NCBI GenBank assembly: GCA_001824435.1
Contig: MHXH01000016.1
Coordinates: 14,970-78,969, forward strand
Length of the DNA stretch: 64,000 nucleotides
Source of the DNA: Parcubacteria group bacterium RIFCSPLOWO2_01_FULL_48_18
Lineage (GTDB): Bacteria; Patescibacteriota; Minisyncoccia; UBA6257; WO2-01-48-18
Direction of reading: 5' to 3'
Shown: piece after piece, positions 1 through 64,000 of the stretch
How the letters are laid out: each line of letters starts with the position of its first letter
Position numbering within the stretch: the stretch's first letter is position 1
The notes under the pieces: generated by a model
The model's input: the letters and a program-made list of their open reading frames with translations, nothing else
Databases searched by the model: none
What the model was told of the DNA's origin: nothing
Program-made: the position numbers and the translations under genes

Positions 1-418
1 TTGCGGTTGCCCACTTCTTAACCGTTTCGAGTTCTTCTCGCCAATTTCCCCGAGAAAGCTTGAACGTCGCAAAAGCCATGAAGTCTTGCGTTCTTACTTC
101 TTCCGGTAAATCTCCTAGCTCGATAAGCGCGGTTGTATTTTCCTCTGCCCCTAGATAAGCCTTGATTGCTGATTCGGGAAATCCCGACAATCGGCCATAA
201 GTTTCGTCGTCGCCCTCATGAACGTTTCTTAGTGCTTCTGCCGTAGTTTTATCTTTTGCAACAAAAAATCGACTTTGCTCATAACGATATTTTACAGATG
301 GCCCTGCTTCACCCTCGTCAATGCCCTCAATTGCTCCGATTTCTTTTGGTAAATCTACGGGAGTAAGACCGGCGCTTCCCAATTCTCTTCTGGCCGAATC
401 TATTTCTTCTTCGGTCAA
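1..418 (-). CDS. Hypothetical protein, partial. The reading frame runs off the window start. The only candidate start codon is TTG at 418-416.
   Basis: The minus-strand frame is open from 418 to position 1 with no stop codon. It lies in the same frame as ORF 428..640 and is separated from it by a single TAA at 428-430. Confidence 0.35.
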   Translation of the reverse strand, partial: MTEEEIDSARRELGSAGLTPVDLPKEIGAIEGIDEGEAGPSVKYRYEQSRFFVAKDKTTAEALRNVHEGDDETYGRLSGFPESAIKAYLGAEENTTALIELGDLPEEVRTQDFMAFATFKLSRGNWREELETVKKWATA

Positions 419-427
419 GCTTAGCGG

Positions 428-640
428 TTACTGACCCCCTTCCCAGTCCTTGCCGATGGTTATGTCCGTAGCCGGCTTTAGACCGCCATAAACTAAAAGT
501 AGATCAATTCTGTCACCCAGAGAGTACAGTTTTCGGAAAGGTAAAGATTCTAGAGATTGTATTACCCATGCTTCTTTTTCTCTCTTGCTCTTCAAAAGTT
601 GTAAGCGTTTCCTCGGCATCAAATTGTGGCAGCCCTTCAA
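428..640 (-). CDS. Small hypothetical protein (70 aa), in frame with the partial ORF downstream of it
   Basis: ORF track. It has no recognisable motif, and a single stop codon separates it from the continuing frame. Confidence 0.3.
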   Translation of the reverse strand: MKGCHNLMPRKRLQLLKSKREKEAWVIQSLESLPFRKLYSLGDRIDLLLVYGGLKPATDITIGKDWEGGQ

Positions 641-796
641 ATCTCATAAGTTATTTCCTAACTGGTGCAGTATTCTTGAATTAGTCCGAACGCATTTCGC
701 CGCCTGCGGCGGCGAGGAATTCCCCCCGCGAAAATTCGGAAAGGCGGCGGAGTCGCACCGCTGACAATTTCAAATTTTTTTTGGCGGCATAAATTC

Positions 797-1531
797 TTAA
801 AAAAATGAAAATCCTTTCAGGAATTTATCAAAGAATATTGATTCTTCACTATTGTCTTTTATTGGTTCGAAGAAATTGAAATGAACAACATAGAAAAAAT
901 CTTTCGTATCTATCCAAAATTGGTGAGGACAAGTATTGGGATCAACTTTCATTCCATACCATTGGGACGCAGAACATTCCACCGCTCCTTTCCATGTCCC
1001 AGTGTTCATTTGAATTTCTTTCCCAGTAAGACAGTAAACATATTCTTCGTATTGGGATTCACTGGACAAATTTCTACTTCCTGCGGCAACCGGACATTGC
1101 GAATTGGAAGCGAACATTTTTTCATAAGAAGAATCTATCGAAGAAGATATTGGTTTCTTAATAATAGTAATACCACCCACGATAGCTATGACCTCTCCAT
1201 TTTTAATTTCTTGCAATTGAACGAAAGGAAAATGAGTATCCTCGTCTACCTTCCAATAAGCCGGATATTGAAACTCAAGCCCATATTTTTCACTACGATA
1301 CACCTTCCAGTCATCGGTCGATGGCGAGGAGCTCGTCGTTTTATTGGAAGGTTGCGTAGCAGTTTGAGTGGATGTCGGAGTTTTTACTTCATTGGATACA
1401 GGCGCTGGTTGTTGAGTTTGAATTTCCGTAGGAGCCACGGATTTCTTGGAAAAAATGAAATACCCACCGATTGCAACAATAGCAATGACAACGAAAATCA
1501 AAACAATATTTACAAATCCCTTTTGACTCAT
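797..1531 (-). CDS. Hypothetical membrane-anchored exported protein. The likely start is at MSQKGF (1531); the ORF track extends it to 1603.
   Basis: An N-terminal hydrophobic helix (IVLIFVVIAIVAIGGYFIF) is followed by a Thr/Ser/Pro-rich linker and a Cys-containing globular part. Confidence 0.5.
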   Translation of the reverse strand: MSQKGFVNIVLIFVVIAIVAIGGYFIFSKKSVAPTEIQTQQPAPVSNEVKTPTSTQTATQPSNKTTSSSPSTDDWKVYRSEKYGLEFQYPAYWKVDEDTHFPFVQLQEIKNGEVIAIVGGITIIKKPISSSIDSSYEKMFASNSQCPVAAGSRNLSSESQYEEYVYCLTGKEIQMNTGTWKGAVECSASQWYGMKVDPNTCPHQFWIDTKDFFYVVHFNFFEPIKDNSEESIFFDKFLKGFSFF

Positions 1532-1654
1532 ATGATTAAAAATTTTTCTTCCCCCAAAATGCGAAACCGCCAATTCGTTTTTACCCCCAAAATTGAATAC
1601 CAATTAGTCGCCGAGCGAAGCGAGGCGAACCTTTTAAACTTGCAAATTCCTTTC

Positions 1655-1966
1655 TGGTGCCGCGGGAGGGAATCGAACCCCCTACGCCAGCCTCTTCCTG
1701 GCTGATTTTGGACTATATCATCTCCGTTCTTCGCGCAAGAGTGCGGAGTCGGGCGCTTGTGCAAGATTATTGTTGGGACTCACTTGCTAGTCTCTACACC
1801 TTCTAAGAAATCTCCACCGGCTGGCGGAGCCCCCCTTAGCTTGGCTCGGGGTTGTTCTGACGGCATGTCGGAGTGTTCCCCGAATTCACCCGATTTTACA
1901 GTCTGCATTACTGCAGAAAGCCCCAAAGAATTTCAGGGCTGCGCTCTACCAATGAGCTACCGCGGC
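1655..1966 (-). tRNA. tRNA-Phe (anticodon GAA) interrupted by a ~237-nt intron in the anticodon loop. The intron is probably group I.
   Basis: The 5' exon (1966..1930, minus strand) reads GCCGCGGUAGCUCAUUGGUAGAGCGCAGCCCUGAAAU: acceptor stem, U8, D-arm GCUC/GAGC and anticodon stem CAGCC. The 3' exon (1692..1655) reads GGCUGGCGUAGGGGGUUCGAUUCCCUCCCGCGGCACCA: anticodon stem partner GGCUG, T-arm GGGGG-UUCGAUU-CCCUC, acceptor CCGCGGC complementary to GCCGCGG, discriminator A and encoded CCA. The intervening ~237 nt contain a GACUA...GAGUC P7-like pair. Confidence 0.8.
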
Positions 1967-2064
1967 AATCATGTTTAGACTATACCAATTTTTTGATTCC
2001 TTCAATATGCCCCATAATTTTTATGTTTAAGGGTGGGGGGCGGCGCGAAACGAGGTAGGAAACC

Positions 2065-3600
2065 TCACAACTTAATCTGCGCGCGATATACCGCAAAGTT
2101 CTCGCTGTTTTCAAAATCAATCATGTCAACGGATCCGTCGGGATAGACCGCGCCGGCAAGGTCGCGGCGGCCGTTCACTAAAATAGGAACCCCGAGCCAG
2201 GCCGCCTCAATCTGCCGGAGCCAGACGACGGATTCAAGGTATTTTCTAAATCCCGCGATCGCCCAGTTATTGCTGGAAGAATGGATTAAAAACCTTGCTC
2301 CGCGGTCGACGAACTTCTTCGCCACAAACGGATAGTGCAATTCACCGCAGATCGGGGTACCGAATACGATCTCTCCGGCCAGTGAAAAATTTTTCGTTTC
2401 CCCTCCTCTGGCAAACTGCAATCGGGGATCAAATACCGGACTTCGCTTCACAATGTTCGGCACGGTCTCCCGCGCCCAATTAACATAGAAAGGGCGCCAC
2501 TCGCCGAACGGCCAAAACTCGCCTCCATACGCCAGGTATCTCTTTTTGTACACATCAACAATAGAGCCGTCCTGCGCGAAAAGCATCCCCATGTTATAAC
2601 GCTCGCCGCTTGCGACCACCACGGTAGTATAGACCAATACGCGGCTTCTCGTGCTTTTGGCAAATTCACGATACTGCCGTATCAACGTCCCGGCGTTTAC
2701 CACGCCAAATTTTTCAAAAGCCTCTTCGTCACGATCATCCGTATACTCGTTCCTAAAAATATCTTCAGGGAAAACAACCAGATCCGGCGCGCTCTCCGAT
2801 TGCAAAACCCTCTCCTTAATCGGCGCAAGGCGCTGGGCAATCAGACGGCCTACGTGATCCAGCTCTGTCTTACCGAGGCCGTCCGGAAAATCTTCCACTT
2901 CTCTATCAAAGGCTTCGGTGGTCGAGACAAGTAAAATCTCGACGATGTCTTCGCGGCGCTGATATTCTTCGCTGCGGCCGCGAAGAGAAACGCGAGATAG
3001 TACAAAACCCGCAACAAGCAGCACCAGAGCAACGAGTAACCCCCTGCGGCCAGCTGCGTCAAAACTCACGCTAAAAATCCTCGGCGCGCGGGAAAACGAA
3101 ATTGAAAAACGAAGTCTTTTCAACGCAAACAGCAGAGCCGCATTCACGGCCGCAACAAACAACATCAAGAATTCAACGCCGCCGAAACGAGCAAGGCCCA
3201 AAAAGGGACTTGGCGCAAGATTGATGCCAATATCAACGACAAAATAGGGAAGGAGGGTGAGCCGCGACTCCACGTGCTCCCAAAAAGCAAAGAGAGGGGG
3301 CAAGACGCAAAACCATACCAACTCCCGGCCGGTCATTCGTTTTACAAGATATACCGAGAGCGGAAAGCCGAAAAACAAAACCGCAGATTGAAGAAAAATA
3401 ATCGGCTCAAAGGCAACAACAGCAACATATGCCGCAAGCGCAATACGAAACACCAGCGTTCCCGCAAACAATCGCAACAAGCTCCTCTCGCCGAGCACGA
3501 AAGAAAAATAGGGAATTAAAGCAACAAATGCGAAACCGTAAAGCCCAAGCGGCGGATACGACACTATCGCAAGAAGGGCGGATAGAAAACTTAACCACAT
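2065..3600 (-). CDS. lnt: Apolipoprotein N-acyltransferase
   Basis: A multi-TM N-terminal half is followed by a C-terminal carbon-nitrogen hydrolase (nitrilase-like) domain, 511 aa. Confidence 0.7.
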   Translation of the reverse strand: MWLSFLSALLAIVSYPPLGLYGFAFVALIPYFSFVLGERSLLRLFAGTLVFRIALAAYVAVVAFEPIIFLQSAVLFFGFPLSVYLVKRMTGRELVWFCVLPPLFAFWEHVESRLTLLPYFVVDIGINLAPSPFLGLARFGGVEFLMLFVAAVNAALLFALKRLRFSISFSRAPRIFSVSFDAAGRRGLLVALVLLVAGFVLSRVSLRGRSEEYQRREDIVEILLVSTTEAFDREVEDFPDGLGKTELDHVGRLIAQRLAPIKERVLQSESAPDLVVFPEDIFRNEYTDDRDEEAFEKFGVVNAGTLIRQYREFAKSTRSRVLVYTTVVVASGERYNMGMLFAQDGSIVDVYKKRYLAYGGEFWPFGEWRPFYVNWARETVPNIVKRSPVFDPRLQFARGGETKNFSLAGEIVFGTPICGELHYPFVAKKFVDRGARFLIHSSSNNWAIAGFRKYLESVVWLRQIEAAWLGVPILVNGRRDLAGAVYPDGSVDMIDFENSENFAVYRAQIKL

Positions 3601-3753
3601 GGTTTGACGCGGTGCACTAGTCCTCCATTAATTTAATTTTTTCGGGTTCTCTCGATAAAAAACTATGTTTTTTCTTACGCAACCAGCTGTATGATGACGC
3701 CAGAATTAAATTAAAGGAGGACGAGCACGCAAATCTATCATAACAAATCAAGG

Positions 3754-3778
3754 GCCCCGCAGAAACGAACTACGGGGC
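3754..3778. terminator. GC hairpin (GCCCCG...CGGGGC) at the 3' end of plsC
   Basis: A 6-bp GC stem with an 11-nt loop straddles the plsC stop codon. Confidence 0.35.
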
Positions 3779-4507
3779 ATTCAAAAGCTCCTCTAGTCTT
3801 GCCCGCAATGCGCGCGTTATCGCATTGATTTCTTCCTTGCCGGGCTTCTCCATTTGTTCAAATGTCAGTGGCGTACCAATCGTTACGACGACATTTTTGC
3901 CGACCCTGGGAACGCACCCGCGAGACGGAATAAGCTGTGCAGTGCCTCGAAGCGCCACGGGAACAACCGGCGCGCCGCTCATAAGCGCGAGTCGAGCGGC
4001 TCCCGGATAAAATTCTCCAAGAGAACCGTCGACAGGCAGTCGCCCCTCGGGAAAAATCAAGACCCGCTCACCGCTTCGAAGCCGCTCCACAAAAAATTGG
4101 TTCACCGCTTCGTTGACCTCTCGTCTCTTATCGGCCGGACCACCCACTTGAACTGACACCAGCCGTAATGCACGAAACAGCCACCGCAGCCGCGGCAAAC
4201 GCTCGTCGTATCTGCGTGTCACCATGCTGTACGGAAGGGTTGCCTTATCACGAATCATCCGCGGAAAACCGATAATTCCCATATTAATAAGGAAGCCGTC
4301 GATTATGTTTTGGTGATTGCTGTAGAAGATCGCCCCGCGGGGAAACATCCTCTCTCCATTGATACGTACCCGGTTAAGGACGCGAAAGTAGAGCCATCCG
4401 AGGCCGCACAAAACGATAGCGCAGGCCCGCCCTAAGACCGCGGCCACAGCGTACATCGTCTTCCGCATGACACGCCTCGTCTCCGACGATTGATAGCAAT
4501 GATCCAC
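3770..4507 (-). CDS. plsC: 1-acyl-sn-glycerol-3-phosphate acyltransferase
   Basis: An HxxxxD acyltransferase motif (NHQNIIDGF) and an FPEGR motif. Confidence 0.75.
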   Translation of the reverse strand: MDHCYQSSETRRVMRKTMYAVAAVLGRACAIVLCGLGWLYFRVLNRVRINGERMFPRGAIFYSNHQNIIDGFLINMGIIGFPRMIRDKATLPYSMVTRRYDERLPRLRWLFRALRLVSVQVGGPADKRREVNEAVNQFFVERLRSGERVLIFPEGRLPVDGSLGEFYPGAARLALMSGAPVVPVALRGTAQLIPSRGCVPRVGKNVVVTIGTPLTFEQMEKPGKEEINAITRALRARLEELLNAP

Positions 4508-4615
4508 AGAACAGCATACTTCGACGGGCGATCATTTGTCAACAAAAATACTCAAGGGTCCGTACCTTGGGATCCGCACCTTACTCAAGAGAAGCTGCCG
4601 GCCCTTACCAAAAAA

Positions 4616-4651
4616 TCTACACTATCATACACTGTAGTATGATAGTGTAGA
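4616..4651. promoter_or_regulatory. Perfect 15-bp inverted repeat (TCTACACTATCATAC-N6-GTATGATAGTGTAGA) in the divergent plsC / T4SS-locus intergenic region
   Basis: Seen directly in the sequence. It has an AT-rich stem and is flanked by an A-tract on the 5' side, so it reads as a hairpin followed by T6 on the minus strand. Confidence 0.4.
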
Positions 4652-4733
4652 AAGGGGGTCGGGGTCAGGACGGATTTGGTTATTCACAGTATGCGTCATG
4701 CGTTAGCATACATGCGCTGCTATAATAGAAGCA

Positions 4734-5528
4734 ATGGAAGCCGTTTCTTTTCCGAGAAAACTGGCAGCCGCACTTATACTGATTGCCGGCATTGCGGGAT
4801 TGTATGCGAGCGTTGCTCCGAATACGTTTTGGGCATTATTCTCCAAAGACAAAGAGGGCGCGGGCAGAGACGCCATTACAGCATACCTCGCGCCATCAGC
4901 GCAAGAATCGCAAAAACCGCTCTATGTCGAACCATACGGAGACGCCGCGGCTGCTGCGTCCGACAACCTTACCGGCCTGCTCGCTGACACACTGTCAGAT
5001 CAGCTCATGGCCGACGTCGGCGCCGAGAGCTTCCTGGGAGAGGGCAGCGCAGACATCTCGGAAACGCTCCCGGACTATTCCACTCTTCTAGAAAACGAAC
5101 TCGCCAAGGTCGATCCCTCCCGCATTTTCAAGGCAGGAGCATTTGACATCGTTGTCATCAACGACAATAGCCGCGAAGCAAAAAAGAAATATGACGAACG
5201 CGTAACGCCGGTCGTGGAAAAAATCTTCGCGGGCCTCAATGACAATGCATCGTCATTTTCGGAAAAAGACCTCGCCCAAGTCGTCGATAACCACAACGCG
5301 GCCATCACCATCGCTCTCGCAACGCCGGTGCCGAACGACTGGGCAGAATACCACAGAAAGGGAGTTGCCTATCTGATGGAACGAAGGGAGATTTTTCAGG
5401 CGCTTAGCGCCGTACACGACGATCCGGTAAAATCGCTTGCCGCGCTTCAATACCTCAACGCGTTCGAAGTCGAATTTACGCAATATCTAAAAGAGTATTC
5501 GGAAATCATAAAGGGCGCGACACAATGA
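4734..5528 (+). CDS. Hypothetical membrane-anchored protein, first gene of the T4SS-like locus
   Basis: An N-terminal hydrophobic segment is followed by an acidic, Ala/Asp-rich soluble region. Confidence 0.45.
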   Translation: MEAVSFPRKLAAALILIAGIAGLYASVAPNTFWALFSKDKEGAGRDAITAYLAPSAQESQKPLYVEPYGDAAAAASDNLTGLLADTLSDQLMADVGAESFLGEGSADISETLPDYSTLLENELAKVDPSRIFKAGAFDIVVINDNSREAKKKYDERVTPVVEKIFAGLNDNASSFSEKDLAQVVDNHNAAITIALATPVPNDWAEYHRKGVAYLMERREIFQALSAVHDDPVKSLAALQYLNAFEVEFTQYLKEYSEIIKGATQ

Positions 5529-5590
5529 AACCCTCATGCCTATCAACAGGGCGGGGCATACATTAATCTGCAATCTGCTATAATCAAACT

Positions 5591-7003
5591 ATGGGCGCCG
5601 CGAAAATAACGGTCCTGGCAATCATCGTCGCAGTCCTCGCGCTGGCGCCGCTTTCATTTTCGCCGCCGGGCATGCACGGCGCCTCCTCAATAATCACGCG
5701 CCAAGATGCCCTTGCCGGAGGACTAGCGGGCATCATACACGACCCAATCAGCAATATCAGAAGAATCATCGAATACATCGCGGGCAACGTTGGAAGGGTT
5801 CTCCTGGAAGCGCTTAAGCAAAAAGCTCTCGAGATGCTGACGCAAAAAATGACCGCGTATATCAGCAACAAGGGCGGGGTCCCGAGATACGTTACCAACT
5901 GGCAAAAAGAATTAGGCGATGCGTTCGGCACCGGGGCAGGAAGATTTGTCGACGAAGTTTCAGGGCTCGTACTATCAAATAAGCTCTGCCAAAATTTGCA
6001 GCAACCGGTGCTCGCCGCATTGAAAAATTTTCAATTCCAAAGCCCGTACGGCACAAGGAACGCCTGCAAGCTTAGCACCGTTGTTTCCAATGCCAATGCG
6101 TTCTTTGGAGACTTTTCCAAGGGCGGATTTGTGGCTTACAACACCCTCATGCAGCCGGAGGGCGGAGGCAATATCTACTGGGGCCTTATTACCGCAATGC
6201 AAGAAATGCGCGCGCGGGGGGACGCAGAAGCAGATGCGGCAAAATCCTCTGCAGAAGCGGGGAGCGGACTTAAAGACATAAAATACTGCCCCCCTGCGCT
6301 GTGGCAAGCAAGCTGGATCAAGGGCAAGAGCCTGCCCTATTCAGATCCTACGTGGGAACAACACTGCATATCTCCGAAGGTGACCACGCCCGGGAGCGCC
6401 AATTACGAAATGGTCGCGAGCGTCATGGACAAAGAAAAGGCGCAAATCGTCAACTCCGAATCTCTCGCCAAGGCGCTTACCGGCATTATTGCCAACTCGC
6501 TTGCGAGCAAACTAACCAAACTCGGGGAAAAAGGGCTATTTCAGGTCACAGAAACAACATCAACGGCGATCGATGTCTGTCAAGGACTTACCGGAGAGGA
6601 CCTCGTCTTCTGCCAAGCGACAAAGGATCCTCCGAATATCACCGCTGCCCGCAGCGCGGCTCTTACCGAGATAAACAAGCGGCTTAACGATTACAGCACC
6701 TATATTTCCGATCTAAAGTTGCTGCAAACGTGCCAGAGGGGCTTGTGTATCAAACGCGGGGGCAGCGCGTTGAGCACTTGTACGCTTGTATCTCCGCCTA
6801 TGAGCGACACGCAGAAAAAGATCGACGAAGCAACCTCGGTGAAAAACTCGCTGACTTCCGCAAAAAGCACAGTATCCACTGCAACTGACCCGCAGGCAAT
6901 TCTGCTTGCATACTCCAGCATCAAAGGATTGGGCAGCATTATTTCCATCCAAGACACTAAGAATCAGCTGGCGCAATGCCAGACAGACCTGGCTGCGCCG
7001 TAA
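5591..7003 (+). CDS. Hypothetical secreted Cys-containing protein with a signal peptide
   Basis: Signal peptide MGAAKITVLAIIVAVLALAPLSF. A TATAAT element lies 7 nt upstream of the ATG. It is co-oriented with the T4SS-like genes. Confidence 0.45.
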   Translation: MGAAKITVLAIIVAVLALAPLSFSPPGMHGASSIITRQDALAGGLAGIIHDPISNIRRIIEYIAGNVGRVLLEALKQKALEMLTQKMTAYISNKGGVPRYVTNWQKELGDAFGTGAGRFVDEVSGLVLSNKLCQNLQQPVLAALKNFQFQSPYGTRNACKLSTVVSNANAFFGDFSKGGFVAYNTLMQPEGGGNIYWGLITAMQEMRARGDAEADAAKSSAEAGSGLKDIKYCPPALWQASWIKGKSLPYSDPTWEQHCISPKVTTPGSANYEMVASVMDKEKAQIVNSESLAKALTGIIANSLASKLTKLGEKGLFQVTETTSTAIDVCQGLTGEDLVFCQATKDPPNITAARSAALTEINKRLNDYSTYISDLKLLQTCQRGLCIKRGGSALSTCTLVSPPMSDTQKKIDEATSVKNSLTSAKSTVSTATDPQAILLAYSSIKGLGSIISIQDTKNQLAQCQTDLAAP

Positions 7004-7007
7004 CATT

Positions 7008-9209
7008 ATGAAAAGGAAAATGTCAAAGCTTCTCCCCATTGCATTCTTTACCGTACTAATAACGGTGAGTTTACTGATTCCAGCAGACGCGCACGCTTGG
7101 ATACATGATGAAATCGCCAGCGCATTAGGAGGCGCAGTTCTCGATGTTATGTCTTTCTTCATAGGAATGGTAGCAAGCATTCTGGGTATTTTCGTGTCGA
7201 TAGCCACGATCTTTACCGGCGCGATGCTTAAGATAAACTTCGATGTTTTAAAAAACCCGGTGGCCACGGTCGGATGGGTCGCAACCAGAGATTTTGCCAA
7301 TCTGGGATTCGTACTGGTGCTTCTGATTATCGCCTTCGCGACAATTCTGCGGATCCAAAGCTACGGCATGAAAAGCCTTTTGTGGAAACTTATTATCGCC
7401 GCAGTGCTTGTCAACTTCAGCTTTACCATTGCCGCAGCCTTTATAGACTTCAGCCATATTCTCGCAAAAACTTTCATGAACAGGTCATTACCCCAAGGCC
7501 TATCCGGGCCCATGGACTACGGCACCCATCTTGCCGGAAATCTCAATCCTCAAGCGCCCTACGCTGTCGCGAGCAGCGCATCGGCGCTGGCTAAAACCGC
7601 AAGCTTTACGTCCTTGTTCCTTTCGGTTCTCTTCGGATTCGTATTTGCCATACTCTATACTCTCATTCTCATAGTCGTGATAAGTGCGCTGGGCGTCCTT
7701 TTCGTCGTACGGTTTGTACACCTCACATTTCTACTCGTCCTTGCGCCGCTTGCATGGCTCTTTTGGGCAACTCCAATGTTAAGCCACCTTGCAAAACAAT
7801 GGTGGAACTCGTTTTTACGGTGGGTCTTTTTCGCTCCGGCAGCGCTCTTTTTCATTTGGCTCTCGCTTAAAATTAGCACGCAGGCAGGTGCGCAAAAATG
7901 GTTTGAGGATACCGACGCATCACTTATAAAAGCAGGCGTAGCTACCAAGCTAGATAGTTCTATTCTTACCGGAAACCTCCTGACAAGCCTCGCAAACATG
8001 TTCCTTCTAGGCAGTCTTCTTGTCGGAAGTGTTATCGTGGCGGACAAAATGGGGGTAGACGGAGCGCGCGCAGCAGTTAACGCCGCCACTAAGGTTCCGC
8101 GGGCTACGGCCGAATTTTTGAAACGGCGCGGCGCCCTGCTTAAAAACAAGGCCCTTCAAAAGGCAATGGAAAGCAAGGCGGGTAAAAAAGTGGCGGGCGC
8201 ACTCCAAGCAATCCCGCTTTTCGGAGGCATTGTAACCCCCGCCCTAGCAGATCTTAGGGCCGGGGCCAAAGGAAAAGAAGTAGAGTTCTATCAGGAGAAA
8301 TATGCAAATTATGACCAACAGCAACTCGAGGCTGCCATGCGGCAGACAAAGAATTCTGCAGAAGCCGCTGCCCTGTCGGGTATTGCCGGTAAGAAAGGGT
8401 TTTTGCGCGCTGCCAATACAAACCTTAGTAGGAAGGAGAGGCTGCAATTGGCCGTAGTCGCGGATCAGGCTGGCCTTGCCCCAGATGGAACAAAACACTC
8501 AGACCAGATTGTAAAAGGTGACCCGACTCTAGCGTACAATATAGCCAGACTAGCTGGGAAAAACGATGAAGATAGCATGGCCGAAATGAGCAAATTTATG
8601 AAAGAAAAGATGTCTCCCGAGGATATAGCCAGAATGGACCCTTCGGCAGCCGACTTTGATCCCAAGAAGGACATTGCTGATCCTAAAAATATTGAAAATC
8701 GCCTCAGGCTTCACGTTGCTCTTTTGCTAGACACGGGTAGGCTTGGACGCGTAATCAGCGAGGGTGGGCCAGCGGTTGACTCCATTGAAAAAACTCTAAA
8801 GTGGGCACGGGCTAATCGGGACGAGGTGAAAAAAGAAGACGCCATACTCAAACTACCCCCGGATAAATCCAGAGAGAGAAGTATGGACAGACTGCTGGAC
8901 TATTGGGAACAGTCTCCTGTTACGGCTGGCCGTAAACTGCCGGTCGCTGCAGAAGAAATTAAATATAATGCCGCCGAAACATTCGGCAACGCCGACAACC
9001 AACGCACGGTCAAAATGGTACTAAGCCTAGACATCGGACGGCTCGACGAAATCATAAAAGACCCGAATCCTCTGGTACCCACCAACTTCAAAGACACCCT
9101 ACAGCAGATTAAGAGCAATATAAACCTCCTAACCGACCAAGAAAAGAAACGGATCGGGGGCCACATTAGGTACTGGAACTCTCTTAATTCCGCTAATCAA
9201 ATTACGTAA
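7008..9209 (+). CDS. VirB6/TrbL-like polytopic membrane protein with a long hydrophilic C-terminal extension
   Basis: A signal/TM segment, then at least 6 predicted TM helices across the first ~330 aa, then a ~400-aa Lys/Asp/Ala-rich tail. It sits upstream of the VirB3- and VirB4-like genes. The start was set to ATG 7008 to avoid overlap with the preceding stop. Confidence 0.45.
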   Translation: MKRKMSKLLPIAFFTVLITVSLLIPADAHAWIHDEIASALGGAVLDVMSFFIGMVASILGIFVSIATIFTGAMLKINFDVLKNPVATVGWVATRDFANLGFVLVLLIIAFATILRIQSYGMKSLLWKLIIAAVLVNFSFTIAAAFIDFSHILAKTFMNRSLPQGLSGPMDYGTHLAGNLNPQAPYAVASSASALAKTASFTSLFLSVLFGFVFAILYTLILIVVISALGVLFVVRFVHLTFLLVLAPLAWLFWATPMLSHLAKQWWNSFLRWVFFAPAALFFIWLSLKISTQAGAQKWFEDTDASLIKAGVATKLDSSILTGNLLTSLANMFLLGSLLVGSVIVADKMGVDGARAAVNAATKVPRATAEFLKRRGALLKNKALQKAMESKAGKKVAGALQAIPLFGGIVTPALADLRAGAKGKEVEFYQEKYANYDQQQLEAAMRQTKNSAEAAALSGIAGKKGFLRAANTNLSRKERLQLAVVADQAGLAPDGTKHSDQIVKGDPTLAYNIARLAGKNDEDSMAEMSKFMKEKMSPEDIARMDPSAADFDPKKDIADPKNIENRLRLHVALLLDTGRLGRVISEGGPAVDSIEKTLKWARANRDEVKKEDAILKLPPDKSRERSMDRLLDYWEQSPVTAGRKLPVAAEEIKYNAAETFGNADNQRTVKMVLSLDIGRLDEIIKDPNPLVPTNFKDTLQQIKSNINLLTDQEKKRIGGHIRYWNSLNSANQIT

Positions 9210-9220
9210 GCTTTAACCAC

Positions 9221-9571
9221 ATGCTTTCCCGCCAACAAGTAACCCAAAAACTTTCCACGCTCCCTCCTGACATTAGAGAATGGCTTATTTCTCCTGAAGT
9301 TGCTTTTTACATACGGAAGTTGGGGCAGGACCTTGAACTGGTCCGCGTCCAGACCGAACGGATTTCCGAGCTGATTTTAAGCGTCGCAGTCGGCGCAATT
9401 ACAGCCACAGAATGCCTAAACACTCTACAGGAAGATCTGGCCTTGAAACCGGAGACCGCCAGAAGGGTGGCAGAGCGGATTTACACCGAAATATTCAGCC
9501 GCATACAAGGCTCGTTGTTAAAACTCGGGGTTGATATACGAGGACTCGTGCGCCCGCAAGGGCCGTCGTAG
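9221..9571 (+). CDS. Hypothetical protein (116 aa)
   Basis: ORF in operon context with no recognisable motifs. Confidence 0.35.
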   Translation: MLSRQQVTQKLSTLPPDIREWLISPEVAFYIRKLGQDLELVRVQTERISELILSVAVGAITATECLNTLQEDLALKPETARRVAERIYTEIFSRIQGSLLKLGVDIRGLVRPQGPS

Positions 9572-9644
9572 AAATTAACTTTACGCTCGGATCTGCCCTC
9601 AACCTAGCCCCCGGGTGCGGGCTGCTCCGGCGTTATTAAATTGC

Positions 9645-9980
9645 ATGGACGCCCCCCCAAACGAAAAACCCAAAGACGAACCTGCGCCGTTCATTATAGG
9701 CGTTGGTTTTGCCGCTCCGGCGGCTCCGGCAACAGGAGAAGACTCTTCTGAAAAAAAACCAGAGGGGATCCCCACGGCCGAACCACAGGATAAATCCTTC
9801 GACGCGGCTACTTCGACTACGCTCAGTACGGGCCAGGATAAACCCCACATGCTTTTTACAACCGGAGCTGAAAAAATTAAGCCGATCTCCGAAAGCAGGC
9901 GGCCGTCAATGGGCCCGGTAGTTCTGGAAAAACAGAAGAAGGAAACGCCGAAAGCGAGAATAGAACTTCCGGAAGAGTAG
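9645..9980 (+). CDS. Hypothetical Pro/Ala-rich small protein with an uncertain start
   Basis: Low-complexity ORF. The track starts it at 9615, and MDAPP at 9645 is a plausible alternative. Confidence 0.3.
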   Translation: MDAPPNEKPKDEPAPFIIGVGFAAPAAPATGEDSSEKKPEGIPTAEPQDKSFDAATSTTLSTGQDKPHMLFTTGAEKIKPISESRRPSMGPVVLEKQKKETPKARIELPEE

Positions 9981-10030
9981 ACCCTAGACCTTAGGCTTTA
10001 GGCTCTAGGCTTTAGGTTTTAGGTTTTAGA
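9978..10030. repeat. Tandem heptamer array (TTAGGCT/TTAGGTT ...), left flank of four-helix-bundle cassette 1
   Basis: Direct reading: tagaccctagaccttaggctttaggctctaggctttaggttttaggttttag. Confidence 0.7.
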
Positions 10031-10086
10031 CGTTGCGTTAGACGCGGAAAAATTAGGATGTAATTTCTAAACCTCTAAAAGCCGAC

Positions 10087-10442
10087 ATGCACACTTATAA
10101 AGACCTTATCGTCTGGCAGAAGTCTATAGAACTGGTTACAAAAATATACCTCTTGACAGAAGGCTTTCCAAAAGAAGAAATCTATGGCCTAACGTCGCAA
10201 ATGAGACGCGCTGCCGTATCCATAGCTTCGAATATTGCTGAAGGCAGGCTACGAGGACATCCAAAAGAATTTAAGCAGTTTTTATTAACTGCTTATGTGG
10301 CTCTGGCGGCGAACTAGAAACACAGATTGAAATCGCCAAACGCCTACCCACCACAAGACGCCTCGATTACACAAGAACAGACGCCCTGCTTAGCGAGGTG
10401 ATGAAAATGTTAAATGCGATGATCTCAAGGACTAGCGCCTAA
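10087..10442 (+). pseudogene. Four-helix-bundle protein (23S rRNA intervening-sequence protein / Avd-like family), frameshifted
   Basis: The N-terminal 76 aa (YKDLIVWQKSIELV...GLTSQMRRAAVSIASNIAEG) match the family. The conserved C-terminal part (GSGGELETQIEIAKRL...MLNAMISRT) continues in another frame after a 2-nt indel near 10297-10300. Confidence 0.65.
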
Positions 10443-10474
10443 CGCCTAGCGCCTAACGGCCTAGCGCCTAAACC
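10429..10474. repeat. Tandem heptamer array (CGCCTAA/CGCCTAG), right flank of cassette 1, inverted relative to the left flank
   Basis: Direct reading. Its reverse complement (TTAGGCG...) mirrors the TTAGGCT array at 9978..10030. Confidence 0.65.
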
Positions 10475-11122
10475 ATGCAGTTTCAAATCCCCCAATTCAT
10501 CGAGACGGAAGATAAAATTGTCGGGCCGTTTACGCTCAAGCAGTTTTTATATTTTGCCGGCGCCGGAGGCATCAGTTTCGTCCTTTACTTCACGCTCAAT
10601 TTTTTCTTCTGGTTTATGATCACATTTTTCCTCGCGCTCGTCGCCGTCGGATTGGCATTTGTCAAGATCAACGGCCTGCCGCTCATCAAAATCCTCATGG
10701 CGGCAGTTGGTTTCATGATGAAGCCGCGGCTCTACGTCTGGCAGAGGCGGCTGGAAGGAAAAACCGTCGAGGTTCCCGAAGACGAGGACGAAGAAACGCC
10801 GGAAAAAGAAAAACCAGCCGAAGACGGGCATCGCCCGGCAATAAGCGGCAGCTTGAGTTCATTGGCCGAAAAGTTGAAAACCGGAAGCTCGTACATTCCA
10901 AAAAGAGAACAACCCATGCCGAGCCGGTTTTCGACGTATACCGCGGCCCCGCCAGCCGCCACCGCTCCGGCCCCAAAAACTGACAACCCACACCAACAGG
11001 CTCCGCAGCCAATCGAAAACCCGACAACACAACCTACGCCGCAACAAAACAACCAGTATGTTGAACTAGAACTGCCCAGCGGAGAAATACAAAAAGCGAA
11101 ACGAGTGGACTATGGTGAATAG
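10475..11122 (+). CDS. PrgI/VirB3-like small membrane protein with a Pro/Gln-rich C-terminal tail
   Basis: The N-terminus (QIPQFIETEDKIVGPFTLKQFLYFAG) plus two TM helices resembles the PrgI (VirB3-like) family. It lies immediately upstream of the VirB4-type ATPase. Confidence 0.5.
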   Translation: MQFQIPQFIETEDKIVGPFTLKQFLYFAGAGGISFVLYFTLNFFFWFMITFFLALVAVGLAFVKINGLPLIKILMAAVGFMMKPRLYVWQRRLEGKTVEVPEDEDEETPEKEKPAEDGHRPAISGSLSSLAEKLKTGSSYIPKREQPMPSRFSTYTAAPPAATAPAPKTDNPHQQAPQPIENPTTQPTPQQNNQYVELELPSGEIQKAKRVDYGE

Positions 11123-11150
11123 ACTAAAGTTGAAAGTTGTAAGTTGAAAG
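11123..11150. repeat. AAGTTGAAAG-type tandem repeat, left terminal repeat of four-helix-bundle cassette 2
   Basis: aaagttgaaagttgtaagttgaaagg. It is the reverse complement of the array at 11591..11623. Confidence 0.65.
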
Positions 11151-11222
11151 GGGTGGATTACAACGAGTAGATTCAAGTTATACGAAGGAGCTAGTTAACC
11201 ATTGATATGATAAAATAAGTAT

Positions 11223-11606
11223 ATGCCGGTAGAAGACCTTGAGGTGTACAAGAAACTTTGCGAACTCGCGCTAGAAATCCATGGAGCTACATTGTCCTTC
11301 CCGCGATTTGAATTGTACGAACTGGGTTCTCAACTAAGACGCTCCTCGAACTCCGCGCCCGCAAACCTCGCTGAAGGCTTCGGTAATAAACACACTAACA
11401 TCTACTTGGAAAGTATCAGCCGGGCGCAAGGAGAAATAAGAGAAACGATACGTCATCTGCGAATGGCCCATCAGAAACAATATATTGTTAAAGAAAAATT
11501 CGAATATTTTATACATGCGTGCCGCGAAAGCTCAAAGATGCTCTACGGACTTGAACGGGGATTAGTACACTCGAAGGCTTTTAAAAATACTACCTTACAA
11601 CTTTAA
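11223..11606 (+). CDS. Four-helix-bundle protein (23S rRNA intervening-sequence protein / Avd-like family), intact and divergent
   Basis: DLEVYKK...FP..ELYELGSQLRRSSNSAPANLAEGFG...GEIRET..HL matches the family pattern. Confidence 0.6.
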   Translation: MPVEDLEVYKKLCELALEIHGATLSFPRFELYELGSQLRRSSNSAPANLAEGFGNKHTNIYLESISRAQGEIRETIRHLRMAHQKQYIVKEKFEYFIHACRESSKMLYGLERGLVHSKAFKNTTLQL

Positions 11607-11623
11607 TCTTTCAACTTTAATCT
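11591..11623. repeat. CAACTTTAATC tandem repeat, right terminal inverted repeat of cassette 2
   Basis: ccttacaactttaatctttcaactttaatct. Its reverse complement shares AAAGTTGAAAG and AAGTTGTAAG with the left repeat. Confidence 0.65.
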
Positions 11624-12280
11624 ATGGTCAACGCGAAACCGGCTACTCAACAAATAGTCGAAATAAAAGAAATTAAGGACGATATCGTATATCTCAAGGG
11701 CGGCGGACTGCGCGCCGTGATTATGGTTTCCGGCGTCAATTTCGACCTGAAATCCGAAGAAGAACAGAATATCCTTCTCTACGGCTATCAAAGTTTCCTT
11801 AATTCGCTTGATTACTCGTTCCAAATCGTTGTTCACTCACGGAAGTTAAACATCGACGGCTACTTGGAAATGCTCCGGCAACGCGAGTTGCAGGAGCAAA
11901 ACGAACTCCTCAAGGCGCAAGTCGCCGAATACGTGGAATTCGTAAGCTCGTTCGTACAGATGAACGCCATCATGTCAAAAACATTTTACGCAGTCGTCCC
12001 GTACGACGTCATCCAGGTAGGGTCAAAAACCATTGCCGGCCTCGGAAGCCTTATGGAAGGAGGATCAAGGGCGCCGGTTGCAACAACAAAGGAAGAAGAC
12101 GAAACCGTAAAAATAACCCAGCTCGAACAGCGAGTCGAACAAGTTCTGGGAGGCATCCGCAGAATGGGACTCCGGGCGGTTCGCCTCAATGCGCAGGAGC
12201 TCATTGAGCTCTACTACAATTTGTATAACCCGGAGGAAAAAGAACGGACGCTCGCAATTGCAAAAGATATGACTACATAG
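11624..12280 (+). CDS. VirB4/TraE-type conjugal-transfer ATPase, N-terminal domain fragment (218 aa)
   Basis: LKGGGLRAVIMVSGVNFDLKSEEEQ is typical of the N-terminus of Gram-positive-type VirB4 proteins. It ends at a TAG immediately before a 93-bp inverted-repeat element. It is in the same frame as 12374..14188. Confidence 0.6.
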   Translation: MVNAKPATQQIVEIKEIKDDIVYLKGGGLRAVIMVSGVNFDLKSEEEQNILLYGYQSFLNSLDYSFQIVVHSRKLNIDGYLEMLRQRELQEQNELLKAQVAEYVEFVSSFVQMNAIMSKTFYAVVPYDVIQVGSKTIAGLGSLMEGGSRAPVATTKEEDETVKITQLEQRVEQVLGGIRRMGLRAVRLNAQELIELYYNLYNPEEKERTLAIAKDMTT

Positions 12281-12373
12281 TCGTATACAGCTTGTAGCTG
12301 GTAGCCGGTAGCTTCTTAATCGTGGTTTAACTTATTACCAAAAAGCTACAAGCTAAAAAGCTACAAGCTAATC
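12281..12373. mobile_element. 93-bp (31-codon, in-frame) inverted-repeat element splitting the VirB4 gene
   Basis: The left end has cagcttgtagctggtagccggtagc and the right end has aaagctacaagctaaaaagctacaagct, forming AGCTTGTAGCT / AGCTACAAGCT inverted repeats. It carries three in-frame stop codons. Confidence 0.55.
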
Positions 12374-14188
12374 ATGGGTTTCATCAATCCGTTTGGCGCG
12401 TCGTCGCCAAAACAAAAAATCGCTGTTCCTACCGCATACGAGATGGGCGGTAAGGACATCAAGGACATAATTTCTCCGCCGGCGCTTGAAATCGAGTCGA
12501 ACTTCCTCAAGCTCGGCAAGAAATTCGTCAAGAGCTACTTCGTATTCACCTATCCCCGCTTTCTTGTCAGCGGCTGGTTTTCTCCGATCATCAACATGGA
12601 CAAGGCGATGGATATCGCCATTTTCGTCCATCCAATCGAAACCGCAACAGCGCTGAAAAAGCTCCGCAGAAAAACCGCTCAAGTCCAAGCGCAGCTCGCC
12701 GAGCGGGAAGAAAAAGGATACGTATCCGACCCGGCGCTCGAAACCGCCTACCAGGACATCGAATCGCTCCGCCAATCGCTCCAGCAATCAACGGAACGCC
12801 TCTTCAATGCAGGGCTGTACTTCACCCTCTACGGAGACACGCTTGAAGAAATAAACGCCGTGGAGTCAAAGATCGTTTCAATCCTCGAGGGCCAGATCGT
12901 GTACACCAAGCCGTGTCTCTTCCAACAGTATGAAGGATTCGTATCAACGCTACCGCTCGGACACGACAAAATACTCATACACACCCCGCTTAATTCCGGA
13001 CCCATTTCTTCGTTCTTCCCGTTCGTTTCTTCTGACCTTACGTCAGACAAGGGTATTCTCTACGGCATCAACCGCCACAACAACAGCCTCGTCATATTTG
13101 ACAGGTTTTCAATGGAAAACGCGAACCAGGTCCTGTTCGCCAAGTCCGGTTCCGGGAAATCCTATACCACTAAGCTCGAAATCCTGCGCTATCTTATGCT
13201 CGGCACCGACATCCTCATCATCGATCCGGAAAACGAGTATCAGAATCTTTCGGACACCGTAGGCGGCGCGTTCTTCAAAATATCCCTGACATCCGATTAC
13301 CACATCAACCCATTCGACATCCCGAAAATTCCGAAAGGAGAAGACCCGGGAGACGTCTTGCGTTCGCATATCGTCAATCTCTCCGGCCTCCTCAAACTAA
13401 TGCTCGGTGGCGTAACGCCCGAGGAAGACGCCGTGTTAGATCGGGCTATCACCGAAACCTACGCCTCACGCGACATCACGCCTGACGCCGACTTTTCGGG
13501 GAAAACGCCGCCGCTCATGCAAGATCTCCAAACCGTGCTTGAAAACATGGAAGGCGCAAAAGACGTTGCCGCAAAATTGGAAAAATATACCAAAGGAACG
13601 TACAGCACGTTCATCAACCAACCGACGAACATCGACGTCAAAAACCGGCTTATCGTATTCAGCTTGCGCGACCTGGAGGACCAGTTGCGGCCGATGGCGA
13701 TGTACATCGTGCTCAATTTCATCTGGGGACTTATCCGCGCAGAGCTTAAACGCCGCCTCCTCATTATCGACGAGGCGTGGTGGATGATGAAAAGCGAAGA
13801 CAGCGCGTCATTTCTCTTCGGCCTGGCCAAGCGCGCGCGGAAATATTACATGGGGGTAAGCACCATCACGCAAGACGTGGAGGACTTTCTAAAGTCACCG
13901 TACGGAAAACCGATCATCACCAACTCGGCAATTCAGATCCTCCTCAAACAGGCGCCTTCTTCTATCGACGCGGTGGCCAAAACATTTAACCTCACCGAAG
14001 CAGAAAAACAACTATTGCTTGAAAGCGGAGTGGGGGAAGGATTGTTTTTTGCCGGACTCAAGCACGCAGCCATCAAGGTCATCGCTTCCTACACCGAAGA
14101 TCAAATCGTCACCACCAACCCGCAACAAATCATGGAGCAACAAAAGCTGTCGGAGCAAATAGAAAAAATGAAGGAAAAAACAAACTAA
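12374..14188 (+). CDS. VirB4/TraE-type conjugal-transfer ATPase, C-terminal ATPase portion (604 aa)
   Basis: Walker A FAKSGSGKSYT and Walker B LLIIDEAWWMM. The YPRFLVSGWFSPII segment is typical of VirB4 just after the N-terminal domain. Confidence 0.75.
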   Translation: MGFINPFGASSPKQKIAVPTAYEMGGKDIKDIISPPALEIESNFLKLGKKFVKSYFVFTYPRFLVSGWFSPIINMDKAMDIAIFVHPIETATALKKLRRKTAQVQAQLAEREEKGYVSDPALETAYQDIESLRQSLQQSTERLFNAGLYFTLYGDTLEEINAVESKIVSILEGQIVYTKPCLFQQYEGFVSTLPLGHDKILIHTPLNSGPISSFFPFVSSDLTSDKGILYGINRHNNSLVIFDRFSMENANQVLFAKSGSGKSYTTKLEILRYLMLGTDILIIDPENEYQNLSDTVGGAFFKISLTSDYHINPFDIPKIPKGEDPGDVLRSHIVNLSGLLKLMLGGVTPEEDAVLDRAITETYASRDITPDADFSGKTPPLMQDLQTVLENMEGAKDVAAKLEKYTKGTYSTFINQPTNIDVKNRLIVFSLRDLEDQLRPMAMYIVLNFIWGLIRAELKRRLLIIDEAWWMMKSEDSASFLFGLAKRARKYYMGVSTITQDVEDFLKSPYGKPIITNSAIQILLKQAPSSIDAVAKTFNLTEAEKQLLLESGVGEGLFFAGLKHAAIKVIASYTEDQIVTTNPQQIMEQQKLSEQIEKMKEKTN

Positions 14189-14191
14189 TCC

Positions 14192-14731
14192 ATGGCCGAA
14201 ACAACCCTGGAACAAAATTATATTGACACAGAGGGGGCGGAGGGGGCTGGGGCATCGGACGATATCCCCCAAGACGAGGAGGGAGGCTCGGCGGGAAACG
14301 AAGCTCAAGCCGCCCGAATGCCGTTTGGATTTGCCGAAACCCTGATAGTCGCTCTTTTTCTTACTATTATCCCCGACATACTAGACCTTGTAAGCACCGC
14401 CGCCCTTGCCACGGTCATCGCAGCGATCATCACATTTGCCCTTGTTATTGTGGACTTCCTGACTGGCATGGGAATGAATATTTATCTTATAATGAAGTTG
14501 GGCGGGCTGAAAGCACGGGTCGCGAAAACGCTTGCCAAAAAGCTGGTTCCATGGATAGTAGCTTGGATTATTGACATGTTCGTTTCCGGAGTAGAGGTAC
14601 TTCCCCTAAGAACGATTACATTTCTCGTAATAGCGGTTCTCTCGAATCTTGAGGCTAAGACAGGGATCGGGCAGAGAGCATTAACCGCGCAAGGAATTAA
14701 AACTTTCCGCGCAAAGGGAATCAAGCCGTAA
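14192..14731 (+). CDS. Hypothetical membrane protein: acidic N-terminus followed by 3-4 TM helices
   Basis: Hydrophobicity pattern. Its start codon lies 4 nt after the VirB4 stop. Confidence 0.4.
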   Translation: MAETTLEQNYIDTEGAEGAGASDDIPQDEEGGSAGNEAQAARMPFGFAETLIVALFLTIIPDILDLVSTAALATVIAAIITFALVIVDFLTGMGMNIYLIMKLGGLKARVAKTLAKKLVPWIVAWIIDMFVSGVEVLPLRTITFLVIAVLSNLEAKTGIGQRALTAQGIKTFRAKGIKP

Positions 14732-14784
14732 CGCATCGAAGGAAAAGGGGCGTATCGGTCATAAAATTACACGCTATTACATTT

Positions 14785-15477
14785 ATGAAGATCGGGGTCC
14801 TTTCGATAAAATACATTTTGCCGATTGGTCTTGCGCTGGCGCTATTTTCAATTGCCATGGCCCAAGCAAATGAACCAGTGCTTATCCTATCGTGGTCTGC
14901 CGATACGAACGTACCGTCCGGCTATGAAGGAAAGACCCTGCCTGTCTTGGATTCCACGATCACCGCATCCGCAGATCTCATAGAAAGAGATAAATTCCTG
15001 GACCTCAGCAGCGCCGAATTTATATGGTCTGTGGATGGCGACGCCTACGGCATCCGGCTCGGCGCACAAACGTTTTCCTTTCCGGTCCGCCAGGCGCGTG
15101 GCGCGAACCATTGGGTACGCCTTGAAATGACGCTGCGCGGCCAGGCATACGAACAAGACCTCTTTATACCGATCAGCTCGCCGCAGCTCGTCATCGCCGC
15201 GCAAACCCCGGACTCCTTGCTTCGCGCGGGCAAGAATACGTTAAACGCCCTTGCTTATTTCTTTTCTGTCGACTCCAAAGAAAGAGATCTCGCCTTTTCG
15301 TGGCAAGTGGACGGCGAAAACGTGCCGGTTGCCGATAACGAGAAACAGGATGAGTTAATTTTGGAGATACCCGAGGGCGCTGAATCCGGATCGGAAATTG
15401 CGATATCCGTTTCCGGACAGAGCGGACTCAATGCTCTCGAATTTGCATCCGGAGACATCGTGATGAGAATTAAATGA
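14785..15477 (+). CDS. Hypothetical secreted protein with a signal peptide
   Basis: MKIGVLSIKYILPIGLALALFSIAMAQA signal peptide. Confidence 0.4.
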   Translation: MKIGVLSIKYILPIGLALALFSIAMAQANEPVLILSWSADTNVPSGYEGKTLPVLDSTITASADLIERDKFLDLSSAEFIWSVDGDAYGIRLGAQTFSFPVRQARGANHWVRLEMTLRGQAYEQDLFIPISSPQLVIAAQTPDSLLRAGKNTLNALAYFFSVDSKERDLAFSWQVDGENVPVADNEKQDELILEIPEGAESGSEIAISVSGQSGLNALEFASGDIVMRIK

Positions 15478-15524
15478 TTCGTCCTCCGGCTTCCTGTGGC
15501 AAACCGGCTGACGGATGGAAAAAC

Positions 15525-15914
15525 ATGAAACTTTTCTTTTTAAAATACTCTACGGCGGCTGGCGCGTTTCTTTCTCTCATGCTGTTTATTTTATGGACGG
15601 CCTCGGCAGAAGCGGTAGCATTTAAGATCGGGTACACATCCGGAGAGATTGATACCTTGGTAAAAAGCGGCGGGGGCTTCGCCGGCTACATAAATAATCT
15701 GTTCCGGTTCGGCCTTAGTGCGGTCGGCATAACAGCTTTCGCCACGATCCTCCTCGGCGCCATAGAATACACGGCTTCCGCGGGAAACAGTTCGCGCCAG
15801 CAGGACGCGAAAGACAGAATTCAAAGCGCCATCTACGGAGTCGTCCTTCTTCTTTTCTCCTATATCCTGCTTAGCACCATCAATCCCAAGATCGTAGAAC
15901 TTAAGCCCCTCTGA
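15525..15914 (+). CDS. VirB2/TrbC-like pilin candidate (small protein with a signal peptide and two hydrophobic segments)
   Basis: A signal peptide, a central hydrophobic helix (SAVGITAFATILLGAI) and a C-terminal TM helix (IYGVVLLLFSYILLSTI) give T-pilin-like topology. The start at 15525 (MKLFF) is preferred over the track's 15474. Confidence 0.4.
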   Translation: MKLFFLKYSTAAGAFLSLMLFILWTASAEAVAFKIGYTSGEIDTLVKSGGGFAGYINNLFRFGLSAVGITAFATILLGAIEYTASAGNSSRQQDAKDRIQSAIYGVVLLLFSYILLSTINPKIVELKPL

Positions 15915-15944
15915 GGCTATGGTTCGCACCCCAAGAATCAAACC

Positions 15945-17042
15945 ATGAAAAAAGTTATTGTTATATTCATCTTAGTACTCATGCTCGCTGCCGCTGTCGG
16001 CGCCATGATTATATTGAGTAAGCGATCGGCGCAGGTCATTACGCAAGAGCGCGCCGTGGAAGAACAGAAAAAAACCGAAGAGCAGAAAAAGCAGGATCCA
16101 CTCAAACGACTTTCCGGCCAGCCGGCACTCGGTTTTTGGTTCTCGCAGGACACGCTATATTACCTCAACGGCGCCGGACAGATTTATTCCGTTAACATCC
16201 AGAACGGCGAGGAAAAGCAAGTCTCTTCCTACGCGATAGAAAACGTGCGAGCCATCACGCCCTCTGCGAAAGGGGATGGAGCGCTCATAACCTTTTCCGA
16301 CCGCGGAGAAAATCTGGTAAGCATGTATCGCGTCGCGGAAAATTCCTGGACGCCGCTCGACAAGAATATACGGTCTGCCGCATGGTCTCCTGACGGCCAA
16401 TGGCTGGCGCAATTACGGGAAACGTTCGGCGGTGTGCTCGTCCTTGAGCTTGTCAAGCTCTCCGGCGGAGAAAGAACCGAGCTCGCCCGCCTATCCATGC
16501 GCGACGCGCGCCTTACCTGGATCGGCGGACAACAACTCATTGTCTCGTCTCCTCCTTCGAAAGATTTTCCGGCCCCTGCGCTCACAATCAACGTCCTAAC
16601 AAAGACCGTCTCGCCGCTCGCGCTTGAAAAACCGGGGCTTTCATTCGCATGGTCAGCGTCAGGTAAACAAGCTCTCGCGTTCTGGGTCGATGACAACGGC
16701 AAAAATCAAACTGCGCTTGTCAATGATTCGGGAGTCGTCCTCAAAAATTTCCAGACGCCACTCCTACCGCACAAATGCGCGTTCAGCGGAGAACAACAGC
16801 TGTACTGCGGCGTGCCGGCAAATGTAAACCTTGCCACCGTGGCCGATTTACCCGATGCATACCTTATGCAAAAGGTTCGTCTTGTGGATCACGTAGCACT
16901 CGTCGACGCACAAACGTCACGTCTCAAGATTATCTTCTCTCGTCAAGAACCCTCGCTCGATATTTACAAACCTCACGTACACGACAACAAACTTTTCTTC
17001 ATCAACCGCTACGATGGCGCCATCTACTCGTTGGAGTTGTAA
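15945..17042 (+). CDS. Membrane-anchored beta-propeller-like (TolB-like) protein, last gene of the locus
   Basis: An N-terminal TM helix and a Lys/Glu linker are followed by repeated strand-rich segments containing WSPDG / AWS motifs. Confidence 0.4.
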   Translation: MKKVIVIFILVLMLAAAVGAMIILSKRSAQVITQERAVEEQKKTEEQKKQDPLKRLSGQPALGFWFSQDTLYYLNGAGQIYSVNIQNGEEKQVSSYAIENVRAITPSAKGDGALITFSDRGENLVSMYRVAENSWTPLDKNIRSAAWSPDGQWLAQLRETFGGVLVLELVKLSGGERTELARLSMRDARLTWIGGQQLIVSSPPSKDFPAPALTINVLTKTVSPLALEKPGLSFAWSASGKQALAFWVDDNGKNQTALVNDSGVVLKNFQTPLLPHKCAFSGEQQLYCGVPANVNLATVADLPDAYLMQKVRLVDHVALVDAQTSRLKIIFSRQEPSLDIYKPHVHDNKLFFINRYDGAIYSLEL

Positions 17043-17126
17043 GTTGCAAGTCGACAGCGGAAAGTTAAAAACCGGACGCAGGAACCGGTTTTTTAATCTT
17101 TCAGCTCACAACTTTAATCTTTAATC
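17033..17126. mobile_element. Cargo-less copy of the AAGTTG inverted-repeat element with an embedded bidirectional terminator hairpin
   Basis: The left end (agttgtaagttgcaag...ggaaagtt) and right end (cacaactttaatctttaatc) match the terminal repeats of cassette 2. The centre is AAAAACCGG-N9-CCGGTTTTTT (17066..17096). Confidence 0.55.
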
Positions 17127-17132
17127 CGATCG

Positions 17133-17576
17133 CTAGTCGAACGGCCTCACCACCACGTGTCGATCTATTCCCTCTCCCTCGCTTGCGGTAACAACGTCCG
17201 GCCGCGTCGCCAACTCAACGTGCACCAAGCGCCTCTCATACGCATTCATGGGCGGCAACGCAACTTCTTTTTTTGTCAGCCCAACCTTGCGGGCGGCGAC
17301 TTTCGCAAGCTCCAAAATAAGTTTCTCGCGGTCGCTGCGATAATTGTTGATATCGACAAAAACGGGCACGACGCCCTGCTTGCGGGCTATCTGCTTAATC
17401 ACAAATTCAAGCGCGTCTTTGAGTTCATCCTTGAGAAAAATGGGCTTGCCGACGGCATCATTAATGTATACGGCAAGCCTCTTCTTCTCGCTGTAGTATT
17501 CAACGACCGGCTCCAAGTATCCCATCAGGCGTATGAGCGTGACCGTTGTTTGTTTTAACGATTCGTTGGGTTCCAT
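17133..17576 (-). CDS. jag: Jag/KhpB-like RNA-binding protein (KH + R3H domains)
   Basis: It lies downstream of yidC. The R3H region reads NAYERRLVHVELA. Confidence 0.65.
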   Translation of the reverse strand: MEPNESLKQTTVTLIRLMGYLEPVVEYYSEKKRLAVYINDAVGKPIFLKDELKDALEFVIKQIARKQGVVPVFVDINNYRSDREKLILELAKVAARKVGLTKKEVALPPMNAYERRLVHVELATRPDVVTASEGEGIDRHVVVRPFD

Positions 17577-18292
17577 GTTTTTAGGCTTCTATTAATAACG
17601 ATTTGTTGAATTATACTAAAAATGGTCGTTGTCAGCCAGTACAGGCCGATCGCGGACGGGAGTCCCCATAAGATAAAAATGGTAACTGCCGGCATAGTAT
17701 ACACCATCTGCTTTCCCATATTTGCCATAGGGTTTTTACTTCCCTCGGTCGCCTGCTGTGGCGGCGAAGCCGCCTTAGCCAAGCTCAATTTCCCCTGAAC
17801 AAACTGAGCGGCGGCCGCCACAACGGCAATCGGTATACTCCGCCGCGCAAGATCAACGACGCTTAAAAAGTAATGGTTGATCGGTGCAGATATCCCCGGC
17901 ATAAAACTATATAAATCGCCGTAAGCGGTTTCCGAAAGGCCAACATTAAATACTTTCCACAGCGCGATAAAGACAGGGATTTGGACCGCGAGCAGCATCA
18001 GTCCGCTGAGCGGATTCACCTTATGCTCTCGATAGAGCGCCATCATCAGCTCTGCCTGCCGCGCCTTGTCGCGCTTATGGTCCTCTTGTATCTTTTTCAG
18101 CTGCGGTTGAATCCGCGACATAACCGCCTGCGCATGGGCGCCTTTGTGGAACAAGGGCCACAGCACCACGCGAATAATGATGGTTAAGAGGATGACTGCA
18201 AGTCCCATGTCTTGAAACGTCACTTTGTCATACAAAAAAATGAGCGCGTTCAAGAGCGGTCGGTATAAAATGGCATGGAATAATTCTCCCAT
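17555..18292 (-). CDS. yidC: Membrane protein insertase YidC (short form)
   Basis: Polytopic protein with the conserved YidC/Oxa1 core. It sits in the rnpA-yidC-jag arrangement. The start is at MGELFH, 6 nt from the rnpA stop. Confidence 0.7.
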   Translation of the reverse strand: MGELFHAILYRPLLNALIFLYDKVTFQDMGLAVILLTIIIRVVLWPLFHKGAHAQAVMSRIQPQLKKIQEDHKRDKARQAELMMALYREHKVNPLSGLMLLAVQIPVFIALWKVFNVGLSETAYGDLYSFMPGISAPINHYFLSVVDLARRSIPIAVVAAAAQFVQGKLSLAKAASPPQQATEGSKNPMANMGKQMVYTMPAVTIFILWGLPSAIGLYWLTTTIFSIIQQIVINRSLKTWNPTNR

Positions 18293-18297
18293 CGAAA

Positions 18298-18636
18298 CTA
18301 TCTCGTGGCGCGCCCGAGAAGCGCTCGAAGCTCTTCCCGCATAGAGCCCTCGACCCGCCGTTCCGACATCGCGCCCGATTTTACAAAAACACAAATATCG
18401 TGTCCGCCTCCCGTAACCTCTTCCTTCCGTATCGTTTCTGTCAATACCCTACGTAAACGATTCCTCGCTGCCGCGCGCATACGTCCTCCCACCATGACCG
18501 CATATCTGTTATACGGAAGGCCGCTTGCTTTCGCGCCGACGCCGAGAAAGCGCCCGCGAACAAAACGATCAAACTTCTGCCGCGACCCGGGCAGGCGATT
18601 TCTAAAAAGCGGCAGTCGTAATTTTCTCTTCAACAT
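18298..18636 (-). CDS. rnpA: Ribonuclease P protein component
   Basis: A basic ~112-aa protein between rpmH and yidC. Confidence 0.65.
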   Translation of the reverse strand: MLKRKLRLPLFRNRLPGSRQKFDRFVRGRFLGVGAKASGLPYNRYAVMVGGRMRAAARNRLRRVLTETIRKEEVTGGGHDICVFVKSGAMSERRVEGSMREELRALLGRATR

Positions 18637-18684
18637 AGGTATGGCGAGGGCCTATCCCCCCGACACGGCGAACCGAGATATGCG

Positions 18685-18825
18685 TTACGGACGTGCGTAC
18701 GGCGCAAGCACGCCTCTTTTCTTGCGGCGTCTGCGCACTAAAACCCGACGACCGCCGGGCGTCTGGCTTCTCTTCAAGAAACCATGCGTCCGTCGCCGTT
18801 TCTTCTTTTTCGGCCGGTACGTCAT
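18685..18825 (-). CDS. rpmH: 50S ribosomal protein L34
   Basis: The translation [46 protein letters not shown] matches the L34 signature. It is absent from the ORF track (<60 aa) and was found by hand translation. Confidence 0.8.
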
Positions 18826-19044
18826 TGACATTACTATTGAGATTAGCAAGAATGAAGTAAAAATTCAACGCGTTGCGCGACACAGAACACGGTGCCGCAT
18901 CGCATCCAAAAACCGTCTTATGTTGTCCACACCTTGTACACATTCTCTGCTTAAAATAACTTTGCAACCCTCGACAATATATTTTATGATTCGCACATGC
19001 GCGCCGCATTAATGCCGTCGCTGATGCTTTAAATTTGTTCCCAT
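18826..19044. promoter_or_regulatory. rpmH-dnaA intergenic region, candidate oriC/dnaA promoter with DnaA-box-like 9-mers
   Basis: TTGTCCACA at 18923..18931 is one mismatch from TTATCCACA. TTGTACACA and AT-rich stretches are also present. It sits in the classical rpmH/dnaA divergent position. Confidence 0.45.
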
Positions 19045-20403
19045 ATGAACATAAACCTTGAAGATTTTTGGAAAAACGTACTCGGCGAAGTAGAACTCGA
19101 GATATCAAGGCCTAATTTCGTCACATGGCTGAAGGGCAGCCGCCTTGTAGACAAAAAGGACGGCGTCGCGCTGGTAAGCCTTCCCAGCAACTTTGCCCGC
19201 GAATGGGTGGAAAACAAATACAATAAATTGATACTCCGTTCGCTGCGCGCGCTCGACCAATCCTTAAAGCGCGTGGAATACACCATCGACGCTTCTCAGC
19301 ACAACAAGATCCTTCCGCAGAAGACGCCGGTACTCATTACCAACCAACTTGCGTTTCAAGAATTCAGAGTCGATCCAGAAACAAATCTTAACCCCCGGTA
19401 TACGCTCTCATCGTTCATCGTTGGTTCATCAAACGAACTCGCGTACGCGGCAACGACCGCAGTGATTAACGAAATCGGAACAAAGTACAATCCGCTTTTC
19501 ATTTACGGAGGCGTGGGTCTTGGAAAGACTCATCTGCTGCAAGCGATGGGCAATGAAATAAAAAACCTGCACAAAAATAAAATTCGCGCGCGGTATGTAA
19601 CGTCGGACCGGTACGTCAACGACGTAGTGTGGGCTATCCGCAACAAACGGATGGACGACATCAGAGAGAAATACAGGAACGTTGACATCCTCATCATTGA
19701 CGACATCCAGTTTGTCGGCGGCAAAGAGAGAACGGAAGAGGAATTCTTCCATACATTCAATGCGCTGTATGAAATGAATAAACAAATTGTTATATCGTCG
19801 GATCGCGCCCCGCGGGCAATTCCCACCCTTGAAGAACGCCTGCGTTCGAGATTCGAAGGCGGAATGATCGCCGATATCGGGTTCCCAGACTACGAAATGC
19901 GCGTTGCCATTCTGAAAACGAAACTGCAAGAAAAAAATCAGGAATTACCGGACGACATCATCGATCTTGTCGCCTCCCGCATCCAGCGCAACATTCGAGA
20001 ACTTGAGGGAGTCCTCAATCGGATCTTGTTCCATCAACAGAAAAAAAACGAACCGGCAAGCATTAAAACCGCAGAAGGAATCATTCAAGAAAATGCGACG
20101 CAACCGGTTAAACAAATCAGTTTTCAGCAGATCACGCAAGCCGTATCTTCGTTCTTCGAAATCCCCGAAAAAGACCTCCTGGGGCGTTCGCGGAAGAAAG
20201 AAATCGTGTTTCCGCGCCAAATTGCCATGTACATCATCCGAGAAGAGCTCAGTGCGTCTTATCCCGAAATCGGGAGCAGGCTCGGGAAAAGGGATCACAC
20301 GACGGCGATTTATGCCTATGAAAAAATATCTAAAGAGATTCAGAAAAACCCCGCGCTCGCGAGTAAAATCAACTTATTGAAAGAGAAAATACATAACAGT
20401 TAG
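19045..20403 (+). CDS. dnaA: Chromosomal replication initiator protein DnaA
   Basis: AAA+ Walker A GGVGLGKTHLL and a C-terminal DnaA-box-binding domain. Confidence 0.9.
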   Translation: MNINLEDFWKNVLGEVELEISRPNFVTWLKGSRLVDKKDGVALVSLPSNFAREWVENKYNKLILRSLRALDQSLKRVEYTIDASQHNKILPQKTPVLITNQLAFQEFRVDPETNLNPRYTLSSFIVGSSNELAYAATTAVINEIGTKYNPLFIYGGVGLGKTHLLQAMGNEIKNLHKNKIRARYVTSDRYVNDVVWAIRNKRMDDIREKYRNVDILIIDDIQFVGGKERTEEEFFHTFNALYEMNKQIVISSDRAPRAIPTLEERLRSRFEGGMIADIGFPDYEMRVAILKTKLQEKNQELPDDIIDLVASRIQRNIRELEGVLNRILFHQQKKNEPASIKTAEGIIQENATQPVKQISFQQITQAVSSFFEIPEKDLLGRSRKKEIVFPRQIAMYIIREELSASYPEIGSRLGKRDHTTAIYAYEKISKEIQKNPALASKINLLKEKIHNS

Positions 20404-20594
20404 TAACCCTGTGAAATGGCATTGGATAATTACTGAACAAGCGCGATGTTCCGAAGGACGTCCTGTCGCTTTCCGCTTTATACAGTTTTTCCCCCCAACT
20501 TATACTCCTTCTTTCTCCTTACGAATAGAGACAAAAGAGGATAAAGAATAAGAAACAAAGCGTTGTCCACTTATCCCCTCCCCCTACTATAACT
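20404..20594. promoter_or_regulatory. dnaA-dnaN intergenic region with DnaA-box-like motifs and an AT-rich element (second oriC candidate)
   Basis: TTGTCCACT and TTATCCCC near 20560..20578, ATTGGATAA at 20421, and the AT-rich aaaagaggataaagaataagaaacaaag. Confidence 0.4.
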
Positions 20595-21719
20595 ATGAAA
20601 TTATTAATATTAAGAGAGAATTTAAAACAGGTAGTAGGTATTGTTGATCGCGCCGTGAGCAATTCGTCTTCTCTGCCGGTACTAAGAAATATTTTGGTAA
20701 TCGCAGCAAATGGTACCATTTCTGTTTCTGCAACAAATTTGGAATTGGCCGTTACCGCGACGCTTACCGGCAAGATTACCGAAGAAGGTTCACTCACTAT
20801 TCCTGCACACGTCTTTTCTGCAATCGTAGGAAGCGTTTCTTCGGAAAAGATACATCTCGAAAAGAAAGGGAATTCGGTACTGGTAAAGACAGACAACTAT
20901 GAAGCCGCGATTCAAACGATCCACGAAAAAGAATTTCCCATTATACCGAAGGCAAAAAATACGCGCGAGTTTATAGATATCGACGGCAATCTTTTAAGGT
21001 CTGCTTTCGACCAGGTAATTAATGCGGCTGCAACGGTCTCGGATTTTCGTCAAGAACTTTCCGGAGTATTATTTTCTTTTCAAGGGGATTCGATTATCTG
21101 CGCCGCAACCGATAGCTTCCGGCTCGCTGAAAAAACGATATCACACGCTCAGTACCAAACTAATATCGAAAAAGGTTTTACGGTTATTATACCGGCGAAG
21201 AATGTTCAGGAGCTTATTAAAATACTACCGTCGGGAACGGTTCGCATCCACGTCGACCAGAATGAAATCATTTTTAAAAACGAGGAACGTGAGATCGTTT
21301 CGCGCCTTATTGAGGGAAAGTTTCCTGATTACCGGAATATCATTCCGACGTCATTTGATTTCAACGCGCACGTGCCTATCAATGAGCTTCTGGAAGGCCT
21401 CAAGCTCGTTCATGTGTTTGCAAGTCGGCTCAATGATATTAAAATAGCGATTGCCGATAGTCATAAAACCGCTGAATTATCTTCGCGCGAAACCGGCTTA
21501 GGAGAAAACCGTTACCTCGTTCCGATAAAAGGAGAGGGGACGGCGTTTGAAGTCATGTTTAACGGCATCTACTTCTCGGACGGATTGAGGTCTGTCGCAA
21601 AAGCGGCAAAAAACGAGAGGGCATTTCTCGGGCTCAACAAAAGTTCTCGCCCTTCCCTCATACGAGCGGTTGAAGACAAATCGCTTCTCTATGTTCTTAT
21701 GCCTATCAGGCAGCCGTAA
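20595..21719 (+). CDS. dnaN: DNA polymerase III beta sliding clamp
   Basis: Follows dnaA; 374 aa with a three-domain clamp pattern. Confidence 0.85.
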   Translation: MKLLILRENLKQVVGIVDRAVSNSSSLPVLRNILVIAANGTISVSATNLELAVTATLTGKITEEGSLTIPAHVFSAIVGSVSSEKIHLEKKGNSVLVKTDNYEAAIQTIHEKEFPIIPKAKNTREFIDIDGNLLRSAFDQVINAAATVSDFRQELSGVLFSFQGDSIICAATDSFRLAEKTISHAQYQTNIEKGFTVIIPAKNVQELIKILPSGTVRIHVDQNEIIFKNEEREIVSRLIEGKFPDYRNIIPTSFDFNAHVPINELLEGLKLVHVFASRLNDIKIAIADSHKTAELSSRETGLGENRYLVPIKGEGTAFEVMFNGIYFSDGLRSVAKAAKNERAFLGLNKSSRPSLIRAVEDKSLLYVLMPIRQP

Positions 21720-21998
21720 ATGTTAAGATCTCTTACGCCGGATCTGAATCGGCTCATCCGGCGTCTCAACCTATTTGAGAAAATAGAAGAACGGAGGGTT
21801 CTTAAGAAGACCGAAGCGGTCCTTGCAGAGCTTGCCGGCGCAGATCGTATATCTTCGCTTAAGGTTCGTCCGCTTTCCTGCAAAAAGGGGGTGCTTTTGA
21901 TATGGTGTGAGGATTCGAGCACGGCGCACTACTTGAAAAGCAACGAAGGTCGGATTAAAAACGCCGCGCGAGTAGAGCGGGTGCGGTATATATCTTAA
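21720..21998 (+). CDS. DUF721/DciA-like small protein
   Basis: GVLLIWCEDSSTAHYLKSNEGRI resembles the DUF721 core. It sits immediately after dnaN. Confidence 0.4.
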   Translation: MLRSLTPDLNRLIRRLNLFEKIEERRVLKKTEAVLAELAGADRISSLKVRPLSCKKGVLLIWCEDSSTAHYLKSNEGRIKNAARVERVRYIS

Positions 21999-22020
21999 AA
22001 ATCCGACGGACTCGGATGGG

Positions 22021-23505
22021 CTATTTTCTTAGAAGTAGAGGGAAAAGTTTTCCCGGCTTTTGGATCATAAACTTGCCTCCTTGCCATGGAGAGCTGCTAT
22101 TTTTGTAACCCAACCATTGCGAAATCACTGACGCCGTGTGCGGCATAAAGGGTTGTAGCATTTCATTCAGGTTGGCAAGGGCGAGCCATATACTTGAGGC
22201 CGTGTCTTCGAATTCTTTTTCCCCGGGTGTTTGCTGCCACGGCTTTTGCGCATTGATATAGCGGTCGGCCCGACCCATCAGATTCCATACGGCCTCAAGT
22301 GCCGTATTAAATTTAAACTCGGTTAAAGCAGCGCTGTAATCTTTCCAGCTGAGCAAGACATCTTTTTTTAAGTCGTCTTTCCCGACTGTTACCTGCCCTG
22401 CCTTGATCATCAGGGTTAGAGAGCGGCTGACCAGGTTGCCCAATCCGTGAGCCAGGTCATCGGCATATCTTCTTGCAAGTCTTTCCATGGAGAAGTCGCC
22501 GTCTTCACAGGGAGGAATTTCTCTAAGAAGAAAGTAGCGGGTAGGATCAATGCCCCATTCTTTTGTTACATCTTTGGGATCGATGACGTTGCCCAAGCTC
22601 TTTGACATTTTTTCTCCTTCAGCCGTTACATAACCATGGACAAAAACTGTGTTCGGTAGGCGCAGTCCTGCCGAGAGAAGCATTGCTGGCCAGTAAATTG
22701 CGTGAAAGCGTAAAACCCCCTTGCCGATCATATGAATTATTTTTGTATCCTCGTCGCGCCAAAACTTTTCGAAGGTACGGCCTCCTTGCGCAAAATCGAT
22801 ACCTGTAACATAGTTTGTGAGCGCGTCGAACCAGACGTACATGATTTGATGGTTGTCGTCGGGTACCGGTATTCCCCATCCGTCGGCGCGCGTTATGCTT
22901 CGTGAAATACTGAAGTCTTCGAGGCCCGACTCGATAAATCTTTCGACTTCATGTTTCCGGCGTTCCGGCACGATTCTAATGCGGTCTTCAGCGTAGATTG
23001 CCCCGAGCTGTTTCTGGTATGCCGAGAGCCGAAAAAAATAGTTCTCTTCCTCGACGGTCTCTGGCTTGGTATGATGCTCCGGACAAAGGCCCTCAGCGAG
23101 CTCTGATTCTTTGTAGAAAAGTTCGCAGCCCACGCAATAGAGGCCGCGGTACACTTTCCTGAATATGTCTTTTGCGCACATCCGCCAGAACTTTTTTGCT
23201 CCTTCGACGTGACGAACCTCGGTGGTGCGTATGAAGTCGTCGTAGGAAATATCCAGAACTGTTTTGAGCTTCTTGAATTTTTCGGCGTTCGCGTCCACAA
23301 GCTCTTTGACGGGGACCCTCGCGAGTTTCGCCGCCTGCACGTTTTTGAGGCTGTTCTCGTCGGTGCCGGTTAAAAAATAAACCTCGTCTTCCATAAGGCG
23401 GCGGTAGCGGGCGACGACATCGGCTTGTACGGCTTCAAGCCCGAATCCGATATGCGGATCCGCATTTACATACGGAATCGCGGTTGTGATGAGTAGTTTT
23501 GACAT
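22021..23505 (-). CDS. metG: Methionine--tRNA ligase
   Basis: A class I HIGH-type motif (PYVNADPHIGFG) and KMSKS. Confidence 0.9.
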   Translation of the reverse strand: MSKLLITTAIPYVNADPHIGFGLEAVQADVVARYRRLMEDEVYFLTGTDENSLKNVQAAKLARVPVKELVDANAEKFKKLKTVLDISYDDFIRTTEVRHVEGAKKFWRMCAKDIFRKVYRGLYCVGCELFYKESELAEGLCPEHHTKPETVEEENYFFRLSAYQKQLGAIYAEDRIRIVPERRKHEVERFIESGLEDFSISRSITRADGWGIPVPDDNHQIMYVWFDALTNYVTGIDFAQGGRTFEKFWRDEDTKIIHMIGKGVLRFHAIYWPAMLLSAGLRLPNTVFVHGYVTAEGEKMSKSLGNVIDPKDVTKEWGIDPTRYFLLREIPPCEDGDFSMERLARRYADDLAHGLGNLVSRSLTLMIKAGQVTVGKDDLKKDVLLSWKDYSAALTEFKFNTALEAVWNLMGRADRYINAQKPWQQTPGEKEFEDTASSIWLALANLNEMLQPFMPHTASVISQWLGYKNSSSPWQGGKFMIQKPGKLFPLLLRK

Positions 23506-23566
23506 GAATGGCGGCGATTACGGCAGATTCATGTAGGGCGCCTTGCCGTTTTACCCCGAACGGGGT

Positions 23567-24586
23567 TTACGCCCCCAATCGTGCTCCTTTTCTCTTCCCC
23601 CAGTCTTCAACAATCTCTTGCAGTACCACCACTGACGGGATAGCGAGGATCATGCCAACAACTCCGCCTACCGCCGAACCCGTCATCAGCGCGAGGATGA
23701 CCACCACAGGATTGATTCCCACGAGCTTTTTTGTGATGAGCGGAACCGCAAGATGGTTTTCGAGCTGCTGGATAACAATAAAAACTAGTAGCGTGAAGAA
23801 GGCCAGTTTTGTGGACTCTGCGAGTGCCGCCAGGATTGCGACGGCCGCCGCAAATATGGGACCGGCGATCGGCACGATCTCAAACGCGCCCGCCACGAAC
23901 CCGAGCAGGAACGCATAGTTGACGCCCAAGAGCCTGAGCGCCCCAAAGCTTAACAAACCGATGAGAATGCTGAGCGAAAGCTGGGTTTGAAGCCAGCGCC
24001 CTAGTTTCTTTTTGACGCGCAACCAGAGGTTAATGAGGTAGTCTTCGTACGCGGCTGGAGTAACGGCGCGAATGAATTCCGTAACCCCGTTCTCGTTTAC
24101 CAATATATAAAACGTTACGATCGTAGTCGCAAGAAGAACGGCTACTCCGCCGATTAGCGAGCCGAGGAGATTAAATACCGAACCGCCGCTTTCAAGGAGC
24201 ATGGTGAGCGAATCGAGCGAAACGGAGAGCGAAGAGCGCAGCTCTTCAAATATTTCGGGGCTGAAGTAGAGGCTTAGCTGAGGCGTGAGGTTTTCAAGGT
24301 GGTCGAGAAAGTTTCTCAGTTCGACGACAACCGGAGGAATGATGAGGTACAATGCCGTGGCCACGGTGGCGACGGCGAGAAGATAAAGAAAAATAGCGGA
24401 AAGTACCCGCGGCACCCCTCCCTTTTGAAGCGTGTTGACAACCGGTTCGACCGCCGATGAAATAATGAGCGAAAAAAACAGGACGACAAGCGCCTTTACG
24501 GCAAAATACGCCAATAGAATGATAAGCACGACCGTGATTGCCCTCCAAAATGTCAACCACGATACGTCGTGAATGCTACGTTCCAA
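23567..24586 (-). CDS. AI-2E family transporter (PerM-like)
   Basis: 8-TM topology with a conserved AFEIVPIAGP segment. Confidence 0.65.
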   Translation of the reverse strand: MERSIHDVSWLTFWRAITVVLIILLAYFAVKALVVLFFSLIISSAVEPVVNTLQKGGVPRVLSAIFLYLLAVATVATALYLIIPPVVVELRNFLDHLENLTPQLSLYFSPEIFEELRSSLSVSLDSLTMLLESGGSVFNLLGSLIGGVAVLLATTIVTFYILVNENGVTEFIRAVTPAAYEDYLINLWLRVKKKLGRWLQTQLSLSILIGLLSFGALRLLGVNYAFLLGFVAGAFEIVPIAGPIFAAAVAILAALAESTKLAFFTLLVFIVIQQLENHLAVPLITKKLVGINPVVVILALMTGSAVGGVVGMILAIPSVVVLQEIVEDWGKRKGARLGA

Positions 24587-24667
24587 TGAAATAGAGTGTT
24601 TAGCGCTTAGCGTTCAGCGTTTATCCGCCAGCCGGCGGACTAATCGCCATACTCCATACCCTAAACC
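24587..24667. repeat. Intergenic repeat element: heptamer arrays (TAGCGCT..., CCCTAAA x2) flanking the 16-bp palindrome TCCGCCAGCCGGCGGA (24624..24639)
   Basis: Direct reading. Confidence 0.6.
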
Positions 24668-25936
24668 CTAAAATGCGAGTATTTTCTCAAATTGGACCGA
24701 GTCTTTGTACGGGCCGATCACCGCTAAGTTCAGCCCCGCGTTCGTGAAGATTTCCCTTGAAACATTCCGTATGTCCTCGGCGGTCACCCCATTTATTTTC
24801 TCTAAAATTTGATCGATAGTCAAAATTTCCCTGCGGACGACCTCTTGACTGCCGTAGAAAGAAGCTAGTTCATCCGAAGTTTCAAGGCTTATCGCCATGC
24901 TGCCGGCAATCTTTCTTTTGGCGTTGATGAGTTCTTCTGCGTCAACGGACCCGTCCCTTAATCGCGCGAATTCTTCAAGGATTGCGCGGACCACATTGGT
25001 GATCTTATCGAGCGCGACCCCGGCCGAAACAGAAAGATAGCCGTGATCGCTATAGAGATCGTTTGAGGTATGAATGTAGTACGCCGCGCCCATTTGTTCC
25101 CGGACGCGCTGGAAGAGTCGTGAGCTCATCCCCCCGCCTAGCAGATTGGCAATGAGCGTAAGCGTGTTTCGCCGTTCGTCAAAAGCGTCAAAGGCCCTTA
25201 CTCCTAATACAAGATGAGCTTGGTCGGTTTCCTTGTGCCGTGTTAGCGTCGCAGGCCCTTTTTGTGTTTCGATCGTGCGGGGCATCGATCCCTTTTCGTC
25301 GGCAGCGATGCGGTCGAACGCTTCGGTTGTCATTCGCCGCACGGCCGTTTCGTCGGTCCCGCCCGCAACGATTAATACCGTAGCGTTGGGAAGGTAGTGT
25401 CTCTTCCGATAGGACAGAAAGTCATTCCTCTGAAGAGATAAGACTATTTCTTTCTTGCCGATAACGTCCCAGCCAGCCGGTTGGTCGCCGTAGAGGAGGG
25501 TGGTAAAGAGTTCGTGGATCTGTTGCATTGGCGCGTCTTCGTACATGTTGATTTCTTCAATAATTACCCCGCGTTCTTTGTCAATCTCTTCTTCTCGAAG
25601 AAGCGAACGAAGATAAATGTCGGAGAGTACATCGAAGATTTTTCCTGCATCTTCGTTGCGCGCCTTGGCATAGAAGCCCGTGTATTCATGGCTGGTGAAG
25701 GCATTGTAGTGGGCGCCGAGCGCGTCAAGTTCGGAGGCGACGTCGATCGGCCTCGGGCGCCGCTCGGTTCCCTTAAAACACATGTGCTCGAGAAAATGAG
25801 AGAGGCCGTTGACCTGCTTTGATTCATATTTTGATCCCGCTTCAACCAAAAACAACACCGTGGTGGTGAGGCTTCCTTTTTGCGGAACGGTGACGAGCCG
25901 TAGCCCGTTCTTTAAAGTTGTTTTAGAAAAAGACAC
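24668..25936 (-). CDS. M16 family zinc peptidase (insulinase-like)
   Basis: HxxEH motif (HFLEHM). Confidence 0.75.
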   Translation of the reverse strand: MSFSKTTLKNGLRLVTVPQKGSLTTTVLFLVEAGSKYESKQVNGLSHFLEHMCFKGTERRPRPIDVASELDALGAHYNAFTSHEYTGFYAKARNEDAGKIFDVLSDIYLRSLLREEEIDKERGVIIEEINMYEDAPMQQIHELFTTLLYGDQPAGWDVIGKKEIVLSLQRNDFLSYRKRHYLPNATVLIVAGGTDETAVRRMTTEAFDRIAADEKGSMPRTIETQKGPATLTRHKETDQAHLVLGVRAFDAFDERRNTLTLIANLLGGGMSSRLFQRVREQMGAAYYIHTSNDLYSDHGYLSVSAGVALDKITNVVRAILEEFARLRDGSVDAEELINAKRKIAGSMAISLETSDELASFYGSQEVVRREILTIDQILEKINGVTAEDIRNVSREIFTNAGLNLAVIGPYKDSVQFEKILAF

Positions 25937-26000
25937 GATTTTTTGACTGTTGATACGGCTTAGGCGGTATAAAACATTATGTAGTATATCACAAAGGATT

Positions 26001-27347
26001 TTAAGTTTCCAGCTTCTTCGTCAGGTAGTCAGCAAGACCTCCGGTTTCAATTCTCTCCTGTTTCATCGTATCCCTGTCCCGTACCGTCACGCCGTCCTTT
26101 TCCAGGCTTTCGAAGTCAACGGTAATGCAAAATGGCGTTCCGATTTCGTCTTGGCGGCGGTAGCGGCGGCCGATGGTGCCGGATTCGTCGTATTGAACCA
26201 AGCCGTTAATCTCCGTACGCAGCTCTTCATAGATTTTTTGCGCCAGCTCCACTAACCGTGGCTTGTTTTTTACCAGGGGTAAAACCGCGACTTTCACTGG
26301 CGAGAGGGCCGGGTGAAGGCGGAGTATGATTTCTTCCTCCTTGGCGGACTGCGTGGTGATAGTTCGACCGCCCGCTATTTTTTCGTAGGCATCAATAAGA
26401 AATACAAGAACTGCGCGGTCTGCTCCGGCAGAGGTTTCCATGACGTGAGGGATGCATTTTTTCTTTTTTTCGGAATCAAAATAAGAGAGATCGCGGCCGG
26501 AATATTTTGCGTGATTTGATAGATCCCAGTCGCCGCGGTAATGGATTCCTTCTATCTCCTGCCAGCCGAGCGGTTCGGGGAACCGATACTGGATGTCGGC
26601 CGCCCTTTTTGCATAATGCGCCAATTCCTCTTTTTTGTGTTCGTGGAAACGCAGATTCCCCTTTTTGATTCCGAGGTTGAGATACCACCGTAATCTTTGT
26701 TCCCGCCAGTGTTCAAACCAATGCTTTGCAGAGCCGGTTGCGCCCGCAGGAAGAAAAAACCATTGCATTTCCATCTGTTCAAATTCCCGCATGCGGTAGG
26801 TAAAATTTCCAGGAGTAATTTCATTCCGAAACGCCTTGCCTATTTGCGCGAGCCCGAAGGGGGGCTTGAGCCGCATGGATTCCAGGATCCATGGGAAATT
26901 GAGATATATTCCTTGTGCGGTTTCCGCGCGTAGATACGTTTCGCTTGCCGCGTCCTCTACCGGCCCCACGAACGTTTTCATCATGAGATTGAACTTTCTT
27001 TCTTTGGTGAGTTTTCCGTCACAGTCCGGACAAGACTCTTTTTTCAGCTGATCTTTCCTGAAGCGACGATGGCACGATATGCATTCAACCAAGGGATCGG
27101 CGAATCCGGCGCCCAAGTGTCCGGACGCCTCCCAAGTTTTCGGGTTCATCAAAATCGCGGCGTCCAAGCCGAGCACGTTGCGGCCGGCGTACACCATATC
27201 GTTCCACCACGCCGACTTTACGCTATTTTTGAGTTCGACTCCCAGCGGCCCGTAATCATATGAACTGGAAAAACCACCGTAGATTTCGGAGGATTGCGCA
27301 ATGAAGCCGCGGCGCTTCGCAAGATTTACAATATCGTCTATACGCAT
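26001..27347 (-). CDS. glyQS: Glycine--tRNA ligase (dimeric class II type)
   Basis: ~448 aa with class II motifs and an anticodon-binding C-terminus. Confidence 0.85.
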   Translation of the reverse strand: MRIDDIVNLAKRRGFIAQSSEIYGGFSSSYDYGPLGVELKNSVKSAWWNDMVYAGRNVLGLDAAILMNPKTWEASGHLGAGFADPLVECISCHRRFRKDQLKKESCPDCDGKLTKERKFNLMMKTFVGPVEDAASETYLRAETAQGIYLNFPWILESMRLKPPFGLAQIGKAFRNEITPGNFTYRMREFEQMEMQWFFLPAGATGSAKHWFEHWREQRLRWYLNLGIKKGNLRFHEHKKEELAHYAKRAADIQYRFPEPLGWQEIEGIHYRGDWDLSNHAKYSGRDLSYFDSEKKKKCIPHVMETSAGADRAVLVFLIDAYEKIAGGRTITTQSAKEEEIILRLHPALSPVKVAVLPLVKNKPRLVELAQKIYEELRTEINGLVQYDESGTIGRRYRRQDEIGTPFCITVDFESLEKDGVTVRDRDTMKQERIETGGLADYLTKKLET

Positions 27348-27352
27348 GGTTG

Positions 27353-29272
27353 TTATTCGATGACCACCCGTTCGTATTCGGTTACGGTAGGGTCGTCGGG
27401 TACGTCGCTCCCGAGACCGATGTCGTATGATTCGGGCCGAGCGCCGGTGAATTCATCGGTGGCAATAAGACGCGTTTCTTTTACAAGCGGTACGTAGCCC
27501 CCTATGTTGAGAATTGAAGGAGTTGTTCGGACTTGGAATATCGCTTCTGCGGCTTCATCAACAACCCCTCGGTTCGCGTGCAGTTTGTCGATGCGCCACG
27601 TAACCTCGGATGTCCTTTCGTCGTACTTCGGCACGGTATTCGCCGTATTGCTTTTTACTGTGCCGGTCCATTCTACGCCAGCCTCCAGTGCGGTTCGTAC
27701 TTCGACGTTGCGCATATCGGCACCGTGCGTTTTTATGATCCAGTGGACGGTGAATTCGGTGGGCGCGTTTACCTTCATTGGCATCGGTCCCTTATTGAGG
27801 ATTCCGGATGCTGCGTCGCGGAATAGCGCCTTGGCATCGATCTCGACCCGGCCCGCAACTTTATTCTCCGCCTCGGCAACGGCAACCGTCTTTTCCGCGG
27901 CTACCAGTGAGGGAACCGTGGGAGATTCTACAATCACCTTAAGCTTGAGCGCATAGTTTTTATCATTAAGCCGTCGGGTGGGATAGGCGTCTTTGGTGTT
28001 TATGTCGAAATACACGACTCCTCCTGCATCTGCGGGAAGCGAGCGAAGCCCTGGGGTATTCGCGCCGTTCCACGTAAGCGTGTTGTTAATGCTTTCGAAA
28101 AAAGCCTTGGACTTGACCGTTTTGAGATTAAACAGTTCCCCGGAAAGTTGCGCCTTGATGATCACGTCGGCAAGCGCAACTCCGGTGTTATTTTCGTATG
28201 CGATTTCATACCGGATTGCGTCGGATAGTCGTGTCACGTAGTCGTTTTTTCCGTTAGCCGCTATGTTGACATAGATCGGTGAGGGCGCTATGGCAAATGA
28301 CGCTGACCTTCGGTCGATGACGACTGTTTTGTTCCATGCGGCTATTTCAAGGCGTGCGCCCACGTTGAAGAAAGTTCCCTCGTTGCCGTATGCTCTGCCG
28401 ACGATGGCGATCTTGTTCGTTTCTTGGTTGCTGACGAGCTCGAATTTCCAGACGTTGTTTTCTCCAGCCGCTTTTTTGTCAGACGAGAGGAATTCATAGT
28501 TGGTCGGATAGTCGAGCGTAAGGGTGACGTCGCGGAATACCTGGCTTGAGATGTTGCGGAACGAGAATTCGAGGCTGAACTCCTCTCCGCTAAGCACTTT
28601 GTTCGGAGACATGACGTCGAGCCTGAGCGCCGCCTCGCCGACGTTTATGACAAAGCGCGCTTCTTGGACGAACCGTGATGTAACACCAGCGGTCGCATAG
28701 GAAAACAATCCGCGAAGTTCTTTGGTGCTTTTTTCGCCTTTGAGCGGGACCAATTGGAACGTTTCTTGCGTAACGGCTCCGGCGTCGAGGTTTTCTAGTT
28801 CCTTGGCGATGATAGCTTGATCAAGCGCGCCTATTGCCTGGATGCCGTCCGGAAGGAATAGTTCGATCCTCGCGCCGGACAATGCCGACGGGGATTCGTT
28901 GGCGATATTTAGCCGTACCTCGAACGGTACGCCGAGAAGAACCTCGTCCGGTCCATCGATGATGAGCGAAGCGCCTTCGACGGTGCGGGACGTTGAAAGA
29001 TAGAAATATGCCGTTGCTGCGCCCCCAATGAGGGTAAGACCGAATAGGAAAATCGTGAGCTTGAGGAATGAAAACGGCGGCTTGGGAATCTTCGGTTTCT
29101 GCCGTTTTTGTTTTTTGCTGGAGGCGCTCATGGGGATTTCTTTTTGCGGACTGACGGGATCCATGGTGCCGTATGCTTCTTGTTGCTTGCGCACCAGCTC
29201 ACGGTAACGCGATCGGCGTTCTTCGGGTCCCGAGGGGCTGTAGAGTTCTTTTTCAAGATCTTCTAGTGACAA
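27353..29272 (-). CDS. Large membrane-anchored surface protein with repeated beta domains
   Basis: A basic cytoplasmic N-terminus and a single TM helix (LTIFLFGLTLIGGAATAYFYL) are followed by a ~550-aa strand-rich ectodomain. Confidence 0.45.
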   Translation of the reverse strand: MSLEDLEKELYSPSGPEERRSRYRELVRKQQEAYGTMDPVSPQKEIPMSASSKKQKRQKPKIPKPPFSFLKLTIFLFGLTLIGGAATAYFYLSTSRTVEGASLIIDGPDEVLLGVPFEVRLNIANESPSALSGARIELFLPDGIQAIGALDQAIIAKELENLDAGAVTQETFQLVPLKGEKSTKELRGLFSYATAGVTSRFVQEARFVINVGEAALRLDVMSPNKVLSGEEFSLEFSFRNISSQVFRDVTLTLDYPTNYEFLSSDKKAAGENNVWKFELVSNQETNKIAIVGRAYGNEGTFFNVGARLEIAAWNKTVVIDRRSASFAIAPSPIYVNIAANGKNDYVTRLSDAIRYEIAYENNTGVALADVIIKAQLSGELFNLKTVKSKAFFESINNTLTWNGANTPGLRSLPADAGGVVYFDINTKDAYPTRRLNDKNYALKLKVIVESPTVPSLVAAEKTVAVAEAENKVAGRVEIDAKALFRDAASGILNKGPMPMKVNAPTEFTVHWIIKTHGADMRNVEVRTALEAGVEWTGTVKSNTANTVPKYDERTSEVTWRIDKLHANRGVVDEAAEAIFQVRTTPSILNIGGYVPLVKETRLIATDEFTGARPESYDIGLGSDVPDDPTVTEYERVVIE

Positions 29273-29379
29273 GTTCTTGGAATTTGGAATCTTGAATTTG
29301 GAGCTCGGAAGCCCTAACCCTTGAACCCCGAATTCAGATTCTAATTCTAAATTCTAAATTCTAAATTCCAGATTCTTTT
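29273..29379. repeat. Heptamer tandem arrays (GAATTTG..., ATTCTAA x4)
   Basis: ggaatttggaatcttgaatttggag ... attctaattctaaattctaaattctaaattcc. Confidence 0.6.
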
Positions 29380-29847
29380 TTATTGGTAGCCGAAAGCTCT
29401 GTGCAGTTTATCATGGATTTGCGAAAAAATCTGCTCTCTCGAGATTGCGCTGGGCAGCGCTCCGGCCGCGACCGCTTGATCGAGGAGCCGGAGGGACCGC
29501 GAAACAGTTTCCCATAAGAGATCATTTTGTTCGAGCTCCGCAGCGTGTTCGCGGACAAAGGCAAGGATGCGGAGCGCTCCTGCGAAAACGACCGGATCAG
29601 ACCTGATGTGCCTAAATGAGATTTGCGTGAGCGCGTCCGCGATACAGGACCGTTTTTTTTCCACCAGCCTTCCCTCGATAAGGCGAAGCGGTTCAAGGTG
29701 GGGCCCCAATTTGGAAACGACCCTTTGGGCGCTTCGCGCAAGTGCGGTTATCTTCCCGAATTCTCTGGTGAGAATGGAAACAACACTGTCCGACTCCCCG
29801 GAAGTTTCTTTGGTCAGCGTGATGCCGATGAATATGTGGTCAATCAA
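29380..29847 (-). CDS. recO: RecO-like DNA repair protein (short)
   Basis: The N-terminal OB-fold segment IGITLTKETSGESDSVVSILTREFGKITALARSA resembles the RecO N-terminus. Confidence 0.4.
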   Translation of the reverse strand: MIDHIFIGITLTKETSGESDSVVSILTREFGKITALARSAQRVVSKLGPHLEPLRLIEGRLVEKKRSCIADALTQISFRHIRSDPVVFAGALRILAFVREHAAELEQNDLLWETVSRSLRLLDQAVAAGALPSAISREQIFSQIHDKLHRAFGYQ

Positions 29848-29944
29848 CCTAGCTTTTTAGCTTCTTAGCCTTTTAGGGAAGCTTGTCGATATGGCGTTCT
29901 CAACAGCTCTAATAAGCTACAAGCTAGTAAGCCACCAGCCTTAC
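29848..29944. repeat. Tandem array (AGCTTTTTAG/CTTCTTAG/CCTTTTAGG) plus AGCTACAAGCTA motif shared with the VirB4-splitting element
   Basis: Direct reading. Confidence 0.55.
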
Positions 29945-30799
29945 CTATGGAGTAGTGGTAGTGGTGGCATATCGCCATTGTGTTCCGTCGCAAATCGCGA
30001 GTTTGTTGACGCTGCCGGCGAGGAAGAACAACCTGCCGGTTTCTCCTGCTGCGTCGCAGTCGCTGGCAGTAGCGCTGCTCCTAAAGCCGATCTGAAGATA
30101 GGCGCTGGAGGTTACATGGAATGCGCTGGTTGGAGAAGTTCCGACGCCAATCCCGACAAGGCTGGACGCGGGGTTTACATAAAAGAATGGAGCGCTGCCG
30201 ACGCTTATAGTTCCGTCGATAGATGTATTGCCGGCGAAATAGCCGTCCTGCCATTTTTGCCCTGAAGCGCCGACGTGTTTGCCGCTTGCGTTGGGAAGCA
30301 GGTCGGAATCAAAGGTTACCGCCGATACTTTTGAAATGGCAGAGCGCAGGGTCTTGGTGAACGCCCGCGTTGGGTCGGTAGTATTATATGACAGCGTCAG
30401 GTTTATTTGCACCGTATCCTTTGCCGGAGGATTGGAGAATTTTGTAAACGTAAGCTGGTCAACGGTTGTTTTGCTGTCTGTAAGCGCCACGTCAGCGCCA
30501 GACCCCTCTTTGACATAAATGATGTTGCTGTTAACGAAAATCCTGGTAGGATCTTTTGCGGTTTCCTCCATCCGCAGTATCAGCGACGAGCTGGCATCTT
30601 CGATAAGCGAGGCGTTACGGACGAGCCGTTGAATAGTTTGCATGATGAAATTTGACTGATCGGTCACTTCGACCGCCGCCGATTCTCTTCCCTGAATTCT
30701 CAAGCTGCTATATAGAATGCCGACCAAAAAGATGCTTCCGATGACAAAAAGCGAAACATAGAGGAGAAGCTCTACAAATGAAAAACCGCGGATACTCAT
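29945..30799 (-). CDS. Type IV pilin / pseudopilin-like protein with a prepilin N-terminal cleavage/methylation motif
   Basis: MSIRG|FSFVELLLYVSLFVIGSIFLVGILY matches the G/FxxxE prepilin signature. The start is at MSIRGF (30799) rather than the track's 30868. Confidence 0.65.
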   Translation of the reverse strand: MSIRGFSFVELLLYVSLFVIGSIFLVGILYSSLRIQGRESAAVEVTDQSNFIMQTIQRLVRNASLIEDASSSLILRMEETAKDPTRIFVNSNIIYVKEGSGADVALTDSKTTVDQLTFTKFSNPPAKDTVQINLTLSYNTTDPTRAFTKTLRSAISKVSAVTFDSDLLPNASGKHVGASGQKWQDGYFAGNTSIDGTISVGSAPFFYVNPASSLVGIGVGTSPTSAFHVTSSAYLQIGFRSSATASDCDAAGETGRLFFLAGSVNKLAICDGTQWRYATTTTTP

Positions 30800-30897
30800 A
30801 AATGTGGAACGCGTTTTGCTGTAAGCGTTGACCGAAGAGCGGCGTTTGGGCGTAGCCAAGCGCCGCATAGTATTAGTATAGCATAAAGAAAGGACGG

Positions 30898-32220
30898 TTA
30901 GAAAAGGGTATGCTGTCCGGCGGCGGATTCCTTTTCGTCTTCGTCGAAAATTTTGACCTTTCCGTACTCGCCGTCATATCCCGGCATGATACGAAGCCGT
31001 CCTTCGCGCACCCTCCCAATGGCCTCTGCGATTTTCGGACGCGCCGAAGATAGAAGATCCGGGATCGGAACATCGAGGAGCACCGACAATTCGCTGTTAA
31101 ACGTTTTGACGAGCGATTCGTATTCCAGCTTTACCGCCTTTGAAGACGTTCCCAGGCCTAGAGATTCGGCGACTATCTCATCCAGCGGGACGAGATTTTT
31201 GAAGGGAATGCGCCTTGAGTTGCGGTACGCCTGCGGCCGATCGGCCAGCTGTTCTACTCTATTCATCACGCCGATGGTAAGAGGTTTGCCGCACGCCGGG
31301 CAGGTGTTCTTGCGCTGTTTTGATTCTTGCGGCGCATAAACGATGCCGCAGGTCCGGTGGCCGTCAAAATGATATTTTCCTTCTTCCGGAAAAAACTCGA
31401 GTGTCATCAAAAACGCAGACGTACGCGGACTTGAAACGCCCGCCTGACTGGCGGGTAGGGATTCACGCGGGATCCCGCTTTTTATAGCATCCACGATGCC
31501 CGCATACGACAGTTCGGTATCAAAAACATTCGCTTCTCGGCCGATGCGCCTCAAGCTGTGCGAGTCAGAGTTTGAAACAATAGATACGGCATCAAGCTTT
31601 GATAGCCGCCAGTTCATTTGGGGGTCTGACGACAGGCCCGTCTCGACCGCGTAGATATATTTTGTGTGTTCTCCAAAACATTCCTCCAATGAATCAAAGC
31701 CGGACATTGATCCGAAGACGGAGAACCAGGGAGTCCAAATATGCGCCGGGATAAACAAACAGTTTTCATTTGATCCAAGGACGATTTTAAGAGCTTCTTC
31801 GCTGTCGAGGCCGAGGATTGGCCGGCCGTCTGATGCGAGGTTGCCGATCCAGCCTAATTTGGCGTTGATCGCTTCGACTGTCTCGAAATTCGGAGCAAAG
31901 ATGAGATTATGGACGCGCCGAGTTTTTCCGCCTCGTCGGTAGATATTTGAAATCTCCGCGGTAAGCATAAACCGCGTTTGCGCGAATGTTCCCTTGAGCG
32001 TCTTCTCTTTGTATTTTTCTTTCAGCTTGAATAGGCCCGGTTCCGCGGGTTCCAGTTTCTCTTTTAATTCTTTGATCCACCCCGGATGCGTAAAATCTCC
32101 GGTGCCCATGACGAGAATTCCTTTGTCGTCGGCCCAGCGATCCAGTTCTTCGGGTACCATGTCTTTTGAGGTGGCACGGGAGTATTTGGAGTGTATTTGA
32201 AGGTCGGCGATAAACCTCAT
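30898..32220 (-). CDS. PHP-domain protein of the endonuclease Q-like family
   Basis: The N-terminus reads ADLQIHSKYSRATS. A CPACGK zinc-ribbon-like motif lies near the C-terminus. Confidence 0.4.
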   Translation of the reverse strand: MRFIADLQIHSKYSRATSKDMVPEELDRWADDKGILVMGTGDFTHPGWIKELKEKLEPAEPGLFKLKEKYKEKTLKGTFAQTRFMLTAEISNIYRRGGKTRRVHNLIFAPNFETVEAINAKLGWIGNLASDGRPILGLDSEEALKIVLGSNENCLFIPAHIWTPWFSVFGSMSGFDSLEECFGEHTKYIYAVETGLSSDPQMNWRLSKLDAVSIVSNSDSHSLRRIGREANVFDTELSYAGIVDAIKSGIPRESLPASQAGVSSPRTSAFLMTLEFFPEEGKYHFDGHRTCGIVYAPQESKQRKNTCPACGKPLTIGVMNRVEQLADRPQAYRNSRRIPFKNLVPLDEIVAESLGLGTSSKAVKLEYESLVKTFNSELSVLLDVPIPDLLSSARPKIAEAIGRVREGRLRIMPGYDGEYGKVKIFDEDEKESAAGQHTLF

Positions 32221-32310
32221 ACAGACTTACTATATCATGTTCGAGAAGTTTTCATAAACGCGCGTATTTCATATTCCACAGCCGCGAGGTATAATGAAAA
32301 ACATAAACCT

Positions 32311-33168
32311 ATGGGTCATCGGCCGATTCCAAGACTTGACCGGAAAAAGCGTTACTTGCAGGTAGCGCTCAACAGCACGCTCGGTCAGGCAAAGAAAATC
32401 ATCGATCAGCTTCCGGCAAGCGACCGAATTTTAATTGAGGTAGGAACTCCGCTCATTAAGCGGTACGGAATGAACGCCGTAGAAAAGCTGAATAAGTGGT
32501 GGAGATGGCGGATTTCCGGAAGCTGGGGGGTAGGTAGCGATTCTTTCGTCCGCGTAGAATCTTTAGAGCAGCCCCATAGCTTGGGAGAAGCAGTCGGTTT
32601 GATGGAGGAACTGTTTGGGGCATATCGAAATGTTGGCGTGTCGAAATACCGAAACATTGCGCATCCTGTGCAGTCGGCGCCGGCGCCCTTCGTTCCGTAC
32701 GTTGTTGCCGACATAAAAACAATGGATCGCGGAGAGACCGAGGTACAAATGTCAGCGAGAGCAGGCGCAAGCGGCGTCATTGCGCTTGGAACTGCGCCGG
32801 CAGAAACCCTCAATGCGTTTGTTGAAGCCTGCGACAAATACAAGGTGGACGCAATGATCGACATGATGAACGTTGAATATCCGCTGGCGACGCTTAGGAA
32901 ACTGAAAAAGCAGCCGGCAGTGGTGTTGCTTCATCGTGGGGTAGACGAAGAACAATTCAATAAAGAAAAACAAATTCCCCTGCACGAGATCAGGAGGATT
33001 AAAGGGAATTACGATATAATGATTTCAATTGCCGGGGGCGATACTCTTCGCGAGGCGCAGCGGGCGATTTTCAACGACGCGGACATCGTCGTGATTTGGA
33101 AGTCGGTGTATCAGAGTGTAGCCGACACCGCGAAGCTGGTTCAAGAATTCTTGAAAGAAATAAAATAG
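32311..33168 (+). CDS. 3-hexulose-6-phosphate synthase / OMP-decarboxylase-fold (KGPDC) family protein with a ~60-aa insertion
   Basis: LQVALNSTL...ILIEVGTPLIK...VVADIKTMD...IAGGDTL tracks the HPS motifs. The start is set at ATG 32311, with a TATAAT ~16 nt upstream. Confidence 0.45.
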   Translation: MGHRPIPRLDRKKRYLQVALNSTLGQAKKIIDQLPASDRILIEVGTPLIKRYGMNAVEKLNKWWRWRISGSWGVGSDSFVRVESLEQPHSLGEAVGLMEELFGAYRNVGVSKYRNIAHPVQSAPAPFVPYVVADIKTMDRGETEVQMSARAGASGVIALGTAPAETLNAFVEACDKYKVDAMIDMMNVEYPLATLRKLKKQPAVVLLHRGVDEEQFNKEKQIPLHEIRRIKGNYDIMISIAGGDTLREAQRAIFNDADIVVIWKSVYQSVADTAKLVQEFLKEIK

Positions 33169-33181
33169 GGGCGAAAGGATT

Positions 33182-33439
33182 TTAAAAAGATAGAATAGTT
33201 CCCCTGCTGACATCTTCTTTTTTGACGTCGCTAAGAAGAATACCGGCGCTTTCGCCGGCACGAAGGGCATCCGCCTTCCTGTTAAACACCTCTATCGATT
33301 TTACCCCCGAGGTCTTCCCGTTTATTTCTGTGCCCATCCCCGGCTTGAGTTCGCCCGATAAAAGTTTACCAGCCACCACAACCCCCCTTCCTTCTATATA
33401 AAATACGTCTTGGATTTCAAATTCTGCTTGGTGGTTCAT
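33182..33439 (-). CDS. Stand-alone EF-Tu domain-2-like beta-barrel protein (85 aa)
   Basis: GRGVVVAGKLLSGELKPGMGTEI... resembles domain II of translational GTPases. Confidence 0.35.
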   Translation of the reverse strand: MNHQAEFEIQDVFYIEGRGVVVAGKLLSGELKPGMGTEINGKTSGVKSIEVFNRKADALRAGESAGILLSDVKKEDVSRGTILSF

Positions 33440-33448
33440 GACGGTTGT

Positions 33449-34219
33449 CTATTTATGTGATTTTTCTTTCAAAAATTCCGTGAGGGTTTTTACCCCTTCA
33501 AAGAATTCTATGGGCATTGCGAAGATAACGGTTTTAGACGGGTCCGGATTGATTTTTTCGATCGTCTGAAGCGTTCGCATTGAGAGGCCTCCGGGCGCTT
33601 CGCTGATGACGCGAGCAGCCTTTGCCAGTTTTTCTGAAGCCGCATATTCGCCCTCGGCGCGGATAATAACTGCGCGCCGCTCCCGTTCTGATTCTGCCTG
33701 TTTTGCCATGACGCGTTTCATGTCCGCCGGAAGCTCTATGTCTTGTATTTTGATTGTTGAGACATCAATGCCCCACGGCTCGGTGGCAACATCAACGAGC
33801 TTTTTAATATCGCCGGCCACCTTGTCGCGTTCGGACAGGAGCGTGTCCAGTTCTATTCCGCCGATAATGTCTCGAAGCGTTGCCTGGGCGTAGAGCGCAA
33901 CCGCCTCCCGAAAATTTTTGATTTCGAGCATTGCTTTCTCGGCATTGTCCACCTTGAAATAGACCACGGCGTTGATGCCAACCGTTACGTTGTCTTTCGT
34001 GATGACCTCTTGTTGAGGAATATCCACCGTGTCGATACGCAGATCCGTTTTTAACATCCGTTGCAGTCCTGGGAAAATCCACGTGAGGCCTGGATTGCGG
34101 GTGCTCGTGTATCTGCCCAACGTCAACACCACGCCGCGTTCATATTGATCGATGATCCGCAGCCCCGGCAAGACGAAAAAGAAAATAACGACGACAAACG
34201 GAATGAGTAAAAACCCCAT
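33449..34219 (-). CDS. SPFH/band-7 (stomatin/prohibitin-like) membrane protein
   Basis: An N-terminal TM helix followed by an SPFH core. Confidence 0.7.
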   Translation of the reverse strand: MGFLLIPFVVVIFFFVLPGLRIIDQYERGVVLTLGRYTSTRNPGLTWIFPGLQRMLKTDLRIDTVDIPQQEVITKDNVTVGINAVVYFKVDNAEKAMLEIKNFREAVALYAQATLRDIIGGIELDTLLSERDKVAGDIKKLVDVATEPWGIDVSTIKIQDIELPADMKRVMAKQAESERERRAVIIRAEGEYAASEKLAKAARVISEAPGGLSMRTLQTIEKINPDPSKTVIFAMPIEFFEGVKTLTEFLKEKSHK

Positions 34220-34256
34220 GGTCTGATTATACCGCTTTTAAGCGGGCAGCGCAGCC

Positions 34257-34679
34257 CTATTTGTGAATAAGTTTTCCTGCCCGTTCTACAATCTCTTCGG
34301 GCAATAACTCTGACTTTACCAGGTAGTCGAGCGCGCCCAGTTTTTTTGTCTGGGCCTCGTATGCATCGCGGCCGAGATTGCTGATGACCGCGATCGGTAT
34401 ATGAGCGGTTTCCGGATCGCTTTTGAGTTTGCGTAGAAGTCGTATTCCGGAAAATTCGAGATTGTGACTGTCTTTTAACGAGGTGCTTTCCATAAAGGGT
34501 TTGTCGCTGCCGAGGACGAGATCGAGAAGGATTATGTCCGGCTTGCCGTCGCGCGCGGCCAAGAGTCCGTTTTTTGCGTCGCGCGCCTCAATAACCTCGA
34601 AATCCGAAAGCGAGAATTTGGTTTTCAGCATGAGCATGTCTTCGGCCTCGTCTTCGATGATAAGGATGCGATTTGGCAT
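34257..34679 (-). CDS. Single-domain response regulator (CheY-like receiver)
   Basis: ILIIEDE...DIILLDL...K motifs, with no output domain. Confidence 0.7.
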   Translation of the reverse strand: MPNRILIIEDEAEDMLMLKTKFSLSDFEVIEARDAKNGLLAARDGKPDIILLDLVLGSDKPFMESTSLKDSHNLEFSGIRLLRKLKSDPETAHIPIAVISNLGRDAYEAQTKKLGALDYLVKSELLPEEIVERAGKLIHK

Positions 34680-34681
34680 TA

Positions 34682-34760
34682 CGATTTGAGTTGAGAGTCA
34701 TGAGTTGAAGGCCGTCAGGCTCAAGATGGCCAGCAGATTGCAACTCCCATAACTTACAAT
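34682..34760. repeat. Diverged copy of the AAGTTG-type inverted-repeat element between the response regulator and histidine kinase genes
   Basis: The left end is gagttgagagtcatgagttgaagg and the right end is ttgcaactcccataacttacaa. Confidence 0.4.
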
Positions 34761-34761
34761 T

Positions 34762-36963
34762 TTAGCTCTGTGGTTGAGGATTAATTGGCATATCGACCAC
34801 GAAGGTGGTTCCTTTGCCGATCCCTTCGCTCTTTGCCGTGAGCGTTCCTCTATGTTCCTCGATAATCTTTTTCACGACGTACAGACCGAGGCCTGTTCCG
34901 CTGGAAGCAACCCGTATTGCTTCGTCGGTGCGATAGAATTTCTGGAATAACTTGCCGACATCTTCCGGTTTAATACCGATGCCGGTATCTGAAACAATGC
35001 AGCGCCAGCGTCCTGTTGTTTTCTCCAGCGAAATCGTTACCGACCCCCCAGGTGTATACTTGATTGCATTGTCGATCAGGTTATACAGGGCCTCGTGGAG
35101 GTGTTTACGATCGAAGCGAGCTTGAAGAGAATCTTGATCTTGGCGATGCTCTAGCTGGAGTTTTTTTGCTTCTGCCGGTTGGCGTAGTTCTTCCACAATT
35201 TTTTTCACGAATGCGTATGCGTCAGCCTCTTCTAATTTTAGCTTCAGCCCCCCGCCTTCGATATATGCCGTGTTGAGCAGGTCGTTAATGAGCGCCGCCA
35301 GGCGATTGGCGGATTCGTAGATACTGGTTAAGAATGAAGCCCTGGTTTTTTCATCTACTTCATTTTTGATGATCATCGACATCATGCCCCTGATGACCGT
35401 TGTGGGGGTGCGTAGTTGGTGGGAGGCCATGTTGAGAAAATCCGTTTTGAGCTTGCTTAGCTCCTCGAGGTGCGTATTCGCCTTTTCCAGTTCCTTATTG
35501 CGTTGATCTAATGCGGCAGTGGCGTCCTTCACTTTTTTTTCAAGGTCTTTGTTGACGCTTTGAAGGTATGCGGAGAGCGCCTTGGTTTCGTCGTAGAGAA
35601 GCGCGTTCTCGAGCGCGACGGAAACTTGGCGGGAGAACAGCTCGAGCCGCTCGAGATCATGATCGGTGAAGTCCCCAACCATTTTAGGGCCGACTGTCGC
35701 AGCTCCGCCGAGCTCGTCCTTGACGACGAACGGAATAAATAGGCGTACGTTTTGATCCTCGAAGCTTCTCTTGAGCTGTTCGACGTCCGATTTCAGCCCC
35801 CCGCCATACAGGTTTATGAACGAGAAGAGGTCTTCCAGGAAAAGGATTTTTTTGTTGTGCTTGAGCGATCGGATGATAATATTGTCCGCGTAATTGAAAA
35901 TGGGGGCTCCCGGATCGTAACCGAGAATTTTAGATGCGTCGATGTTGTTCGTTTCGCCGCCCCTGATCAACATGGCTACCCGCTCAACGCCGAGTATTTT
36001 TTTGAGCACGAATGTTCCCGTTTCAACGAGCTGGGTGAGATCTAGAATGTATGCCAATCTTTTAATGTCTTCGTCAGCATCTTCTTCCGTGTGCTCGCCA
36101 GGCCGCAACCTCGATGTATAGAAATACGAGAAAACTCTGATGCAGAGGGCGAATGTGGTGATGCCAACGGCTGCGAGGACCATGTATTTGAGGAATTCAT
36201 TCGTGGTAATAAAACCTGGCGCTGCCCAGAACGCCGTTGCGGCAATCAGGCTCGCTGTTGCCGCAGCAGATCCGTATACGAAGACGCGGCGGAGAAACTC
36301 TTCTACGTTAAGGAACCGTTTAGTGATAACCGCATAGACGCCAAGCGGTACAGCTGGGGCAAGTAATATGTACGGATAAAGAAAAACCGGCATGCGATAT
36401 AGAAAAAGGAAAAAGGCGGCGGCACCTATGATATAAAGTATGAGCGCCAGCTGGAGATATTTTAATCTAAGGCGAAGAAAACCTTGTGCGTATTTGAGGC
36501 GCCCTCGTATTTGGTAGAGGAGGAAAAAGAGCAACACAAGGCAAAGGGCGTTCAATGCATACAGGCCGGTCGTCCGACCTGGGAAGAAATCAACTTGTTC
36601 CGGCGCTGACGAAATGATCAGCGGCGTAAAGTTAATGATGAAGAAAAACGCAAATGCTCCGTATGAAGCCATGACCAGGATTGGTCTTTTCTGTCCCTGC
36701 CCCGTGATCCGGTGGACCAGATGTACGTATGTGGAAACGGCAATAATGACCCCGACGACGGAGAGCCGCAACCATAGGAGCGCTTCATGTTCTGAAATTG
36801 CGCGGAACCACAGAAAAGATGCGCCGGCCCATATGGTAATGCCCGCTGCCGATGCAGCCGAGAAGAACTTGTTTTTATTGAGGCCGCCGCGCCAGAGAGC
36901 ATAGATTGTCGATGACAAACCAGAAATGAAGTTTACGGCGGCAAGAAAACCAAATACGCCCAT
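34762..36963 (-). CDS. Sensor histidine kinase (polytopic N-terminus, HisKA + HATPase_c)
   Basis: H-box ASHQLRTP, plus N, G1 and G2 boxes (DTGIGI, GTGLGL). Confidence 0.75.
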   Translation of the reverse strand: MGVFGFLAAVNFISGLSSTIYALWRGGLNKNKFFSAASAAGITIWAGASFLWFRAISEHEALLWLRLSVVGVIIAVSTYVHLVHRITGQGQKRPILVMASYGAFAFFFIINFTPLIISSAPEQVDFFPGRTTGLYALNALCLVLLFFLLYQIRGRLKYAQGFLRLRLKYLQLALILYIIGAAAFFLFLYRMPVFLYPYILLAPAVPLGVYAVITKRFLNVEEFLRRVFVYGSAAATASLIAATAFWAAPGFITTNEFLKYMVLAAVGITTFALCIRVFSYFYTSRLRPGEHTEEDADEDIKRLAYILDLTQLVETGTFVLKKILGVERVAMLIRGGETNNIDASKILGYDPGAPIFNYADNIIIRSLKHNKKILFLEDLFSFINLYGGGLKSDVEQLKRSFEDQNVRLFIPFVVKDELGGAATVGPKMVGDFTDHDLERLELFSRQVSVALENALLYDETKALSAYLQSVNKDLEKKVKDATAALDQRNKELEKANTHLEELSKLKTDFLNMASHQLRTPTTVIRGMMSMIIKNEVDEKTRASFLTSIYESANRLAALINDLLNTAYIEGGGLKLKLEEADAYAFVKKIVEELRQPAEAKKLQLEHRQDQDSLQARFDRKHLHEALYNLIDNAIKYTPGGSVTISLEKTTGRWRCIVSDTGIGIKPEDVGKLFQKFYRTDEAIRVASSGTGLGLYVVKKIIEEHRGTLTAKSEGIGKGTTFVVDMPINPQPQS

Positions 36964-37134
36964 ATTTCAATTATGGATAATTTATGCGTTTTCCGCTAAT
37001 AAGCGGTATTGCCGTAGTCCCTGCATTTGTGGACATCGGCGTCCACAAAGGTACTTAATAATACTATCGGTCTCTCGCTGCTTGGGAGAAGGGATATTTG
37101 AAAATCGAAGAAGCTTAAAAGGACAAGGCGGTAT

Positions 37135-37812
37135 CTATGGTCCGCCCCCTATATATGCATCGGGTTCGGCGAATTTGACGATATTCTTTCTTTGAAACGC
37201 CTCGATCCAGCGATCCTCTTCTCCGGCGGGAACTCGCACCAGTCCCCAATTGAAGTTTGGCGCGCCGACAACCGGTTCCGGAAAATGCGGTTCCCATGTC
37301 AGCTGGAATGAACGAACGACGTTGTGCGCTTGCTCGACCGTTGCGTCCTCTTTAAATACCACGATAATTTGTCCCTCTTTGTACGCCTTTGCCGGTAGAT
37401 CCGCGTCGACTGTCTTCAATTTTTCGAAATAATATACTGCGGAACCCATTCCCGAAACAGTCAGGGCTATTAGTATATAAAACGCCGTAATTTTTACCGC
37501 TTGAGGTCGTAATGCTCGAGATGCGCCGTATAAAATAAGCGTAGTGATTAGCAGATCAACGGTGATATAGTATAGCGGCGGTGGCATGTACCGGCACATT
37601 TGAATTGCAGCCGGTGTATAATCTGGACGCCCGAATGGGTATAAGAATCCGAATGGCGGCGCAGCGTTTCCGCAAGGAACCGCCAAGAAGAAATAGGAGG
37701 CGCCAATGACTACCGCGTCGAACAGGAATAACACGAAAAAAGCACGATCCAATTTTGTCGGAAACATTCGCCATAGCAGATGCAACACGTTGTACAATGA
37801 TTTGGTATTCAT
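37135..37812 (-). CDS. Hypothetical polytopic membrane protein
   Basis: ~5 hydrophobic helices followed by a soluble C-terminal domain. Confidence 0.4.
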   Translation of the reverse strand: MNTKSLYNVLHLLWRMFPTKLDRAFFVLFLFDAVVIGASYFFLAVPCGNAAPPFGFLYPFGRPDYTPAAIQMCRYMPPPLYYITVDLLITTLILYGASRALRPQAVKITAFYILIALTVSGMGSAVYYFEKLKTVDADLPAKAYKEGQIIVVFKEDATVEQAHNVVRSFQLTWEPHFPEPVVGAPNFNWGLVRVPAGEEDRWIEAFQRKNIVKFAEPDAYIGGGP

Positions 37813-38369
37813 TGGTTGTTAAGCAATTGATACACGCCTTTTTCAACCCACGGTGCGCGTCAGCATTCTTTATTGCTGCCCCGAGGCTGTTGCCATAAGT
37901 TGTTTTTTCCGATTCCCGTTTAACCTTGATTATGGTTTTCCCCATCCGGATCTGCCGAGCTGCCGTTCTCCACCTAATAATTTTATCTGATCCGTATTCG
38001 CGTTGCAAGGCGATCGTTCCGTTATTCACCGGACTCGGTGCAAAGACTTGATAGTATAAAATATGATGCTATGCTGTTCTTGGAATTGCAAACCGAGCAA
38101 TTATGCGAGGCGTCCATGAGGAATCTCATGAGGAAGTTAAGGAGGCCTTCGCCCAAGAAAGAATGGAGGGAGTTGTTTTAGTGCCAATTCAATAAGTGGT
38201 TTGGCATTTTTTTCATAGGCCGCTTAACTCGATAGCCCCGCGTCAGCTTGCCGCGTGGAACCCCTTGAAGGGCTTGGCAGGGTATGGTATGATACGGAGG
38301 TAAAGGCATGGTAATGGTAGCTGTAACGCATGTTCATTTCTGTCCCGACCCATCGGGATTTTAATTTTA

Positions 38370-38450
38370 ACCGACGCTAAATTTTAAATGCGAAAAACGC
38401 GAAACCGATGCTAAATCCGCCAGCCGGCGGATATAAATGCGAAACAGCCT
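38370..38450. repeat. Repeat element: AAATGCGAAA x3 and GCTAAAT x2 flanking a second copy of the 16-bp palindrome TCCGCCAGCCGGCGGA (38416..38431)
   Basis: Direct reading. Confidence 0.55.
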
Positions 38451-38516
38451 TTTTGATATTTCGCGTGAGCGGTTTTCGTATCGGCGTACGCGTGAACGCT
38501 TTTTCGCATCGACGGT

Positions 38517-39938
38517 ATGGTTATAAAAGAATTCGTTAGAGCGATTGATCAAATCGCCCAAGAAAAAGGAATACCGAAAGAGCGCGTGGTCGAGACCATA
38601 GAGGCTGCGCTTGCGGCGGCGTATAAGAAAGAATACGGAAAGCGCGGAGAGGTTATCCGCGCCCATCTTGATTTTGGAAATAACGCCATCCAGTTCAGAC
38701 AGATAAAGATAGCGGTAGATAAAGACTCGGTGCGCATTATTGAGGAAGGTGAAAGGGCGCAGGCGCCGAAATTGATGCAATCAATCGAGGAAGTTTCCGA
38801 GCAGGTTGAAGCTCGCGCCAGCGAACAGGAAGAAGGAGAGAAAAAACTGAGATACAATCCGGACCGCCATATTTTTATTGAAGAAGCGCGGGCGATCAAG
38901 CCGGATGCCCAGCTTGAAGAGGAAATCGAATTTCCTCTTGAAACTCACGAGGATTTTGGCAGAATCGCGGCGCAGACGGCCAAACAGGTGGTCATTCAAA
39001 AGCTGCGCGAAGCAGAGCGCCTGTCGCTTTTTGAAGAATACAGAAACAAAGAGGGTCAGCTCATCAGCGGCATTGTTCAGAATTTCGAGCGGGGAAATGT
39101 GTATATCAATCTTGGTAAGACGACCGGAGTGATGTTCGGGAATGAAACGATTCCGGTGGAACGATATAGTCCGGGCCAGAGGCTTAGGTTTTACGTATTG
39201 GGCGTTCAGGAGGAAGGGAGGCTTCCGGGCGTGATTTTATCCCGAGCTCATCCGAAATTCGTGGAAAAATTGTTTGAATTGGAAGTGCCGGAAATCGCAG
39301 AAGGGGTGGTTGAGGCGAAAGCGATTGCGCGGGAGCCGGGCAACCGGACCAAAATCGCTGTCGCGTCCAAGGATGAGCACATAGATCCCGTGGGTTCGTG
39401 CGTGGGCCAGCGAGGCAGCCGCGTCATGGCGGTGATTAATGAGCTTGGCCAGGAAAAGATTGATATTATTCCGTGGTCTGACGATCCGGCGAAATTCGTG
39501 GCCAATGCTCTTTCTCCGGCGAAGGTGAAACGTGTGGAAATTCGCCCGCGCCGCGAGGCGCTGGTGTATGTCGGAGAAGACCAGTTGAGTCTTGCTATCG
39601 GAAGGGGCGGGCAGAATGTGCGGCTCGCGGCCAAGTTGACCGGATGGAAGATCGACGTTCGCTCACAGGCCGAGCCGGAAAAGGTTCAAGAAGGAGGAAT
39701 TGCGCAGAGCGAAGAGGAGAAGGCAACGGAAATTGAAAAAGAGAAGAGCGAGAAGGAAGAATTCGACTTGGGCTCGCTTCCCGGGGTAGGACCAAAAGGA
39801 GTAGGGGCGCTCCGGTCCGCAGGCCTTGGATCCCTAGAAAAGCTACAGGCAGCCACCAAAGAGGAATTGCTTGTAGTAGAGGGGGTCGGAGAAAAGACAG
39901 CGCAAAAAATCCTCGATCATCTACGACAGCTAAAATAA
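38517..39938 (+). CDS. nusA: Transcription termination/antitermination factor NusA with a C-terminal acidic/HhH extension
   Basis: S1 and KH domains (GSCVGQRGSRV) and a C-terminal HhH region. Confidence 0.85.
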   Translation: MVIKEFVRAIDQIAQEKGIPKERVVETIEAALAAAYKKEYGKRGEVIRAHLDFGNNAIQFRQIKIAVDKDSVRIIEEGERAQAPKLMQSIEEVSEQVEARASEQEEGEKKLRYNPDRHIFIEEARAIKPDAQLEEEIEFPLETHEDFGRIAAQTAKQVVIQKLREAERLSLFEEYRNKEGQLISGIVQNFERGNVYINLGKTTGVMFGNETIPVERYSPGQRLRFYVLGVQEEGRLPGVILSRAHPKFVEKLFELEVPEIAEGVVEAKAIAREPGNRTKIAVASKDEHIDPVGSCVGQRGSRVMAVINELGQEKIDIIPWSDDPAKFVANALSPAKVKRVEIRPRREALVYVGEDQLSLAIGRGGQNVRLAAKLTGWKIDVRSQAEPEKVQEGGIAQSEEEKATEIEKEKSEKEEFDLGSLPGVGPKGVGALRSAGLGSLEKLQAATKEELLVVEGVGEKTAQKILDHLRQLK

Positions 39939-40015
39939 TGATCCTTGGTCGCTGACTACTAACCTATCCGTTTCGGAGTCGATGGGTTTTCGTCAGGGGC
40001 CGAAAGTTAATACGT

Positions 40016-41992
40016 ATGTTCTACGATTATCTTCCTATCGTTGCGTCGCTTCTTGCCGTTCTGTACGGCATATACTTGATTCGCTGGGTTTTGATCCGTC
40101 CCGCCGGAGACGAGAGAATGCGTAAGATAAGTGCCGCGATCCAGAAAGGATCGATTGCGTACTTGAACAGGCAATACCGTGCCGTGGGGGTCGCGGGCTT
40201 GGTTATTCTGGTGGCGCTCGTTGCCGCATTCGATATGATGATGGGCATTGCGTTTGTCGTCGGCGCAGGCCTTTCTGCGGCAGCGGGTTATCTGGGAATG
40301 ATGGTGGCGGTGCGATCGAATACGAGAACCGCCGAAGCGGCGAAAACCGGCCTGTCGCCGGCTATGGCGGTCGCGTTTCGCGCGGGATCGGTAACCGGAT
40401 TTTTCGTCGTGGCACTTTCACTGCTCGCGGTTGGTGGATTTTACCTTGCCACGAAAAATCCATTCTCGCTGATCGGGCTGGGGCTTGGCGCGAGTCTTAT
40501 TTCGATATTTGCTCGTTTGGGCGGCGGCATCTTTACGAAAGCAGCTGACGTGGGAGCGGATTTGGTGGGTAAGGTAGAGGCAGGAATTCCGGAAGACGAC
40601 CCCCGTAACCCGGCGGTTATCGCAGATAACGTAGGAGATAACGTGGGTGATTGCGCGGGAATGGCAGCAGACCTTTTTGAAACGTATGCGGTTACTATGA
40701 TTGCGGCAATTCTGCTTGGAAACAGCATATTCAATGGATCGGAGTATGCCCTGGCCCTTCCGCTGCTTATTGGCGCCGCGGCGATCGTTGCATCTGTGGC
40801 AGGGTCGCTGTTTGTGAAGTTGGATAAAGGTAATTCCATCATGGGCGCTTTGTATAAAGGCCTTGTCGCTTCGTCGGTATTTGCCGCGCTTCTGTTTATT
40901 CCCGTGGTGAATTGGACTTTCCCCGATAACTTTTCTGATGTTTATCTAAGCGCGCTTATCGGCCTGGCGGTCACCGGAGCCATGGTGTGGGTGACGGATT
41001 ATTATACCGCGAAGCGGTTTCGGCCGGTCGGTTCTATTGCAAAGGCATCTCAATCCGGGCATGCGACAAACATCATTATGGGCCTTTCGGTCGGCATGGA
41101 ATCGACGACGCTGCCGATTATCATCATCGTCGCGGGGATTCTAGCGAGTTACGGGCTTGCGGGGATATATGGCGTGGCGGTTGCCGCAGTGGCTATGCTT
41201 TCGGTTGCCGGGATGATCATTGCCATCGATTCATTCGGCCCGATTACCGACAACGCGGGCGGCATTGCGGAAATGGCCGATTTGCCAAAGAGCGTGCGTG
41301 AAATCACTGATAATCTCGATGCGGTGGGCAATACGACTAAAGCAGTGACCAAGGGATATGCGATTGCCTCTGCCGGGCTTGCCGCGATCGTGTTATTCGC
41401 CGGCTATGCTGAGGAGTTGGCTGCCAAAGGAAAGGATGCGGTCTTTCGATTAGATGATCCGTACGTGCTGGCAGGGCTTTTTGTGGGCGGTGCCATTCCT
41501 TATCTTTTTGCCTCGATTGCAATGAGAGCAGTCGGCCGGACCGCAGGATCGGTTGTGGAAGAGGTGCGGCGGCAGTTTAAGGAAATTTCTGGAATTATGG
41601 AGTATAAGAATGAGCCGGATTATGCCCGCGCAGTTGACATTGTGACGCGAGCGGCGCTGAAAGAGATGGTTGTGCCTTCGCTTATGCCAATCGCTGTAGT
41701 TTTGCTGGTAGGCCTAACGCTCGGCGCAGAAGCCCTTGGAGGATTGCTTATCGGCTCGATTATTTCGGGTCTCTTCGTCGCAATCGCGATGACTTCCGGA
41801 GGAGCCGCATGGGATAACGCGAAAAAGCTTATCGAATCCGGGGGGTACGGCGGCAAGGGGTCAGAAGCGCACAAGGCAGCGGTGACTGGTGATACGGTCG
41901 GCGATCCGTATAAAGACACCGCAGGACCGGCGATAAATCCATTGATTAAGGTGATTAATATCGTCGCCCTACTCTTGGTTCCATTCTTATAA
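40016..41992 (+). CDS. hppA: Membrane-bound proton/sodium-translocating pyrophosphatase
   Basis: 16-TM pattern with a conserved [10 protein letters not shown] segment. Confidence 0.85.
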
Positions 41993-42074
41993 ACATAAAA
42001 CCCGACCTAGTTGAAAAACAAAAACTTATTTGTTAAATTTTATAAAAGGCCAGTGATAGTAGCGTAGAAATATT

Positions 42075-42380
42075 ATGAGCAATGACGAAAGCGAAGCAAA
42101 ACCAAGATCCGATATTATAGATCTCCTAGAGTCAGCACAAGGTTTACACACAACGGATGAACGCGGGACGCCGTCAGGATTTGATTTAAAACAAAGGATT
42201 TCCGAGGTCGCATCAATTATCGAAACTGTTCTAGATATTCAAAGGGGGGTTGACGGCGGTGATATATTGAGAGCGGCTAAGGGTTTCCTAGAAAAGGTGG
42301 ATAACCCGACGTTGCCGCGTCAACTTCGTGATCGACTTTCTGACGCAATCATGCGAGCAGAAAATGGGATAGAAGACTAA
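42075..42380 (+). CDS. Hypothetical small soluble protein
   Basis: ORF only. Confidence 0.3.
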   Translation: MSNDESEAKPRSDIIDLLESAQGLHTTDERGTPSGFDLKQRISEVASIIETVLDIQRGVDGGDILRAAKGFLEKVDNPTLPRQLRDRLSDAIMRAENGIED

Positions 42381-42464
42381 AATTAGTTTTGATTTTGTTA
42401 AAAACATGGAAATTTTTTAAAGATCGAATCAGGTTATCTTATTAATCAATTAGGTAATAAAAAC

Positions 42465-42812
42465 ATGGGATTTTCTGGAGAAAAATATTCTAAGGAGGTA
42501 TATGAAGAAGCAGAAGAGGAAGCGCGTGGCGCCGAACGCTCTTATCAAGATAGGGGCACCATAACCGGAATGAGTAGGGAAGCGGCACAAAGAATCTATG
42601 ATGGGCTTTGGGAGAATGCAGCTAAAGCAAGAAGTAGAGTGGAAAGGTTGTATGCGAAGGGTCAGGCAGAAGCGATTGCTCTTAATGAACAATATGAACG
42701 TCTTCGAACTCAAGCTCAAGAAGCGATTAAAGCTCTCGCGGACTTTGAGCGGGAAAAGCTTGGCATGCATAAAGAAGAACCCAGCTCTTCTAGCGAAAAC
42801 GGGGAAAACTAA
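42465..42812 (+). CDS. Hypothetical small coiled-coil protein
   Basis: ORF only; Glu/Ala/Arg-rich. Confidence 0.3.
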   Translation: MGFSGEKYSKEVYEEAEEEARGAERSYQDRGTITGMSREAAQRIYDGLWENAAKARSRVERLYAKGQAEAIALNEQYERLRTQAQEAIKALADFEREKLGMHKEEPSSSSENGEN

Positions 42813-42830
42813 TTTTAGGGCAGACACAAA

Positions 42831-43412
42831 ATGAATCTTATCCCAACCGTCATCGAAAAGACAAATCTCGGCGAACGAGCGTATGACATCTATTCGCGGC
42901 TTTTAAAAGAGCGGATTGTTTTCCTCGGGGGACCGATTATAGATCCGGTGGCTAACACGATCATTGCCCAACTCCTGTTTTTAGAACACGAGGACCCCAA
43001 GAAAGACATCGATCTTTATATCAATACCCCGGGCGGCTCGGTTACGGCCGGCCTTGCGATCTATGATGCAATGCAGTATGTCAAACCCGATGTGCGTACC
43101 ATCTGCATCGGTATGGCCGCTTCAATGGGAGCGGTGCTTTTGGCCGCGGGCGCAAAGGGGAAACGGGTTGTCCTCCCGAATTCCGAAATCTTGCTGCATC
43201 AGGTGATGGGCGGCGCCGAAGGACAAGCTATAGAGATCGAAATTACCGCTAAACACATCGTTGCAATTAAAGAAAAACTGAATCGCATTTTGGCGAAGCA
43301 TACCGGCCAGTCGCTCGATAAAATTGAACGCGACACCGACCGCGATTTTTATCTTTCGGCGGAAGAAGCCAAAAAATACGGCCTCATCGATCAGATTATT
43401 AAAACGAAGTAG
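42831..43412 (+). CDS. clpP: ATP-dependent Clp protease proteolytic subunit
   Basis: Ser (GMAASMG) and His catalytic-site segments. Confidence 0.9.
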
Positions 43413-43444
43413 TTTTAAAATTTGTCAGCGGCGCAAAAGGAAAT

Positions 43445-43470
43445 CCGCCCCGGAATTGAGGGCGGTTTCT
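43445..43470. terminator. Bidirectional terminator hairpin between clpP and the convergent HD-domain gene
   Basis: CCGCCC-N8-GGGCGG followed by TTTCTT. Confidence 0.5.
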
Positions 43471-44120
43471 TATTGTGCAGGGAACGCTTTGGTGGCGAAC
43501 GTTAGTATGCCGGCGCGCTCGAGTTCTAGGATGAGTTCTTTTTGGTCTGCGTTGTCTTTGAGGTACTGCGCCCGTTTTTCTTCGGGCGAGAGGAGCTTGC
43601 CGGATCTCTCGTTGTCTCTGGTCATGAGGGCGTCGTAGTAGTCTGCGAGCGCAAGTATTCTGCCGTGCGCCATGAAGATTTGTTCCTTGTCCCGGGCGAA
43701 AGATTCTGTGGGCCGCGGAACTGTTTGTGGATATGGATGCTGGCTGAACCGGTGATGATATTTCATAATGTGGGCGCTCCAGACGTTTTTCCATTGCATC
43801 AGCAAACGGAATCCTATTTCTACATGCGGTTCCATATTTTTTCTGTCGTCGTCGGTGAAGCGGTCTTTTTTCGCGAGGAGGGCATTGTCTATGAGCGCTT
43901 TGCCGATGTCGTGAAATAATCCTGCCCACAAAAGCGCCTTGGCGTTCATGTCGAGGTATGCACCGATTTGCGCCGCGAGGGTTCCTACGCGTATCGAGTG
44001 GCGGTAAGTTGCCTCATCGTGCTCTTTGAGAATATTCAAGTGTTCGATGATAAGAGGCCAGCGGTCGGGGTTTACGCTATGGCGGGAAAGCGTCTCTGTA
44101 AGGAGGCGCTCTTCTTCCAT
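43470..44120 (-). CDS. HD-domain phosphohydrolase with a degenerate HD-GYP-like C-terminal motif
   Basis: H...HDIGK and HHRFSQHPYP. The start is likely at MEEERLL (44120). Confidence 0.5.
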   Translation of the reverse strand: MEEERLLTETLSRHSVNPDRWPLIIEHLNILKEHDEATYRHSIRVGTLAAQIGAYLDMNAKALLWAGLFHDIGKALIDNALLAKKDRFTDDDRKNMEPHVEIGFRLLMQWKNVWSAHIMKYHHRFSQHPYPQTVPRPTESFARDKEQIFMAHGRILALADYYDALMTRDNERSGKLLSPEEKRAQYLKDNADQKELILELERAGILTFATKAFPAQ

Positions 44121-44362
44121 TGGTACCTCCTTTTCAAGTTGTTCGGGTGTAGACACGGTTGTTGCACAGAAGATGCGGTTACTGAATACCAGTATAATAA
44201 AACTTATGCGCTGTTTCAACTTGGCACGCCGAGGTTATTGTGCCAAACAAAAAGTTTTTTGGAAACGATCCATCGCCGCCAGCCCGCCCTTCCTTAATAT
44301 TATAACACGGGGGGGCCTATGCGGATAAAAAATGACCGCCATCGGGGCGGTCTTCCGGCTCT

Positions 44363-45445
44363 CTAATATGAGAAAATGTTTCTTCCTAGCGTGATGGAGG
44401 GATTATTCTCCTTGTCGTTGGTTGAGACAATGAATTTTTCCGACGGATTCGCAAGGAATGCGTCGGCCGCAGCGTCGTAAAGCCGAGGGACGATTCTGTC
44501 GAAATAGGGATAATAGAGAGGGAATAGTTCAACGTCTATCTCCTTGAGGAAGTTTTTTGCCCGCGATCTGCTCATCGGTTCGGGAACGCGGAGGTTATCC
44601 ACATTTGGTTGGATTAAAATAATGGCGGCTCCTTCGGCAATTGCGCAGCGCAGCTGGTTTGTTATGAGTACTCGTACGTTGTCGCGGATATAATGGAGGA
44701 GCTTGCGAGAGAGGGATTCGTCGTCCGGCGGAGGATCCCAGTTGTAGGTTATCATGTGCGCGAGAATGACGAGTTCTTTTGGATCGCTCCCGCCGTTTTT
44801 GCGAGCTTGAATGATAGAAGTCGTAGGAAGGGGTTCGAGGCGTGCCGCATCGCTGTAAGCGACCCCATCGATCCATTGAGGCCCAAAATAGACCGGATGT
44901 GCCGATGATGCAACTACCGCAGAAGAGATGGTTGTCTCCGGCGTGCTATCCGGAGAGAAAACAGTTGCCTTGCCCCCGTGGTCTTTGTTGCTTGGAGTGG
45001 CAAGTATGGAGAAGCGAGGAAACGACATTGAGAACCTATCCCGTTCCGGTGTTATGGTGCTCCGGATGAGAAATCGGAAATGGTCTCCGTTCACGATCCC
45101 GGCCCTCTTTCCAAATGCTCGTTGTAATCCCCGCAAGGCAAGATTGACCGTTGAGAGCGTTTTGGGGCCGACCATGTTTTTCAGCCTTGTCGACCGGAAG
45201 AGATTTTCCATACGGACCGGATCAAGGCCGGAACAGAAGAAGGCGGCAGAGATCGAACCGGCGGATGACCCCCAAACAGAAGAAATAAGATTTCTATGCG
45301 GCCAGAGGGGTTTTAAAAATGCTTGCGTGGATGCTAGCGCATGCATCGCACCAGCGCCGCAGCTTACCGCAGCCGTGAAGCCAGCCTCGTTGATGCGCCT
45401 GAGAAGCCGACCCGCTGCATCGGGCGGTACAGCCGTATCCGGCAT
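44363..45445 (-). CDS. Patatin-like phospholipase family protein
   Basis: GxSxG nucleophile elbow (GSSAG) and a DGV Asp motif. Confidence 0.5.
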   Translation of the reverse strand: MPDTAVPPDAAGRLLRRINEAGFTAAVSCGAGAMHALASTQAFLKPLWPHRNLISSVWGSSAGSISAAFFCSGLDPVRMENLFRSTRLKNMVGPKTLSTVNLALRGLQRAFGKRAGIVNGDHFRFLIRSTITPERDRFSMSFPRFSILATPSNKDHGGKATVFSPDSTPETTISSAVVASSAHPVYFGPQWIDGVAYSDAARLEPLPTTSIIQARKNGGSDPKELVILAHMITYNWDPPPDDESLSRKLLHYIRDNVRVLITNQLRCAIAEGAAIILIQPNVDNLRVPEPMSRSRAKNFLKEIDVELFPLYYPYFDRIVPRLYDAAADAFLANPSEKFIVSTNDKENNPSITLGRNIFSY

Positions 45446-45640
45446 ATCCGATCACCCCCTTGTATGAACGCGTGGTTACGCGCGAGAGAGAAGCCCATTT
45501 TCAAACCTCTGTCCCAATTATAGCTGAATGCAAAGAAAAAATCAAGCAGAATACAAGACTCATAGAATCTGCAAAAATAACATATTTCACCGTCGCCACT
45601 TGCACGTACGACGCATTTTGTTAGCATTAAAGCATAATCC

Positions 45641-48028
45641 ATGGATCGATTTTCTGCAAAGTTTCATGTAGCTCTTTTGTGCGGCGGCCCATCGCTTGAG
45701 CGGGGCATTTCCCTCAATTCTGCCCGGTCGGTAGTGGACCATCTCGAATCCGAAGAAATCTCCGTACAGCCAATCTATTTTGATTTCAGGAAAAATCCCT
45801 ACAAAATTTCAAGGGCGCAATTGTATTGCAACACTCCCTCTGATTTTGACTTCAAGTTGAACCGAACGGCAACGCCGTTCACGGAACGATCGCTTGTCCG
45901 TTTTCTCAGGGCGGTAGATATTATTTTCCCCGTTATGCACGGACCATTCGGCGAGGACGGCGAGATCCAGTCTTTTCTTGAACGGTATAACCTCCCGTTC
46001 GTCGGCTCAGGGGCAAAAACATGTAAAAAGGCCTTTGATAAATTTACTGCAAATGAATATATAAAACAGCACGGCTTTTTTACTTTGCCATCGGTTGTGC
46101 TCAAGATATATCATCACGATCATAAATACATTCTCGAAAGATTTTTCAAAGAGTATCGAGTCAAGCGTGCCGTGGTAAAACCCGCAAGCGGAGGATCGAG
46201 CATCGGGGTGTTTTCGGTATCCAGCGCTCGCGAAGCGCTGGAAAAATCGAACCTTCTTTTCTCGAGACGAATGGACACCCGTGTCGTAGTTGAACCCTTT
46301 GCCAAGGGGGCAGAGTTTACGACTGTCATGCTTGAAAATCGTTTCGGGCTGCCGGTTGCGTTGCCGCCCACCGAGATCGAAACCGACTATGCCGAGCATC
46401 AAATTTTCGATTTCAGGAAAAAATACCTGCCGACTCGCCAAGTAACATGGCATTGCCCCCCCAGATTTGATAATTGGACGATCGAAAAAATTCAAGCGCA
46501 GGCAGAACAACTGTTTGCGTTATTTCATATGCGCGATTTTGGCAGATTTGACGGTTGGGTACTGCCCGGCGGAGATATCTGGTTTTGCGATCTTAACCCG
46601 ATAAGCGGCATGGAGCAAAATAGTTTTCTGTTTCAGCAGGCATCGCGCATCGGCATGACGCACGGCGATGTGCTGCGTCACATTGTTAGAAGGGCATGCG
46701 AGAGATACGGCATAGATTTTCCAGAGATCGTCCTGAAGCCCCCCGCGCGCCGCAAAAAGGTAAATATCATAATGGGCGGCGACAATTCCGAAAGGCAGGT
46801 TTCTTTGATAAGCGGTACGAATGTATGGCTTAAGCTCCGCCGCTCCAAGCGGTACGAACCGCAGCCATATCTGTTGGATACCAGAGGTTATGTATGGCGG
46901 CTGCCCTATCATCTGTGTTTGAATCATACTGTTGAAGAAATTGCCGAGGATTGCGAGGGGTATCAATATACGAAGAACAGACTTGCTGTATTCGAAGAGC
47001 GCGCTCGGCTGCGATTGGGATTCTTGAAACCAAAAGACAAAGAAGAATTTTTTGAACCGAGCAAATTAGCGTTCAAGAAGTTCATTAAAACATCGGACCT
47101 CATTTTTATCGCCCTTCACGGAGGCGACGGAGAGAATGGAAATTTGCAGAAATTGCTTGGCGCGCAGGGAGTAAAGTTCAACGGTCCGTACGAAGAAGCG
47201 TCCCGACTTTGCATGGACAAGTGGGACACTGCAAGCTTTATCAACAACGCGGGTATCGCGGGCGTCAGTGCTATTCCAGGCAAAACGATTGAAACCCGTG
47301 CCGTGCTCCGGTTCGATGACCGGGGCATCAGATTATTCTGGCGAAAAACCAGGAAGGAGATTGGGGCAAAGACGTTGATCGTAAAGCCTCGCGCCGACGG
47401 TTGCACCACCGGAGTTGTTCATCTCCGCTCGCCGAACGACCTTAAAAAATACGCAGAGCTGCTCTTTAAAAAAGCGCCCGTTGTGCCGCGGCAGACATTT
47501 AGGGGGCAGAGGGATATTATAGAAATGCCTCCGGCCTTGCCCCGTGACCTGCTCTTCGAGAAATTTATTGAAACCGACGCATTGCGCGTTAAAGCCGGTA
47601 CGTTAAAATATCAGCGTCGCACGGGGTGGATTGAAATTACTGTCGGCATCGTTGAGATAGACGGCGAACTCAAGGTCCTTAGTCCAAGCATTACCGTGGT
47701 TGAGAGCGAAGTGTTAACCGTAGAGGAAAAGTTTCAGGGCGGCACCGGCGTCAACATTACGCCGCCGCCGCCGAGCATCATGAAACCGGCAGTACTCAAG
47801 AGGGTGAAGGACCTGATTGAGGAAGTCGCGCGCAAGATCGGCATCCGCGGTTATTCGCGGATTGACGCGTTTGCCAATGTTGACAGCGGCGACGCGTTGA
47901 TTATCGAGGTAAACACGCTGCCCGGCCTTACCCCTTCAACCGTTTTTTTTCACCAGGCGTTGGCAGAATCACCTCCGCTTTTTCCCGCGGAACTCCTGGA
48001 GATTTTGATCCGGAATAAAAGGTATTAA
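45641..48028 (+). CDS. ddl: Tandem-domain D-alanine--D-alanine ligase family protein (two ATP-grasp Ddl-like modules fused)
   Basis: The Ddl N-terminal signature occurs twice (HVALLCGGPSLERGISLNSA and KVNIIMGGDNSERQVSLISG), each followed by an ATP-grasp region. 795 aa. Confidence 0.6.
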   Translation: MDRFSAKFHVALLCGGPSLERGISLNSARSVVDHLESEEISVQPIYFDFRKNPYKISRAQLYCNTPSDFDFKLNRTATPFTERSLVRFLRAVDIIFPVMHGPFGEDGEIQSFLERYNLPFVGSGAKTCKKAFDKFTANEYIKQHGFFTLPSVVLKIYHHDHKYILERFFKEYRVKRAVVKPASGGSSIGVFSVSSAREALEKSNLLFSRRMDTRVVVEPFAKGAEFTTVMLENRFGLPVALPPTEIETDYAEHQIFDFRKKYLPTRQVTWHCPPRFDNWTIEKIQAQAEQLFALFHMRDFGRFDGWVLPGGDIWFCDLNPISGMEQNSFLFQQASRIGMTHGDVLRHIVRRACERYGIDFPEIVLKPPARRKKVNIIMGGDNSERQVSLISGTNVWLKLRRSKRYEPQPYLLDTRGYVWRLPYHLCLNHTVEEIAEDCEGYQYTKNRLAVFEERARLRLGFLKPKDKEEFFEPSKLAFKKFIKTSDLIFIALHGGDGENGNLQKLLGAQGVKFNGPYEEASRLCMDKWDTASFINNAGIAGVSAIPGKTIETRAVLRFDDRGIRLFWRKTRKEIGAKTLIVKPRADGCTTGVVHLRSPNDLKKYAELLFKKAPVVPRQTFRGQRDIIEMPPALPRDLLFEKFIETDALRVKAGTLKYQRRTGWIEITVGIVEIDGELKVLSPSITVVESEVLTVEEKFQGGTGVNITPPPPSIMKPAVLKRVKDLIEEVARKIGIRGYSRIDAFANVDSGDALIIEVNTLPGLTPSTVFFHQALAESPPLFPAELLEILIRNKRY

Positions 48029-48105
48029 ACGGAAATATCCCAAACAGGTGGCGTCGTCTGGAAAGAGCATACACAGCATACCACTGATCGGGCTTTGCCT
48101 TCGAA

Positions 48106-48933
48106 TCATCGAACCGCGTCTTCAAATAAAGTTATTAGGAATTTTGTATTTACACCCGCCTTTCCGTTGCCGATGCGCAAGCTATCAATTTTTATTACGG
48201 GCATAATTTCCTTATTCGTTGCCGCAATAAATGCCTCGGAGGCGCCCCTAAGTTCCTGCAAACGGATGTTTCTCTCTTGTATAACGAAGTATTTTCGCGC
48301 TAAAGAAAGCACGAATTTTCTGGTTATTCCCAAAAGAATATCCCGCCTCGGCGTGATAAGGACATTGCGCCTGAATATAAAAAAATTGCTCGTCGTGCAT
48401 TCCAGCGCTTTGCCGTTTGACACATATAGGGTTTCGAGCGCCCCCCTGCGCAGTCTACGAATATGATCGTGAAACGCACTGAGATAGTTAATGGTTTTCG
48501 CCCGAGCAAATTCCCGTTGATGCTCTTTCGTAATCAGTTTAATTCCCTTTGTATGCGCCGACTGCGGGTAGGTATGTGGTTGTTCCAGAAGGATACAAAT
48601 ATCGGAAGAAAAACTCTTTGCGTCTTTGTCAAAATTTTTGGCCAAGACTAGGATACGAATATCCGCCTCTCCTATTTTATTCTTCTCAAGCAAAAACCCT
48701 ATTATTCTTTCAATTCTTTGCGCGGATATGGGCAACGACAGGTAGAGCGCCCGCGCGGAGTTTTTGAGCCGCGCGAGGTGTTCCGCAAGCCGGAAAGGCA
48801 CACCTCCATACATTCGTATAAATTCAAAAACACCGTATCCCCGCTGAAGGCCTAGGTTGCGAACATTAATATTTGCGTTTTGTACGGAAACAATTTTTCC
48901 GTTTACAAAACACCAACGAGGCGATGCCATCAT
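48106..48933 (-). CDS. Class IV aminotransferase (D-amino-acid / branched-chain family)
   Basis: Fold-type IV PLP enzyme pattern with a conserved Lys region. Divergently adjacent to the Ddl fusion gene. Confidence 0.65.
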   Translation of the reverse strand: MMASPRWCFVNGKIVSVQNANINVRNLGLQRGYGVFEFIRMYGGVPFRLAEHLARLKNSARALYLSLPISAQRIERIIGFLLEKNKIGEADIRILVLAKNFDKDAKSFSSDICILLEQPHTYPQSAHTKGIKLITKEHQREFARAKTINYLSAFHDHIRRLRRGALETLYVSNGKALECTTSNFFIFRRNVLITPRRDILLGITRKFVLSLARKYFVIQERNIRLQELRGASEAFIAATNKEIMPVIKIDSLRIGNGKAGVNTKFLITLFEDAVR

Positions 48934-49205
48934 AATCGTGCCGCTATGCCGGCTCCTGCCATTATATCATTTTTTTACCCCGCACCAGAAAGCCCCAGAC
49001 TCCTGTTTGGGGATGAAGGTGCTAAGCCCGAAGGGCTTTCGGTGCGGGGTTTCGCTCCGCGCCGAATCGAAAGAAGCCGCCGACTCCTGTCGGCGGAGCT
49101 TCACTACCTAACACAAATCGACTAGAGCATAGGGGGGTAGCAGCTTCTCTGCGATTATCCCCAATGGAGTTGATCCTTTCTTCGACACCCGGTATCATAA
49201 ATGTA

Positions 49206-49259
49206 ATGGAACGGTTTGCAACTGCAACTACCACGACCACGACCCGCACGTACCGCTGA
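49206..49259 (+). CDS. thrL: Thr-rich leader peptide (MERFATATTTTTTRTYR), candidate thr attenuator
   Basis: A 17-codon ORF with 8 Thr codons, ending 68 nt before the thrA start. Confidence 0.5.
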   Translation: MERFATATTTTTTRTYR

Positions 49260-49326
49260 GGCGATGTTGTAGTTAAAAGCGTAAAAATTGGAATCATACA
49301 TCGGCCTCAGGGGGGTCGATTTTCTT

Positions 49327-51765
49327 ATGAAGATCAAACGGGTTTTAAAATTCGGCGGCACATCGTTGGGATCTCCAGATGCCATCAGAAGAGCCAGCGC
49401 CATTATCAGGGAAGCGGCGCAGCGGGGGGCAATAGCCGTTGTTGTTTCTGCGTTTTCCGGCGTTACTGATCAGCTTTTGTGCTGCGCCAGATGGGCAGAG
49501 AAACAGAATCCTGAATTGAGGCAAGAACTGCGTCGGCTACGCATGCGTCATTTTGAAACGGCTCGAAAACTTTTTCCGGCAAAGCTTCGCGAGGAAGCTA
49601 GGGCGCCCTTGGAGCAATTATTTAAAGAATTGGAGGGGCGTCTTATGCGCATTGAAAAAGGAAAGGCTGCGTCGGTTCAAGACCTCGATGCTGTCGCAGG
49701 CATTGGAGAACGCCTATCCGCCCCCATCATTGCCGCTTACCTAAACAGTTTTGACACCAAACGTCATCCGTTCAGGTCATACACTATAGACGCCAGGGGT
49801 TTAATTAAGACCGACAGCTGCTTCGGAAGGGCCAGTGTTGATTTTGTTAAGACCGACCGCAATATTAAAGAGTTTTTCCATGGCCGTCCCGGAGGTAAAA
49901 ATATGGTTCCCGTGCTAACCGGCTTTATCGGGTCAACCGATGGGGGCGAAACCACAACGCTCGGTCGAGGCGGGTCTGATTACACTGCCGCAATCGTCGC
50001 TGCGGCCATCGATGCGAAACTCGTCGAAATATGGACCGATGTTGATGGGGTAATGAGTGCCGACCCCAATCTTGTTACGCACGCATATCTCTTGCCGCAA
50101 CTGACCTATTCCGAAGCGATTGAAATGGCATATTTCGGCGCTAAGGTTATCCATCCGGCAACCATGCTTCCGGCAATTAAAAAGAAAATTCCTATTCTCA
50201 TCAAAAATACATTTAACCCATCCTCGTCAGGCACTCTTATTTCCCATGGCGCATCCAGCGATAACAATCAAACCGTAAAAGGCATTACCGCAATAGATGA
50301 TGTTGCCATTATAAATATAGGTGGCGTGAGTTTGGCGGGTATACCCGGTTCAGCCGCCAGAGTTTTTAAGGCGACTGCCGCCGCGGGCGCCAATGTTGTT
50401 TTAATATCGCAGGCGTCGTCAGAGCATACAATCTGCATTGCGATAAAAAGAGAGAGCCTTGCCCCGGCCCTCTATTCTCTCCGAAAAGAATTTAGGGAAG
50501 CGATAAAACAAAAACAGGTAACGCTTCACACAATCAAGGATCAATCCATTGTTGCCGTCGTGGGAGACGGCATGCGGGGAACGCCTGGCGTTGCCGGCAA
50601 GTTATTTAACGCCCTTGCTGAACACGGGATAAACATTTCCGCGATTGCCCAAGGGGGCTCTGAACGAAATATTTCTCTTGTAGTAAAATCGTCCGACAAA
50701 GCAGCTGCGCTTAACGTCATCCATAATGCGTTTTTACGGGTTCCGCCAAAACACATCTTTCTAGCAGGCACCGGCAATATAGGGGGCAAGCTTCTAGAGC
50801 AGATGAAGGCCCATCCTCATCTCAGGGTATGCGGTCTTATTAACACCGATTTTATGCTTTCTGACTCGAGGGGCATTCAACTTGACCGGTGGAGCATTTT
50901 ATTGGGTCGCGGCCAGCAAGCTAACGTACAAACATGGCTCTCGCGGGCACGAACCCTCAATCTGTCGAATAAAATTTTTGTTGATTGCACTGCCAGCAAA
51001 AAAATCGCTCGGCAGTACTGCAACATTGCCCGGGCCGGTTTTCATATTGTAACGCCGAACAAGATATTCAATGTGTTACCATTTGACGAATACCAAAAGC
51101 TGCGCCGCATTTTGGCGCAAAACAACAAGCGCTTCCTTTATGAAACAACGGTTGGCGCGGCTATGCCGATCATCTCTACGCTAAGAGATCTTGTTGCTAG
51201 CGGGGATGGCATTACCAGGATCGAGGGTATTTTTTCCGGAACGCTCAGTTATATCCTAAGCGCTTACGACGGAAAAAGACCGTTTAGCTCGGTGGTGCTG
51301 GAAGCGAAGGAAAAAGGCTATACCGAGCCCGATCCTAGAACTGACCTTTCAGGAGAAGATGTGGGAAGAAAACTGCTTATTCTGGCCCGCGAAATAGGCC
51401 TGCCGCTTGAAATGGAAGACATAAAAGTCCAAAGTTTGGTGCCTCCCCCCCTGCGAAAAGTAAAATCGGCAGACTCGTTTTTGGCGCGTTTGAAAGACTA
51501 CGACAAACAGTTTGAAAAACTATGCAAACGCGCTAGAGTAAGAGGACGGGCGCTGCGATACGTGGCAACGCTTCAAGGAAGGCGGGCGTCGGTATCGCTT
51601 AAAGAAATTCCATTGACCGATCCTTTGTCCTCTACTCGTGGCGCTGATAATATCTTTGTTTTTTATACCAAGCGCTACAACGAACGGCCGTTGGTGGTTC
51701 AAGGGCCCGGAGCCGGCGCCGCAGTCACCGCTGGAGGGGTGTTGACGGACATTCTTAAAATCTAG
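49327..51765 (+). CDS. thrA: Bifunctional aspartokinase / homoserine dehydrogenase
   Basis: An aspartokinase N-terminus (KFGGTSLGS), ACT domains and a homoserine dehydrogenase C-terminus. The start is at MKIKRV. Confidence 0.85.
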   Translation: MKIKRVLKFGGTSLGSPDAIRRASAIIREAAQRGAIAVVVSAFSGVTDQLLCCARWAEKQNPELRQELRRLRMRHFETARKLFPAKLREEARAPLEQLFKELEGRLMRIEKGKAASVQDLDAVAGIGERLSAPIIAAYLNSFDTKRHPFRSYTIDARGLIKTDSCFGRASVDFVKTDRNIKEFFHGRPGGKNMVPVLTGFIGSTDGGETTTLGRGGSDYTAAIVAAAIDAKLVEIWTDVDGVMSADPNLVTHAYLLPQLTYSEAIEMAYFGAKVIHPATMLPAIKKKIPILIKNTFNPSSSGTLISHGASSDNNQTVKGITAIDDVAIINIGGVSLAGIPGSAARVFKATAAAGANVVLISQASSEHTICIAIKRESLAPALYSLRKEFREAIKQKQVTLHTIKDQSIVAVVGDGMRGTPGVAGKLFNALAEHGINISAIAQGGSERNISLVVKSSDKAAALNVIHNAFLRVPPKHIFLAGTGNIGGKLLEQMKAHPHLRVCGLINTDFMLSDSRGIQLDRWSILLGRGQQANVQTWLSRARTLNLSNKIFVDCTASKKIARQYCNIARAGFHIVTPNKIFNVLPFDEYQKLRRILAQNNKRFLYETTVGAAMPIISTLRDLVASGDGITRIEGIFSGTLSYILSAYDGKRPFSSVVLEAKEKGYTEPDPRTDLSGEDVGRKLLILAREIGLPLEMEDIKVQSLVPPPLRKVKSADSFLARLKDYDKQFEKLCKRARVRGRALRYVATLQGRRASVSLKEIPLTDPLSSTRGADNIFVFYTKRYNERPLVVQGPGAGAAVTAGGVLTDILKI

Positions 51766-51800
51766 AATATGGAATTTGAAATTTGAAGACTATTTGAAAT

Positions 51801-51837
51801 AAAAAAAGTGGCGCTCGCAAACAGCGTGTAGCGCCAC
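51801..51837. terminator. Bidirectional terminator hairpin GTGGCGC-N16-GCGCCAC with an A-tract on the 5' side
   Basis: Direct reading. The GAAATTTGA tandem repeats at 51766..51800 lie just before it. Confidence 0.55.
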
Positions 51838-51862
51838 AGATATGACAGTGCCGTCGTGATAG

Positions 51863-52060
51863 TTATACTAGCCTTACCACTCGTTCCACGAAGGGATCAA
51901 GGAAGCCCGATACATTCCCGCCAGCGGAACGGATGCGCCCATCAACGATTTCAACCCGGATAGCCAAACCTAAACCAGAGTAGAAATCAGGGTTAAGGCC
52001 AAGCATGCTCATGACTTCATTTTGGCGGTCAAGCTTGATGATTGCGACAAGGTTATTCAC
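51863..52060 (-). CDS. Hypothetical small protein (65 aa)
   Basis: ORF with its own terminator downstream. Confidence 0.3.
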   Translation of the reverse strand: MNNLVAIIKLDRQNEVMSMLGLNPDFYSGLGLAIRVEIVDGRIRSAGGNVSGFLDPFVERVVRLV

Positions 52061-52136
52061 GGAGTTCTCCTCGTGTCTTTGGTGGGCTAACTATCAAGCG
52101 GTCCGAACGATTACATTATAGCACCTCATTAATATC

Positions 52137-53225
52137 ATGTCAATCCCCAAAATATGTAAATTGCGAGTTGGCATATTGGGCGCGACAGGCATTGTGGGAC
52201 AAAAGTTTATTGTCCTGCTTCAAAACCATCCGTGGTTTGAGCTCGTTTCTGTTGCTGCGTCTGAAGAATCAGCCGGAAAAACGTACGAAAAGGCGGTTGC
52301 CGGAAGATGGAAGCAGCAAGTCGATATCCCAAAAAATGTCGCTCGAACGAAGGTGTCCCAATGCGACCCGCACGCCATGCAAGCGGACTTCGTGTTTTCC
52401 GGATTGGACGGGGCAGTGGCCAAAGACATCGAAAGGTCTTTTGCGGAAAGCGGTATTCCGGTTATTTCCAATACCAAAACGTACCGCATGGAAGAAGACG
52501 TACCGCTCCTTATCCCCGAAATTAATCCGGACCATATTCGGCTCATTGATATACAACGTAAAAGGCGGCAGTGGTCCGGATTTATCGTTACCAATCCCAA
52601 CTGTGTTGCAATTCCGCTGGCAATGGCGCTTAAACCTATTTATGACGCCGTGGGAATCCAAAAAGTTTCTGTGGTGTCTATGCAGGCGATCTCGGGCGCC
52701 GGATTTCCCGGCGTCGCCTCTATAGATATTGTGGACAACCTCATTCCATATATCGTTGGGGAAGAGCCGAAGGTAGAAACCGAACCGTTGAAACTCTTGG
52801 GAAAACTTGCGGCTGGAAAAGTGAAATTCGCCGCATTTCCGATTTCAGCGCAGTGCAACAGAGTGGCAGTACAAGATGGACATTTTTTGAATATTTCGTT
52901 TACAACCGCAAAAAAAACATCGGTCGAGCGGCTTAAAAAATTGATACGAGATTTCAGAGGCGAGCCGCAAAAACTAAAATTGCCCTCTGCGCCCCAAAAT
53001 CCGCTTATATATCTCGATGATGATTTTAGGCCGCAACCGCGGCTGGACCGTGACCGCGAAGGTGGAATGGCGATAACCATAGGCCGCCTCCGTGAATGCC
53101 CTGTATTTGGGTATAAGATGGCGGTTCTCGGCCACAACACTATCCGCGGAGCTGCCGGCGCAGCTATTCTTAACGCTGAGTTGCTGTATAAAAAGGGTTA
53201 TCTTGTTCGTTCTCGTTTCTCATAG
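52137..53225 (+). CDS. asd: Aspartate-semialdehyde dehydrogenase
   Basis: An NAD-binding motif VGILGATGIVGQ and the catalytic Cys region. Confidence 0.85.
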   Translation: MSIPKICKLRVGILGATGIVGQKFIVLLQNHPWFELVSVAASEESAGKTYEKAVAGRWKQQVDIPKNVARTKVSQCDPHAMQADFVFSGLDGAVAKDIERSFAESGIPVISNTKTYRMEEDVPLLIPEINPDHIRLIDIQRKRRQWSGFIVTNPNCVAIPLAMALKPIYDAVGIQKVSVVSMQAISGAGFPGVASIDIVDNLIPYIVGEEPKVETEPLKLLGKLAAGKVKFAAFPISAQCNRVAVQDGHFLNISFTTAKKTSVERLKKLIRDFRGEPQKLKLPSAPQNPLIYLDDDFRPQPRLDRDREGGMAITIGRLRECPVFGYKMAVLGHNTIRGAAGAAILNAELLYKKGYLVRSRFS

Positions 53226-53353
53226 TAATCTGATGAGGTCGCCAGCGGTAATTCTATACTTGTACTACGAAACAGCATTGCGGATCTCCGATTTTTCGAG
53301 TATCTCAATAATATTCTAACATTCTCAAGAATGTCAGAATATTGTGGCAGGAC

Positions 53354-53641
53354 ATGACGGACAAAGTCAAAAATCAAAAACAAATGGAACGGCACTTTAA
53401 GGGCGTAGCAAATCACCGCCGCATTGAGATTCTTATGGTTATCGCCGAACACGAAGGAGTTACGCTGGACAACCTATCGCGCATCGTTTCGTGCAATTTT
53501 AAAACGCTTTCCGAACATACGCGCCGGCTCGTCCAAGCCGGTTTGATAAATAAGAAATACCACGGACGGTTTGTCCGCCATACACTCTCGCCATATGGCA
53601 GAATGTTCTATAAGTTTATCGTGACGCTCCGACATTCTTGA
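53354..53641 (+). CDS. ArsR-family HTH transcriptional regulator
   Basis: A winged-helix core (LDNLSRIVSCNFKTLSEHTRRLVQAGLI). Imperfect palindromes ACATTCT..AGAATGT lie at 53310..53343 and 53631..53659. Confidence 0.6.
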   Translation: MTDKVKNQKQMERHFKGVANHRRIEILMVIAEHEGVTLDNLSRIVSCNFKTLSEHTRRLVQAGLINKKYHGRFVRHTLSPYGRMFYKFIVTLRHS

Positions 53642-53775
53642 GAATATTAGAATGTTATGTGGTAGGGATAATGGAAATGTGAAGTCGTAAATTCCCGCGA
53701 CATTTCGCTGAGTGGGATAAATATAAGAGGTGCCACGGGGCGTAGGAATGGAATGAGGGTGTCGCCGTTCACATA

Positions 53776-54285
53776 ATGCGTACCAACACAAAACAAAGCA
53801 TCACATTAATCGGCATGCCGGGGTCGGGTAAGTCGACTATCGGGCGGCTCGTTGCGCGGCGGCTGAATTGGAATTTCGTCGACCTCGATGACGTCATTAA
53901 AGAAAAAGATGGAAAGAGCCACGCGGAGATTCTTGAATTCGACGGAGAGAAAACGCTCCTTGCGCGTGAAGAGGCGCATACGCTTGGACTTGTTTTTTCA
54001 AACCTTGTATTCTCGCCGGGCGGGAGCATTATCTATTCGCCGAAGGCGATGGAAAAACTCCGCAGTGAAACGCGCGTCATCTATCTTGCGCTTCCGCTTC
54101 CTGAAATAAAAAAACGCCTCGGCAAAAAAATCAACGACCGCGGCATTGTGGGGCTTGCCAAAAAAGGGATTGAAGGATTATTTAAAGAACGCGCGCCGCA
54201 GTACAAAGCGGCTGCCCACCATACTGTTGATTGTTTGAACCTGCGTAAACAGGAAATTGTAAAAAGAATTCTTCAAGACGCATGA
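53776..54285 (+). CDS. aroK: Shikimate kinase
   Basis: Walker A GMPGSGKST, ~169 aa. Confidence 0.8.
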   Translation: MRTNTKQSITLIGMPGSGKSTIGRLVARRLNWNFVDLDDVIKEKDGKSHAEILEFDGEKTLLAREEAHTLGLVFSNLVFSPGGSIIYSPKAMEKLRSETRVIYLALPLPEIKKRLGKKINDRGIVGLAKKGIEGLFKERAPQYKAAAHHTVDCLNLRKQEIVKRILQDA

Positions 54286-55613
54286 AATACTACAGTACCA
54301 ACAAACGCGCTCCGCTTGTTACTTTTAAAGAAGCGCTTCTCCGTGGTCTTGCGCCGGACGGAGGCCTGTACATGCCGCAGTCGTTCCCGAAATTTCCTAT
54401 TTCTTTTTGGAATGATATCGAAAAAACAAGCTCTGGTCGCGTTGCATTTGATCTTTTGCGTCATTTTATCACAGACATACCGGCGCCAGCATTTAAAAAA
54501 ATCATCCGTGATGCATTCAATTTTCCGGCACCGCTTGTGCGACTTAACGACAATGTATATGTGCTGGAACTCTTTCACGGCCCAACGCTTTCTTTCAAAG
54601 ATTTCGGCGCGCGATTTATGGCGCGTACAATGGGATATTACCTCCGTTCCCAGAAAAAGAAATTGTATATTTTTGTGGCTACGTCCGGAGATACCGGAAG
54701 CGCGGTTGCGCACGGTTTTTTTAATATTCCCGGAGTACGCGTGTTCATTCTGTATCCTTCGGGTCGCGTGAGCAGAAACCAGGAGAAACAACTTACGACA
54801 TTCGGAAAAAATATCACGGCGTTTGAAATTAAGGGGAATTTTGACGACTGTCAGCAGCTCGCAAAACAGCTTTTGAACGATCCCGATATTCGAAAAAGGG
54901 CTCTCGTTTCATCCGCCAATTCAATAAACATCGGCCGTCTACTGCCGCAGATGTTTTATTATCTCTTCGGTTGGGCGCAGCTTCAAAGCCGTAGAACTGT
55001 CGAGCTATCGAGCTGTCAAGTTCCTATTTTTGTGGTCCCGAGCGGTAATTTCGGGAATATATGCGCCGGGCTTTTTGCAAAAAAACTTGGGCTTCCGGCC
55101 AAAAAATTCATCGCGGCGGTAAATATAAACAGCGGCGTGCCGGAATATTTAAAGACTGGCCGCCTTCCCGTGAAAAAAACGAGGCGCACGCTTTCAAGCG
55201 CAATGGACGTGGGACTCCCAAGCAATTTCGCGCGGATCCTTGATTTATATGGCCATAACCGGGAGTCTTTGCAAAAAGATTTAGACGCGGCCATAGTGAC
55301 AGATCGTGAAACAAAAAAGACCATCCACGAAACATACGAGAAATATGGTTATATCGCCGATCCCCATACTGCGGTAGGAATTGCCGCAGGGCTTCGGTAT
55401 CGCGAATCGGGCCGGGGAAACGATCCGATAATTGTCCTTTCAACCGCCCATCCCGCAAAATTTCCGGAAGCCGTCGAAAAACAAATTAAAGAAAAGCTTA
55501 CTGTGCCCGGCTCGCTCCGCAGAATAATCAGAAGAAAGAACAGGGGCGTCCTCGCAAAGAACAACCCTGAAGATCTAAAAAGACTTATCGGAAAATACAT
55601 AAAACATCCATGA
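54282..55613 (+). CDS. thrC: Threonine synthase
   Basis: PLP-binding FKDFGARFMA region; overlaps the aroK stop. Confidence 0.85.
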   Translation: MKYYSTNKRAPLVTFKEALLRGLAPDGGLYMPQSFPKFPISFWNDIEKTSSGRVAFDLLRHFITDIPAPAFKKIIRDAFNFPAPLVRLNDNVYVLELFHGPTLSFKDFGARFMARTMGYYLRSQKKKLYIFVATSGDTGSAVAHGFFNIPGVRVFILYPSGRVSRNQEKQLTTFGKNITAFEIKGNFDDCQQLAKQLLNDPDIRKRALVSSANSINIGRLLPQMFYYLFGWAQLQSRRTVELSSCQVPIFVVPSGNFGNICAGLFAKKLGLPAKKFIAAVNINSGVPEYLKTGRLPVKKTRRTLSSAMDVGLPSNFARILDLYGHNRESLQKDLDAAIVTDRETKKTIHETYEKYGYIADPHTAVGIAAGLRYRESGRGNDPIIVLSTAHPAKFPEAVEKQIKEKLTVPGSLRRIIRRKNRGVLAKNNPEDLKRLIGKYIKHP

Positions 55614-55852
55614 AGAAATAGACGGCCGGGGAGGACGATTTGTCTTTAAGCATTAGTCAATTTTTTACGATCGCAAAGATATTGGCCAGGCTCCTACGGC
55701 CCACAATGACGAACGAAAAAAGGAAACTCTTTCTTTCCAAGAAGAGAGGAGTTATCTTGTTTTTATCCGAGGGCCGTGCTATCATAGAATAATTCGTCCA
55801 CCCCCTATGTTGTGTAAGCGGGGGCGTTTGGTATTTGGAGCATTGTTTTCCA

Positions 55853-57739
55853 ATGAGTCTAATGAACACTTTTTTCCGATTACAATCGAAGTTTGCTCCG
55901 GCCGGCGATCAGCCTAAGGCGATACGAGCGCTCGTGTCGGGCCTAAGAAAGGGATATCGCTATCAGACGCTTTTGGGAGTTACGGGGTCAGGAAAAACTT
56001 TTTCGGCGGCCCGCATCATCGCGGCAACTCAGAAGCCGACGCTGGTTATTGCGCCGAACAAGACGCTCGCGGCCCAGCTGTATCAGGAATATAAATACTT
56101 TTTCCCGCACAACAAGGTGTGTTATTTTGTTTCGTATTACGATTATTATCAGCCGGAGGCGTATCTGCCCGTGACCGATACGTACATTGAAAAAGAAGCC
56201 ATGATTAATGAAGAAATTGATCGTTTCCGGCATTTGGCGACTTCTGCGCTTATGACGCGCCGCGATGTTATTGTCGTCGCGTCCGTTTCGTGCATCTACA
56301 ATCTTGGCGTGCCGGAGAATTATTTCGGCGGCGCGTTAAAACTCGGACTCGGCCAGCTGATCAGCCGGGCCGATCTCATCCGGCAGTTCAGCCGTATGGG
56401 ATATGAACGGAACAATACGGTGTTGAAACGTGGTACATTCCGCGCGCGGGGAGAGACGATTGAATTGGCGCCGCCCGCGGAAGAGATTATGTATCGCATC
56501 GTGTTGCAGGATCAACAGATCGCCCGCATAGATATTGCGAATCTCCTGACGCGCAAAACCATAGAATCGATTTCCGATCTTTTGATTTTCCCGCCGAAAC
56601 ATTTTGTAACTACTGCGCCGGAGCGCGAGCGCGCAGTCCGCGACATCAAAACGGAATTAAAAGATCAACTGGCGTATTTCGACAAGAAAGGGTTTTTGTT
56701 GGAAGCAGAACGGTTGGAGCGCCGCACAAAGTATGATTTGGAAATGATTGGAACTATCGGCTATTGCCACGGCATTGAAAACTATTCGCGCCATCTCAGC
56801 GGAAAGCTTCCGGGAGAGCCGCCGGAAACGCTCCTTTCATATTTCCCGCGCGATGAAAACGGCAAACCGGACTTTCTCACGATTATTGACGAATCGCACA
56901 TAACCGTACCGCAGGTCCGCGGCATGTACGAAGGGGATATTTCACGAAAAAAGGTTCTGGTTGAACACGGATGGCGGCTAGCGTCAGCGCTCGACAACCG
57001 GCCATTGAATTTTAAAGAGTTTGAAGAGCGGATCGGTCAAGTAATATGTACTTCGGCGACGCCGGGGCCGTTTGAACATAAACGCTCTTCGCAAGTTGTA
57101 GAACAGGTTGTGCGGCCTACCGGATTGGTTGATCCGCCAATCGAAATAAGGCCGGTATTTGTAAAAAAACCAAAAATCAACCTTCGTCCCGAGCTCAGGT
57201 CGGGGGGAAACCAAAAACCAAAAAGTGAATGGAGTCAAATTGACGACATAATGGAGGAGGCGGCAAAAAATTCCAGCCAAGGCGGCCGGACAATCATTAA
57301 TACTCTTACCAAAAAAACAGCAGAAGAGTTGACCGAATTTCTTCTTGGAAAAAGTTTTAGAGCGCGATATATGCACAGTGATACGCCGACCCTGGAACGG
57401 ACAAAAATACTTCAGGATTTTAGAAAAAACGAGTTTGACGTTTTAGTCGGCATCAATCTTTTACGCGAAGGCTTGGATCTGCCCGAGGTAACCTTGGTTG
57501 CAATTTTGGATGCTGACCGGGAAGGATTTTTACGGTCAGAAACATCGTTGATTCAAACTATGGGCCGCGCGGCCCGCAATGTCCGCGGCAAGGTGATCCT
57601 CTATGCCGATACGATGACCGGTTCAATGAAGCGCGCAATAAAAGAATGCAGCCGCCGCCGGAAGATTCAGCTTGCATACAATAAAAAGCATAATATTACG
57701 CCCAAAACGGTCGAGAAAGAAGTAAGAGAATTCTCGTAA
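55853..57739 (+). CDS. uvrB: Excinuclease ABC subunit B, apparently lacking the C-terminal UVR domain
   Basis: Helicase motifs GVTGSGKT, DESH and GRAARN. It ends shortly after the helicase core. Confidence 0.85.
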   Translation: MSLMNTFFRLQSKFAPAGDQPKAIRALVSGLRKGYRYQTLLGVTGSGKTFSAARIIAATQKPTLVIAPNKTLAAQLYQEYKYFFPHNKVCYFVSYYDYYQPEAYLPVTDTYIEKEAMINEEIDRFRHLATSALMTRRDVIVVASVSCIYNLGVPENYFGGALKLGLGQLISRADLIRQFSRMGYERNNTVLKRGTFRARGETIELAPPAEEIMYRIVLQDQQIARIDIANLLTRKTIESISDLLIFPPKHFVTTAPERERAVRDIKTELKDQLAYFDKKGFLLEAERLERRTKYDLEMIGTIGYCHGIENYSRHLSGKLPGEPPETLLSYFPRDENGKPDFLTIIDESHITVPQVRGMYEGDISRKKVLVEHGWRLASALDNRPLNFKEFEERIGQVICTSATPGPFEHKRSSQVVEQVVRPTGLVDPPIEIRPVFVKKPKINLRPELRSGGNQKPKSEWSQIDDIMEEAAKNSSQGGRTIINTLTKKTAEELTEFLLGKSFRARYMHSDTPTLERTKILQDFRKNEFDVLVGINLLREGLDLPEVTLVAILDADREGFLRSETSLIQTMGRAARNVRGKVILYADTMTGSMKRAIKECSRRRKIQLAYNKKHNITPKTVEKEVREFS

Positions 57740-57971
57740 GTTTTATAAAAAACAATAAGGAGAAAGAATGTGAAAAAAAATCGACCCGCTGAACGTTGTC
57801 AGCGGGGGTGGTGAGATGCCCGGGTCAGGCTTCTAAAAACTTCCCATGGCGTTTTTCTAGCAATCTTGGGTCTCACCGCTCCAAGATTCTGAATCTATTA
57901 TAGCAAATCTACAGAATTTGTCAATACCCCGAAAATTTGGCTTAAATAATAGATAGTTCTTAATTCGTAGT

Positions 57972-60608
57972 ATGTCAATAACCGAAAAAATCATTATAAA
58001 AGGCGCTCGGGTGCATAACTTGAAAAACATCGGCCTTGAGCTACCGAAGAATAGATTGATTGTTTTTACCGGCCTTTCCGGTAGCGGGAAGTCGTCTTTG
58101 GCGTTTGACACTATTTTTGCCGAAGGTCAGCGAAGATACATTGAATCGCTCTCGCCGTATGCGCGGCAGTTTTTGGGCCAGATGGAAAAGCCGGATGTTG
58201 ACGATATCGAAGGACTTTCGCCGGCAATTTCAATTGATCAAAAAGCACATTCGCACAATCCCCGCTCTACCGTGGCAACGCTTACCGAGATTTACGATTA
58301 TCTGCGGGTATTGTTTGCGCGCATCGGCAAACCGCACTGTCCGATCTGCGGAAGAGTAATCCATAAAATGAGCGTGGAAGAAATGGTTGAAACAATACAA
58401 GCGAAAAGCGAGGAGCGAAAAGGGAAAAGTGAATATGCTATGATTTTAGCGCCAGTGGTGCGCGGACGGAAAGGAGAATATTTTCAATTGCTCCAAGATT
58501 TATTCATGGAAGGGTTTGGCGAGGTGCGGATTGACGGTAAATTTCATTCTCTCCACGAACGCATTGAACTGGGAAGATATAAAATGCACACCATTGAAGC
58601 GGTAGTTGATAAGCTGGCGATCAATGATCGGCCACGATTATTTGAAGCAGTGGAAACCGCACTTGATAAAGGAAAGGGGTTGGTGAATGTAATTTTTGAC
58701 GGCCCGAATATCAAGACAGCGGATGTCCAGAAATTGCGCAAGGTTAGGACGTCCGATGTCCAAAATATTGAGGCTGCAAATGAATTATTGCTTTCCTCTC
58801 ACTGGACATGCCCTCACGACGATTTTGCGTTTCCGGAAATTGAGCCGCGCCTGTTTTCTTTTAACAGCCCGTATGGCGCGTGCGAAGCGTGTTCGGGCAT
58901 TGGCCACGATTATTTCGATCCTTCGATTCTTTGCGAAACGTGCAAGGGTAAACGCCTGAAGAATGAATCGCTTGCGGTCAAAATACGCCATCAGAGCATT
59001 GCGGATCTCTCGGCGCTCACGATCGATAAGGCGTATGAATTTTTCGGCACGCTTGAGGCGCATCTGAATGAGAGCGAAAAGATCATCGCTTCGAACCTGT
59101 TGAAAGAAATTGTTTCGCGGCTTGAATTTCTCCTTGAGGTCGGCCTCGATTATATTACGCTGGATCGCGAGGCCGGCACGCTCTCGGGCGGAGAATCGCA
59201 GCGCATCCGGCTGGCCAGCCAGATTGGATCAAAACTTTCCGGCACGCTCTATGTGCTCGACGAGCCCACTATCGGCCTTCACGAACGCGATAATGAACGG
59301 CTACTCAAAATTCTTAAAAATTTGCGCGATCTCGGCAATACCGTGATCATGGTTGAACACGATGAGCGGGCCATCCGCGAATCCGACTATTTGGTGGATA
59401 TCGGTCCGGGGCCGGGGAGGCGCGGCGGAGAGATTGTGGCAGTCGGTCCGATTCCGGAAGCATTGAAAGCAAAAAAAGAAAAATCTCTCACGCTGCAGTA
59501 TTTGAACGGGAGCGAAAAAATAGAAATTCCACAAACTCGGCGCACGAAAAATAAAGGATGGCTGGGATTTGTCGGCGCTCATGCAAACAACATTAACAAT
59601 CTCAATTTTGAAATCCCGCTCGGCAGGTTGGTCTGCGTTACCGGCGTTTCCGGAAGCGGCAAATCAACGCTGCTCGAGAATATCGTGTACAAGAATCTGC
59701 AATTGAAACTCGGAAGATTCGGCGACCTTGAACATGTCGCGAAAGTAACCGGAGTTGAATATATCAGCCGCGTCGTAGAGGTGGATCAATCGCCGATCGG
59801 CAGAACTCCTCGTTCGAACCCCGCGACATATACCGGCGTATTCGCGCCGATCCGTGATCTTTTTTCCATGCTTCCGGCATCACGGGAGCGCGGGTACCGT
59901 CCGGGCAGATTCAGCTTCAACGTTCGGCCAGCTGGCGGAGGCGGCCGATGCGAAGCGTGCGAGGGCGCAGGAGCGAAAATCGTCAAGATGCACTTTTTGC
60001 CTGACGTGCTGGTGAAGTGCGACGTTTGCCGCGGCAAGCGGTTTAACAGCGAAACGCTTCAGGTACAATACAAAGGAAAGCATATTGCCGAAGTGCTCGA
60101 CATGACTGCTGAAGACGCACATGAGCTGTTTGAGGGCATATTTACTGTTGCGGATAAGCTGAAGGTAATGCGGGAGGTCGGCCTTGACTATATAAAACTC
60201 GGCCAGAGCGCGACGACGCTTTCCGGCGGCGAAGCGCAGCGAATAAAATTGTCCAAAGAATTGGCGCGGCCGCTTGCGCGCAATACTGTATTCATTCTGG
60301 ATGAACCGACCACCGGCCTGCACTACCACGACGTGAAAATGCTGTTACGGGTTTTAGATCGGTTGGTGGAAAAAGGGAATACCGTTCTTCTGATCGAACA
60401 CAATATGCACGTGATTAAAACCGCGGATTACATCATTGATATGGGCCCTGAAGGAGGAGGTCGCGGCGGAAAAATCATCGCCACCGGAACGCCGGAGGAA
60501 ATCGCGAAGAACAGACATTCGTATACGGGCAGATACCTGAAAGGTTATTTGACACGAAAGGAAGGTGGGGCTCATAAAGCAAATAGCCTACCGACGCGAA
60601 GCCGGTAG
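57972..60608 (+). CDS. uvrA: Excinuclease ABC subunit A
   Basis: Two ABC ATPase modules ([20 protein letters not shown]) and zinc-finger Cys clusters. Confidence 0.9.
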
Positions 60609-60654
60609 GCATATATACCATCATGAAAGGTTAATCAGATTCGACTGCGAATCC

Positions 60655-61137
60655 TTAACTTTCCGCAATCCTTGCAGTATATGACCAGGGGCTTGACCAT
60701 TCTACGTTGTTTGGCACCCAGTCTTTGTTAAAACGAAACTCGTAAAGCCAGCCATCGCCGGTATCCAGTTGAAACGTACCGAGATCATAGCTGCCTCTAT
60801 GGGGATGAAAAACGGCCTTGAATTTCTTGTGCCACCACGGATTTCTAAAACTGTCGACGAGCCCCTTAACCTCGGCTCTACGGACAGCTTTTGAAGCGCC
60901 GAACATGAGCTTGTCATGAAACCTAACATTCACATCCACACGAATGAATCGGATGCCGGTAATCACGACGCCCTCGTTCCCACAATCCTTTTCGTCAGGA
61001 AATCGGATTCCGTAGATCACGCGCAGTGCCTCACGAGTAAGTTCCAGCGGAGTCATCTGTGAGGCGGTGATAGAATGGTTTGTTCTCGACACCGTTGTAC
61101 CTCCCGTCACGAGAGTTGCGGCCAAGAAGACTCTCAA
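60655..61137 (-). CDS. Hypothetical protein (160 aa)
   Basis: ORF only. Confidence 0.3.
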   Translation of the reverse strand: MRVFLAATLVTGGTTVSRTNHSITASQMTPLELTREALRVIYGIRFPDEKDCGNEGVVITGIRFIRVDVNVRFHDKLMFGASKAVRRAEVKGLVDSFRNPWWHKKFKAVFHPHRGSYDLGTFQLDTGDGWLYEFRFNKDWVPNNVEWSSPWSYTARIAES

Positions 61138-61356
61138 CCGGCTGCCGTCTCAGCAGCGATGTAGGCACGACATTTTCTTTTCGTCATCTTGAGCTTGTCC
61201 AGAAACTTCACGGAAGTTTTACGCAGGTGAGATCTTTCGGCTTCGCACACCCTACCTCGCCAAGGATAGTAGTAGAGGGGTATTGCCCACATTGCTGCCG
61301 GGACATAATGTTAAAGAACCACCCGATCGTAACAATATTAGCATGGAAGACAAGAG

Positions 61357-62574
61357 GTGTCAACTATTTTGGGCTTAAAAAATAAAGCAAAGTTCTTTCC
61401 GAACTCTCCGGGCGTATATTTGTTTTTAGATAAGAAAAAGGGGCCGTTGTATATCGGCCGAGCAGGATCGCTAAAAAGGCGGGTGGCCAGTTATTTTCTC
61501 GCCAAGCGTGACTTTCGGATTGCCGAAATGGTTTCAGAGGCGGCAAGCATTACCTATCAAAAAACTTCTACTATCCTGGAAGCGATTATTCTTGAGGCAA
61601 ATCTAATAAAAAAATACTGGCCCAAATATAATGTGCGGGACAGGGATGACCGCTCGTTCGTCTACCTTGTAATTCTCAAAGGGAAATATCCGAAACCGGT
61701 TATTGTCCGCGGTCGGCAGCTCCAACAGTATGGCGCGCTGTCGCGAGAAGTATTCGGCCCATATCAAAATTACCGTCTTCTGAACACCGCCCTGGGAATT
61801 GCGCGCAAGATTTTTCCGTTCAGTACATGCGCGTCCGACACAAAACCGTGCTTTTATTATCAAATTGGGTTGTGTCCGGGCGTTTGTGTCGGAGCAATCG
61901 GCGTGAAAGAGTACGGCCGCAATATCAAAAACCTCGCGTTGTTTTTCCGTGGAGAGCGCAAGCGGCTTTTGAGAAAACTGGAGAAAGAAAACCCGGAAAA
62001 AATTAAAGCGTTGAAGCACGTCCGAGATGTCGCGCTCATTTCTGCCGATAACTTTCGACCTTCAATTTTCAACAAGGGCGGCGTACGCATCGAAGGCTAT
62101 GATATTTCTCATCTTTCCGGGCAAGAGCCGGTTGGCGCGATGGTGGTTTTTGAAAATGAAGCCAGAAACCCTTCGCGGTATCGATTATTCAAAATACGGG
62201 GAGCGAAAACCCAAAGCGATACGGATATGTTACAGGAGGTGTTTGCGCGCCGCCTGAAGCACAAGGAATGGCCATATCCGAACATTGTGTTCGTGGACGG
62301 TGGTGTCGCGCAAGCGCGCGCAGGGCAAAACATTTTGAAAAAATACAATGTTTCGGTTCCGGTGGTCGGCCTCGCAAAAACCGGCGGCCACAGCGCAGCC
62401 GCCTATCAGCAGGACAAACTGATTATCCTCGGCGCCAAGAAAAATGCGCGGGAAATTATTTTTTCGTCGAAACGGCTATTTCAACAAATTCGCAACGAAG
62501 CGCACCGATTCGCGATCGCGTTCAGCAGAAAAAGGCGTCGGAAGAAAAATATGGTGGCGATGAGAGCGAGGTAA
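61357..62574 (+). CDS. uvrC: Excinuclease ABC subunit C, short form (GIY-YIG + RNase H-like endonuclease domain; UVR and HhH regions not evident)
   Basis: GIY-YIG (GVYLF...LYIGRAGSLKRRVASYF), a Cys-rich region and the C-terminal endonuclease domain (IEGYDISHLSG). Confidence 0.7.
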   Translation: MSTILGLKNKAKFFPNSPGVYLFLDKKKGPLYIGRAGSLKRRVASYFLAKRDFRIAEMVSEAASITYQKTSTILEAIILEANLIKKYWPKYNVRDRDDRSFVYLVILKGKYPKPVIVRGRQLQQYGALSREVFGPYQNYRLLNTALGIARKIFPFSTCASDTKPCFYYQIGLCPGVCVGAIGVKEYGRNIKNLALFFRGERKRLLRKLEKENPEKIKALKHVRDVALISADNFRPSIFNKGGVRIEGYDISHLSGQEPVGAMVVFENEARNPSRYRLFKIRGAKTQSDTDMLQEVFARRLKHKEWPYPNIVFVDGGVAQARAGQNILKKYNVSVPVVGLAKTGGHSAAAYQQDKLIILGAKKNAREIIFSSKRLFQQIRNEAHRFAIAFSRKRRRKKNMVAMRAR

Positions 62575-62646
62575 GTGGGATAGCTGTGGGAACGTTGTCT
62601 CGTTTCCTTGAGTCTTCCAAACGTTGATTACCCCGAAGCGGTCTTC

Positions 62647-63132
62647 TCATTTAGTTAACCTCTCCAGTATCTTTAAGTCGTCCGAGATTAGTGCCAATTC
62701 ATTAACGTCGGCCTTCTCAATTTCTCCGATGAGTTTTTCTTTTTCGCTTGGAGATAAACAAGAAACCTTGAATATTTTGTCTTTTAATTCGCCTTTTAAT
62801 GGGCCGGCGTCTCTCCGGCTCATTTCTATGAAACGAAGAGAGGAAAAGAAAATGCCCAGCTCTTGTTCCAAAATGCCGAAATTCTCTTCCCTGGCTCCCA
62901 GGGGCAGATTTCCAAAAAAATCTTTTATAACGCCGTTCTTTTCCCCCGTGGCATAAACTAGCCTGGGCTTTTTAGAAGTGATTTCCCAAATTTGTCTCTC
63001 GATTTCCACGCCGAATTCTTTGTTTTTCGAATCCGGAACGAGCATGAACCCCCCGTCTTTTATGACGATTTCGCCGATAAATCTGCGGTTAGACCTATCG
63101 AATATTTTGAGCGATTTGTCCGGCGGTTGCAT
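62647..63132 (-). CDS. Hypothetical protein (161 aa), overlapping and downstream of the HExxH gene
   Basis: 38-nt overlap with the upstream gene. Confidence 0.3.
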   Translation of the reverse strand: MQPPDKSLKIFDRSNRRFIGEIVIKDGGFMLVPDSKNKEFGVEIERQIWEITSKKPRLVYATGEKNGVIKDFFGNLPLGAREENFGILEQELGIFFSSLRFIEMSRRDAGPLKGELKDKIFKVSCLSPSEKEKLIGEIEKADVNELALISDDLKILERLTK

Positions 63133-63964
63133 AGAATGATTCCCGGGAATCTTTCTGGACTCTTTCGATATAAGCCCTTAGTTTTTCACTGCGTTCAAAT
63201 ATATTCCAATCGGAGTCGCCTAAATACGATCTCACCATCTCGTCAATTGCCATAAAGCGGTTCGGCGAACTTTCGAAAAGCCATTTTGCATTCATAAAAT
63301 AACTGCCAAAACTCTCGGCGAAATCCTCGGTAGCCCTAATGTCGGAGTCTTTGATCTGTTGGGGATAGTAGAAAATAGTTTCGCCCGTATCGTTTCTCGC
63401 CGTCATGTCTTCTATCATGGTCATTCTCCAGTAAACCGGCGCCCGCCCCATCTTTTTCAATGCCTTTTTCGCTATGCCGTCGTTGAATATCCCGTAAGGG
63501 CTTGCCGGATCGAAAGCGTGGCCGAGTTCGTGAAAGATGAGCCGAGCTTCGCTCCACAAACTTCCTTCTTCCCGCAGGTAGGTTTGCTCAACCTCTATTA
63601 TGGAGTAACCGCCTCGTCTTATATGGCGGGCGGCCCGAAAACCTTCTATGTCGTATTCTTCCGGTATTTTTCTTTCCTCCTCCGGCGAATCGATAACCTT
63701 AACCGTGTCAATAACGGCCAGTATCTTATTAAGAGATTCTCCGAACGCGGTTTCCATGATTTTGTAATAGTCTTCCTGCCCCAGGCTGCTTTTAACCTCT
63801 GTGCTATCAATGGCGAATTCTACCGAGCCTAATTTTTGTTTCTGTTTTTGGAGAAAATCTTGGAGTTCCTTCGTTCGCGCTTCTTTTGTCGGGATGAACA
63901 GGCCCCGGGCTTCCGGAGGAGCGGACGTTAAAATTGTAACCGTCGTGAGCAAGTTGGAGCCCAA
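63095..63964 (-). CDS. Hypothetical HExxH-motif protein (putative zinc metallopeptidase-like)
   Basis: HELGH motif (LIFHELGHAFD). Confidence 0.35.
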   Translation of the reverse strand: MGSNLLTTVTILTSAPPEARGLFIPTKEARTKELQDFLQKQKQKLGSVEFAIDSTEVKSSLGQEDYYKIMETAFGESLNKILAVIDTVKVIDSPEEERKIPEEYDIEGFRAARHIRRGGYSIIEVEQTYLREEGSLWSEARLIFHELGHAFDPASPYGIFNDGIAKKALKKMGRAPVYWRMTMIEDMTARNDTGETIFYYPQQIKDSDIRATEDFAESFGSYFMNAKWLFESSPNRFMAIDEMVRSYLGDSDWNIFERSEKLRAYIERVQKDSRESFYATAGQIAQNIR

Positions 63965-64000
63965 GAGTATTCTCTCGAAATTTTTGGGATCGGTCGTTAC

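Follow-up and report, generated by a model that had tools for sequence, protein, structure and literature searches.

An intron-containing tRNA-Phe(GAA) gene occupies positions 1655–1966 of the minus strand of the window (the whole stretch of DNA analysed here, 64 kb in length) and encodes a pre-tRNA of 312 nt that includes the terminal CCA. Its neighbours, also on the minus strand, are an Lnt-like gene and a gene for a small membrane protein. The surrounding DNA is chromosomal and near the origin, with rnpA-yidC, dnaA, and dnaN found at approximately 18–22 kb. The DnaA, MetRS, and H+-pyrophosphatase proteins encoded in the window are identical to those of Parcubacteria group bacterium RIFCSPLOWO2_01_FULL_48_18, placing the host, a groundwater bacterium, in the Patescibacteria; the same three proteins are also identical in '...HIGHO2_02_FULL_48_10b' (GCA_001824395.1). 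A consensus promoter scan found no canonical sigma-70 site on the minus strand. Reading by eye, a TATAGT preceded by TG at 1979–1984 (minus strand), 12 nt upstream of the tRNA 5' end, is a possible extended -10 element.

[quoted passage not shown] This was borne out by ARAGORN in intron mode and by Rfam RF00028, and all of the named elements are present on the minus strand. The first exon reads GCCGCGG-UA-GCUC-AUUGGUA-GAGC-G-CAGCC-CU and is followed by 237 nt, after which the second exon reads GAAGA-GGCUG-GCGUA-GGGGG-UUCGAUU-CCCUC-CCGCGGC-A-CCA. The D arm pairs GCUC with GAGC, the T arm is GGGGG-UUCGAUU-CCCUC, and a discriminator A precedes the CCA. The exon lengths first given, 37 and 38 nt, belong to a 38/39 junction and had to be corrected: the 5' exon is 32 nt (1935–1966, minus strand; tRNA positions 1–33, ending ...CAGCC-C32-U33) and the 3' exon is 43 nt (1655–1697, minus strand; 40 nt plus CCA at 1657–1655), comprising G34-A35-A36-G37-A38, GGCUG, the variable loop, the T arm, the 3' strand of the acceptor stem, A73, and CCA. 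Spliced at 33/34, these exons give a canonical 75-nt tRNA-Phe cloverleaf including CCA, with A73; ARAGORN can fold both this product and that of a 38/39 junction as tRNA-Phe.

With default settings, ARAGORN returned no tRNA in the whole 64-kb window; in intron mode its sole call was tRNA-Phe(gaa) with a 237-nt intron, reported as i(34,237). Standard tRNA finders miss the gene, so the genome would wrongly appear to be without tRNA-Phe, which affects estimates of completeness and translation capacity for CPR genomes. No intron-less tRNA-Phe was found in the window or in 155 fetched loci. The pre-tRNA sequence is identical in six other public contigs from independent assemblies of the same organism, and no intron-less allele occurs among them.

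The intron itself spans 1698–1934 (minus strand), running from GAAAUUC to CAGCCAG with the terminal guanosine (omegaG) at 1698, as placed by Rfam RF00028, covariation, and homology to a published intron. An Rfam Intron_gpI covariance search had been named in the preliminary description as a check, with the lack of any hit counting against a group I intron. The search gave a match at 1687–1944 on the minus strand that spans the full model (1–253 of 253) and scores 51.8 bits against a gathering score of 50, a margin of 1.8 bits (E = 2.9e-10). No other Rfam family exceeds its threshold in the window. No endonuclease ORF lies within the 237 nt; the ORFs that overlap the intron (1528–1764, minus strand, and 1757–1978, plus strand; 73–78 aa) both run well into flanking DNA or the 5' exon.

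Homologues were collected with two patterns. Of the 18 places matched by a 3'-anchored pattern (P7', 3' junction, and T loop) in a one-genome-per-species collection, 15 carry a tRNA-Phe gene with an intron, and all 15 belong to MAGs of Patescibacteria (Saccharibacteria, Liptonbacteria, Ryanbacteria, Staskawiczbacteria, and Parcubacteria); the other three (L013, L021, and L023) lie within coding sequence and were discarded as chance hits. A second pattern, anchored only at the 5' side (P10/P1 and P3-P4), matched at least 120 loci in metagenomes, and an intron-tRNA call was obtained for 106 of the 120 metagenome matches listed. More than 120 homologues were retrieved in all, and every one with a named organism is from the Patescibacteria. 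Introns of the 113 sequences that were mapped range from 195 to 336 nt (median 223) and form at least 87 clusters below 90% identity, and the closest relative of the window intron among the matches listed is 75% identical. A perfect cloverleaf is kept by the exons of all 113. As a separate observation, all members encode G37 in tRNA-Phe; an encoded G37 is unusual for bacterial tRNA-Phe.

To assess the secondary structure, 85 non-redundant members, sharing less than 90% identity with one another, were aligned with MAFFT; a P1–P10 model built from the sequence of the window locus was then projected onto the alignment and its pairs were counted. The whole model is 91.9% paired across the 85 sequences, compared with 39–52% when the 3' partners are slid by 1–3 columns. 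Compensatory (two-sided) changes were found at 47 pairs, and none of 500 shuffles reached any observed measure. Covariation is seen in P2, P3, P6, P7.1, P8, and the acceptor and T stems of the tRNA. P4, P7, and P10 are near-invariant, in part because the search pattern demanded it; the same P10 and core are nevertheless seen in the 15 members from genomes, which a different pattern had retrieved. Minimum free energy (MFE) folding with ViennaRNA independently gives P2, P3, P4, P5, P6, P6a, P7.1, and P8, and the folding z-score of the intron alone is a modest -1.5.

The individual helices, all on the minus strand, follow the group I order. P1 (1919–1940; Rfam alignment and covariation) pairs exon AGCCCU (1940–1935) with the guide GGGGCU (1924–1919) and ends in a U33.G wobble that is present in 85/85 sequences; its four core pairs are 100% paired, with one covarying (CG in 56 and GC in 29). 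In P10, the 3'-exon GAAGA (1693–1697) forms 5 bp with intron UCUUU (1929–1925), the 5' part of the guide. This helix is 100% paired in the 85-sequence alignment, with G34 opposite C or U, and it recurs in the 15 genome-derived members, whose search pattern contained no UCUUY requirement. P2 (1902–1917; covariation and MFE fold) is the hairpin UCUGCA-GUAA-UGCAGA with a GNRA-type loop, in which all six pairs covary and 97.6% are paired. The 5' strand of P3, UCGGG (1889–1893), pairs with CCCGA (1753–1749) in 100% of cases, and covariation at two pairs (CG/UA/GC and UA/CG/UG) supports it. The P4-P5-P6 domain (1803–1883; alignment and MFE fold) consists of P4 (1883–1878/1851–1846; 99.8% paired), P5 (1872–1867/1861–1856; variable in length and poorly aligned), and P6 (1839–1835/1807–1803; 95% paired, with every pair covarying). 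It bears a P6a hairpin, CUCCGCC-AGCC-GGUGGAG (1812–1829), also present in a relative, L089. P8 (1722–1748; CUCCG...CGGAG; covariation and MFE fold) is 85% paired, with covariation at 4/5 pairs.

P7, which crosses P3 to form the core pseudoknot, pairs GACUA (1788–1792) with UAGUC (1715–1711) and is 99.8% paired and invariant in the 85 sequences. It had been described earlier as GACUA...GAGUC. The first strand stands, but the Rfam alignment and the 85-sequence pairing both give UAGUC as the partner, and GAGUC (1781–1777) lies in the loop of a further hairpin, so that GACUA...GAGUC was rejected as P7. This further hairpin, GCAAG-UGAGUCCCAACAAUAAU-CUUGC (1761–1787), is P7.1-like and sits between P7 and P3'. 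In the Rfam alignment, its 27 nt fall in an insertion of 30 nt. Covariation is seen in the stem, with 84% pairing, and about 40% of the family have two hairpins instead of one at this place. The P1–P9 modelling called for in the preliminary description therefore yields a full group I fold supported by the 85 homologues, without an internal P9 hairpin. This comparison shows that the gene has everything required of a group I ribozyme in sequence and structure, that purifying and compensatory selection acts on these features, and that both tRNA exons are undamaged.

A P7.1 hairpin between P7 and P3' is a feature of subgroup IA. The window intron departs from subgroup IC3 in having this hairpin, in the distance of only 13 nt from P7' to the 3' splice site, and in being without P9. 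In the available part of a recent survey (PMC13011429), subgroup models place none of the Patescibacteria tRNA introns in IC and nearly all of them in IA. The P7.1 hairpin of the window intron agrees with the absence of the IC class among Patescibacteria tRNA introns, as far as that part of the survey reports it.

The P6a hairpin contains a 16-nt palindrome that recurs elsewhere. The preliminary description had noted a near-copy at 1813–1828, which is real and differs by one mismatch from TCCGCCAGCCGGCGGA; exact copies of the latter lie at 24624 and 38416, and a copy with two mismatches lies at 59924. In 0.92 Mb of fetched Patescibacteria DNA, 16 sites carry the palindrome with at most one mismatch, whereas an estimated 0.04 or so would be expected by chance. 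Some of these sites are intergenic, and others sit at the tip of an intron helix that differs between loci: P5 in L083, P6a in L089, P8 in L130, and probably P5 in L061, where the locus is unmapped and the palindrome was placed from its position just after the 5' strand of P4. A recent insertion of the palindrome into the window intron was rejected because L089 shares the same P6a hairpin. Judged from this relative, the palindrome in the window intron is an inherited P6a hairpin, and the pattern of sites looks like that of a short dispersed hairpin module.

[quoted passage not shown] C32-U33 precedes the intron and GAAGA follows it in 113/113 mapped family members, and omegaG is likewise found in 113/113, a G at that place having been required by the mapping script. 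The 5' end of the intron is variable in the family (GAAAU, AAAUC, GAAUC, and others). ARAGORN placed the junction at 34/35, a call that arises because G sits on both sides of the junction; this placement was rejected as an artefact, since the exon must end in U, and the ambiguity between 33/34 and 34/35 is removed because many homologous introns start with A. A 38/39 junction was also rejected: it would give an intron with A as its last nucleotide and an anticodon loop that differs between family members as the intron 5' end does, whereas GAAGA is invariant. Of the two splice assignments considered in the preliminary description, the one with the exon ending in U and the intron ending in G was correct. 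On the evidence of the U.G in P1, the omegaG, and the 5-bp P10, the splice site is 33/34.

The 13 nt that separate P7' from the 3' splice site end in CAGCC-A-G. The CAGCC at 1700–1704 (minus strand) is a copy of the 5' strand of the anticodon stem (positions 27–31) and can pair with GGCUG of the 3' exon (1692–1688), as examined by permutation test and MFE fold. This tail follows each host's own stem across the family (CAGCC, UUCGC, GACGC, UCGCC, CUUGC, CAGGC, and others). Tested against its own 39–43 strand, the tail forms a mean helix of 4.04 bp, compared with 2.87 bp against non-cognate strands, in a sample whose selection did not depend on the tail, and none of 5000 permutations reached this value. 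The tail:exon helix is at least 4 bp in 64 of 91 distinct sequences, and in 63 of these it begins exactly at position 39; the pairing is shorter than 4 bp in the other 27 (approximately 30%). Of the 73 differences between tail and exon strand, 44 still allow pairing with the 3' strand as against 21.3 expected, an excess that is inflated by transition bias. In L025 and L036, the tail pairs where the exon itself mismatches. For the window precursor, the unconstrained MFE of -118.7 kcal/mol is reached with P1 and the tail:3'-exon hairpin together, compared with -110.8 kcal/mol when the exon–exon anticodon stem is forced and -111.3 kcal/mol when the tail is blocked.

[quoted passage not shown] The tail may be no more than an imitation of what the guide binds, but 63 of the 64 in-register tail helices include pairs that P1 (4–6 bp) does not reach. 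No description of such a tail element was found in a non-exhaustive search of the group I intron literature. We offer tentatively a two-part proposal that may well not hold: that Phe 33/34 introns carry an undescribed tail element, in which the last 4–5 nt before omegaG are an evolving copy of the 5' strand of the anticodon stem and take part in a strand swap, and that, separately, the palindrome TCCGCCAGCYGGCGGA may be a small dispersed Patescibacteria hairpin that has repeatedly settled in tolerant hairpin tips of the ribozyme.

Taken together, the locus is very probably a functional tRNA-Phe(GAA) gene of a Parcubacteria-group bacterium with an ORF-less 237-nt group I intron between U33 and G34 that would have to be removed to give the 75-nt tRNA. 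Sequence and comparison show that A28–U33 pairs with the guide GGGGCU to form P1 with its U33.G wobble, and that G34–A38 pairs with the UCUUU just upstream of the guide to form P10. Splicing would follow the established group I pathway. Formation of P1 would unzip 2–4 bp of the anticodon stem, and the GGCUG strand freed in this way could re-pair with the tail CAGCC-A-G. This pairing would present omegaG and G34–A38 in the loop of an anticodon-arm mimic, to be read by the guide as P10, a 5-bp pairing that would include the codon–anticodon triplet. Exogenous guanosine is expected to attack after U33; omegaG would then enter the G-site in P7, and the 3'-OH of U33 would attack after omegaG to ligate the exons at a predicted junction of ...CAGCCCU-GAAGAGGCUG.... 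After ligation, the exon's own CAGCC would displace the tail, completing the strand swap.

By analogy with its Asn and Asp relatives, the intron probably self-splices without protein. The rival reading that fares best accepts a genuine group I intron and holds that a protein cofactor or chaperone is needed in vivo. The stretch between P7' and the 3' splice site is only 13 nt long and forms no internal P9 hairpin, so that the intron may rely on a protein for efficient splicing in the cell; putative binding sites for such a protein are the P7.1 loop GUGAGUCCCAACAAUAAU, which is conserved, and the palindromic hairpin, which recurs. Against such a dependence, every core element for catalysis is present, and closely related Asn 35/36 introns, which share the core and the P7.1 loop, need no protein for self-splicing in vitro (PMC13011429). 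We regard a protein requirement as unlikely, if worth keeping in mind, and favour unaided self-splicing.

Considerably less probable is a disrupted tRNA-Phe pseudogene in which the insertion is decayed or inactive and never spliced. ARAGORN at default settings does miss the gene, and the Rfam score is barely over the threshold. The core, the U.G, omegaG, and P10 are nevertheless invariant in 85 homologues and the stems show compensatory changes, each of the 113 mapped members keeps a perfect cloverleaf, and six independent assemblies carry an identical locus. A complete Doudnabacteria genome has no tRNA-Phe gene other than the one with the intron. The locus is in all likelihood functional.

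Group I introns can be mobile, and an actively mobile intron, gained recently by homing or from a phage, would be another way to account for the insertion. Some Asn 35/36 relatives in Patescibacteria do carry HNH endonuclease genes, and all endonuclease-bearing tRNA introns in publications are longer than 500 bp. At 237 nt, in a family of 195–336 nt, the window intron is too short for such a gene; no match was found in the viral contigs or phage records searched, and even the nearest relative among the matches listed is no closer than the 75% identity given above. The tail and guide also covary with each host's anticodon stem, which points to long vertical co-evolution with the tRNA, and recent mobility is accordingly rated as improbable as a pseudogene. 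A protein-spliced intron of the archaeal or eukaryal type with 38/39 junctions is barely credible: its product could be folded, with the loop CUGAAAU, but beyond the objections to that junction given above, the 5' exon would take in the first 5 nt of the P1 loop, the interior is a covariation-supported group I ribozyme, and we know of no bacterial splicing endonuclease.

[quoted passage not shown] A survey of 95 complete genomes of Patescibacteria by Nakagawa et al. 2026 (mSystems; PMC13011429) has one Phe(GAA) 33/34 intron in its Table 1/S3, from Doudnabacteria GCA_016699995.1. This intron was detected in the same way by ARAGORN, tFind, and the authors' own pipeline (PMC13011429), the tFind call (Williams 2020, bioRxiv 10.1101/2020.01.27.920355) being Phe(GAA) 33/34, and the complete genome encodes tRNA-Phe nowhere else (PMC13011429). 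Splicing assays in the same survey covered Asn and Asp 35/36 introns only, demonstrating guanosine-dependent self-splicing for both types, and the Asn 35/36 intron of GCA_016700035.1 self-splices in vitro (PMC13011429). A search of the literature for group I introns in tRNA-Phe found nothing beyond these two studies (bioRxiv 10.1101/2020.01.27.920355, PMC13011429) and PMC3895272. The remark in the preliminary description that tRNA-Phe is not a classical host holds in that it lies outside the four classical hosts, but Phe(GAA) 33/34 had already been tabulated in Patescibacteria (PMC13011429).

As far as the available parts of Williams 2020 and Nakagawa 2026 (PMC13011429) go, the locus adds little biologically to what they report, namely that self-splicing introns are kept in single-copy essential tRNA genes of Patescibacteria. 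Among 95 complete genomes, only one had the Phe 33/34 type (PMC13011429), whereas groundwater metagenomes contain many and varied members, forming at least 87 clusters. This abundance and diversity in metagenomes, a P9-less intron that ends in a copy of the strand displaced by P1, and the encoded G37 are modest additions of interest to specialists.

The classical bacterial IC3 tRNA introns are those of Azoarcus tRNA-Ile (36/37), Anabaena tRNA-Leu (34/35), and cyanobacterial tRNA-fMet (33/34). Like these, the window intron is small, without an ORF, located in the anticodon loop, and bounded by U(-1) and omegaG, and its J3/4-P4, J6/7, and P7 sequences are similar to theirs (GAGCCAAGC, GGUGNAGAGACU). 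It is 51% identical to the Anabaena intron. Unlike the classical introns, it has the extra hairpin between P7 and P3' and no P9. In the Azoarcus (36/37) and Anabaena (34/35) precursors, the exon–exon anticodon stem is intact and supports a short P1 (PMC3895272). The splice site in the window gene, in contrast, is 2 nt from the stem, so that P1 would have to invade the anticodon stem.

The Asn(GUU) 35/36 intron of GCA_016700035.1 is more similar. It shares the P3–P8 core and the P7.1 loop GUGAGCCCAACAAUAAUC, is also without an ORF, and, at 234 nt compared with 237 nt, is 64% identical to the window intron over aligned positions. It differs in lying two nucleotides further 3', in a different tRNA, and in having a proper P9 hairpin before omegaG, where the window intron has only its 13-nt tail. 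The closest published counterpart is the Phe intron of GCA_016699995.1, which is 73% identical to the window intron over 210 aligned positions. The two have in common the host tRNA, the anticodon, the 33/34 site, the junctions CU|GAA...AG|GAAGA, the core, the P7.1 loop, and a short tail copying the 5' strand of the anticodon stem. They differ in the class of the host (Parcubacteria group for the window, Doudnabacteria for GCA_016699995.1) and in length, the window intron being 26 nt longer, mainly through the extra P6a hairpin with the palindrome. The anticodon stem differs as well, with CAGCC in the window and GACGC in GCA_016699995.1, and both guide and tail are changed to match. On this resemblance, the window locus is a new member of the published Phe(GAA) 33/34 class of Patescibacteria introns, real but not new in kind, since introns of this type in Patescibacteria had already been tabulated (PMC13011429).

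The 16-nt palindrome TCCGCCAGC[C/T]GGCGGA, which as RNA would form the hairpin UCCGCC-AGCY-GGCGGA, is repeated across several Patescibacteria genomes. With at most one mismatch it occurs at 16 sites in 0.92 Mb of Patescibacteria DNA, against an estimated ~0.04 by chance. Copies in the window lie at 24624-24639 and 38416-38431 (both exact), at 59924-59939 (two mismatches), and at 1812-1829, where one mismatch separates the intron's P6a hairpin from the consensus. Among the fetched Patescibacteria loci, copies were located in L083 (156-171), L061 (4562-4577), L089 (2434-2449), and L130 (2200-2215), and intergenic copies in L030, L034, L056, L066, L087, L092, L115, L122, and L129. The palindrome appears in intergenic DNA as well as at the tips of differing peripheral helices (P5, P6a, P8) of intron-family members. 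No T-run was found 3' of the 16-nt palindrome. A consensus scan flagged a terminator-like signal within the intron, consisting of the P6a hairpin (1812-1829) followed by AUUUCUUAGA at 1802-1811 (-), and premature transcription termination at this point is possible; the flag is probably irrelevant, however, because the U-rich stretch is the 3' strand of P6.

[quoted passage not shown] This annotated ORF is probably spurious. The real gene here looks to be the minus-strand ORF at 797-1603 (-), with an ATG start at 1531, whose product has a hydrophobic segment at its N-terminus and a weak match to PsbP_2.

Elsewhere in the window, dnaA (19045-20403) and dnaN (20595-21719) are preceded upstream, on the opposite strand, by rnpA and yidC (18305-21719 for the four genes together), an arrangement that points to a likely replication origin inside the window; the tRNA-Phe gene lies ~17 kb away. 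The ORF at 12374-14188 (+) encodes a TraG-type P-loop ATPase (PF19044, E 1e-30), and this region may represent a module for type IV secretion or for a conjugation-like process; no family assignment was obtained for the genes around the ATPase. In a 795-aa ORF at 45641-48028 (+), about twice the usual length of Ddl, the N- and C-terminal domains of D-Ala-D-Ala ligase each occur twice; the product looks like a Ddl that has been duplicated in tandem or fused.

Returning to the intron, its 3' tail (1700-1704, just before omegaG) copies strand 27-31 of the anticodon stem and covaries with it, and an equivalent stands at the same position in loci L011-L148. The tail could pair with the 3' exon (1688-1692) or, instead, with the internal guide. 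Most intron-family members are without a P9 hairpin. In all 113 members, position 37 of tRNA-Phe is G, within the loop CU-GAA-GA (1693-1697 in the window, with G37 at 1694), and this G37 pairs with a C in P10. The other intron-less tRNAs in these loci that likewise carry A36 comprise 17 with A37 and two with G37. A37 is the normal state of bacterial tRNA-Phe, and G37 is that of archaea and eukaryotes.

Follow-up and report, generated by a model that had tools for sequence, protein, structure and literature searches.

Which function does a type IV secretion system (T4SS) serve when it stands in a bacterial chromosome with no relaxase and no coupling protein nearby, and is it a stranded mobile element or a resident machine? 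The question is raised by a gene cluster at 4734-17042 of the window (the whole stretch of DNA analysed, 64,000 nucleotides long), which belongs to a Parcubacteria/Paceibacteria MAG of the CPR/Patescibacteria. The cluster runs in one direction on the plus strand and is centred on a VirB4 ATPase (Table 1). We are highly confident that it is a chromosomally fixed, oriC-proximal T4SS of Paceibacteria, of the monoderm type and derived from MPF_FATA, that lacks conjugation functions. The original prediction of a co-directional T4SS-like locus stands, with its ORFs in place and every one of them on the plus strand. Its count of eleven genes equals the number of families in the conserved core (g1, g2, the VirB6-like g3, g4, PrgI/VirB3, TrsD, VirB4, g11, the Ig-like g12, the VirB2-like pilin, and the TolB-like propeller), but the locus itself holds 14 ORFs.

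Table 1. Features of the T4SS locus and of its chromosomal flank, in window positions.
Feature	Position	Strand	Description
g1	4734..5528	+	Opening gene of the cluster; N-terminal TM anchor, disordered stretch, helical C-terminal domain
g2	5591..7003	+	Secreted or anchored helical protein; no family assigned
g3	7008..9209 (start approximate)	+	VirB6/TrbL-like polytopic membrane protein (indirect assignment), helical C-terminal tail
g4	9221..9571	+	Small helical domain protein
Low-complexity ORF	9615..9980	+	Different frame
IVP cassette a	9978..10472	+	Frameshifted PF05635 gene 10087-10317(-10442)
PrgI/VirB3-like	10475..11122	+	PF12666; small membrane protein, Pro/Gln-rich tail
IVP cassette b	11119..11625	+	Intact PF05635 gene 11223-11606
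TrsD	11624..12280	+	NF041427; VirB4 N-terminal domain homologue, encoded on its own
VirB4-family ATPase	12374..14188	+	MPF_FATA/CD1110 type; NF045971, PF19044
g11	14192..14731	+	Small 3-TM membrane protein, immediately 3' of VirB4
g12	14785..15477	+	Membrane-anchored, tandem Ig-like (Hoc-like) domains
VirB2-like T4SS pilin	15525..15914; alternative start 15474	+	PF18895
g14	15945..17042	+	Membrane-anchored TolB-like (PD40) beta-propeller; closes the cluster
jag (R3H), yidC (- strand), dnaA, dnaN (+ strand)	17133..21719		Chromosomal anchor outside the machine

The 604-aa VirB4 product scores 378 bits (9.8e-113) against NF045971, the NCBIfam model of CD1110-type VirB4, whose cut-off is 325, and it also matches PF19044 (1.3e-30), the Thermoanaerobacter VirB4 structure 4ag5 in the PDB (3.2e-45), and TrwK (5e-07). 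Both nucleotide-binding motifs are present, Walker A as AKSGSGKS and Walker B as LLIIDE at residues 462-467. TrsD, located immediately 5' of virB4, matches NF041427 with 46.2 bits (4.6e-12), which falls short of the family cut-off of 200. It covers positions 1-108 of the CD1110-type VirB4 profile, and the VirB4 gene begins at profile position 183. Because the two are fused into a single 790-aa ORF in one relative (locus L011), we read TrsD and VirB4 as one split ATPase. Relatives of VirB4 are encoded by at least 583 species-level genomes. The VirB4 proteins of the 80 loci that were retained are 59-70% identical, and the records that name a taxon are all Patescibacteria/Paceibacteria MAGs. Taken by themselves, the nearest relatives support a probable placement of this VirB4 within the Patescibacteria clade.

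The membrane partners of the ATPase were assigned along direct and indirect routes. PrgI and the pilin, like VirB4, exceed their curated cut-offs: PrgI matches PF12666 with 43.8 bits (3.9e-11; cut-off 27), and the pilin matches PF18895 T4SS_pilin with 30 bits (5.7e-07; cut-off 26.6). The PrgI family is found at 73 of 81 loci, and the pilin family at 58 of the 81. The pilin gene is present in a single copy in the cluster, and the TM pattern of its product is a signal peptide followed by two hydrophobic helices. TM prediction gives g3 eight segments and then a soluble tail of ~390 aa; the membrane part (residues 1-345, a signal/TM segment plus about seven TM segments) and the tail have the layout of an 'extended VirB6'. 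The g3 protein has a 100% identical counterpart in Parcubacteria group bacterium RIFCSPHIGHO2_02_FULL_48_10 and itself has no Pfam match; PF04610 TrbL is matched by 14 of 44 homologues, and a precomputed PF19590 annotation is present in 11. The TM core of the g3 AF2 model has a pLDDT >90, and, ranked by Foldseek probability, its best PDB matches are TrwI/VirB6 chains of R388 (8rt9_F, prob 0.99, E 0.038). Transitively, through the family-level TrbL matches and these best structural matches, g3 is probably VirB6/TrbL-like. The original prediction had named a VirB4-type ATPase with Walker A and B motifs, a VirB6/TrbL-like protein with a ~400-aa tail, a PrgI/VirB3-like protein, a VirB2-like pilin candidate, and a TolB-like propeller, and each of them was recovered, the VirB6-like protein by this indirect route.

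The remaining core genes encode surface and accessory proteins. The g1 product has no Pfam or NCBIfam match, and its family (F15/F14) occupies the equivalent position in ~40 relatives. The g1-g2 pair, which is Pfam-less and directly 5' of the VirB6-like gene, is a single fused protein in more than one third of the relatives examined (57 among the best 150 g2 representatives, and also at locus L012); together they form a family of surface proteins in which the two halves are often joined. The conserved, Cys-containing core of g2 (residues about 45-345) is followed by a C-terminal coiled coil, and relatives include members with fn3, Ig, or InlB-repeat ends. We consider g2 a candidate extracellular stalk or tip, or an adhesin partner of VirB6. 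The g4 family lies between VirB6 and PrgI at 51 of the 81 loci. It is cut down here to 116 aa, whereas the proteins of relatives, 200-400 aa long, have a disordered linker rich in Pro and, in the C-terminal part, short conserved motifs (PFIIHEE, RVVHY, IDLR/DPYRE). The low-complexity ORF downstream contains 'PAPFII' and may be the displaced g4 tail; BLAST gave no homologue for it, and hhalign against the g4 family yielded an E-value of 0.18, short of significance. By hhalign, the g11 product aligns with F10, the family at the corresponding position in relatives (prob 81%, E 1.2e-5), and both have an LP..T motif. The g12 family, found at 68 of the 81 loci, has a profile that matches phage T4 Hoc (3.5e-09) and the cell surface protein 7biz (1e-4); an NTF2-like/VirB8-like identity for g12 was rejected, as this family profile is Ig-like. 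The g14 protein has weak PD40 and propeller Pfam matches, and the profile of its family, found at 54 of the 81 loci, matches TolB structures in the PDB (1.4e-10).

Two stem-bounded cassettes occupy intergenic spacers of the operon, each with a gene of PF05635, the family of the 23S rRNA IVS protein, an Avd-like four-helix bundle. The gene of cassette a matches PF05635 at 4.1e-26 and carries a frameshift in its reading frame; the cassette takes up the whole interval between the stop codon 5' of it and the start codon of PrgI and is bounded by imperfect inverted repeats (9998-10016 / 10438-10456, 19 nt, 89% complementary). The gene of cassette b is intact (4.5e-27), and its inverted repeat (11119-11151 / 11593-11625, 33 nt, 85% complementary) extends from the stop codon of PrgI as far as the start codon of TrsD, with the arms paired in MFE and centroid RNA folds alike. 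These two genes, TrsD, and the dnaA/dnaN pair 2 kb 3' of the cluster had escaped the original prediction.

How might these parts work together? TrsD and VirB4 would jointly constitute a full-length VirB4 ATPase that would dock on a platform of PrgI/VirB3 and the VirB6-like protein at the cytoplasmic membrane. The ATPase would pull the Sec-inserted pilin from the membrane, which would then polymerise into a VirB2-type pilus or conduit across the thin wall; it is solely from the presence of a pilin gene that we infer the formation of a pilus. The helical g1-g2 surface module, the Ig-like protein, and the propeller would make up the extracellular or wall-spanning part that contacts the host. The T4SS cluster of Saccharibacteria, pilins included, is indispensable for epibiotic growth, independently of ComEC (PMC10633639, PMC12857230); Southlakia epibionticum has a homologous cluster, SEML1_0006-0019 (Wang et al. 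2023, PMC10633639). By analogy with S. epibionticum, whose growth on the host depends on this cluster and the pilins, protein or another non-conjugative cargo is most likely what the machine carries between epibiont and host cell. That it is a pilus-forming translocator exchanging material with the host has, in our estimate, about an even chance, and any particular cargo or direction would be far less probable. A tentative extension, which we think somewhat doubtful, is that g1-g2 would fill the role of VirB5, as a stalk or pilus tip seated on VirB6, and that, with the Ig-like protein and the propeller, it would give the pilus-bearing monoderm T4SS of Paceibacteria a lineage-specific extracellular module for contact with the host.

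The pilin gene alongside surface-type proteins (the Ig-like g12, the propeller, and the g2 relatives with fn3, Ig, or InlB-repeat ends), together with a window that encodes no coupling protein, would also suit an organelle for attachment only, in which VirB4 builds a VirB2-type pilus and the surface adhesins (g1-g2, the Ig-like protein, and the propeller) grip the host with no substrate transit. We judge this unlikely, since the locus keeps and conserves both a VirB3 homologue and a VirB6-like channel protein whose long tail is cytoplasmic or extracytoplasmic. One would expect less for minimal pilus assembly, although VirB6 and VirB3 are also required to build pili in Gram-negative systems. 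Patescibacteria, moreover, already adhere by type IV pili (PMC12857230).

A little less probable still is that the cluster imports DNA, as the T4SSs Ced of archaea and ComB of Helicobacter do, and would thereby supply nucleotides or genes to a bacterium unable to make them. Importers share the absence of a relaxase and a coupling protein seen in the window, the biosynthetic capacity of the organism is presumably reduced, and T4SS loci of the class ABY1 co-localise with comF, recG, and radA (PMC12102498). VirB4 is locally and weakly similar to CedB and CedD, but the scores of 32 and 18 bits are far under the equivalog cut-offs of 700 and 600. No ComB or further Ced component was matched, and the cluster lacks partners specific to Ced or ComB as well as genes for DNA binding or processing. 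Furthermore, competence in S. epibionticum relies on type IV pili and ComEC; deletion of comEC abolishes transformation and leaves viability unaffected, whereas the T4SS is still essential (PMC12857230).

Whether the translocator is a resident of the chromosome was addressed through its gene content and surroundings. Pfam scans of the ~55 ORFs in the 64-kb window found no VirD4, VirB11, relaxase, or integrase, as the original prediction had it, and found housekeeping genes outside the locus. The linked relaxase, coupling protein (VirD4/TcpA), and integrase or replication module of an ICE or plasmid T4SS are thus missing from the 64 kb, and no repeats or tRNA-adjacent boundary of an integrated element is present there. 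Another part of the genome could encode a VirD4 homologue; many are encoded far from virB4 in Patescibacteria genomes, according to PMC12102498. The cluster is flanked by lnt and plsC on one side and by jag, yidC, dnaA, and dnaN on the other, with dnaA starting ~2 kb 3' of the cluster; jag and yidC have Pfam R3H and 60KD_IMP matches, and dnaA and dnaN were assigned from translations and from synteny in relatives. The GC content of the cluster resembles that of the rest of the window. The 11-gene order beside jag-yidC-dnaA-dnaN is repeated in ~40 other Paceibacteria species, among which VirB4 is 60-70% identical, and no variable presence or insertion site was seen among these relatives. The same position and gene order beside dnaA in so many species point to a vertically inherited chromosomal apparatus rather than a mobile element or ICE, in line with the earlier view that this is no obvious conjugative element. 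A decayed or domesticated ICE remnant that still transfers DNA via a trans-acting relaxase and VirD4 encoded elsewhere, as might be suggested by the Gram-positive conjugative CD1110 type of VirB4 and by the VirD4 homologues common elsewhere in Patescibacteria genomes and the relaxases found in ~100 of them, is largely refuted and very improbable in view of these absences, the matching GC content, the vertical inheritance, and the finding that t4cp is non-essential in S. epibionticum while T4SS genes are essential (for relaxases, VirD4, and t4cp, PMC12102498).

The vertically inherited T4SS can be set against three groups of known systems. It shares with minimised Gram-negative VirB/VirD4 systems (R388 Trw, Agrobacterium VirB) the functional equivalents of VirB2, VirB3, VirB4, and VirB6, and the best structural matches of the g3 model are TrwI/VirB6 chains. 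In contrast to these systems, VirB7, VirB8, VirB9, VirB10, VirB11, and VirD4 were not found here, VirB4 comes in two pieces (TrsD and a protein of 604 aa), and the envelope is monoderm. Closer are the Gram-positive MPF_FATA T4SSs (pCF10 Prg/Pcf, pGO1 Trs, CTn2 CD1110, ICEBs1 Con), which likewise have PrgI and TrsD homologues, a VirB6-like polytopic protein, and no outer-membrane core (VirB7/9/10), and whose CD1110 equivalog cut-off is exceeded by VirB4. They differ in that no relaxase, VirD4/PcfC, VirB8-like protein (PrgL/TraM), or VirB1-like hydrolase was recognised here, the cluster lies off mobile elements, and it includes a VirB2-like pilin that the Gram-positive systems lack. By Pfam and NCBIfam, no cluster protein matched VirB7/9/10, VirB8, VirB11, or VirB1; g1 or g4 could at most be a distant structural analogue of VirB8.

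The closest likeness is to the T4SS of the Patescibacteria clade, described in PMC12102498 (Quinonero-Coronel et al. 2025) as an MPF_FATA-derived VirB4 clade with TrsD, PrgI, VirB6, and pilins, without a relaxase, and adjoining dnaA/dnaN in Paceibacteria. The present locus has the MPF_FATA-type VirB4 with TrsD directly 5', PrgI/VirB3, the VirB6/TrbL-like protein (indirectly assigned), and the PF18895 VirB2-like pilin; it is chromosomal, beside dnaA/dnaN, and has no relaxase or coupling protein (T4CP) near virB4 in the 64-kb window. The stripped-down, VirB4-driven apparatus of reduced-genome lineages that had been proposed from this DNA thus corresponds to a published system (PMC10633639, PMC12857230, PMC12102498). 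Differences are found in the periphery: no VirB1-like peptidase or lysozyme gene follows virB4, a single pilin gene replaces the six-gene pilin array of S. epibionticum, the operon contains two inserted PF05635 cassettes, and the lineage-specific g1-g2 module, g4, the Ig-like g12, and the TolB-like propeller are not named in the available portion of PMC12102498. The locus is a good, if ordinary, representative of a machine known from papers of 2023-2025, and its novelty is low because the system, the component list, the missing relaxase, and the proximity to dnaA have all been published; what the present analysis adds is the g1/g2 fusion family, the Ig-like g12, and the two 23S-IVS-protein cassettes.

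The co-directional type IV secretion system (T4SS)-like cluster put forward in the original prediction at 4734-17042 is a run of plus-strand ORFs that overlap or are separated by short spacers. Relatives of its VirB4 occur in at least 583 species-level genomes. Eighty related loci were kept (59-70% identical), and all those with a named taxon belong to Patescibacteria, mostly Paceibacteria. The ORFs of these loci were clustered, family profiles were built, and gene order was judged in the ~40 loci of sufficient length. The order is g1, g2, VirB6-like, g4, PrgI, TrsD, VirB4, a small transmembrane (TM) protein, an Ig-like protein, pilin and propeller, followed by jag and yidC on the reverse strand and then dnaA and dnaN. 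The window shows the same downstream flank (jag, yidC, dnaA, dnaN), with lnt and a PlsC-type acyltransferase upstream.

Coordinates and assignments of the T4SS genes and of the cassettes in their spacers
Feature	Position	Strand	Assignment or description
g1	4734-5528	+	N-terminal partner domain of g2 in fused relatives
g2	5591-7003	+	
g3, VirB6-like	about 7008-9209	+	733 aa; signal/TM segment and ~7 TM helices in residues 1-345
g4	9221-9571	+	
IVP cassette a	9978-10472		PF05635 gene 10087-10317, frameshifted
PrgI/VirB3	10475-11122	+	PF12666, 3.9e-11
IVP cassette b	11119-11625		PF05635 gene 11223-11606
TrsD	11624-12280	+	NF041427, 4.6e-12, 46 bits, under the family's 200-bit cut-off
VirB4	12374-14188	+	NCBIfam NF045971, CD1110 family VirB4-like conjugal transfer ATPase, 9.8e-113, 378 bits (curated cut-off 325)
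g11, small TM	14192-14731	+	
g12, Ig-like	14785-15477	+	
T4SS pilin	15474/15525-15914	+	PF18895, 30 bits (cut-off 26.6)
g14, propeller	15945-17042	+	

Because this order and the dnaA-side position are kept in ~40 loci, the cluster is vertically inherited at a fixed chromosomal site beside the origin and is not an integrated element, in agreement with the original prediction that it is not an obvious conjugative element. Profile scans of the remaining ~35 ORFs in the window found no VirD4, VirB11, relaxase, integrase or transposase, the first four of which the original prediction had already listed as absent. These ORFs are housekeeping genes, among them aminoacyl-tRNA synthetases, NusA, ClpP, H+-PPase, UvrABC and threonine-pathway enzymes. 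A search for the boundaries of an integrative element found no integrase, and ARAGORN finds no tRNA in the window, where GC content is even throughout. A promoter and terminator scan, weak as evidence, gave no convincing plus-strand terminator within the cluster.

The ATPase, the PrgI/VirB3-like protein and the VirB2-like pilin candidate proposed from the sequence were all recovered by family profiles. VirB4 carries both Walker A (AKSGSGKS) and Walker B (LLIIDE) motifs and also matches Pfam P-loop_TraG (1.3e-30); among solved structures it is closest to 4ag5, the C-terminal domain of Thermoanaerobacter VirB4 (3.2e-45), with R388 TrwK next. The pilin is predicted to have a signal peptide and two hydrophobic helices. 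TrsD, which the original prediction did not name, covers positions 1-108 of the CD1110-type VirB4 profile, and the 604-aa VirB4 starts at profile position 183. In one related locus (L011:9392-11764), TrsD and VirB4 are naturally fused in a single 790-aa ORF. By these profile ranges and this fusion, TrsD and VirB4 together correspond to a full-length VirB4 in two pieces.

The polytopic protein g3, described beforehand as VirB6/TrbL-like with a ~400-aa tail, has a helical tail of ~390 aa. No Pfam or NCBIfam model matched g3 itself, and its profile retrieved from the PDB coiled-coil noise alone for the tail. Its homologues are more informative: 11 of 48 (found at E 1e-73 to 1e-10) carry a precomputed PF19590 (TrbL_3) annotation, and 14 of 44, each scanned singly, matched PF04610 (TrbL/VirB6). 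In an AF2 model built from the homologue alignment, the TM core exceeds pLDDT 90; ranked by Foldseek probability, the model's leading PDB hits are chains of TrwI/VirB6 from the R388 stalk (8rt9_F, probability 0.99, E 0.038; 7o3v chains, target-normalised TM-score 0.43-0.48). As the Foldseek E-values are weak, the VirB6-like assignment is best described as supported by convergent indirect evidence from homologues and model. The protein fits the 'extended VirB6' category of PMC12857230 and is 100% identical to one from Parcubacteria group bacterium RIFCSPHIGHO2_02_FULL_48_10.

The least understood component of the cluster is g2, which has no sequence relative in Pfam, NCBIfam or the PDB; its profile, too, drew coiled-coil noise alone for the tail in the PDB. 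The family, collected by phmmer against a library of representatives, is divergent and large: 845 representative clusters reach E<=1e-3, of which 296 reach E<=1e-10. Of the 150 best g2 representatives, 57 begin with a g1-like domain (P0052-P0198 among the fused cases), and a related locus encodes a natural g1-g2 fusion (L012:2490-4685). Judged from these fusions, g1 and g2 each supply half of a single functional unit. Surface exposure is suggested by a few g2 relatives whose ends are fn3, Ig or InlB-repeat domains. The AF2 model of g2 is wholly helical (mean pLDDT 75), and Foldseek returned no PDB match for it. A role for g2 as a VirB1-like hydrolase is unsupported: no catalytic family was matched in Pfam, NCBIfam or the PDB, and the model is all helical.

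Of the smaller components, the TolB-like propeller of the original prediction is borne out at g14, whose family profile matches TolB beta-propellers (1.4e-10). The g12 family profile matches the Ig-like domains of phage T4 Hoc (3.5e-09) and not NTF2 folds, which rules out g12 as the missing VirB8. Immediately 3' of VirB4 lies g11, a 3-TM protein that aligns with the same-position family of relatives (hhalign probability 81%, E 1.2e-5). In the g4 family, a ~100-aa helical N-domain is followed by a long, disordered, Pro-rich linker and then by short motifs conserved at the C-terminus, and g4 is 116 aa long in the window versus 200-400 aa in relatives. The low-complexity ORF that follows it in a different frame (9615-9980) contains 'PAPFII', resembling PFIIHEE of the g4 family. 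Its hhalign alignment to that family is not significant, and it was dropped as a frameshifted g4 tail; a frameshift splitting g4, with this ORF as the displaced tail, is a possible reading of the motif.

Two spacers of the operon hold genes for PF05635 proteins (IVPs; 23S rRNA IVS protein/Avd-like four-helix bundle). Each cassette fills its spacer exactly, from the stop codon of the preceding gene up to the start codon of the following one, and is bounded by imperfect inverted repeats of 19-33 nt, built of 6-8-nt stop-codon-rich units, whose arms pair with each other in the predicted RNA fold. PF05635 genes occupy various spacers of the same T4SS operon in 10 species (cassettes in loci L009, L019, L030, L039, L042, L046, L050, L058 and L076). 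Of 14 such genes, 12 are flanked by inverted repeats that outscore every one of 100 shuffles and exceed the 95th percentile for 147 control genes; arm sequences vary between cassettes and the stem is retained. The cassettes resemble the intervening sequences of 23S rRNA, likewise bounded by stems, from which the family takes its name, and look like an rRNA-IVS-type mobile cassette in mRNA spacers, possibly processed by RNase III. Within 10087-10442, frame 1 of the first IVP gene ends at ...LLTAYVALAAN and the rest of the conserved sequence (GELETQIEIAKRL...MISRTSA) runs on in another frame, making the gene either a pseudogene or the product of an assembly indel. These cassettes may inform PF05635 gene spread and mRNA processing in CPR bacteria.

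Several other elements were noted in the window. Upstream of g1, where plsC (minus) and g1 (plus) diverge, the intergenic positions 4616-4651 hold an inverted repeat whose 15-bp arms match perfectly around a 6-nt loop (TCTACACTATCATAC...GTATGATAGTGTAGA). The repeat carries hexamers resembling promoter elements on each strand and is a possible operator or bidirectional promoter of the T4SS operon. A group I intron (1687-1944, minus strand; Rfam RF00028, 51.8 bits) sits in the anticodon loop of an apparent tRNA-Phe(GAA) gene (about 1656-1976, minus strand; 5' exon GCCGCGGTAGCTCATTGGTAGAGCGCAGCCCTGAA, 3' exon ending ...GGGGGTTCGATTCCCTCCCGCGGCACCA), which was read by eye and is not called by ARAGORN. 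A 795-aa ORF at 45641-48028 contains tandem D-Ala-D-Ala ligase units, both Ddl domains being matched in two stretches. At 49288-55613, aspartate-family biosynthesis genes stand in series (fused aspartokinase-homoserine dehydrogenase, asd and threonine synthase), more amino-acid biosynthesis than CPR bacteria are usually credited with.

Onto the observed components, conservation and context of the cluster, a mechanism can be projected that we infer from established T4SS biology, namely the R388 and F structures and Gram-positive systems. The TrsD+VirB4 ATPase would dock onto PrgI/VirB3 and a VirB6-like platform, pull the Sec-inserted pilin out of the membrane, and polymerise a pilus or conduit. 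The part that spans the wall or contacts the host would consist of the surface proteins g1-g2, Ig-like g12 and propeller g14. A cytoplasmic adaptor role is possible for g4, which has a disordered tail and short conserved motifs.

To our knowledge, the Patescibacteria T4SS is currently the only one reported to be essential for its own carrier bacterium, and the only monoderm T4SS with VirB2-like pilins. The leading published ideas on its transport are that it exports proteins to the host or takes up host material. A survey of 3,035 Patescibacteria genomes (PMC12102498) reports VirB4 in 80%, nearly all in one clade nested in MPF_FATA; the commonest associated component is TrsD, then PrgI/VirB3, VirB6 and PF18895/VirB2-like pilins. 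There, VirB8 and VirB1 are seldom detected, relaxases are almost absent, T4CP genes are mostly distant from virB4, and dnaA and dnaN abound around virB4 in Paceibacteria and Microgenomatia. The locus shares every tested feature of this system, and its VirB4 is, judged by its nearest relatives, a probable member of the clade. This supports the proposed stripped-down, VirB4-driven apparatus of reduced-genome lineages. In the saccharibacterium Southlakia epibionticum, Tn-seq found the homologous cluster SEML1_0006-0019, pilin array included and without recognisable coupling and relaxase proteins, essential for epibiotic growth (PMC10633639). As reviewed in PMC12857230, deletion of comEC ends competence and leaves viability unaffected, so the essential role of the T4SS is not ComEC-dependent transformation. 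The system is already described, and the locus adds nothing categorically new. The additions made here are an 11-gene Paceibacteria core set out explicitly, evidence for the VirB4 split and the g1-g2 fusion, and the Ig-like and TolB-like assignments. With its single pilin, split VirB4 and well-delimited 11 conserved genes, the locus is a clean Paceibacteria example and a defined parts list, including the unannotated g1-g2 family of ~845 sequence clusters, that structural modelling and comparisons with the Saccharibacteria system can draw on.

Follow-up and report, generated by a model that had tools for sequence, protein, structure and literature searches.

Four-helix-bundle genes between inverted heptamer arrays in Parcubacteria operon spacers share the design of 23S rRNA intervening sequences

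The closest described systems are the ORF-bearing intervening sequences (IVSs) of 23S rRNA (Leptospira, Coxiella, Azospirillum), which sit in helix 25 or 45 and encode a protein of the TIGR02436/PF05635 family (S23p / 23S_rRNA_IVP). In Coxiella, variable tandem heptamers (GACAGAT) are reported to lie at the RNase III site of the IVS, with a copy number that differs between strains, and RNA excision of an IVS from an rRNA helix has been demonstrated experimentally (PMC4990558). 23S_rRNA_IVP ORFs in rRNA insertions are also already known from candidate phyla radiation (CPR) bacteria (PMC11270868). Tandem heptamers have been described in other settings: each Xanthomonas genome holds 70–75 convergent inverted pairs of GGGAATC heptamers (PMC4692102), and intergenic TAACTGA arrays occur in Beggiatoaceae and cyanobacteria (PMC4679880). 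Like the arrays reported below, these repeats and the cyanobacterial STRR are intergenic tandem heptamers, often in convergent inverted pairs, that frequently stop about 1 nt short of a start codon and vary in length between relatives; however, the reports drew no link to four-helix-bundle (4HB) genes, GxxExxY genes or IVSs.

We analysed a 64-kb stretch of Parcubacteria DNA (the window), in which two inserts of approximately 500 bp (positions 9978–10474 and 11120–11625) occupy all of the DNA between the stop codon of one gene and the ATG of the next in a type IV secretion system (T4SS) operon. Each consists of one 4HB gene between inverted tandem-heptamer arrays, as the original prediction had claimed and as inverted arms, TRF arrays and profile matches now confirm. 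All features of this operon lie on the plus strand. The upstream host gene (9615–9980) encodes a 121 aa protein of no family, and its TAG stop (9978–9980) is the first triplet of the left terminal array of cassette 1 (9978–10031), identified by TRF (9984–10031, TTAGGCT × 5.6) and as an inverted arm, and made up of about seven heptamers of the forms TAGACCC, TTAGGCT and TTAGGTT. The 4HB pseudogene (10087–10442) begins with an N-terminal ORF (10087–10317) and, in the restored frame, ends at a TAA (10440–10442) inside the right terminal array (10432–10471; CTAGCGC/CTAACGC, the inverse of the left, period 7/15), which itself ends 3 nt short of the ATG (10475) of the PrgI-family gene. This VirB3-like gene (10475–11122; PF12666, E = 3.9e-11) lies between the two cassettes, and its TAG stop (11120–11122) falls within the left inverted arm of cassette 2. 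The left terminal array of cassette 2 (11119–11151; TRF 11126–11150, AAAGTTG × 3.6) is followed by the intact 4HB gene (11223–11606, 127 aa, TIGR02436) and by a right terminal array (11593–11625) reading CTTACAA CTTTAAT CTTTCAA CTTTAAT CTA, for which TRF reports a 14-nt unit equal to two heptamers (11594–11623). This right array covers the last bases of the 4HB ORF and, at 11624, the A of the next ATG. A TraC-like gene (11624–12280; PF26593) and a VirB4-like ATPase gene recognized by profile search (12374–14188) come next. The tandem array predicted for cassette 2 is present, but its unit is a heptamer and not the decamer AAGTTGAAAG. The flanking arrays do form inverted arms, although their complementarity is imperfect: 85% over 33 nt in cassette 2 (11119–11151 / 11593–11625) and 76% over 29 nt in cassette 1 (9985–10013 / 10427–10455), where a 19-nt core reaches 89%. 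The array motifs occur 9–10 times in the window versus 1.5–1.9 expected.

The design of the cassettes is identical to that of an rRNA IVS. The 23S rRNA IVS of Azospirillum lipoferum (L180) measures approximately 470 nt overall and has 36-nt arms that are 86% complementary, with arrays of period 7 in 3.9 and 4.1 copies. Size (about 430–510 nt), terminal inverted arms of tandem heptamers enclosing an ORF of the same TIGR02436/PF05635 family, and sense orientation within a long transcript are common to both, which substantiates the claim that the gene-within-inverted-repeat design of IVSs recurs in spacers between protein genes. The cassettes differ from IVSs in lying between protein genes, where they touch stop and start codons, and in being accompanied by miniature and nuclease-bearing relatives; their excision by RNase III is predicted by homology. 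No rRNA was found in the window and no rRNA similarity in any of approximately 160 loci. We found no prior description in the literature of this cassette design outside rRNA, in operon spacers.

Both genes clear the cut-offs of both family models, as had been anticipated. Against PF05635 (cut-off 33.8 bits), ORF 10087–10317 (76 aa) scores 91.7 bits (E = 4.1e-26) and ORF 11223–11606 (127 aa) 94.8 bits (E = 4.5e-27); against TIGR02436 (cut-off 24) the scores are 87, for cassette 1 after frame repair, and 119.5 bits. These are the only two 4HB genes in the window and they are distantly similar to one another (E ~ 1e-8). An AlphaFold2 monomer model of the cassette 2 protein (pLDDT 90.3) is a four-helix bundle with helices at residues 2–23, 28–50, 58–84 and 90–126. 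Foldseek found XCC0516 (2GSC) most alike (TM 0.79–0.92; profile match E = 4.6e-10), with BT_0352 (2RLD) at TM 0.71–0.86. The protein is basic (pI ~ 8.9) and its subfamily is under purifying selection, with dN/dS of 0.12–0.14 (~0.13). Profile searches and PADLOC yielded no catalytic motif or domain and no transposase match for the 4HB protein, and PADLOC gave no match that would point to a defence role for the cassettes. To our knowledge, no catalytic activity has been assigned to the 4HB family.

The same model also matches the Avd proteins of diversity-generating retroelements (DGRs; Foldseek TM 0.70–0.87 to 4DWL/8UBB), and no reverse transcriptase was called within 10 kb, so the proposed Avd-fold relationship without a reverse transcriptase holds. 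The cassettes could be imagined as DGR remnants in which Avd survived while the reverse transcriptase was lost, and beyond the shared fold and basic character a weak PHROG match to DGR Avd (E = 1e-4) agrees with this. However, sequence identity to DGR Avd is just 8–12%, the bAvd model PF22296 reaches 19.7 bits against a cut-off of 40, there is no template/variable repeat pair but only short direct repeats, and one plasmid has both a true DGR Avd and, apart from it, a 4HB cassette of the present design. With no reverse transcriptase called within 10 kb, a sub-threshold bAvd score and no template/variable repeats, we reject this reading as very improbable.

The gene of cassette 1 is interrupted by a 2-nt TG insertion at ~10297–10300, removal of which restores the reading frame '...LLTAYGSGGELETQIEIAKRL...ISRTSA*'. 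The cassette 1 region shows 100% identity across nine loci on seven contigs, which come from separate samples, and the insertion is also present in both slightly divergent contigs that cover the site (L008, L010). As the indel that the original prediction had placed at ~10298 recurs in every independent assembly covering it, it is a real mutation and not a sequencing error. Programmed frameshifting was considered and rejected: there is no slippery site and the lesion is a TG duplication, so we treat the gene as a pseudogene.

To place the two cassettes among their relatives, we examined orthologous loci and further 4HB genes. For the locus scan a narrower 4HB alignment (A5) replaced a diverse one (A4) that proved too divergent, so the metagenome sample represents one subfamily only. 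Approximately 10 of 80 orthologous T4SS loci carry a cassette, and the junction spacers, normally 1–30 nt, measure 420–500 nt where one is present. These 80 loci hold 12 4HB ORFs; every one of them lies between inverted heptamer arrays, and the heptamer differs from ORF to ORF. Across 2475 ORFs, the inverted-flank scores of all 4HB ORFs lie at or above the 99th percentile (16.5) or just under it, and the score is at least 14 in 71 of 75 non-redundant cassettes. Period 7 is the best period in 123 of 128 arrays; counted by period, 33 tandem arrays have period 7 versus 3–5 for periods 6, 8 and 10. On plasmids of cyanobacteria and Gemmatimonadota, six cassettes were examined and five have the same design, at cas6-cas4, cmr2-cmr3 and parA-parB sites. 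Within one subfamily, related arrays (TAGATTAAAG...CTTTAATCTA) adjoin many unrelated flanking genes, and the array sequence co-diverges with the protein (Spearman 0.50, Mantel 0 of 999). These association statistics rule out a chance origin, in which slippage-prone intergenic simple repeats merely happen to adjoin small genes: heptamer arrays do also occur without 4HB genes, but arrays bracket essentially all of the 4HB genes examined, the two arms are mutual inverse complements and each gene is passed on together with its array type, leaving this explanation with next to no credibility. The arrays had no Rfam match even at E ≤ 1, and no relative that would point to phage vectors was found in IMG/VR.

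The cassettes lie in the sense orientation of their host operons. Neighbours on both sides are co-oriented in 48 cassettes and both opposed in none. TAG serves as the upstream stop in 31 of 48 cases, versus a 25% background (p = 9e-9); most downstream starts lie within 0–5 nt of the right end, and the stop of the 4HB ORF abuts the right array. Left arrays contain stops in all three frames in 54% of cases versus 24% (p = 3e-6), and no stop-codon enrichment was seen in right arrays. Shine-Dalgarno sites are present at seven of 111 junctions in this lineage, where TATAAT boxes are frequent directly before the ATG; a promoter and terminator scan of positions 9200–12600 gave no decisive signal. Small promoterless sense-oriented genes with imperfect inverted repeats conserved in structure rather than sequence recall integron gene cassettes and their attC sites. 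In contrast to these, the present elements have no integrase or attI, carry repeats on both sides of the gene rather than one attC, and are scattered singly in operons rather than stacked in arrays.

Such a tight fit between stop and start codons might instead reflect a host-beneficial expression module, with hairpins that punctuate the operon (mRNA processing or stability, stop-start coupling) and a 4HB protein acting as an RNA-binding factor. Hairpins that exactly fill stop-to-start spacers with or without an ORF, the three-frame stops of the left arrays, purifying selection on the protein, fixation of the cassette in the population and the enrichment at T4SS junctions (11/12, p = 3e-6) would all suit such a role. 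Against this, 70 of the 80 orthologous operons work with 1–30 nt spacers and no element, cassette 1 is retained though its gene is a pseudogene, the contexts (cas, par, def-fmt, atp, rRNA) are mutually unrelated, and a second, unrelated gene family (GxxExxY) rides on the same chassis. We consider a host module improbable.

Four ORF-less miniature elements were identified in the window; miniatures fold with z-scores from -2.5 to -4.5. The first (12281–12373, plus strand; AGCTTGT... / ...ACAAGCT arrays; z = -4.5) exactly fills the TraC-like–VirB4 spacer, a junction that holds a full cassette in other genomes (L021, L054). The second (17030–17128, plus strand; GAGTTGT AAGTTGC ... CAACTTT AATCTTT AATC) belongs to the heptamer family of cassette 2 and lies between convergent genes, with the upstream TAA stop (17040–17042) inside its left array. 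The remaining two fill their spacers between minus-strand genes and are themselves on the minus strand: one (24587–24667), with arms TTTAGGG... / ...GCTAAAC that resemble the cassette 1 family, separates an M16 peptidase gene from an AI-2E transporter gene, and the other (29273–29379; TTGGAAT / ATTCTAA arrays) a RecO-like gene from a DUF11 protein gene. In one locus (L088) a miniature and a full element have common termini, including a 21-nt exact match. In sister cassettes a GxxExxY protein with a PD-(D/E)XK nuclease fold replaces the 4HB protein within inverted heptamer arrays, and single heptamer arrays also adjoin housekeeping genes. The original prediction had counted the same repeats flanking every gene, regardless of content, as evidence against itself, and this point is touched in part by inverted heptamer arrays without a 4HB gene; we read the miniatures and GxxExxY cassettes as extending the family rather than refuting the interpretation.

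RNA folding of the flanking repeats had also been proposed as a check. An array stem closes both cassettes in the MFE and centroid folds, but shuffled sequences fold as stably as cassette 2 taken whole (z = -0.64). Arm mismatches in 65 cassettes carry no RNA signature, with 86 G:U-compatible on the sense strand versus 110 A:C, and two-thirds are transversions. The arms thus look like diverging DNA inverted repeats and not a selected RNA helix, and with these counts RNA-level selection on the stem is unproven. A signature search of the 64-kb window gave no match to an RNase III gene.

Mismatches of no preferred type, among which G:U is not in excess, would be expected of a DNA transposon of REPIN/RAYT or MITE type. 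Under such a scheme the heptamers would be reiterated sites for the element's own protein, a putative 4HB pentamer or, in the sister cassettes, the GxxExxY PD-(D/E)XK nuclease; the element would be cut or copied as DNA and the RNA stem would be incidental. REPIN-RAYT systems combine a single small gene flanked by inverted repeats with many ORF-less hairpin derivatives in intergenic spacers; their RAYT protein is a transposase of the Y1 (HUH) class and their REP sequences are conserved. The cassettes likewise have one small gene within inverted repeats and dispersed ORF-less hairpins, but their ends are tandem heptamers that differ per element and their protein is a 4HB or PD-(D/E)XK nuclease. 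Terminal inverted repeats and several copies with the same ends in one genome, as in TIR/MITE elements, were both found, and the co-divergence of arrays with protein, the nuclease fold in the sister cassettes and the coexistence of miniatures and full elements with common ends in one genome also favour transposition as DNA. About half of the AGATT-type elements are flanked at both ends by TA. Insertion at TA is also known for the Correia/NEMIS elements of Neisseria, TIR elements that are co-transcribed with their neighbours and whose stem is cut by RNase III; these have conserved terminal inverted repeats, no ORF and no tandem-heptamer structure.

Against transposition as DNA, the search for target-site duplications failed to find a consistent one in junction listings or in comparisons of filled and empty junctions, which are comparable at ~70% identity only and with element ends defined to within a few bases. 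The 4HB protein has no catalytic motif, and the cassettes encode no transposase, integrase or reverse transcriptase. Strict sense orientation (48 versus 0) is unexpected for a transposon unless selection purges the rest. The design is shared with insertions in rRNA helices, whose excision as RNA has been demonstrated (PMC4990558), and many different heptamer families coexist in one genome, some of their miniatures with no cognate protein in view. On balance, a DNA transposon is possible but unlikely. Presence/absence polymorphism was not observed in the population, cassette 2 being present in all 18 contigs with an identical TraC-like protein, so that no recent movement is apparent; array copy number does vary, one variant lacking two units of the cassette 2 right array. 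We therefore infer mobility from distribution: orthologous loci are occupied sporadically (~10/80), and kindred cassettes, their arrays also related, recur in dozens of gene contexts that have nothing in common, both of which support the proposed small mobile cassette family.

The explanation that we favour, and regard as reasonably probable, is that these are selfish IVS-type cassettes residing in mRNA operons, where the array stem would loop them out and would probably be the site of RNase III cleavage. The two cassettes would be members of a widespread selfish class of 0.4–0.55 kb, one decaying and the other intact. In the proposed unit, a left array of 3–6 heptamers precedes a small ORF, and a right array, inversely complementary to the left one, follows it; the unit would insert in sense orientation into the few bases between an operon stop codon and the next start codon, its left end often providing the upstream stop, typically TAG, and its right end abutting the downstream ATG. 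In the operon transcript the two arrays would pair into an imperfect stem of 30–50 bp that loops the cassette out and brings the stop codon of the upstream host gene next to the start codon of the downstream one. Cleavage of this stem by RNase III, probable by homology with rRNA IVSs, would allow the insertion to be tolerated in a lineage without Shine-Dalgarno sites whose genes often look leaderless. The ORF-less miniatures, with the same kind of ends, would be derivatives of full cassettes.

A broader and more doubtful proposal, which we advance tentatively, is a new superfamily of transposase-less cassettes in rRNA helices and operon spacers. Here, 4HB and GxxExxY cassettes would colonize hairpin or junction sites in abundant transcripts, and a putative ring protein might read its own heptamers, one subunit per repeat, by analogy with the trp RNA-binding attenuation protein (TRAP), which binds triplet repeats. 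On this view, miniature derivatives or footprints of such cassettes would account for the heptamer repeats of cyanobacteria (STRR), Xanthomonas and Beggiatoaceae.

In Patescibacteria, cyanobacteria and Bacteroidota, few unexplained small genes are annotated as often as 'four helix bundle protein' and 'GxxExxY protein'; rRNA IVSs have been on record since about 1990, still lacking a mechanism of mobility, and tandem heptamers have been catalogued for decades without explanation. If the 4HB and GxxExxY genes, IVSs and heptamer repeats are one class of element, each becomes testable through the others. If correct, this would explain spurious links of 23S_rRNA_IVP to CRISPR-cas, partition and secretion operons (PMC10910872) and flag a source of metagenome mis-assembly and recombination (L008). 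It would also show how compact operons that lack Shine-Dalgarno sites can bear 0.5-kb inserts between coupled genes.

Within a same-strand run of genes spanning 9500–12400, the T4SS operon contains two spacers of approximately 0.5 kb, each holding a single gene of the four-helix-bundle (4HB) family PF05635/TIGR02436. Cassette 1 (9978–10474) lies between an unknown gene (121 aa, 9615–9980, same strand as the run) and a PrgI-family, VirB3-like gene (10475–11122; PF12666, E = 3.9e-11), while cassette 2 (11120–11625) precedes a TraC-like gene (11624–12280), again on the strand of the run; a VirB4-like ATPase follows at 12374–14188 (TraG P-loop, E = 1.3e-30). The original prediction placed a 4HB gene in both cassettes, and profile searches bore this out, matching a 76 aa fragment in cassette 1 (10087–10317, E = 4.1e-26) and a 127 aa gene in cassette 2 (11223–11606, E = 4.5e-27). 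These are the only two family members in the whole 64-kb window, and they are distant paralogues (E ~ 1e-8).

Tandem Repeats Finder located the arrays that fill the rest of both spacers. Cassette 1 has TTAGGCT × 5.6 (period 7) at 9984–10031 on the left and a period-7 array at 10432–10471 on the right; cassette 2 has AAAGTTG × 3.6 (period 7) at 11126–11150 and, at 11594–11623, an array with a 14-nt unit consisting of two heptamers. The arms are inverse-complementary, as had been proposed, over 33 nt at 85% in cassette 2 and 29 nt at 76% in cassette 1, the latter containing a 19-nt core with 89% complementarity. The TAG stops of the upstream genes (9978–9980 and 11120–11122) fall within the left arms, both 4HB ORFs terminate within their right arrays, and the downstream ATG follows the right arm after 3 nt in cassette 1 (ATG at 10475) and 0 nt in cassette 2 (ATG at 11624). 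RNA folding, a check suggested with the original prediction, yielded an array–array stem closing both cassette transcripts in minimum-free-energy and centroid folds, although the whole-cassette z-score, −2.65 in cassette 1, was no lower than −0.64 in cassette 2. An Rfam search of the cassette region matched no family.

The 4HB gene of cassette 1 is a true pseudogene. Its reading frame is broken by a TG duplication at approximately 10297–10300 (TATG-TG-GC); removal of two bases restores a full-length 4HB protein with the family motif GSxxELxTQ and a TAA stop at 10440–10442. The original prediction had asked whether this 2-nt indel was supported, and it is present in every contig covering the site. 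The 3-kb cassette region is 100% identical across nine fetched loci, representing seven contigs from separate samples, and the insertion is kept in L008 and L010, the two contigs covering the site whose sequence diverges slightly, so a read error is not the explanation. Array copy number varies in the population, since L010 lacks two units of the cassette 2 right array. At positions 1–700 of L008 (ena:ERZ28563641 scaffold_55323), tsaE, a TAGGAGA × 3 array and the 5′ half of a different 4HB gene (approximately 70–80% identical) are fused to the 3′ half of cassette 1, with its frameshift. This junction may be truly recombinant, two cassettes having exchanged sequence, or it may be chimeric, the assembly having crossed between them where their sequence is shared.

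The principal result is that this design is widespread. In other Patescibacteria we compared 80 T4SS loci orthologous to this one (VirB4 59–70% identical), where the corresponding junctions are usually 1–30 nt long. Approximately 10 of the 80 loci carry 4HB genes, 12 in all, at three junctions: before PrgI, before the TraC-like gene and before VirB4. Each of the 12 stands between inverted tandem heptamers, and no two share the same heptamer (for example GCCACTA, CAGCTTT, GAAGTAA, GAGTTAC, GTTGTAA, GTCGTTA and AAAATGA), and their inverted-flank scores fall within approximately the top 1.3% of 2475 ORFs. Eleven of the 12, some of which are not independent, lie at most 3.5 kb upstream of VirB4 (p = 3e-6); the region concerned (approx. 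2500–6000 in loci L013–L092, taking in the PrgI, TraC-like and VirB4 junctions) makes up 26% of the sampled sequence. This clustering points either to a hot spot or to cassettes hitch-hiking with a T4SS module that is itself transferred horizontally.

Scanning metagenomes with the cassette 2 subfamily, a single 4HB subfamily, added 80 loci at 62–77% identity. Nearly all of these 4HB genes are bracketed by arrays, and at their ends these cassettes are related to cassette 2 (TAGATTAAAGATTTAAGTTGTAAG ... CTTAAATCTTTAATCTA). The genes on either side, read from translated starts, are highly varied and, besides T4SS genes, include fmt, adk and atpD neighbours; rRNA was found in none of these loci. 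Overall, the inverted score is at least 14 in 71 of 75 non-redundant cassettes, cassette length is 400–550 bp and period 7 scores best in 123 of 128 arrays, with a median of approximately 3.5 units and up to 12 or more. Heptamer similarity tracks protein identity (Spearman 0.50, Mantel 0/999), which argues that the arrays are inherited together with the 4HB gene. A dN/dS of 0.12–0.14 indicates purifying selection on the subfamily, whose proteins are basic (pI approx. 8.9). AlphaFold2 models the cassette 2 protein as a four-helix bundle (pLDDT 90), with XCC0516 (2GSC) and BT_0352 (2RLD) as the closest structural neighbours, followed by Avd of diversity-generating retroelements (DGRs).

The cassettes fit closely between their host genes. 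In 48 cases the genes on both sides point the same way as the cassette, in 10 they are mixed and in none are both opposed. The upstream gene ends in TAG in 31 of 48 cases, against a background of 25% (p = 9e-9), and this stop is mostly within the left arm. At locus L070 the presumed original TAA is still present immediately after the element, showing that the element can provide the stop codon. Left arrays contain stops in all three frames in 54% of cases compared with 24% in shuffles (p = 3e-6); right arrays show no such enrichment over shuffles. The distance from the 4HB stop to the right array has a mode of 0 nt, and the downstream start lies mostly 0–5 nt beyond the right arm. A Shine–Dalgarno motif was seen at only 7 of 111 T4SS junctions (L014–L092, TraC-like and VirB4 starts), and a TATAAT-like box often stands 6–8 nt ahead of the ATG, which together suggest leaderless or otherwise Shine–Dalgarno-independent initiation. 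In some loci (L097, L148) the cassette is placed between the TATAAT box and the ATG.

The same chassis occurs with other cargo and with none. L013, the top-ranked VirB4 locus of the scan, carries GxxExxY/PD-(D/E)XK_3 (TIGR04256) cassettes at the two T4SS junctions where the window has 4HB cassettes (4076–4571 and 5214–5681; E = 1e-17 and 2e-29), with inverted heptamer arms of 46 nt at 83% and 39 nt at 77% complementarity; a third of this kind, at 3245–3728 in locus L144, has arms of 43 nt at 86%. Miniatures, ORF-less elements of inverted heptamer arrays and a short loop, occupy spacers exactly, in the window (12281–12373, 17030–17128, 24587–24667 and 29273–29379) and in loci L031, L058, L061, L065 and L088. 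The junction of the 12281–12373 miniature holds a full cassette instead in L021 and L054, the 17030–17128 miniature belongs to the heptamer family of cassette 2, and in L088 one miniature and one full cassette have common termini.

Several other features were observed. In L065 (12423–12984) an SSB gene lies between two AGGTTGT arrays that are direct, not inverted, so heptamer arrays are also found singly beside housekeeping genes. In the window, a period-8 array (TAGCTTTT × 3.4, 29850–29876) with no obvious inverted partner lies on the 5′ side of a RecO-like gene. A winged-helix (MarR/ArsR-like) gene (53354–53641) sits inside a non-heptameric inverted repeat (53308–53338/53628–53658; 31 nt, 90% complementary) that could be an operator pair or another small cassette. 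A group I intron (1687–1944, minus strand; Rfam RF00028, 51.8 bits) lies between PsbP-like and Lnt-like genes; a weak tRNA match (1909–1966, 19.3 bits) overlaps its 5′ end and ARAGORN called no tRNA in the whole window, which raises the possibility of a tRNA gene split by an intron.

Inverted arrays were found in five of six plasmid 4HB cassettes examined. The cassette of Anabaena sp. 90 (pANA02, L179; 44157–44976) occupies the cas6–cas4 gap, its GGTGACA arrays measuring 30 nt and 222 nt (approx. 32 units), and is separate from the DGR avd-RT of that plasmid; the avd-RT spacer has its own ACCAATT × 2.7 array (10109–10127), ending 9 nt before the RT start, with no inverted partner seen. Others lie between cmr2 and cmr3 (Picosynechococcus), between parA and parB (Geminocystis) and, in Calothrix, between two opposite-strand toxin-secretion genes, where the arrays are nonetheless present. 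The arrays of one Nostoc copy are not complementary. Those of Gemmatirosa kalamazoonensis plasmid 1 (L178, approx. 430–1000) have period 8 (GGGCAGGA/CTCCTGCC), so repeat length is not rigidly 7 across phyla. A further element, apart from these six cassettes, is a true 23S rRNA intervening sequence (IVS): on Azospirillum lipoferum 4B plasmid AZO_p2, within an LSU rRNA match (1286–4484), an element of approximately 470 nt has a 4HB ORF between arms (2439–2474/2872–2907; 36 nt, 86% complementary) that are period-7 arrays of 3.9 and 4.1 copies. The Coxiella IVS is reported to have three tandem GACAGAT heptamers, strain-variable in copy number, the first of which is the RNase III cleavage site (PMC4990558). 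In anatomy, then, the cassettes of the window match ORF-bearing 23S rRNA IVSs, but their habitat differs.

These data show that array, ORF and inverse array form one unit, of rRNA IVS design, which has inserted in sense orientation at many junctions unrelated to one another. The small mobile family foreseen in the original prediction is supported, and the cassettes very probably belong to the same element class as the IVS and were historically mobile. The search for target-site duplications it had suggested found no consistent one at the cassette junctions, the empty sites compared being approximately 70% identical; likewise, we found no presence/absence polymorphism in the source population, no phage copies and no defence-system match. 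In the operon transcript, pairing of the arms would loop out the cassette and juxtapose host stop and start codons. By analogy with rRNA, RNase III would probably cleave the stem and, in a Shine–Dalgarno-less, leaderless-prone lineage, the neighbours would stay expressible. Such processing is a plausible, if tentative, reason why the cassette is tolerated. Arm mismatches show no excess of G:U-compatible pairs (86 versus 110 A:C), which argues that the complementarity of the arms reflects inverted repeats at the DNA level, not an RNA helix kept by selection. A DNA model of movement resembling REPIN/RAYT would accommodate the nuclease cargo of the sister elements and the ORF-less miniatures; we consider it unlikely, and an RNA-linked model fits the strict sense orientation and the rRNA habitat.

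Several components have been described before. S23p ORFs are known from IVSs (PMC4990558) and 23S_rRNA_IVP ORFs from rRNA insertions of CPR bacteria (PMC11270868). Heptamer arrays have been reported from Xanthomonas and Nostoc (PMC4692102) as well as from Beggiatoaceae, cyanobacteria and Bacteroidetes (PMC4679880), and earlier work also covers the PF05635–Avd relation (PMC10053308) and a statistical CRISPR linkage of 23S_rRNA_IVP (PMC10910872). In the openly accessible literature searched, we found nothing tying 4HB or GxxExxY genes to flanking heptamer arrays, placing them in operon-spacer cassettes or describing ORF-less derivatives of such cassettes. We read the cassettes as elements of the IVS type that live outside rRNA and are built on a defined chassis of arrays, a finding that joins three features so far unexplained.

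Follow-up and report, generated by a model that had tools for sequence, protein, structure and literature searches.

Among described type IV secretion loci, the closest parallels to the genes reported here are the TrsD plus TrsE (VirB4) pair of Gram-positive conjugation systems of the pGO1 type and the TrsD plus VirB4 systems of Patescibacteria (PMC12102498). In these, as in our locus, a short gene whose product is homologous to the N-terminal part of VirB4 directly precedes the gene for a shortened VirB4 ATPase, and the pair lies in an operon with PrgI/VirB3, VirB6 and pilin genes. The Patescibacteria organization was published in 2025 with 2,272 TrsD homologues, 1,664 of them adjoining virB4 (PMC12102498), and a two-gene VirB4 is the norm in these bacteria. 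That paper leaves the trsD/virB4 spacers undiscussed. Here we describe a hairpin in such a spacer.

Two kinds of sequence described elsewhere resemble the spacer. The intervening sequence (IVS) in helix 45 of Coxiella burnetii 23S rRNA has a stem formed by terminal inverted repeats, an S23p ORF and tandem heptameric repeats, and is cut by RNase III in the stem (PMC4990558). The TAACTGA heptanucleotide repeats of marine Beggiatoaceae, cyanobacteria and Bacteroidetes are almost exclusively intergenic, and the arrays typically end one to a few nucleotides short of an SD-less start codon; their words contain stop triplets and are described as direct repeats without self-structure (PMC4679880). Because of these triplets, three heptamer copies close all reading frames.

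The two genes and their division in relatives

The locus lies in a 64-kb stretch of DNA (the window) and its operon neighbours are a PrgI gene, a T4SS_pilin gene and a TrbL_3-like gene (Table 1). The initial annotation had reported an N-terminal VirB4 piece (ORF1) and an ATPase body (ORF2) in one frame, exactly 93 nt apart, separated by three stops and adding up to about 822 residues, and our coordinates agree. Both starts are congruent to 2 modulo 3, the two proteins total 822 aa, and in-frame read-through from ORF1 would meet its own TAG and two further stops. The spacer is no assembly artefact, since 10 contigs of this organism, assembled independently (ENA, JGI and Logan), agree in its sequence without a difference.

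Table 1 Features of the trsD/virB4 locus and hairpin elements of the window
Feature	Position	Strand	Details
Element A	9981..10474	+	TTAGGCT x5.6 (9984-10031), CTAACGC x5.6 (10432-10471); TRF
prgI/virB3-like gene, same T4SS operon	10475..11122	+	Pfam PF12666 PrgI, 43.8 bits
Element B	11119..11625	+	33-nt inverted repeat, 85% complementary, AAAGTTG words; from prgI stop to trsD ATG
trsD-like gene (ORF1)	11624..12280	+	Stand-alone VirB4 N-terminal domain homologue; 218 aa, ATG to TAG
Non-coding spacer, imperfect hairpin (element C)	12281..12373 (hairpin 12289-12369)	+	MFE -33.6 kcal/mol, z -5.8; stops in all frames of both strands
Left arm of spacer	12289..12316	+	Tandem heptamers AGCTTGT AGCTGGT AGCCGGT AGCTTCT; TRF period 7, 3.6 copies, 12289-12313
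Right arm of spacer	12340..12371	+	AAAAAGCTACAAGCT x2; 7/8-nt words AAGCTAC / AAGCTAA; TRF period 15 (100% match) and period 7
virB4 (trsE-like) ATPase body (ORF2)	12374..14188	+	604 aa, ATG start; conju_CD1110, P-loop_TraG
Element G	17043..17132	.	CTTTAAT words (TRF), terminator-like core; z -2.9; weakest of set
Element D	24587..24667	-	ORF-less; GTTTAGC x3.7 / ACCCTAA (TRF); MFE -32.2, z -3.5
Element E	29273..29379	-	ORF-less; TTGGAAT x3.7 / ATTCTAA x5.7 (TRF); MFE -33.1, z -5.5
Element F	29848..29944	-	ORF-less; TAGCTTGTAGCTTATTAG ... AAGAAGCTAAAAAGCTAG; MFE -30.5, z -3.9 on - strand

ORF1 covers positions 1-108 of the conju_CD1110 VirB4 profile and is homologous in sequence and fold to the N-terminal stretch (~180-200 residues) of full-length VirB4 (the structure model is of moderate confidence, mean pLDDT 66), which bears out its initial assignment as an N-terminal VirB4 domain. 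The TrsD/TraD model NF041427 matched ORF1 with 46.2 bits (E 4.6e-12, profile positions 15-140 of 201), which does not reach the curated NCBIfam cut-off of 200 bits. Set beside staphylococcal TrsD, ORF1 is thus a distant relative; judged by sequence, it is homologous to, but outside, the curated TrsD subfamily and TrsD-like in the broader sense of PMC12102498. A Pfam search gave no match for ORF1, PF26593 being present only in precomputed annotations. Homologues of ORF1 are stand-alone proteins in all 120 best matches (185-311 aa, about 215 aa, 49-100% identity). The same holds for 149 of 150 cluster representatives, the sole exception being a 797-aa fusion. All homologues end a few residues past the motif ELFYNLYNPE.

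ORF2 passed the cut-off of 325 bits for the NCBIfam monoderm VirB4 family conju_CD1110 (NF045971) with 377.9 bits. The match spans profile positions 183-728 of 752, and the N-terminal ~180 positions are absent. Pfam domains are P-loop_TraG (PF19044, 1.3e-30), AAA_10 and DUF87, and the protein matches the VirB4 C-terminal domain of PDB 4ag5 (3.2e-45) as well as TrwK residues 290-741. ORF2 therefore contains a VirB4/TraG-type P-loop NTPase domain with homology to VirB4 proteins of solved structure. Alignment with relatives' ORF2 proteins begins near residue 10-14, and the frame offers no alternative start; hence the ATG at 12374, already noted as the downstream piece's own start, is taken as the ORF2 start. 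ORF2 also has a conserved N-terminal extension specific to it. Whether residues had been lost at the junction, a question raised by the initial annotation, was addressed by alignment of homologues, and no core residues are missing.

Both parts were present in 79 GTDB loci, of which 75 are split and three truly fused. The remaining locus (L013), a candidate fourth fused gene, was rejected as a scaffold gap filled with N. Fused homologues join the ORF1-like and ORF2-like parts seamlessly, and uninterrupted proteins of ~790 aa were found in L006, L015, L036 and P0123. In every relative examined the break falls at the same position, just past ELFYNLYNPE, whether the genes are parted by unrelated spacers or by a single nucleotide or overlap at their stop and start codons. 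The gaps of the split loci measure 14 nt at the median and reach from overlap up to 448 nt. Their occupancy differs between close relatives; at 85-90% VirB4 identity, for example, gap lengths of 445, 82 and 2 nt occur. The arrangement is that of TrsD: a stand-alone gene adjoining virB4 upstream, co-oriented with it, conserved and divided at one point in 75 of 79 loci. On these comparisons the two-gene division is ancestral and the rule in the lineage rather than a lesion. The relative frames of the 75 split loci are distributed 21/22/32. As 21 are in frame, which matches chance, the shared frame and the spacing of exactly 31 codons at our locus are a coincidence without meaning.

These comparisons bear directly on the proposal, made in the initial annotation, that a MITE-like element was inserted in an intact virB4 of ~822 aa and split or inactivated it. 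The single frame, the 31-codon distance, the inverted repeats in the spacer and the existence of the uninterrupted homologues would all fit such an event. It is nonetheless highly improbable given that the same break recurs with unrelated spacers and in all three frames, that ORF1 representatives are almost uniformly stand-alone, that ORF2 has its own extension and no core residues were lost, and that the arrangement is published as TrsD plus VirB4 (PMC12102498). Moreover, the spacer has no flanking direct repeat or target-site duplication, and multiple copies with common terminal inverted repeats, the other hallmark of MITEs, were not found in the window. Relatives that are split without any repeat-bearing spacer, the pattern the initial annotation had named as pointing to an ancestral split, do occur among the related loci. 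Its second suggestion, that VirB4 is naturally made as two polypeptides and that the spacer between their genes bears repeats, is supported and corresponds to the TrsD plus VirB4 organization (PMC12102498).

A single fused VirB4 could also arise if ribosomes bypassed or read through the 93 nt, or if these were spliced from the RNA, and a strongly structured spacer of 31 codons in frame is what this would call for. We give this explanation hardly any weight: there are three in-frame stops, an Rfam search of the spacer found neither an intron nor any other family, two thirds of the relatives are out of frame or overlapping, and stand-alone TrsD is a recognised protein (PMC12102498). Instead, ORF1 and ORF2 are two distinct genes that share an orientation in a type IV secretion operon of Patescibacteria, ORF1 encoding a TrsD-type protein (a free-standing VirB4 N-terminal domain) and ORF2 the remainder of VirB4. 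Their products presumably assemble non-covalently into the VirB4 ATPase.

Hairpins with heptamer arms

Within the spacer an inverted repeat, AGCTTGTAGCT at 12289-12299, pairs with AGCTACAAGCT, which is present twice (12344-12354 and 12359-12369) because AAAAAGCTACAAGCT is tandemly duplicated. The left arm begins 9 nt past the ORF1 stop, and 2-4 nt lie between the right arm and the ORF2 ATG. Hence, of the terminal inverted repeats originally reported, the repeats stand but are not strictly terminal. The 11-mer inverted-repeat word occurs four times in the window (0.53 expected), a count reached by none of 100 shuffles. Folding of the 93-nt RNA gave -33.6 kcal/mol versus -17.4 +/- 2.8 for shuffled sequences (z = -5.8), and none of 200 shuffles equalled it. 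As in an IVS, complementarity of the ends forms a long stem, here of about 22 bp in three segments.

A stable stem-loop directly after a stop codon might be an intrinsic transcription terminator between two transcription units. This is very improbable, as the scan called no terminator- or promoter-like site within the spacer and no promoter-like site before ORF2. Moreover, an intrinsic terminator has a short GC-rich stem followed by a T-run, whereas the spacer stem is long, AU-rich and interrupted by internal loops, and the sequence past it is AATCATGG, which has no T-run.

The window contains at least seven hairpins with heptamer arms, and six of these (elements A to F, the spacer being C) have pairs of complementary heptamer arrays. 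The duplex of element A (-60.7 kcal/mol, z -6.5) has its right end 3 nt before the prgI ATG and encloses a frameshifted gene for a 23S-rRNA-IVS protein (10087-10439), in which PF05635 matches 10087-10317 (profile positions 1-66 of 106) and the second half lies in a different frame. Element B, with an arm duplex of z -4.1, encloses an intact gene of the same kind (11223-11606; PF05635 94.8 bits, TIGR02436 87 bits). Element D lies between an M16 peptidase gene and an AI-2E transporter gene, element F fills the gap between two minus-strand genes, and element G marks the 3' end of the T4SS gene block, where it is flanked by convergent genes. Element F is the sole window hairpin having words in common with the spacer (the AGCT family, about 55% aligned identity); the others use differing words and have no common terminal sequence. 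Because the words differ, the window hairpins are not copies of one transposing sequence, which also speaks against a MITE. Like MITEs and REP-type elements they are short, non-coding, hairpin-forming, multi-copy and intergenic, but unlike these they have no target-site duplication and no matching transposase, and their arms are internally repetitive heptamers. The initial view of the spacer as an element thus survives insofar as hairpins with heptamer arms recur and the spacer is one of them, with the proviso that the spacer fills a gap already there and did not create the split.

Several other candidates were rejected. The k-mer matches at 39838-39935, a possible third AGCT-type copy, lie inside a long ORF and contain no heptamer array, and the candidate hairpins at 53340-53473 and 51766-51830 fold no better than shuffles. 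About 4 of 13 gaps in the T4SS operon contain hairpins versus 3 of 35 in the rest of the window, numbers too small for us to claim enrichment.

At the trsD-virB4 junction of relatives the hairpin is variable. In 47 of the 75 split relatives the gap is at most 30 nt or the genes overlap, and there is no hairpin. Gaps of 45-150 nt fold at z < -3 in 12 of 20 cases, reaching z -11.8, and the sequences are unrelated. Between word-repeat arms the gap contains PF05635 genes in four loci and PF13366 genes in two, and PF05635-like or PDDEXK_3-like genes in 80 T4SS loci are invariably co-oriented with the operon (26 of 26).

These data allow us to weigh two further explanations. The hairpin could be a dedicated regulatory RNA of the trsD-virB4 pair, which would couple translation or set the stoichiometry by hiding the virB4 start for as long as ribosomes are on trsD. 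The extent of the stem, from 8 nt after the trsD stop to 4 nt before the virB4 ATG, the near absence of SD sites from the genome and the strong folds in those 12 relatives would suit this role. However, most relatives lack the hairpin, its sequences are unrelated between lineages and its occupancy flips among close relatives, the same kind of hairpin occurs between unrelated housekeeping genes and in rRNA, and a ribosome halted at the TAG reaches the stem base only. We therefore consider such a dedicated role unlikely.

Alternatively, the arrays could be functionless SSRs made by slippage, with the hairpin a by-product and the whole a neutral filler like the TAACTGA or STRR arrays. In many bacteria no class of long SSR is more abundant than heptanucleotide repeats, and these pile up directly before Beggiatoaceae start codons (PMC4679880); heptamer copy number varies, the spacer itself contains a 15-nt tandem duplication, and many metagenome arrays have no obvious partner arm. 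Set against this, the complementarity of the arms is far beyond chance, both here and in relatives, the arms bracket specific cargo genes that are always co-oriented with the operon, and the same architecture is inserted in rRNA helices. Neutral filler thus has only a small chance of being the full account. On the origin of the arrays, slippage overlaps with the explanation that we prefer. Our arrays also resemble those of TAACTGA in being intergenic tandem 7-nt words near SD-less starts, and differ in that two complementary arrays form a hairpin that may enclose a gene and in that the words vary by site.

A scan with TAGCTTGTAGCTTWTTAG matched more than 119 metagenome contigs, and blastn of 80 retrieved loci against this window found no match. 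Many of the retrieved loci show hairpins of the form (TAGCTTN)n-loop-(NAAGCTA)n, and words of this type fill gaps between genes in more than 100 metagenome contigs. About 40 of 69 evaluable sites had no obvious nearby partner arm of the AGCTA type, and therefore the hairpin is not obligatory for this AGCT-type word family. In one locus (L161) a 23S rRNA gene of the CPR (Candidate Phyla Radiation) is interrupted by 97 nt that form a (TAGCTTN)n-type hairpin.

A proposed IVS-like spacer in the operon mRNA

The window hairpins and those of relatives resemble the 23S IVS in several respects: a long stem formed by terminal inverted repeats with heptameric repeats in the arm, an optional S23p (PF05635) ORF in the loop that is subject to decay, the coexistence of ORF-containing forms with ORF-less forms of ~90-110 nt, and dependence on host transcription. 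The spacer has the heptamers and is itself ORF-less, and PF05635 genes are found in its sister elements A and B and in four relatives at the same trsD-virB4 junction. Unlike the 23S IVS, the hairpins here separate protein genes within mRNA operons, sit flush against the neighbouring stop and start codons, and also occur with PDDEXK_3 cargo. The window contains no rRNA, so the spacer has no place in a 23S or 16S rRNA helix, and RNase III cleavage, which is described for the Coxiella IVS, is for the spacer our inference. No RNase III gene was seen among ten mid-size ORFs scanned in the window. In a limited literature collection, nothing relevant was found on genes for IVS proteins that have inverted repeats on either side and lie outside rRNA.

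Taken as a whole, we read the locus as an ancestrally divided trsD-virB4 pair with an ORF-less, IVS-like hairpin in an existing gap, and put the probability of this reading at about 0.7. The spacer did not cause the split and occupies a pre-existing gap, flush between stop and start codons. It is an ORF-less member of a class of hairpins with arms of tandem 7-nt words, an architecture that in this window and in relatives also encloses small PF05635 or PDDEXK_3 nuclease-like genes, and words of its type are found in a 23S rRNA gene insertion as well. It is this architecture, shared with the IVS-protein cargo hairpins and the 23S insertion, that leads us to regard the spacer as IVS-like and as probably transcribed within the operon mRNA. 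By analogy with the rRNA IVS, the long imperfect stem would most likely be cut by RNase III or otherwise processed, and cleavage would separate the trsD and virB4 mRNA segments, leaving a very short virB4 leader. We infer an effect of such processing on virB4 translation from two features: SD-like motifs are present at just 3 of 46 genes, and no more than 4 nt separate the stem from the ATG.

More tentatively, and with somewhat less than even confidence, we suggest that the rRNA IVS is only one habitat of a broader set of selfish or domesticated CPR hairpin cassettes. Such cassettes would have inverted heptamer arms and PF05635 or PDDEXK_3 cargo or none, would enter, or arise in, highly transcribed operons exactly between one gene's stop and the next gene's start codon, would always share the orientation of the host genes, and would be processed out as an IVS is.

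Annotation of the locus as a pseudogene or a disrupted ATPase would be a mistake. For annotation pipelines, hairpins of this kind explain recurrent assembly gaps, such as the N-run that falls exactly at the trsD-virB4 junction in L013. The spacer ties together in one architecture the intergenic heptamer repeats, the IVS-protein and PDDEXK_3 genes of CPR operons and the rRNA IVS. If this link is true, it offers a route to study the origin and mobility of the IVS, and it may shed light on the expression of internal cistrons in CPR genomes, which are SD-poor and leaderless-prone. If the cassette proposal is also true, the trsD-virB4 junction, where close relatives differ in whether and by what the gap is filled, would lend itself to the study of IVS mobility, a question that dates from about 1990.

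The trsD-virB4 gene pair

The initial annotation had described two ORFs in one reading frame exactly 93 nt apart, separated by a spacer having inverted repeats and three stop codons, and had read them either as a VirB4 gene split by insertion of an element or as a natural two-polypeptide VirB4. The coordinates and repeats were confirmed, the three stops met by in-frame readthrough being the TAG of ORF1 (the trsD-like gene) and two others. Judged from its profile and structure matches, ORF2 is a VirB4 ATPase: it scored 377.9 bits (cut-off 325) against NCBIfam conju_CD1110, although over profile positions 183-728 of 752 only, and matched P-loop_TraG, AAA_10 and DUF87 in Pfam and the VirB4 C-terminal domain 4ag5 (3e-45) and TrwK residues 290-741 in the PDB. 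The N-terminal VirB4 part absent from ORF2 is, by the same kind of evidence, provided by ORF1, which matched CD1110 positions 1-108 and VirB4_CagE positions 18-183; its match to the TrsD/TraD family model (E 4.6e-12, 46 bits) was under the curated cut-off of 200. Alignment to three truly fused relatives (L006, L015 and L036, 786-790 aa), in which ...LEIAKE runs straight into ...GKTVTDIIAPPAME, spans both ORFs and revealed no conserved residues lost at the window junction, ORF2 having ~22 extra N-terminal residues.

In a search of 5.8 billion proteins the best 120 ORF1 homologues (identity down to 49%) were 185-311 aa long. A search of a 1.84-billion-protein library gave 2,109 matches at E <= 1e-3, and 149 of the best 150 representatives were short, the remaining one having 797 aa. 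Every aligned homologue ended a few residues past an invariant ELFYNLYNP motif. Both VirB4 parts were present in 79 of 80 loci from GTDB species genomes, and 75 of these 79 were split. The relative frames of the split loci were 21 in the same frame and 22 and 32 in the other two, and hence the frame agreement seen in the window is a 1-in-3 chance outcome. The two genes overlapped in 14 split loci and were separated by 1-30 nt in 33, by 31-150 nt in 21 and by >150 nt in seven (median 14 nt), and two-ORF loci lacking a repeat-bearing spacer were found. Given splits in most loci, in all three frames and with no conserved residues lost, we reject an insertion that split VirB4 and accept the two-polypeptide form, the split being, on these comparisons, ancestral and the norm. 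This two-gene arrangement is already in the literature: 1,664 of 2,272 TrsD homologues are associated with virB4, one is an essential gene of Ca. S. epibionticum ML1, and elsewhere TrsD is found in monoderm conjugation systems of the pGO1 subclass (PMC12102498). By VirB4 similarity the fused genes (L006 with L036, and L015) nest among split relatives, which suggests secondary fusion. A fourth candidate fused gene, that of L013, was rejected, as a run of Ns exactly at the junction only makes the ORF look fused; assembly here is probably broken or misled by palindromic spacers.

The spacer and other hairpins in the window

The spacer has no coding capacity (stops in all frames of both strands), a scan found no promoter- or terminator-like site in it, and no Rfam family matched it. 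It contains AGCTTGTAGCT and two copies of the reverse complement AGCTACAAGCT, the second arising from tandem duplication of a 15-nt unit, AAAAAGCTACAAGCT. The predicted RNA fold is a single long imperfect hairpin of -33.6 kcal/mol, versus -17.4 +/- 2.8 kcal/mol for shuffled spacers (z = -5.8; 0 of 200 shuffles as stable), with a stem that starts 8 nt past the ORF1 stop and ends 4 nt ahead of the ORF2 ATG. Tandem Repeats Finder resolved both arms into arrays of 7-nt words, AGCTTGT AGCTGGT AGCCGGT AGCTTCT on the left and AAGCTAC or AAGCTAA on the right. The spacer is identical in 10 independently assembled contigs encoding identical ORF1, and thus the observation is real.

Elements A and B, heptamer-armed hairpins of the same construction, occupy the two operon gaps preceding the trsD-virB4 gap. 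Element A, the 3' end of which lies 3 nt ahead of the prgI ATG, has between its arms a frameshifted gene of the 23S-rRNA-IVS protein family (PF05635, S23p), profile positions 1-66 being read in one frame and the remainder in a second. The identical 76-aa call in all same-species contigs identifies it as a fixed pseudogene, not a sequencing error. Four further hairpins lie between housekeeping genes. Neither rRNA nor tRNA was found in the window. A group I intron match (RF00028) exceeded the gathering score of 50 with 51.8 bits, and overlapping ORFs near it could encode a homing endonuclease.

Features of the window and of fetched loci (L-numbers, own coordinates)
Feature	Position	Strand	Details
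ORF1	11624-12280	+	218 aa
Spacer	12281-12373		93 nt
Spacer AGCTTGTAGCT	12289-12299
Spacer AGCTACAAGCT	12344-12354; 12359-12369
ORF2	12374-14188	+	604 aa
Element A arms	9984-10031; 10432-10471		TTAGGCT x5.6; CTAACGC x5.6; duplex z -6.5
Element A PF05635 gene	10087-10439
Element B inverted repeat	11119-11151; 11593-11625		33 nt, 85% complementary, words AAAGTTG
Weaker heptamer hairpin	17043-17132
ORF-less heptamer hairpin	24587-24667		own words
ORF-less heptamer hairpin	29273-29379		own words
ORF-less heptamer hairpin	29848-29944		AGCT words common to spacer
Group I intron match	1687-1944	-	RF00028
Overlapping ORFs	797-1603; 881-1705	-; +
L011 junction element	4640-4759		120 nt
L035 junction element	4643-4762		120 nt
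L037 spacer	4637-4718		palindrome
L013 N run	around 4640-4770
L092 array	2089-2200		adjoins tRNA gene
L117 array	950-1060		adjoins tRNA gene
L161 insertions	3182-3287; 3350-3446		heptamer words; identical in L170

Hairpins in relatives and metagenomes

The relatives' junction gaps of 45-150 nt have unrelated, lineage-specific sequences, many visibly heptameric, with folding z < -3 in 12 of 20 (lowest -11.8). Among the seven gaps >150 nt, six harbour a small gene whose flanking word-repeat arms adjoin the stop and the ATG, the cargo being PF05635 (L007, L024, L034, L074) or PF13366 (PDDEXK_3, GxxExxY family; L016, L054). PF05635-like or PDDEXK_3-like genes in the 80 T4SS loci lie on the operon strand in all 26 cases. 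Junction occupancy flips among close relatives: the gap is 445 nt with cargo in L016 versus 82 nt in L026 (90% VirB4 identity) and 2 nt in L012 (85%), and 111 nt in L039 versus 1 nt in L072 (85%). A dedicated translational-coupling role for the hairpin is less likely, as most relatives have no hairpin at the junction.

The genomes L011 and L035, neither of which is the nearest relative of the other, have junction elements with identical termini (ATCCCGTTAGAGA ... TCTCTAACGGG) and unrelated interiors, and the sub-terminal hairpin that both elements have shows compensatory changes (GGAAGCG/CGCTTCC versus GGAAACG/TGTTTCC); gaps in their closer relatives are -4 to 10 nt. The spacer of L037, GTCATTCCCGCGGAGGCGGGAATC...GATTCCCGCTTCCGCGGGAATGAC (-50.3 kcal/mol, z -11), is a palindrome, nearly perfect over 25 bp and not heptameric, and therefore palindromic elements of at least two kinds occupy this gap.

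A metagenome scan for TAGCTTGTAGCTTWTTAG gave at least 119 contigs, and none of the 80 loci retrieved had blastn similarity to the window at E <= 1e-20. Most have the form (TAGCTTN)n, short loop, (NAAGCTA)n. A nearby partner arm was present at 29 of 69 evaluable sites (median span 78 nt), such paired sites often reaching from stop codon to start codon, and a PF05635 ORF follows some hairpins (e.g. L113, L120). Arrays of (TAGCTTN)n in two loci directly adjoin tRNA genes, and thus such arrays flank non-coding RNA genes as well as ORFs and rRNA. In both L161 and L170 this hairpin forms a 97-nt insertion within the 23S rRNA gene at Rfam LSU model positions ~229-231, close to a second heptamer hairpin of 106 nt at ~161-168. 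The L161 gene, from the Candidate Phyla Radiation (CPR), is 3,956 nt long versus 2,925 nt for the model; two or more insertions of heptamer-word hairpins lie in the first 250 model positions, and the gene must contain further insertions downstream.

Likeness to rRNA intervening sequences and possible mRNA processing

The ingredients of these hairpins are those of the Coxiella 23S intervening sequence (IVS), in which terminal inverted repeats pair into a 28-bp stem cut by RNase III, the 5' arm has tandem heptameric repeats of variable number and the loop contains a decaying S23p ORF (PMC4990558). CPR rRNA genes are known to have 23S_rRNA_IVP ORFs as well as short insertions, not introns, at IVS sites (PMC11270868). 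Heptamer arrays with stops in all frames that end just before starts lacking a Shine-Dalgarno (SD) sequence occur in Beggiatoaceae and other bacteria (PMC4679880), but those are direct repeats whereas the arrays here form hairpins. By these likenesses, the spacer is best regarded as a heptamer hairpin that is IVS-like and lacks an ORF.

The spacer would be transcribed along with the operon, and its stem could be an RNase III-type substrate, cleavage of which would free a virB4 mRNA whose leader is very short. Such an mRNA would fit this genome, as only 3 of 46 long ORFs in the window have an SD-like motif and several genes (e.g. 4734, 5591, 29945(-), 33449(-)) have a TATAAT-like box 6-9 nt ahead of the ATG, suggesting common use of leaderless mRNAs. 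Since the literature searched contained no description of a heptamer hairpin class outside rRNA, the locus retains moderate interest.
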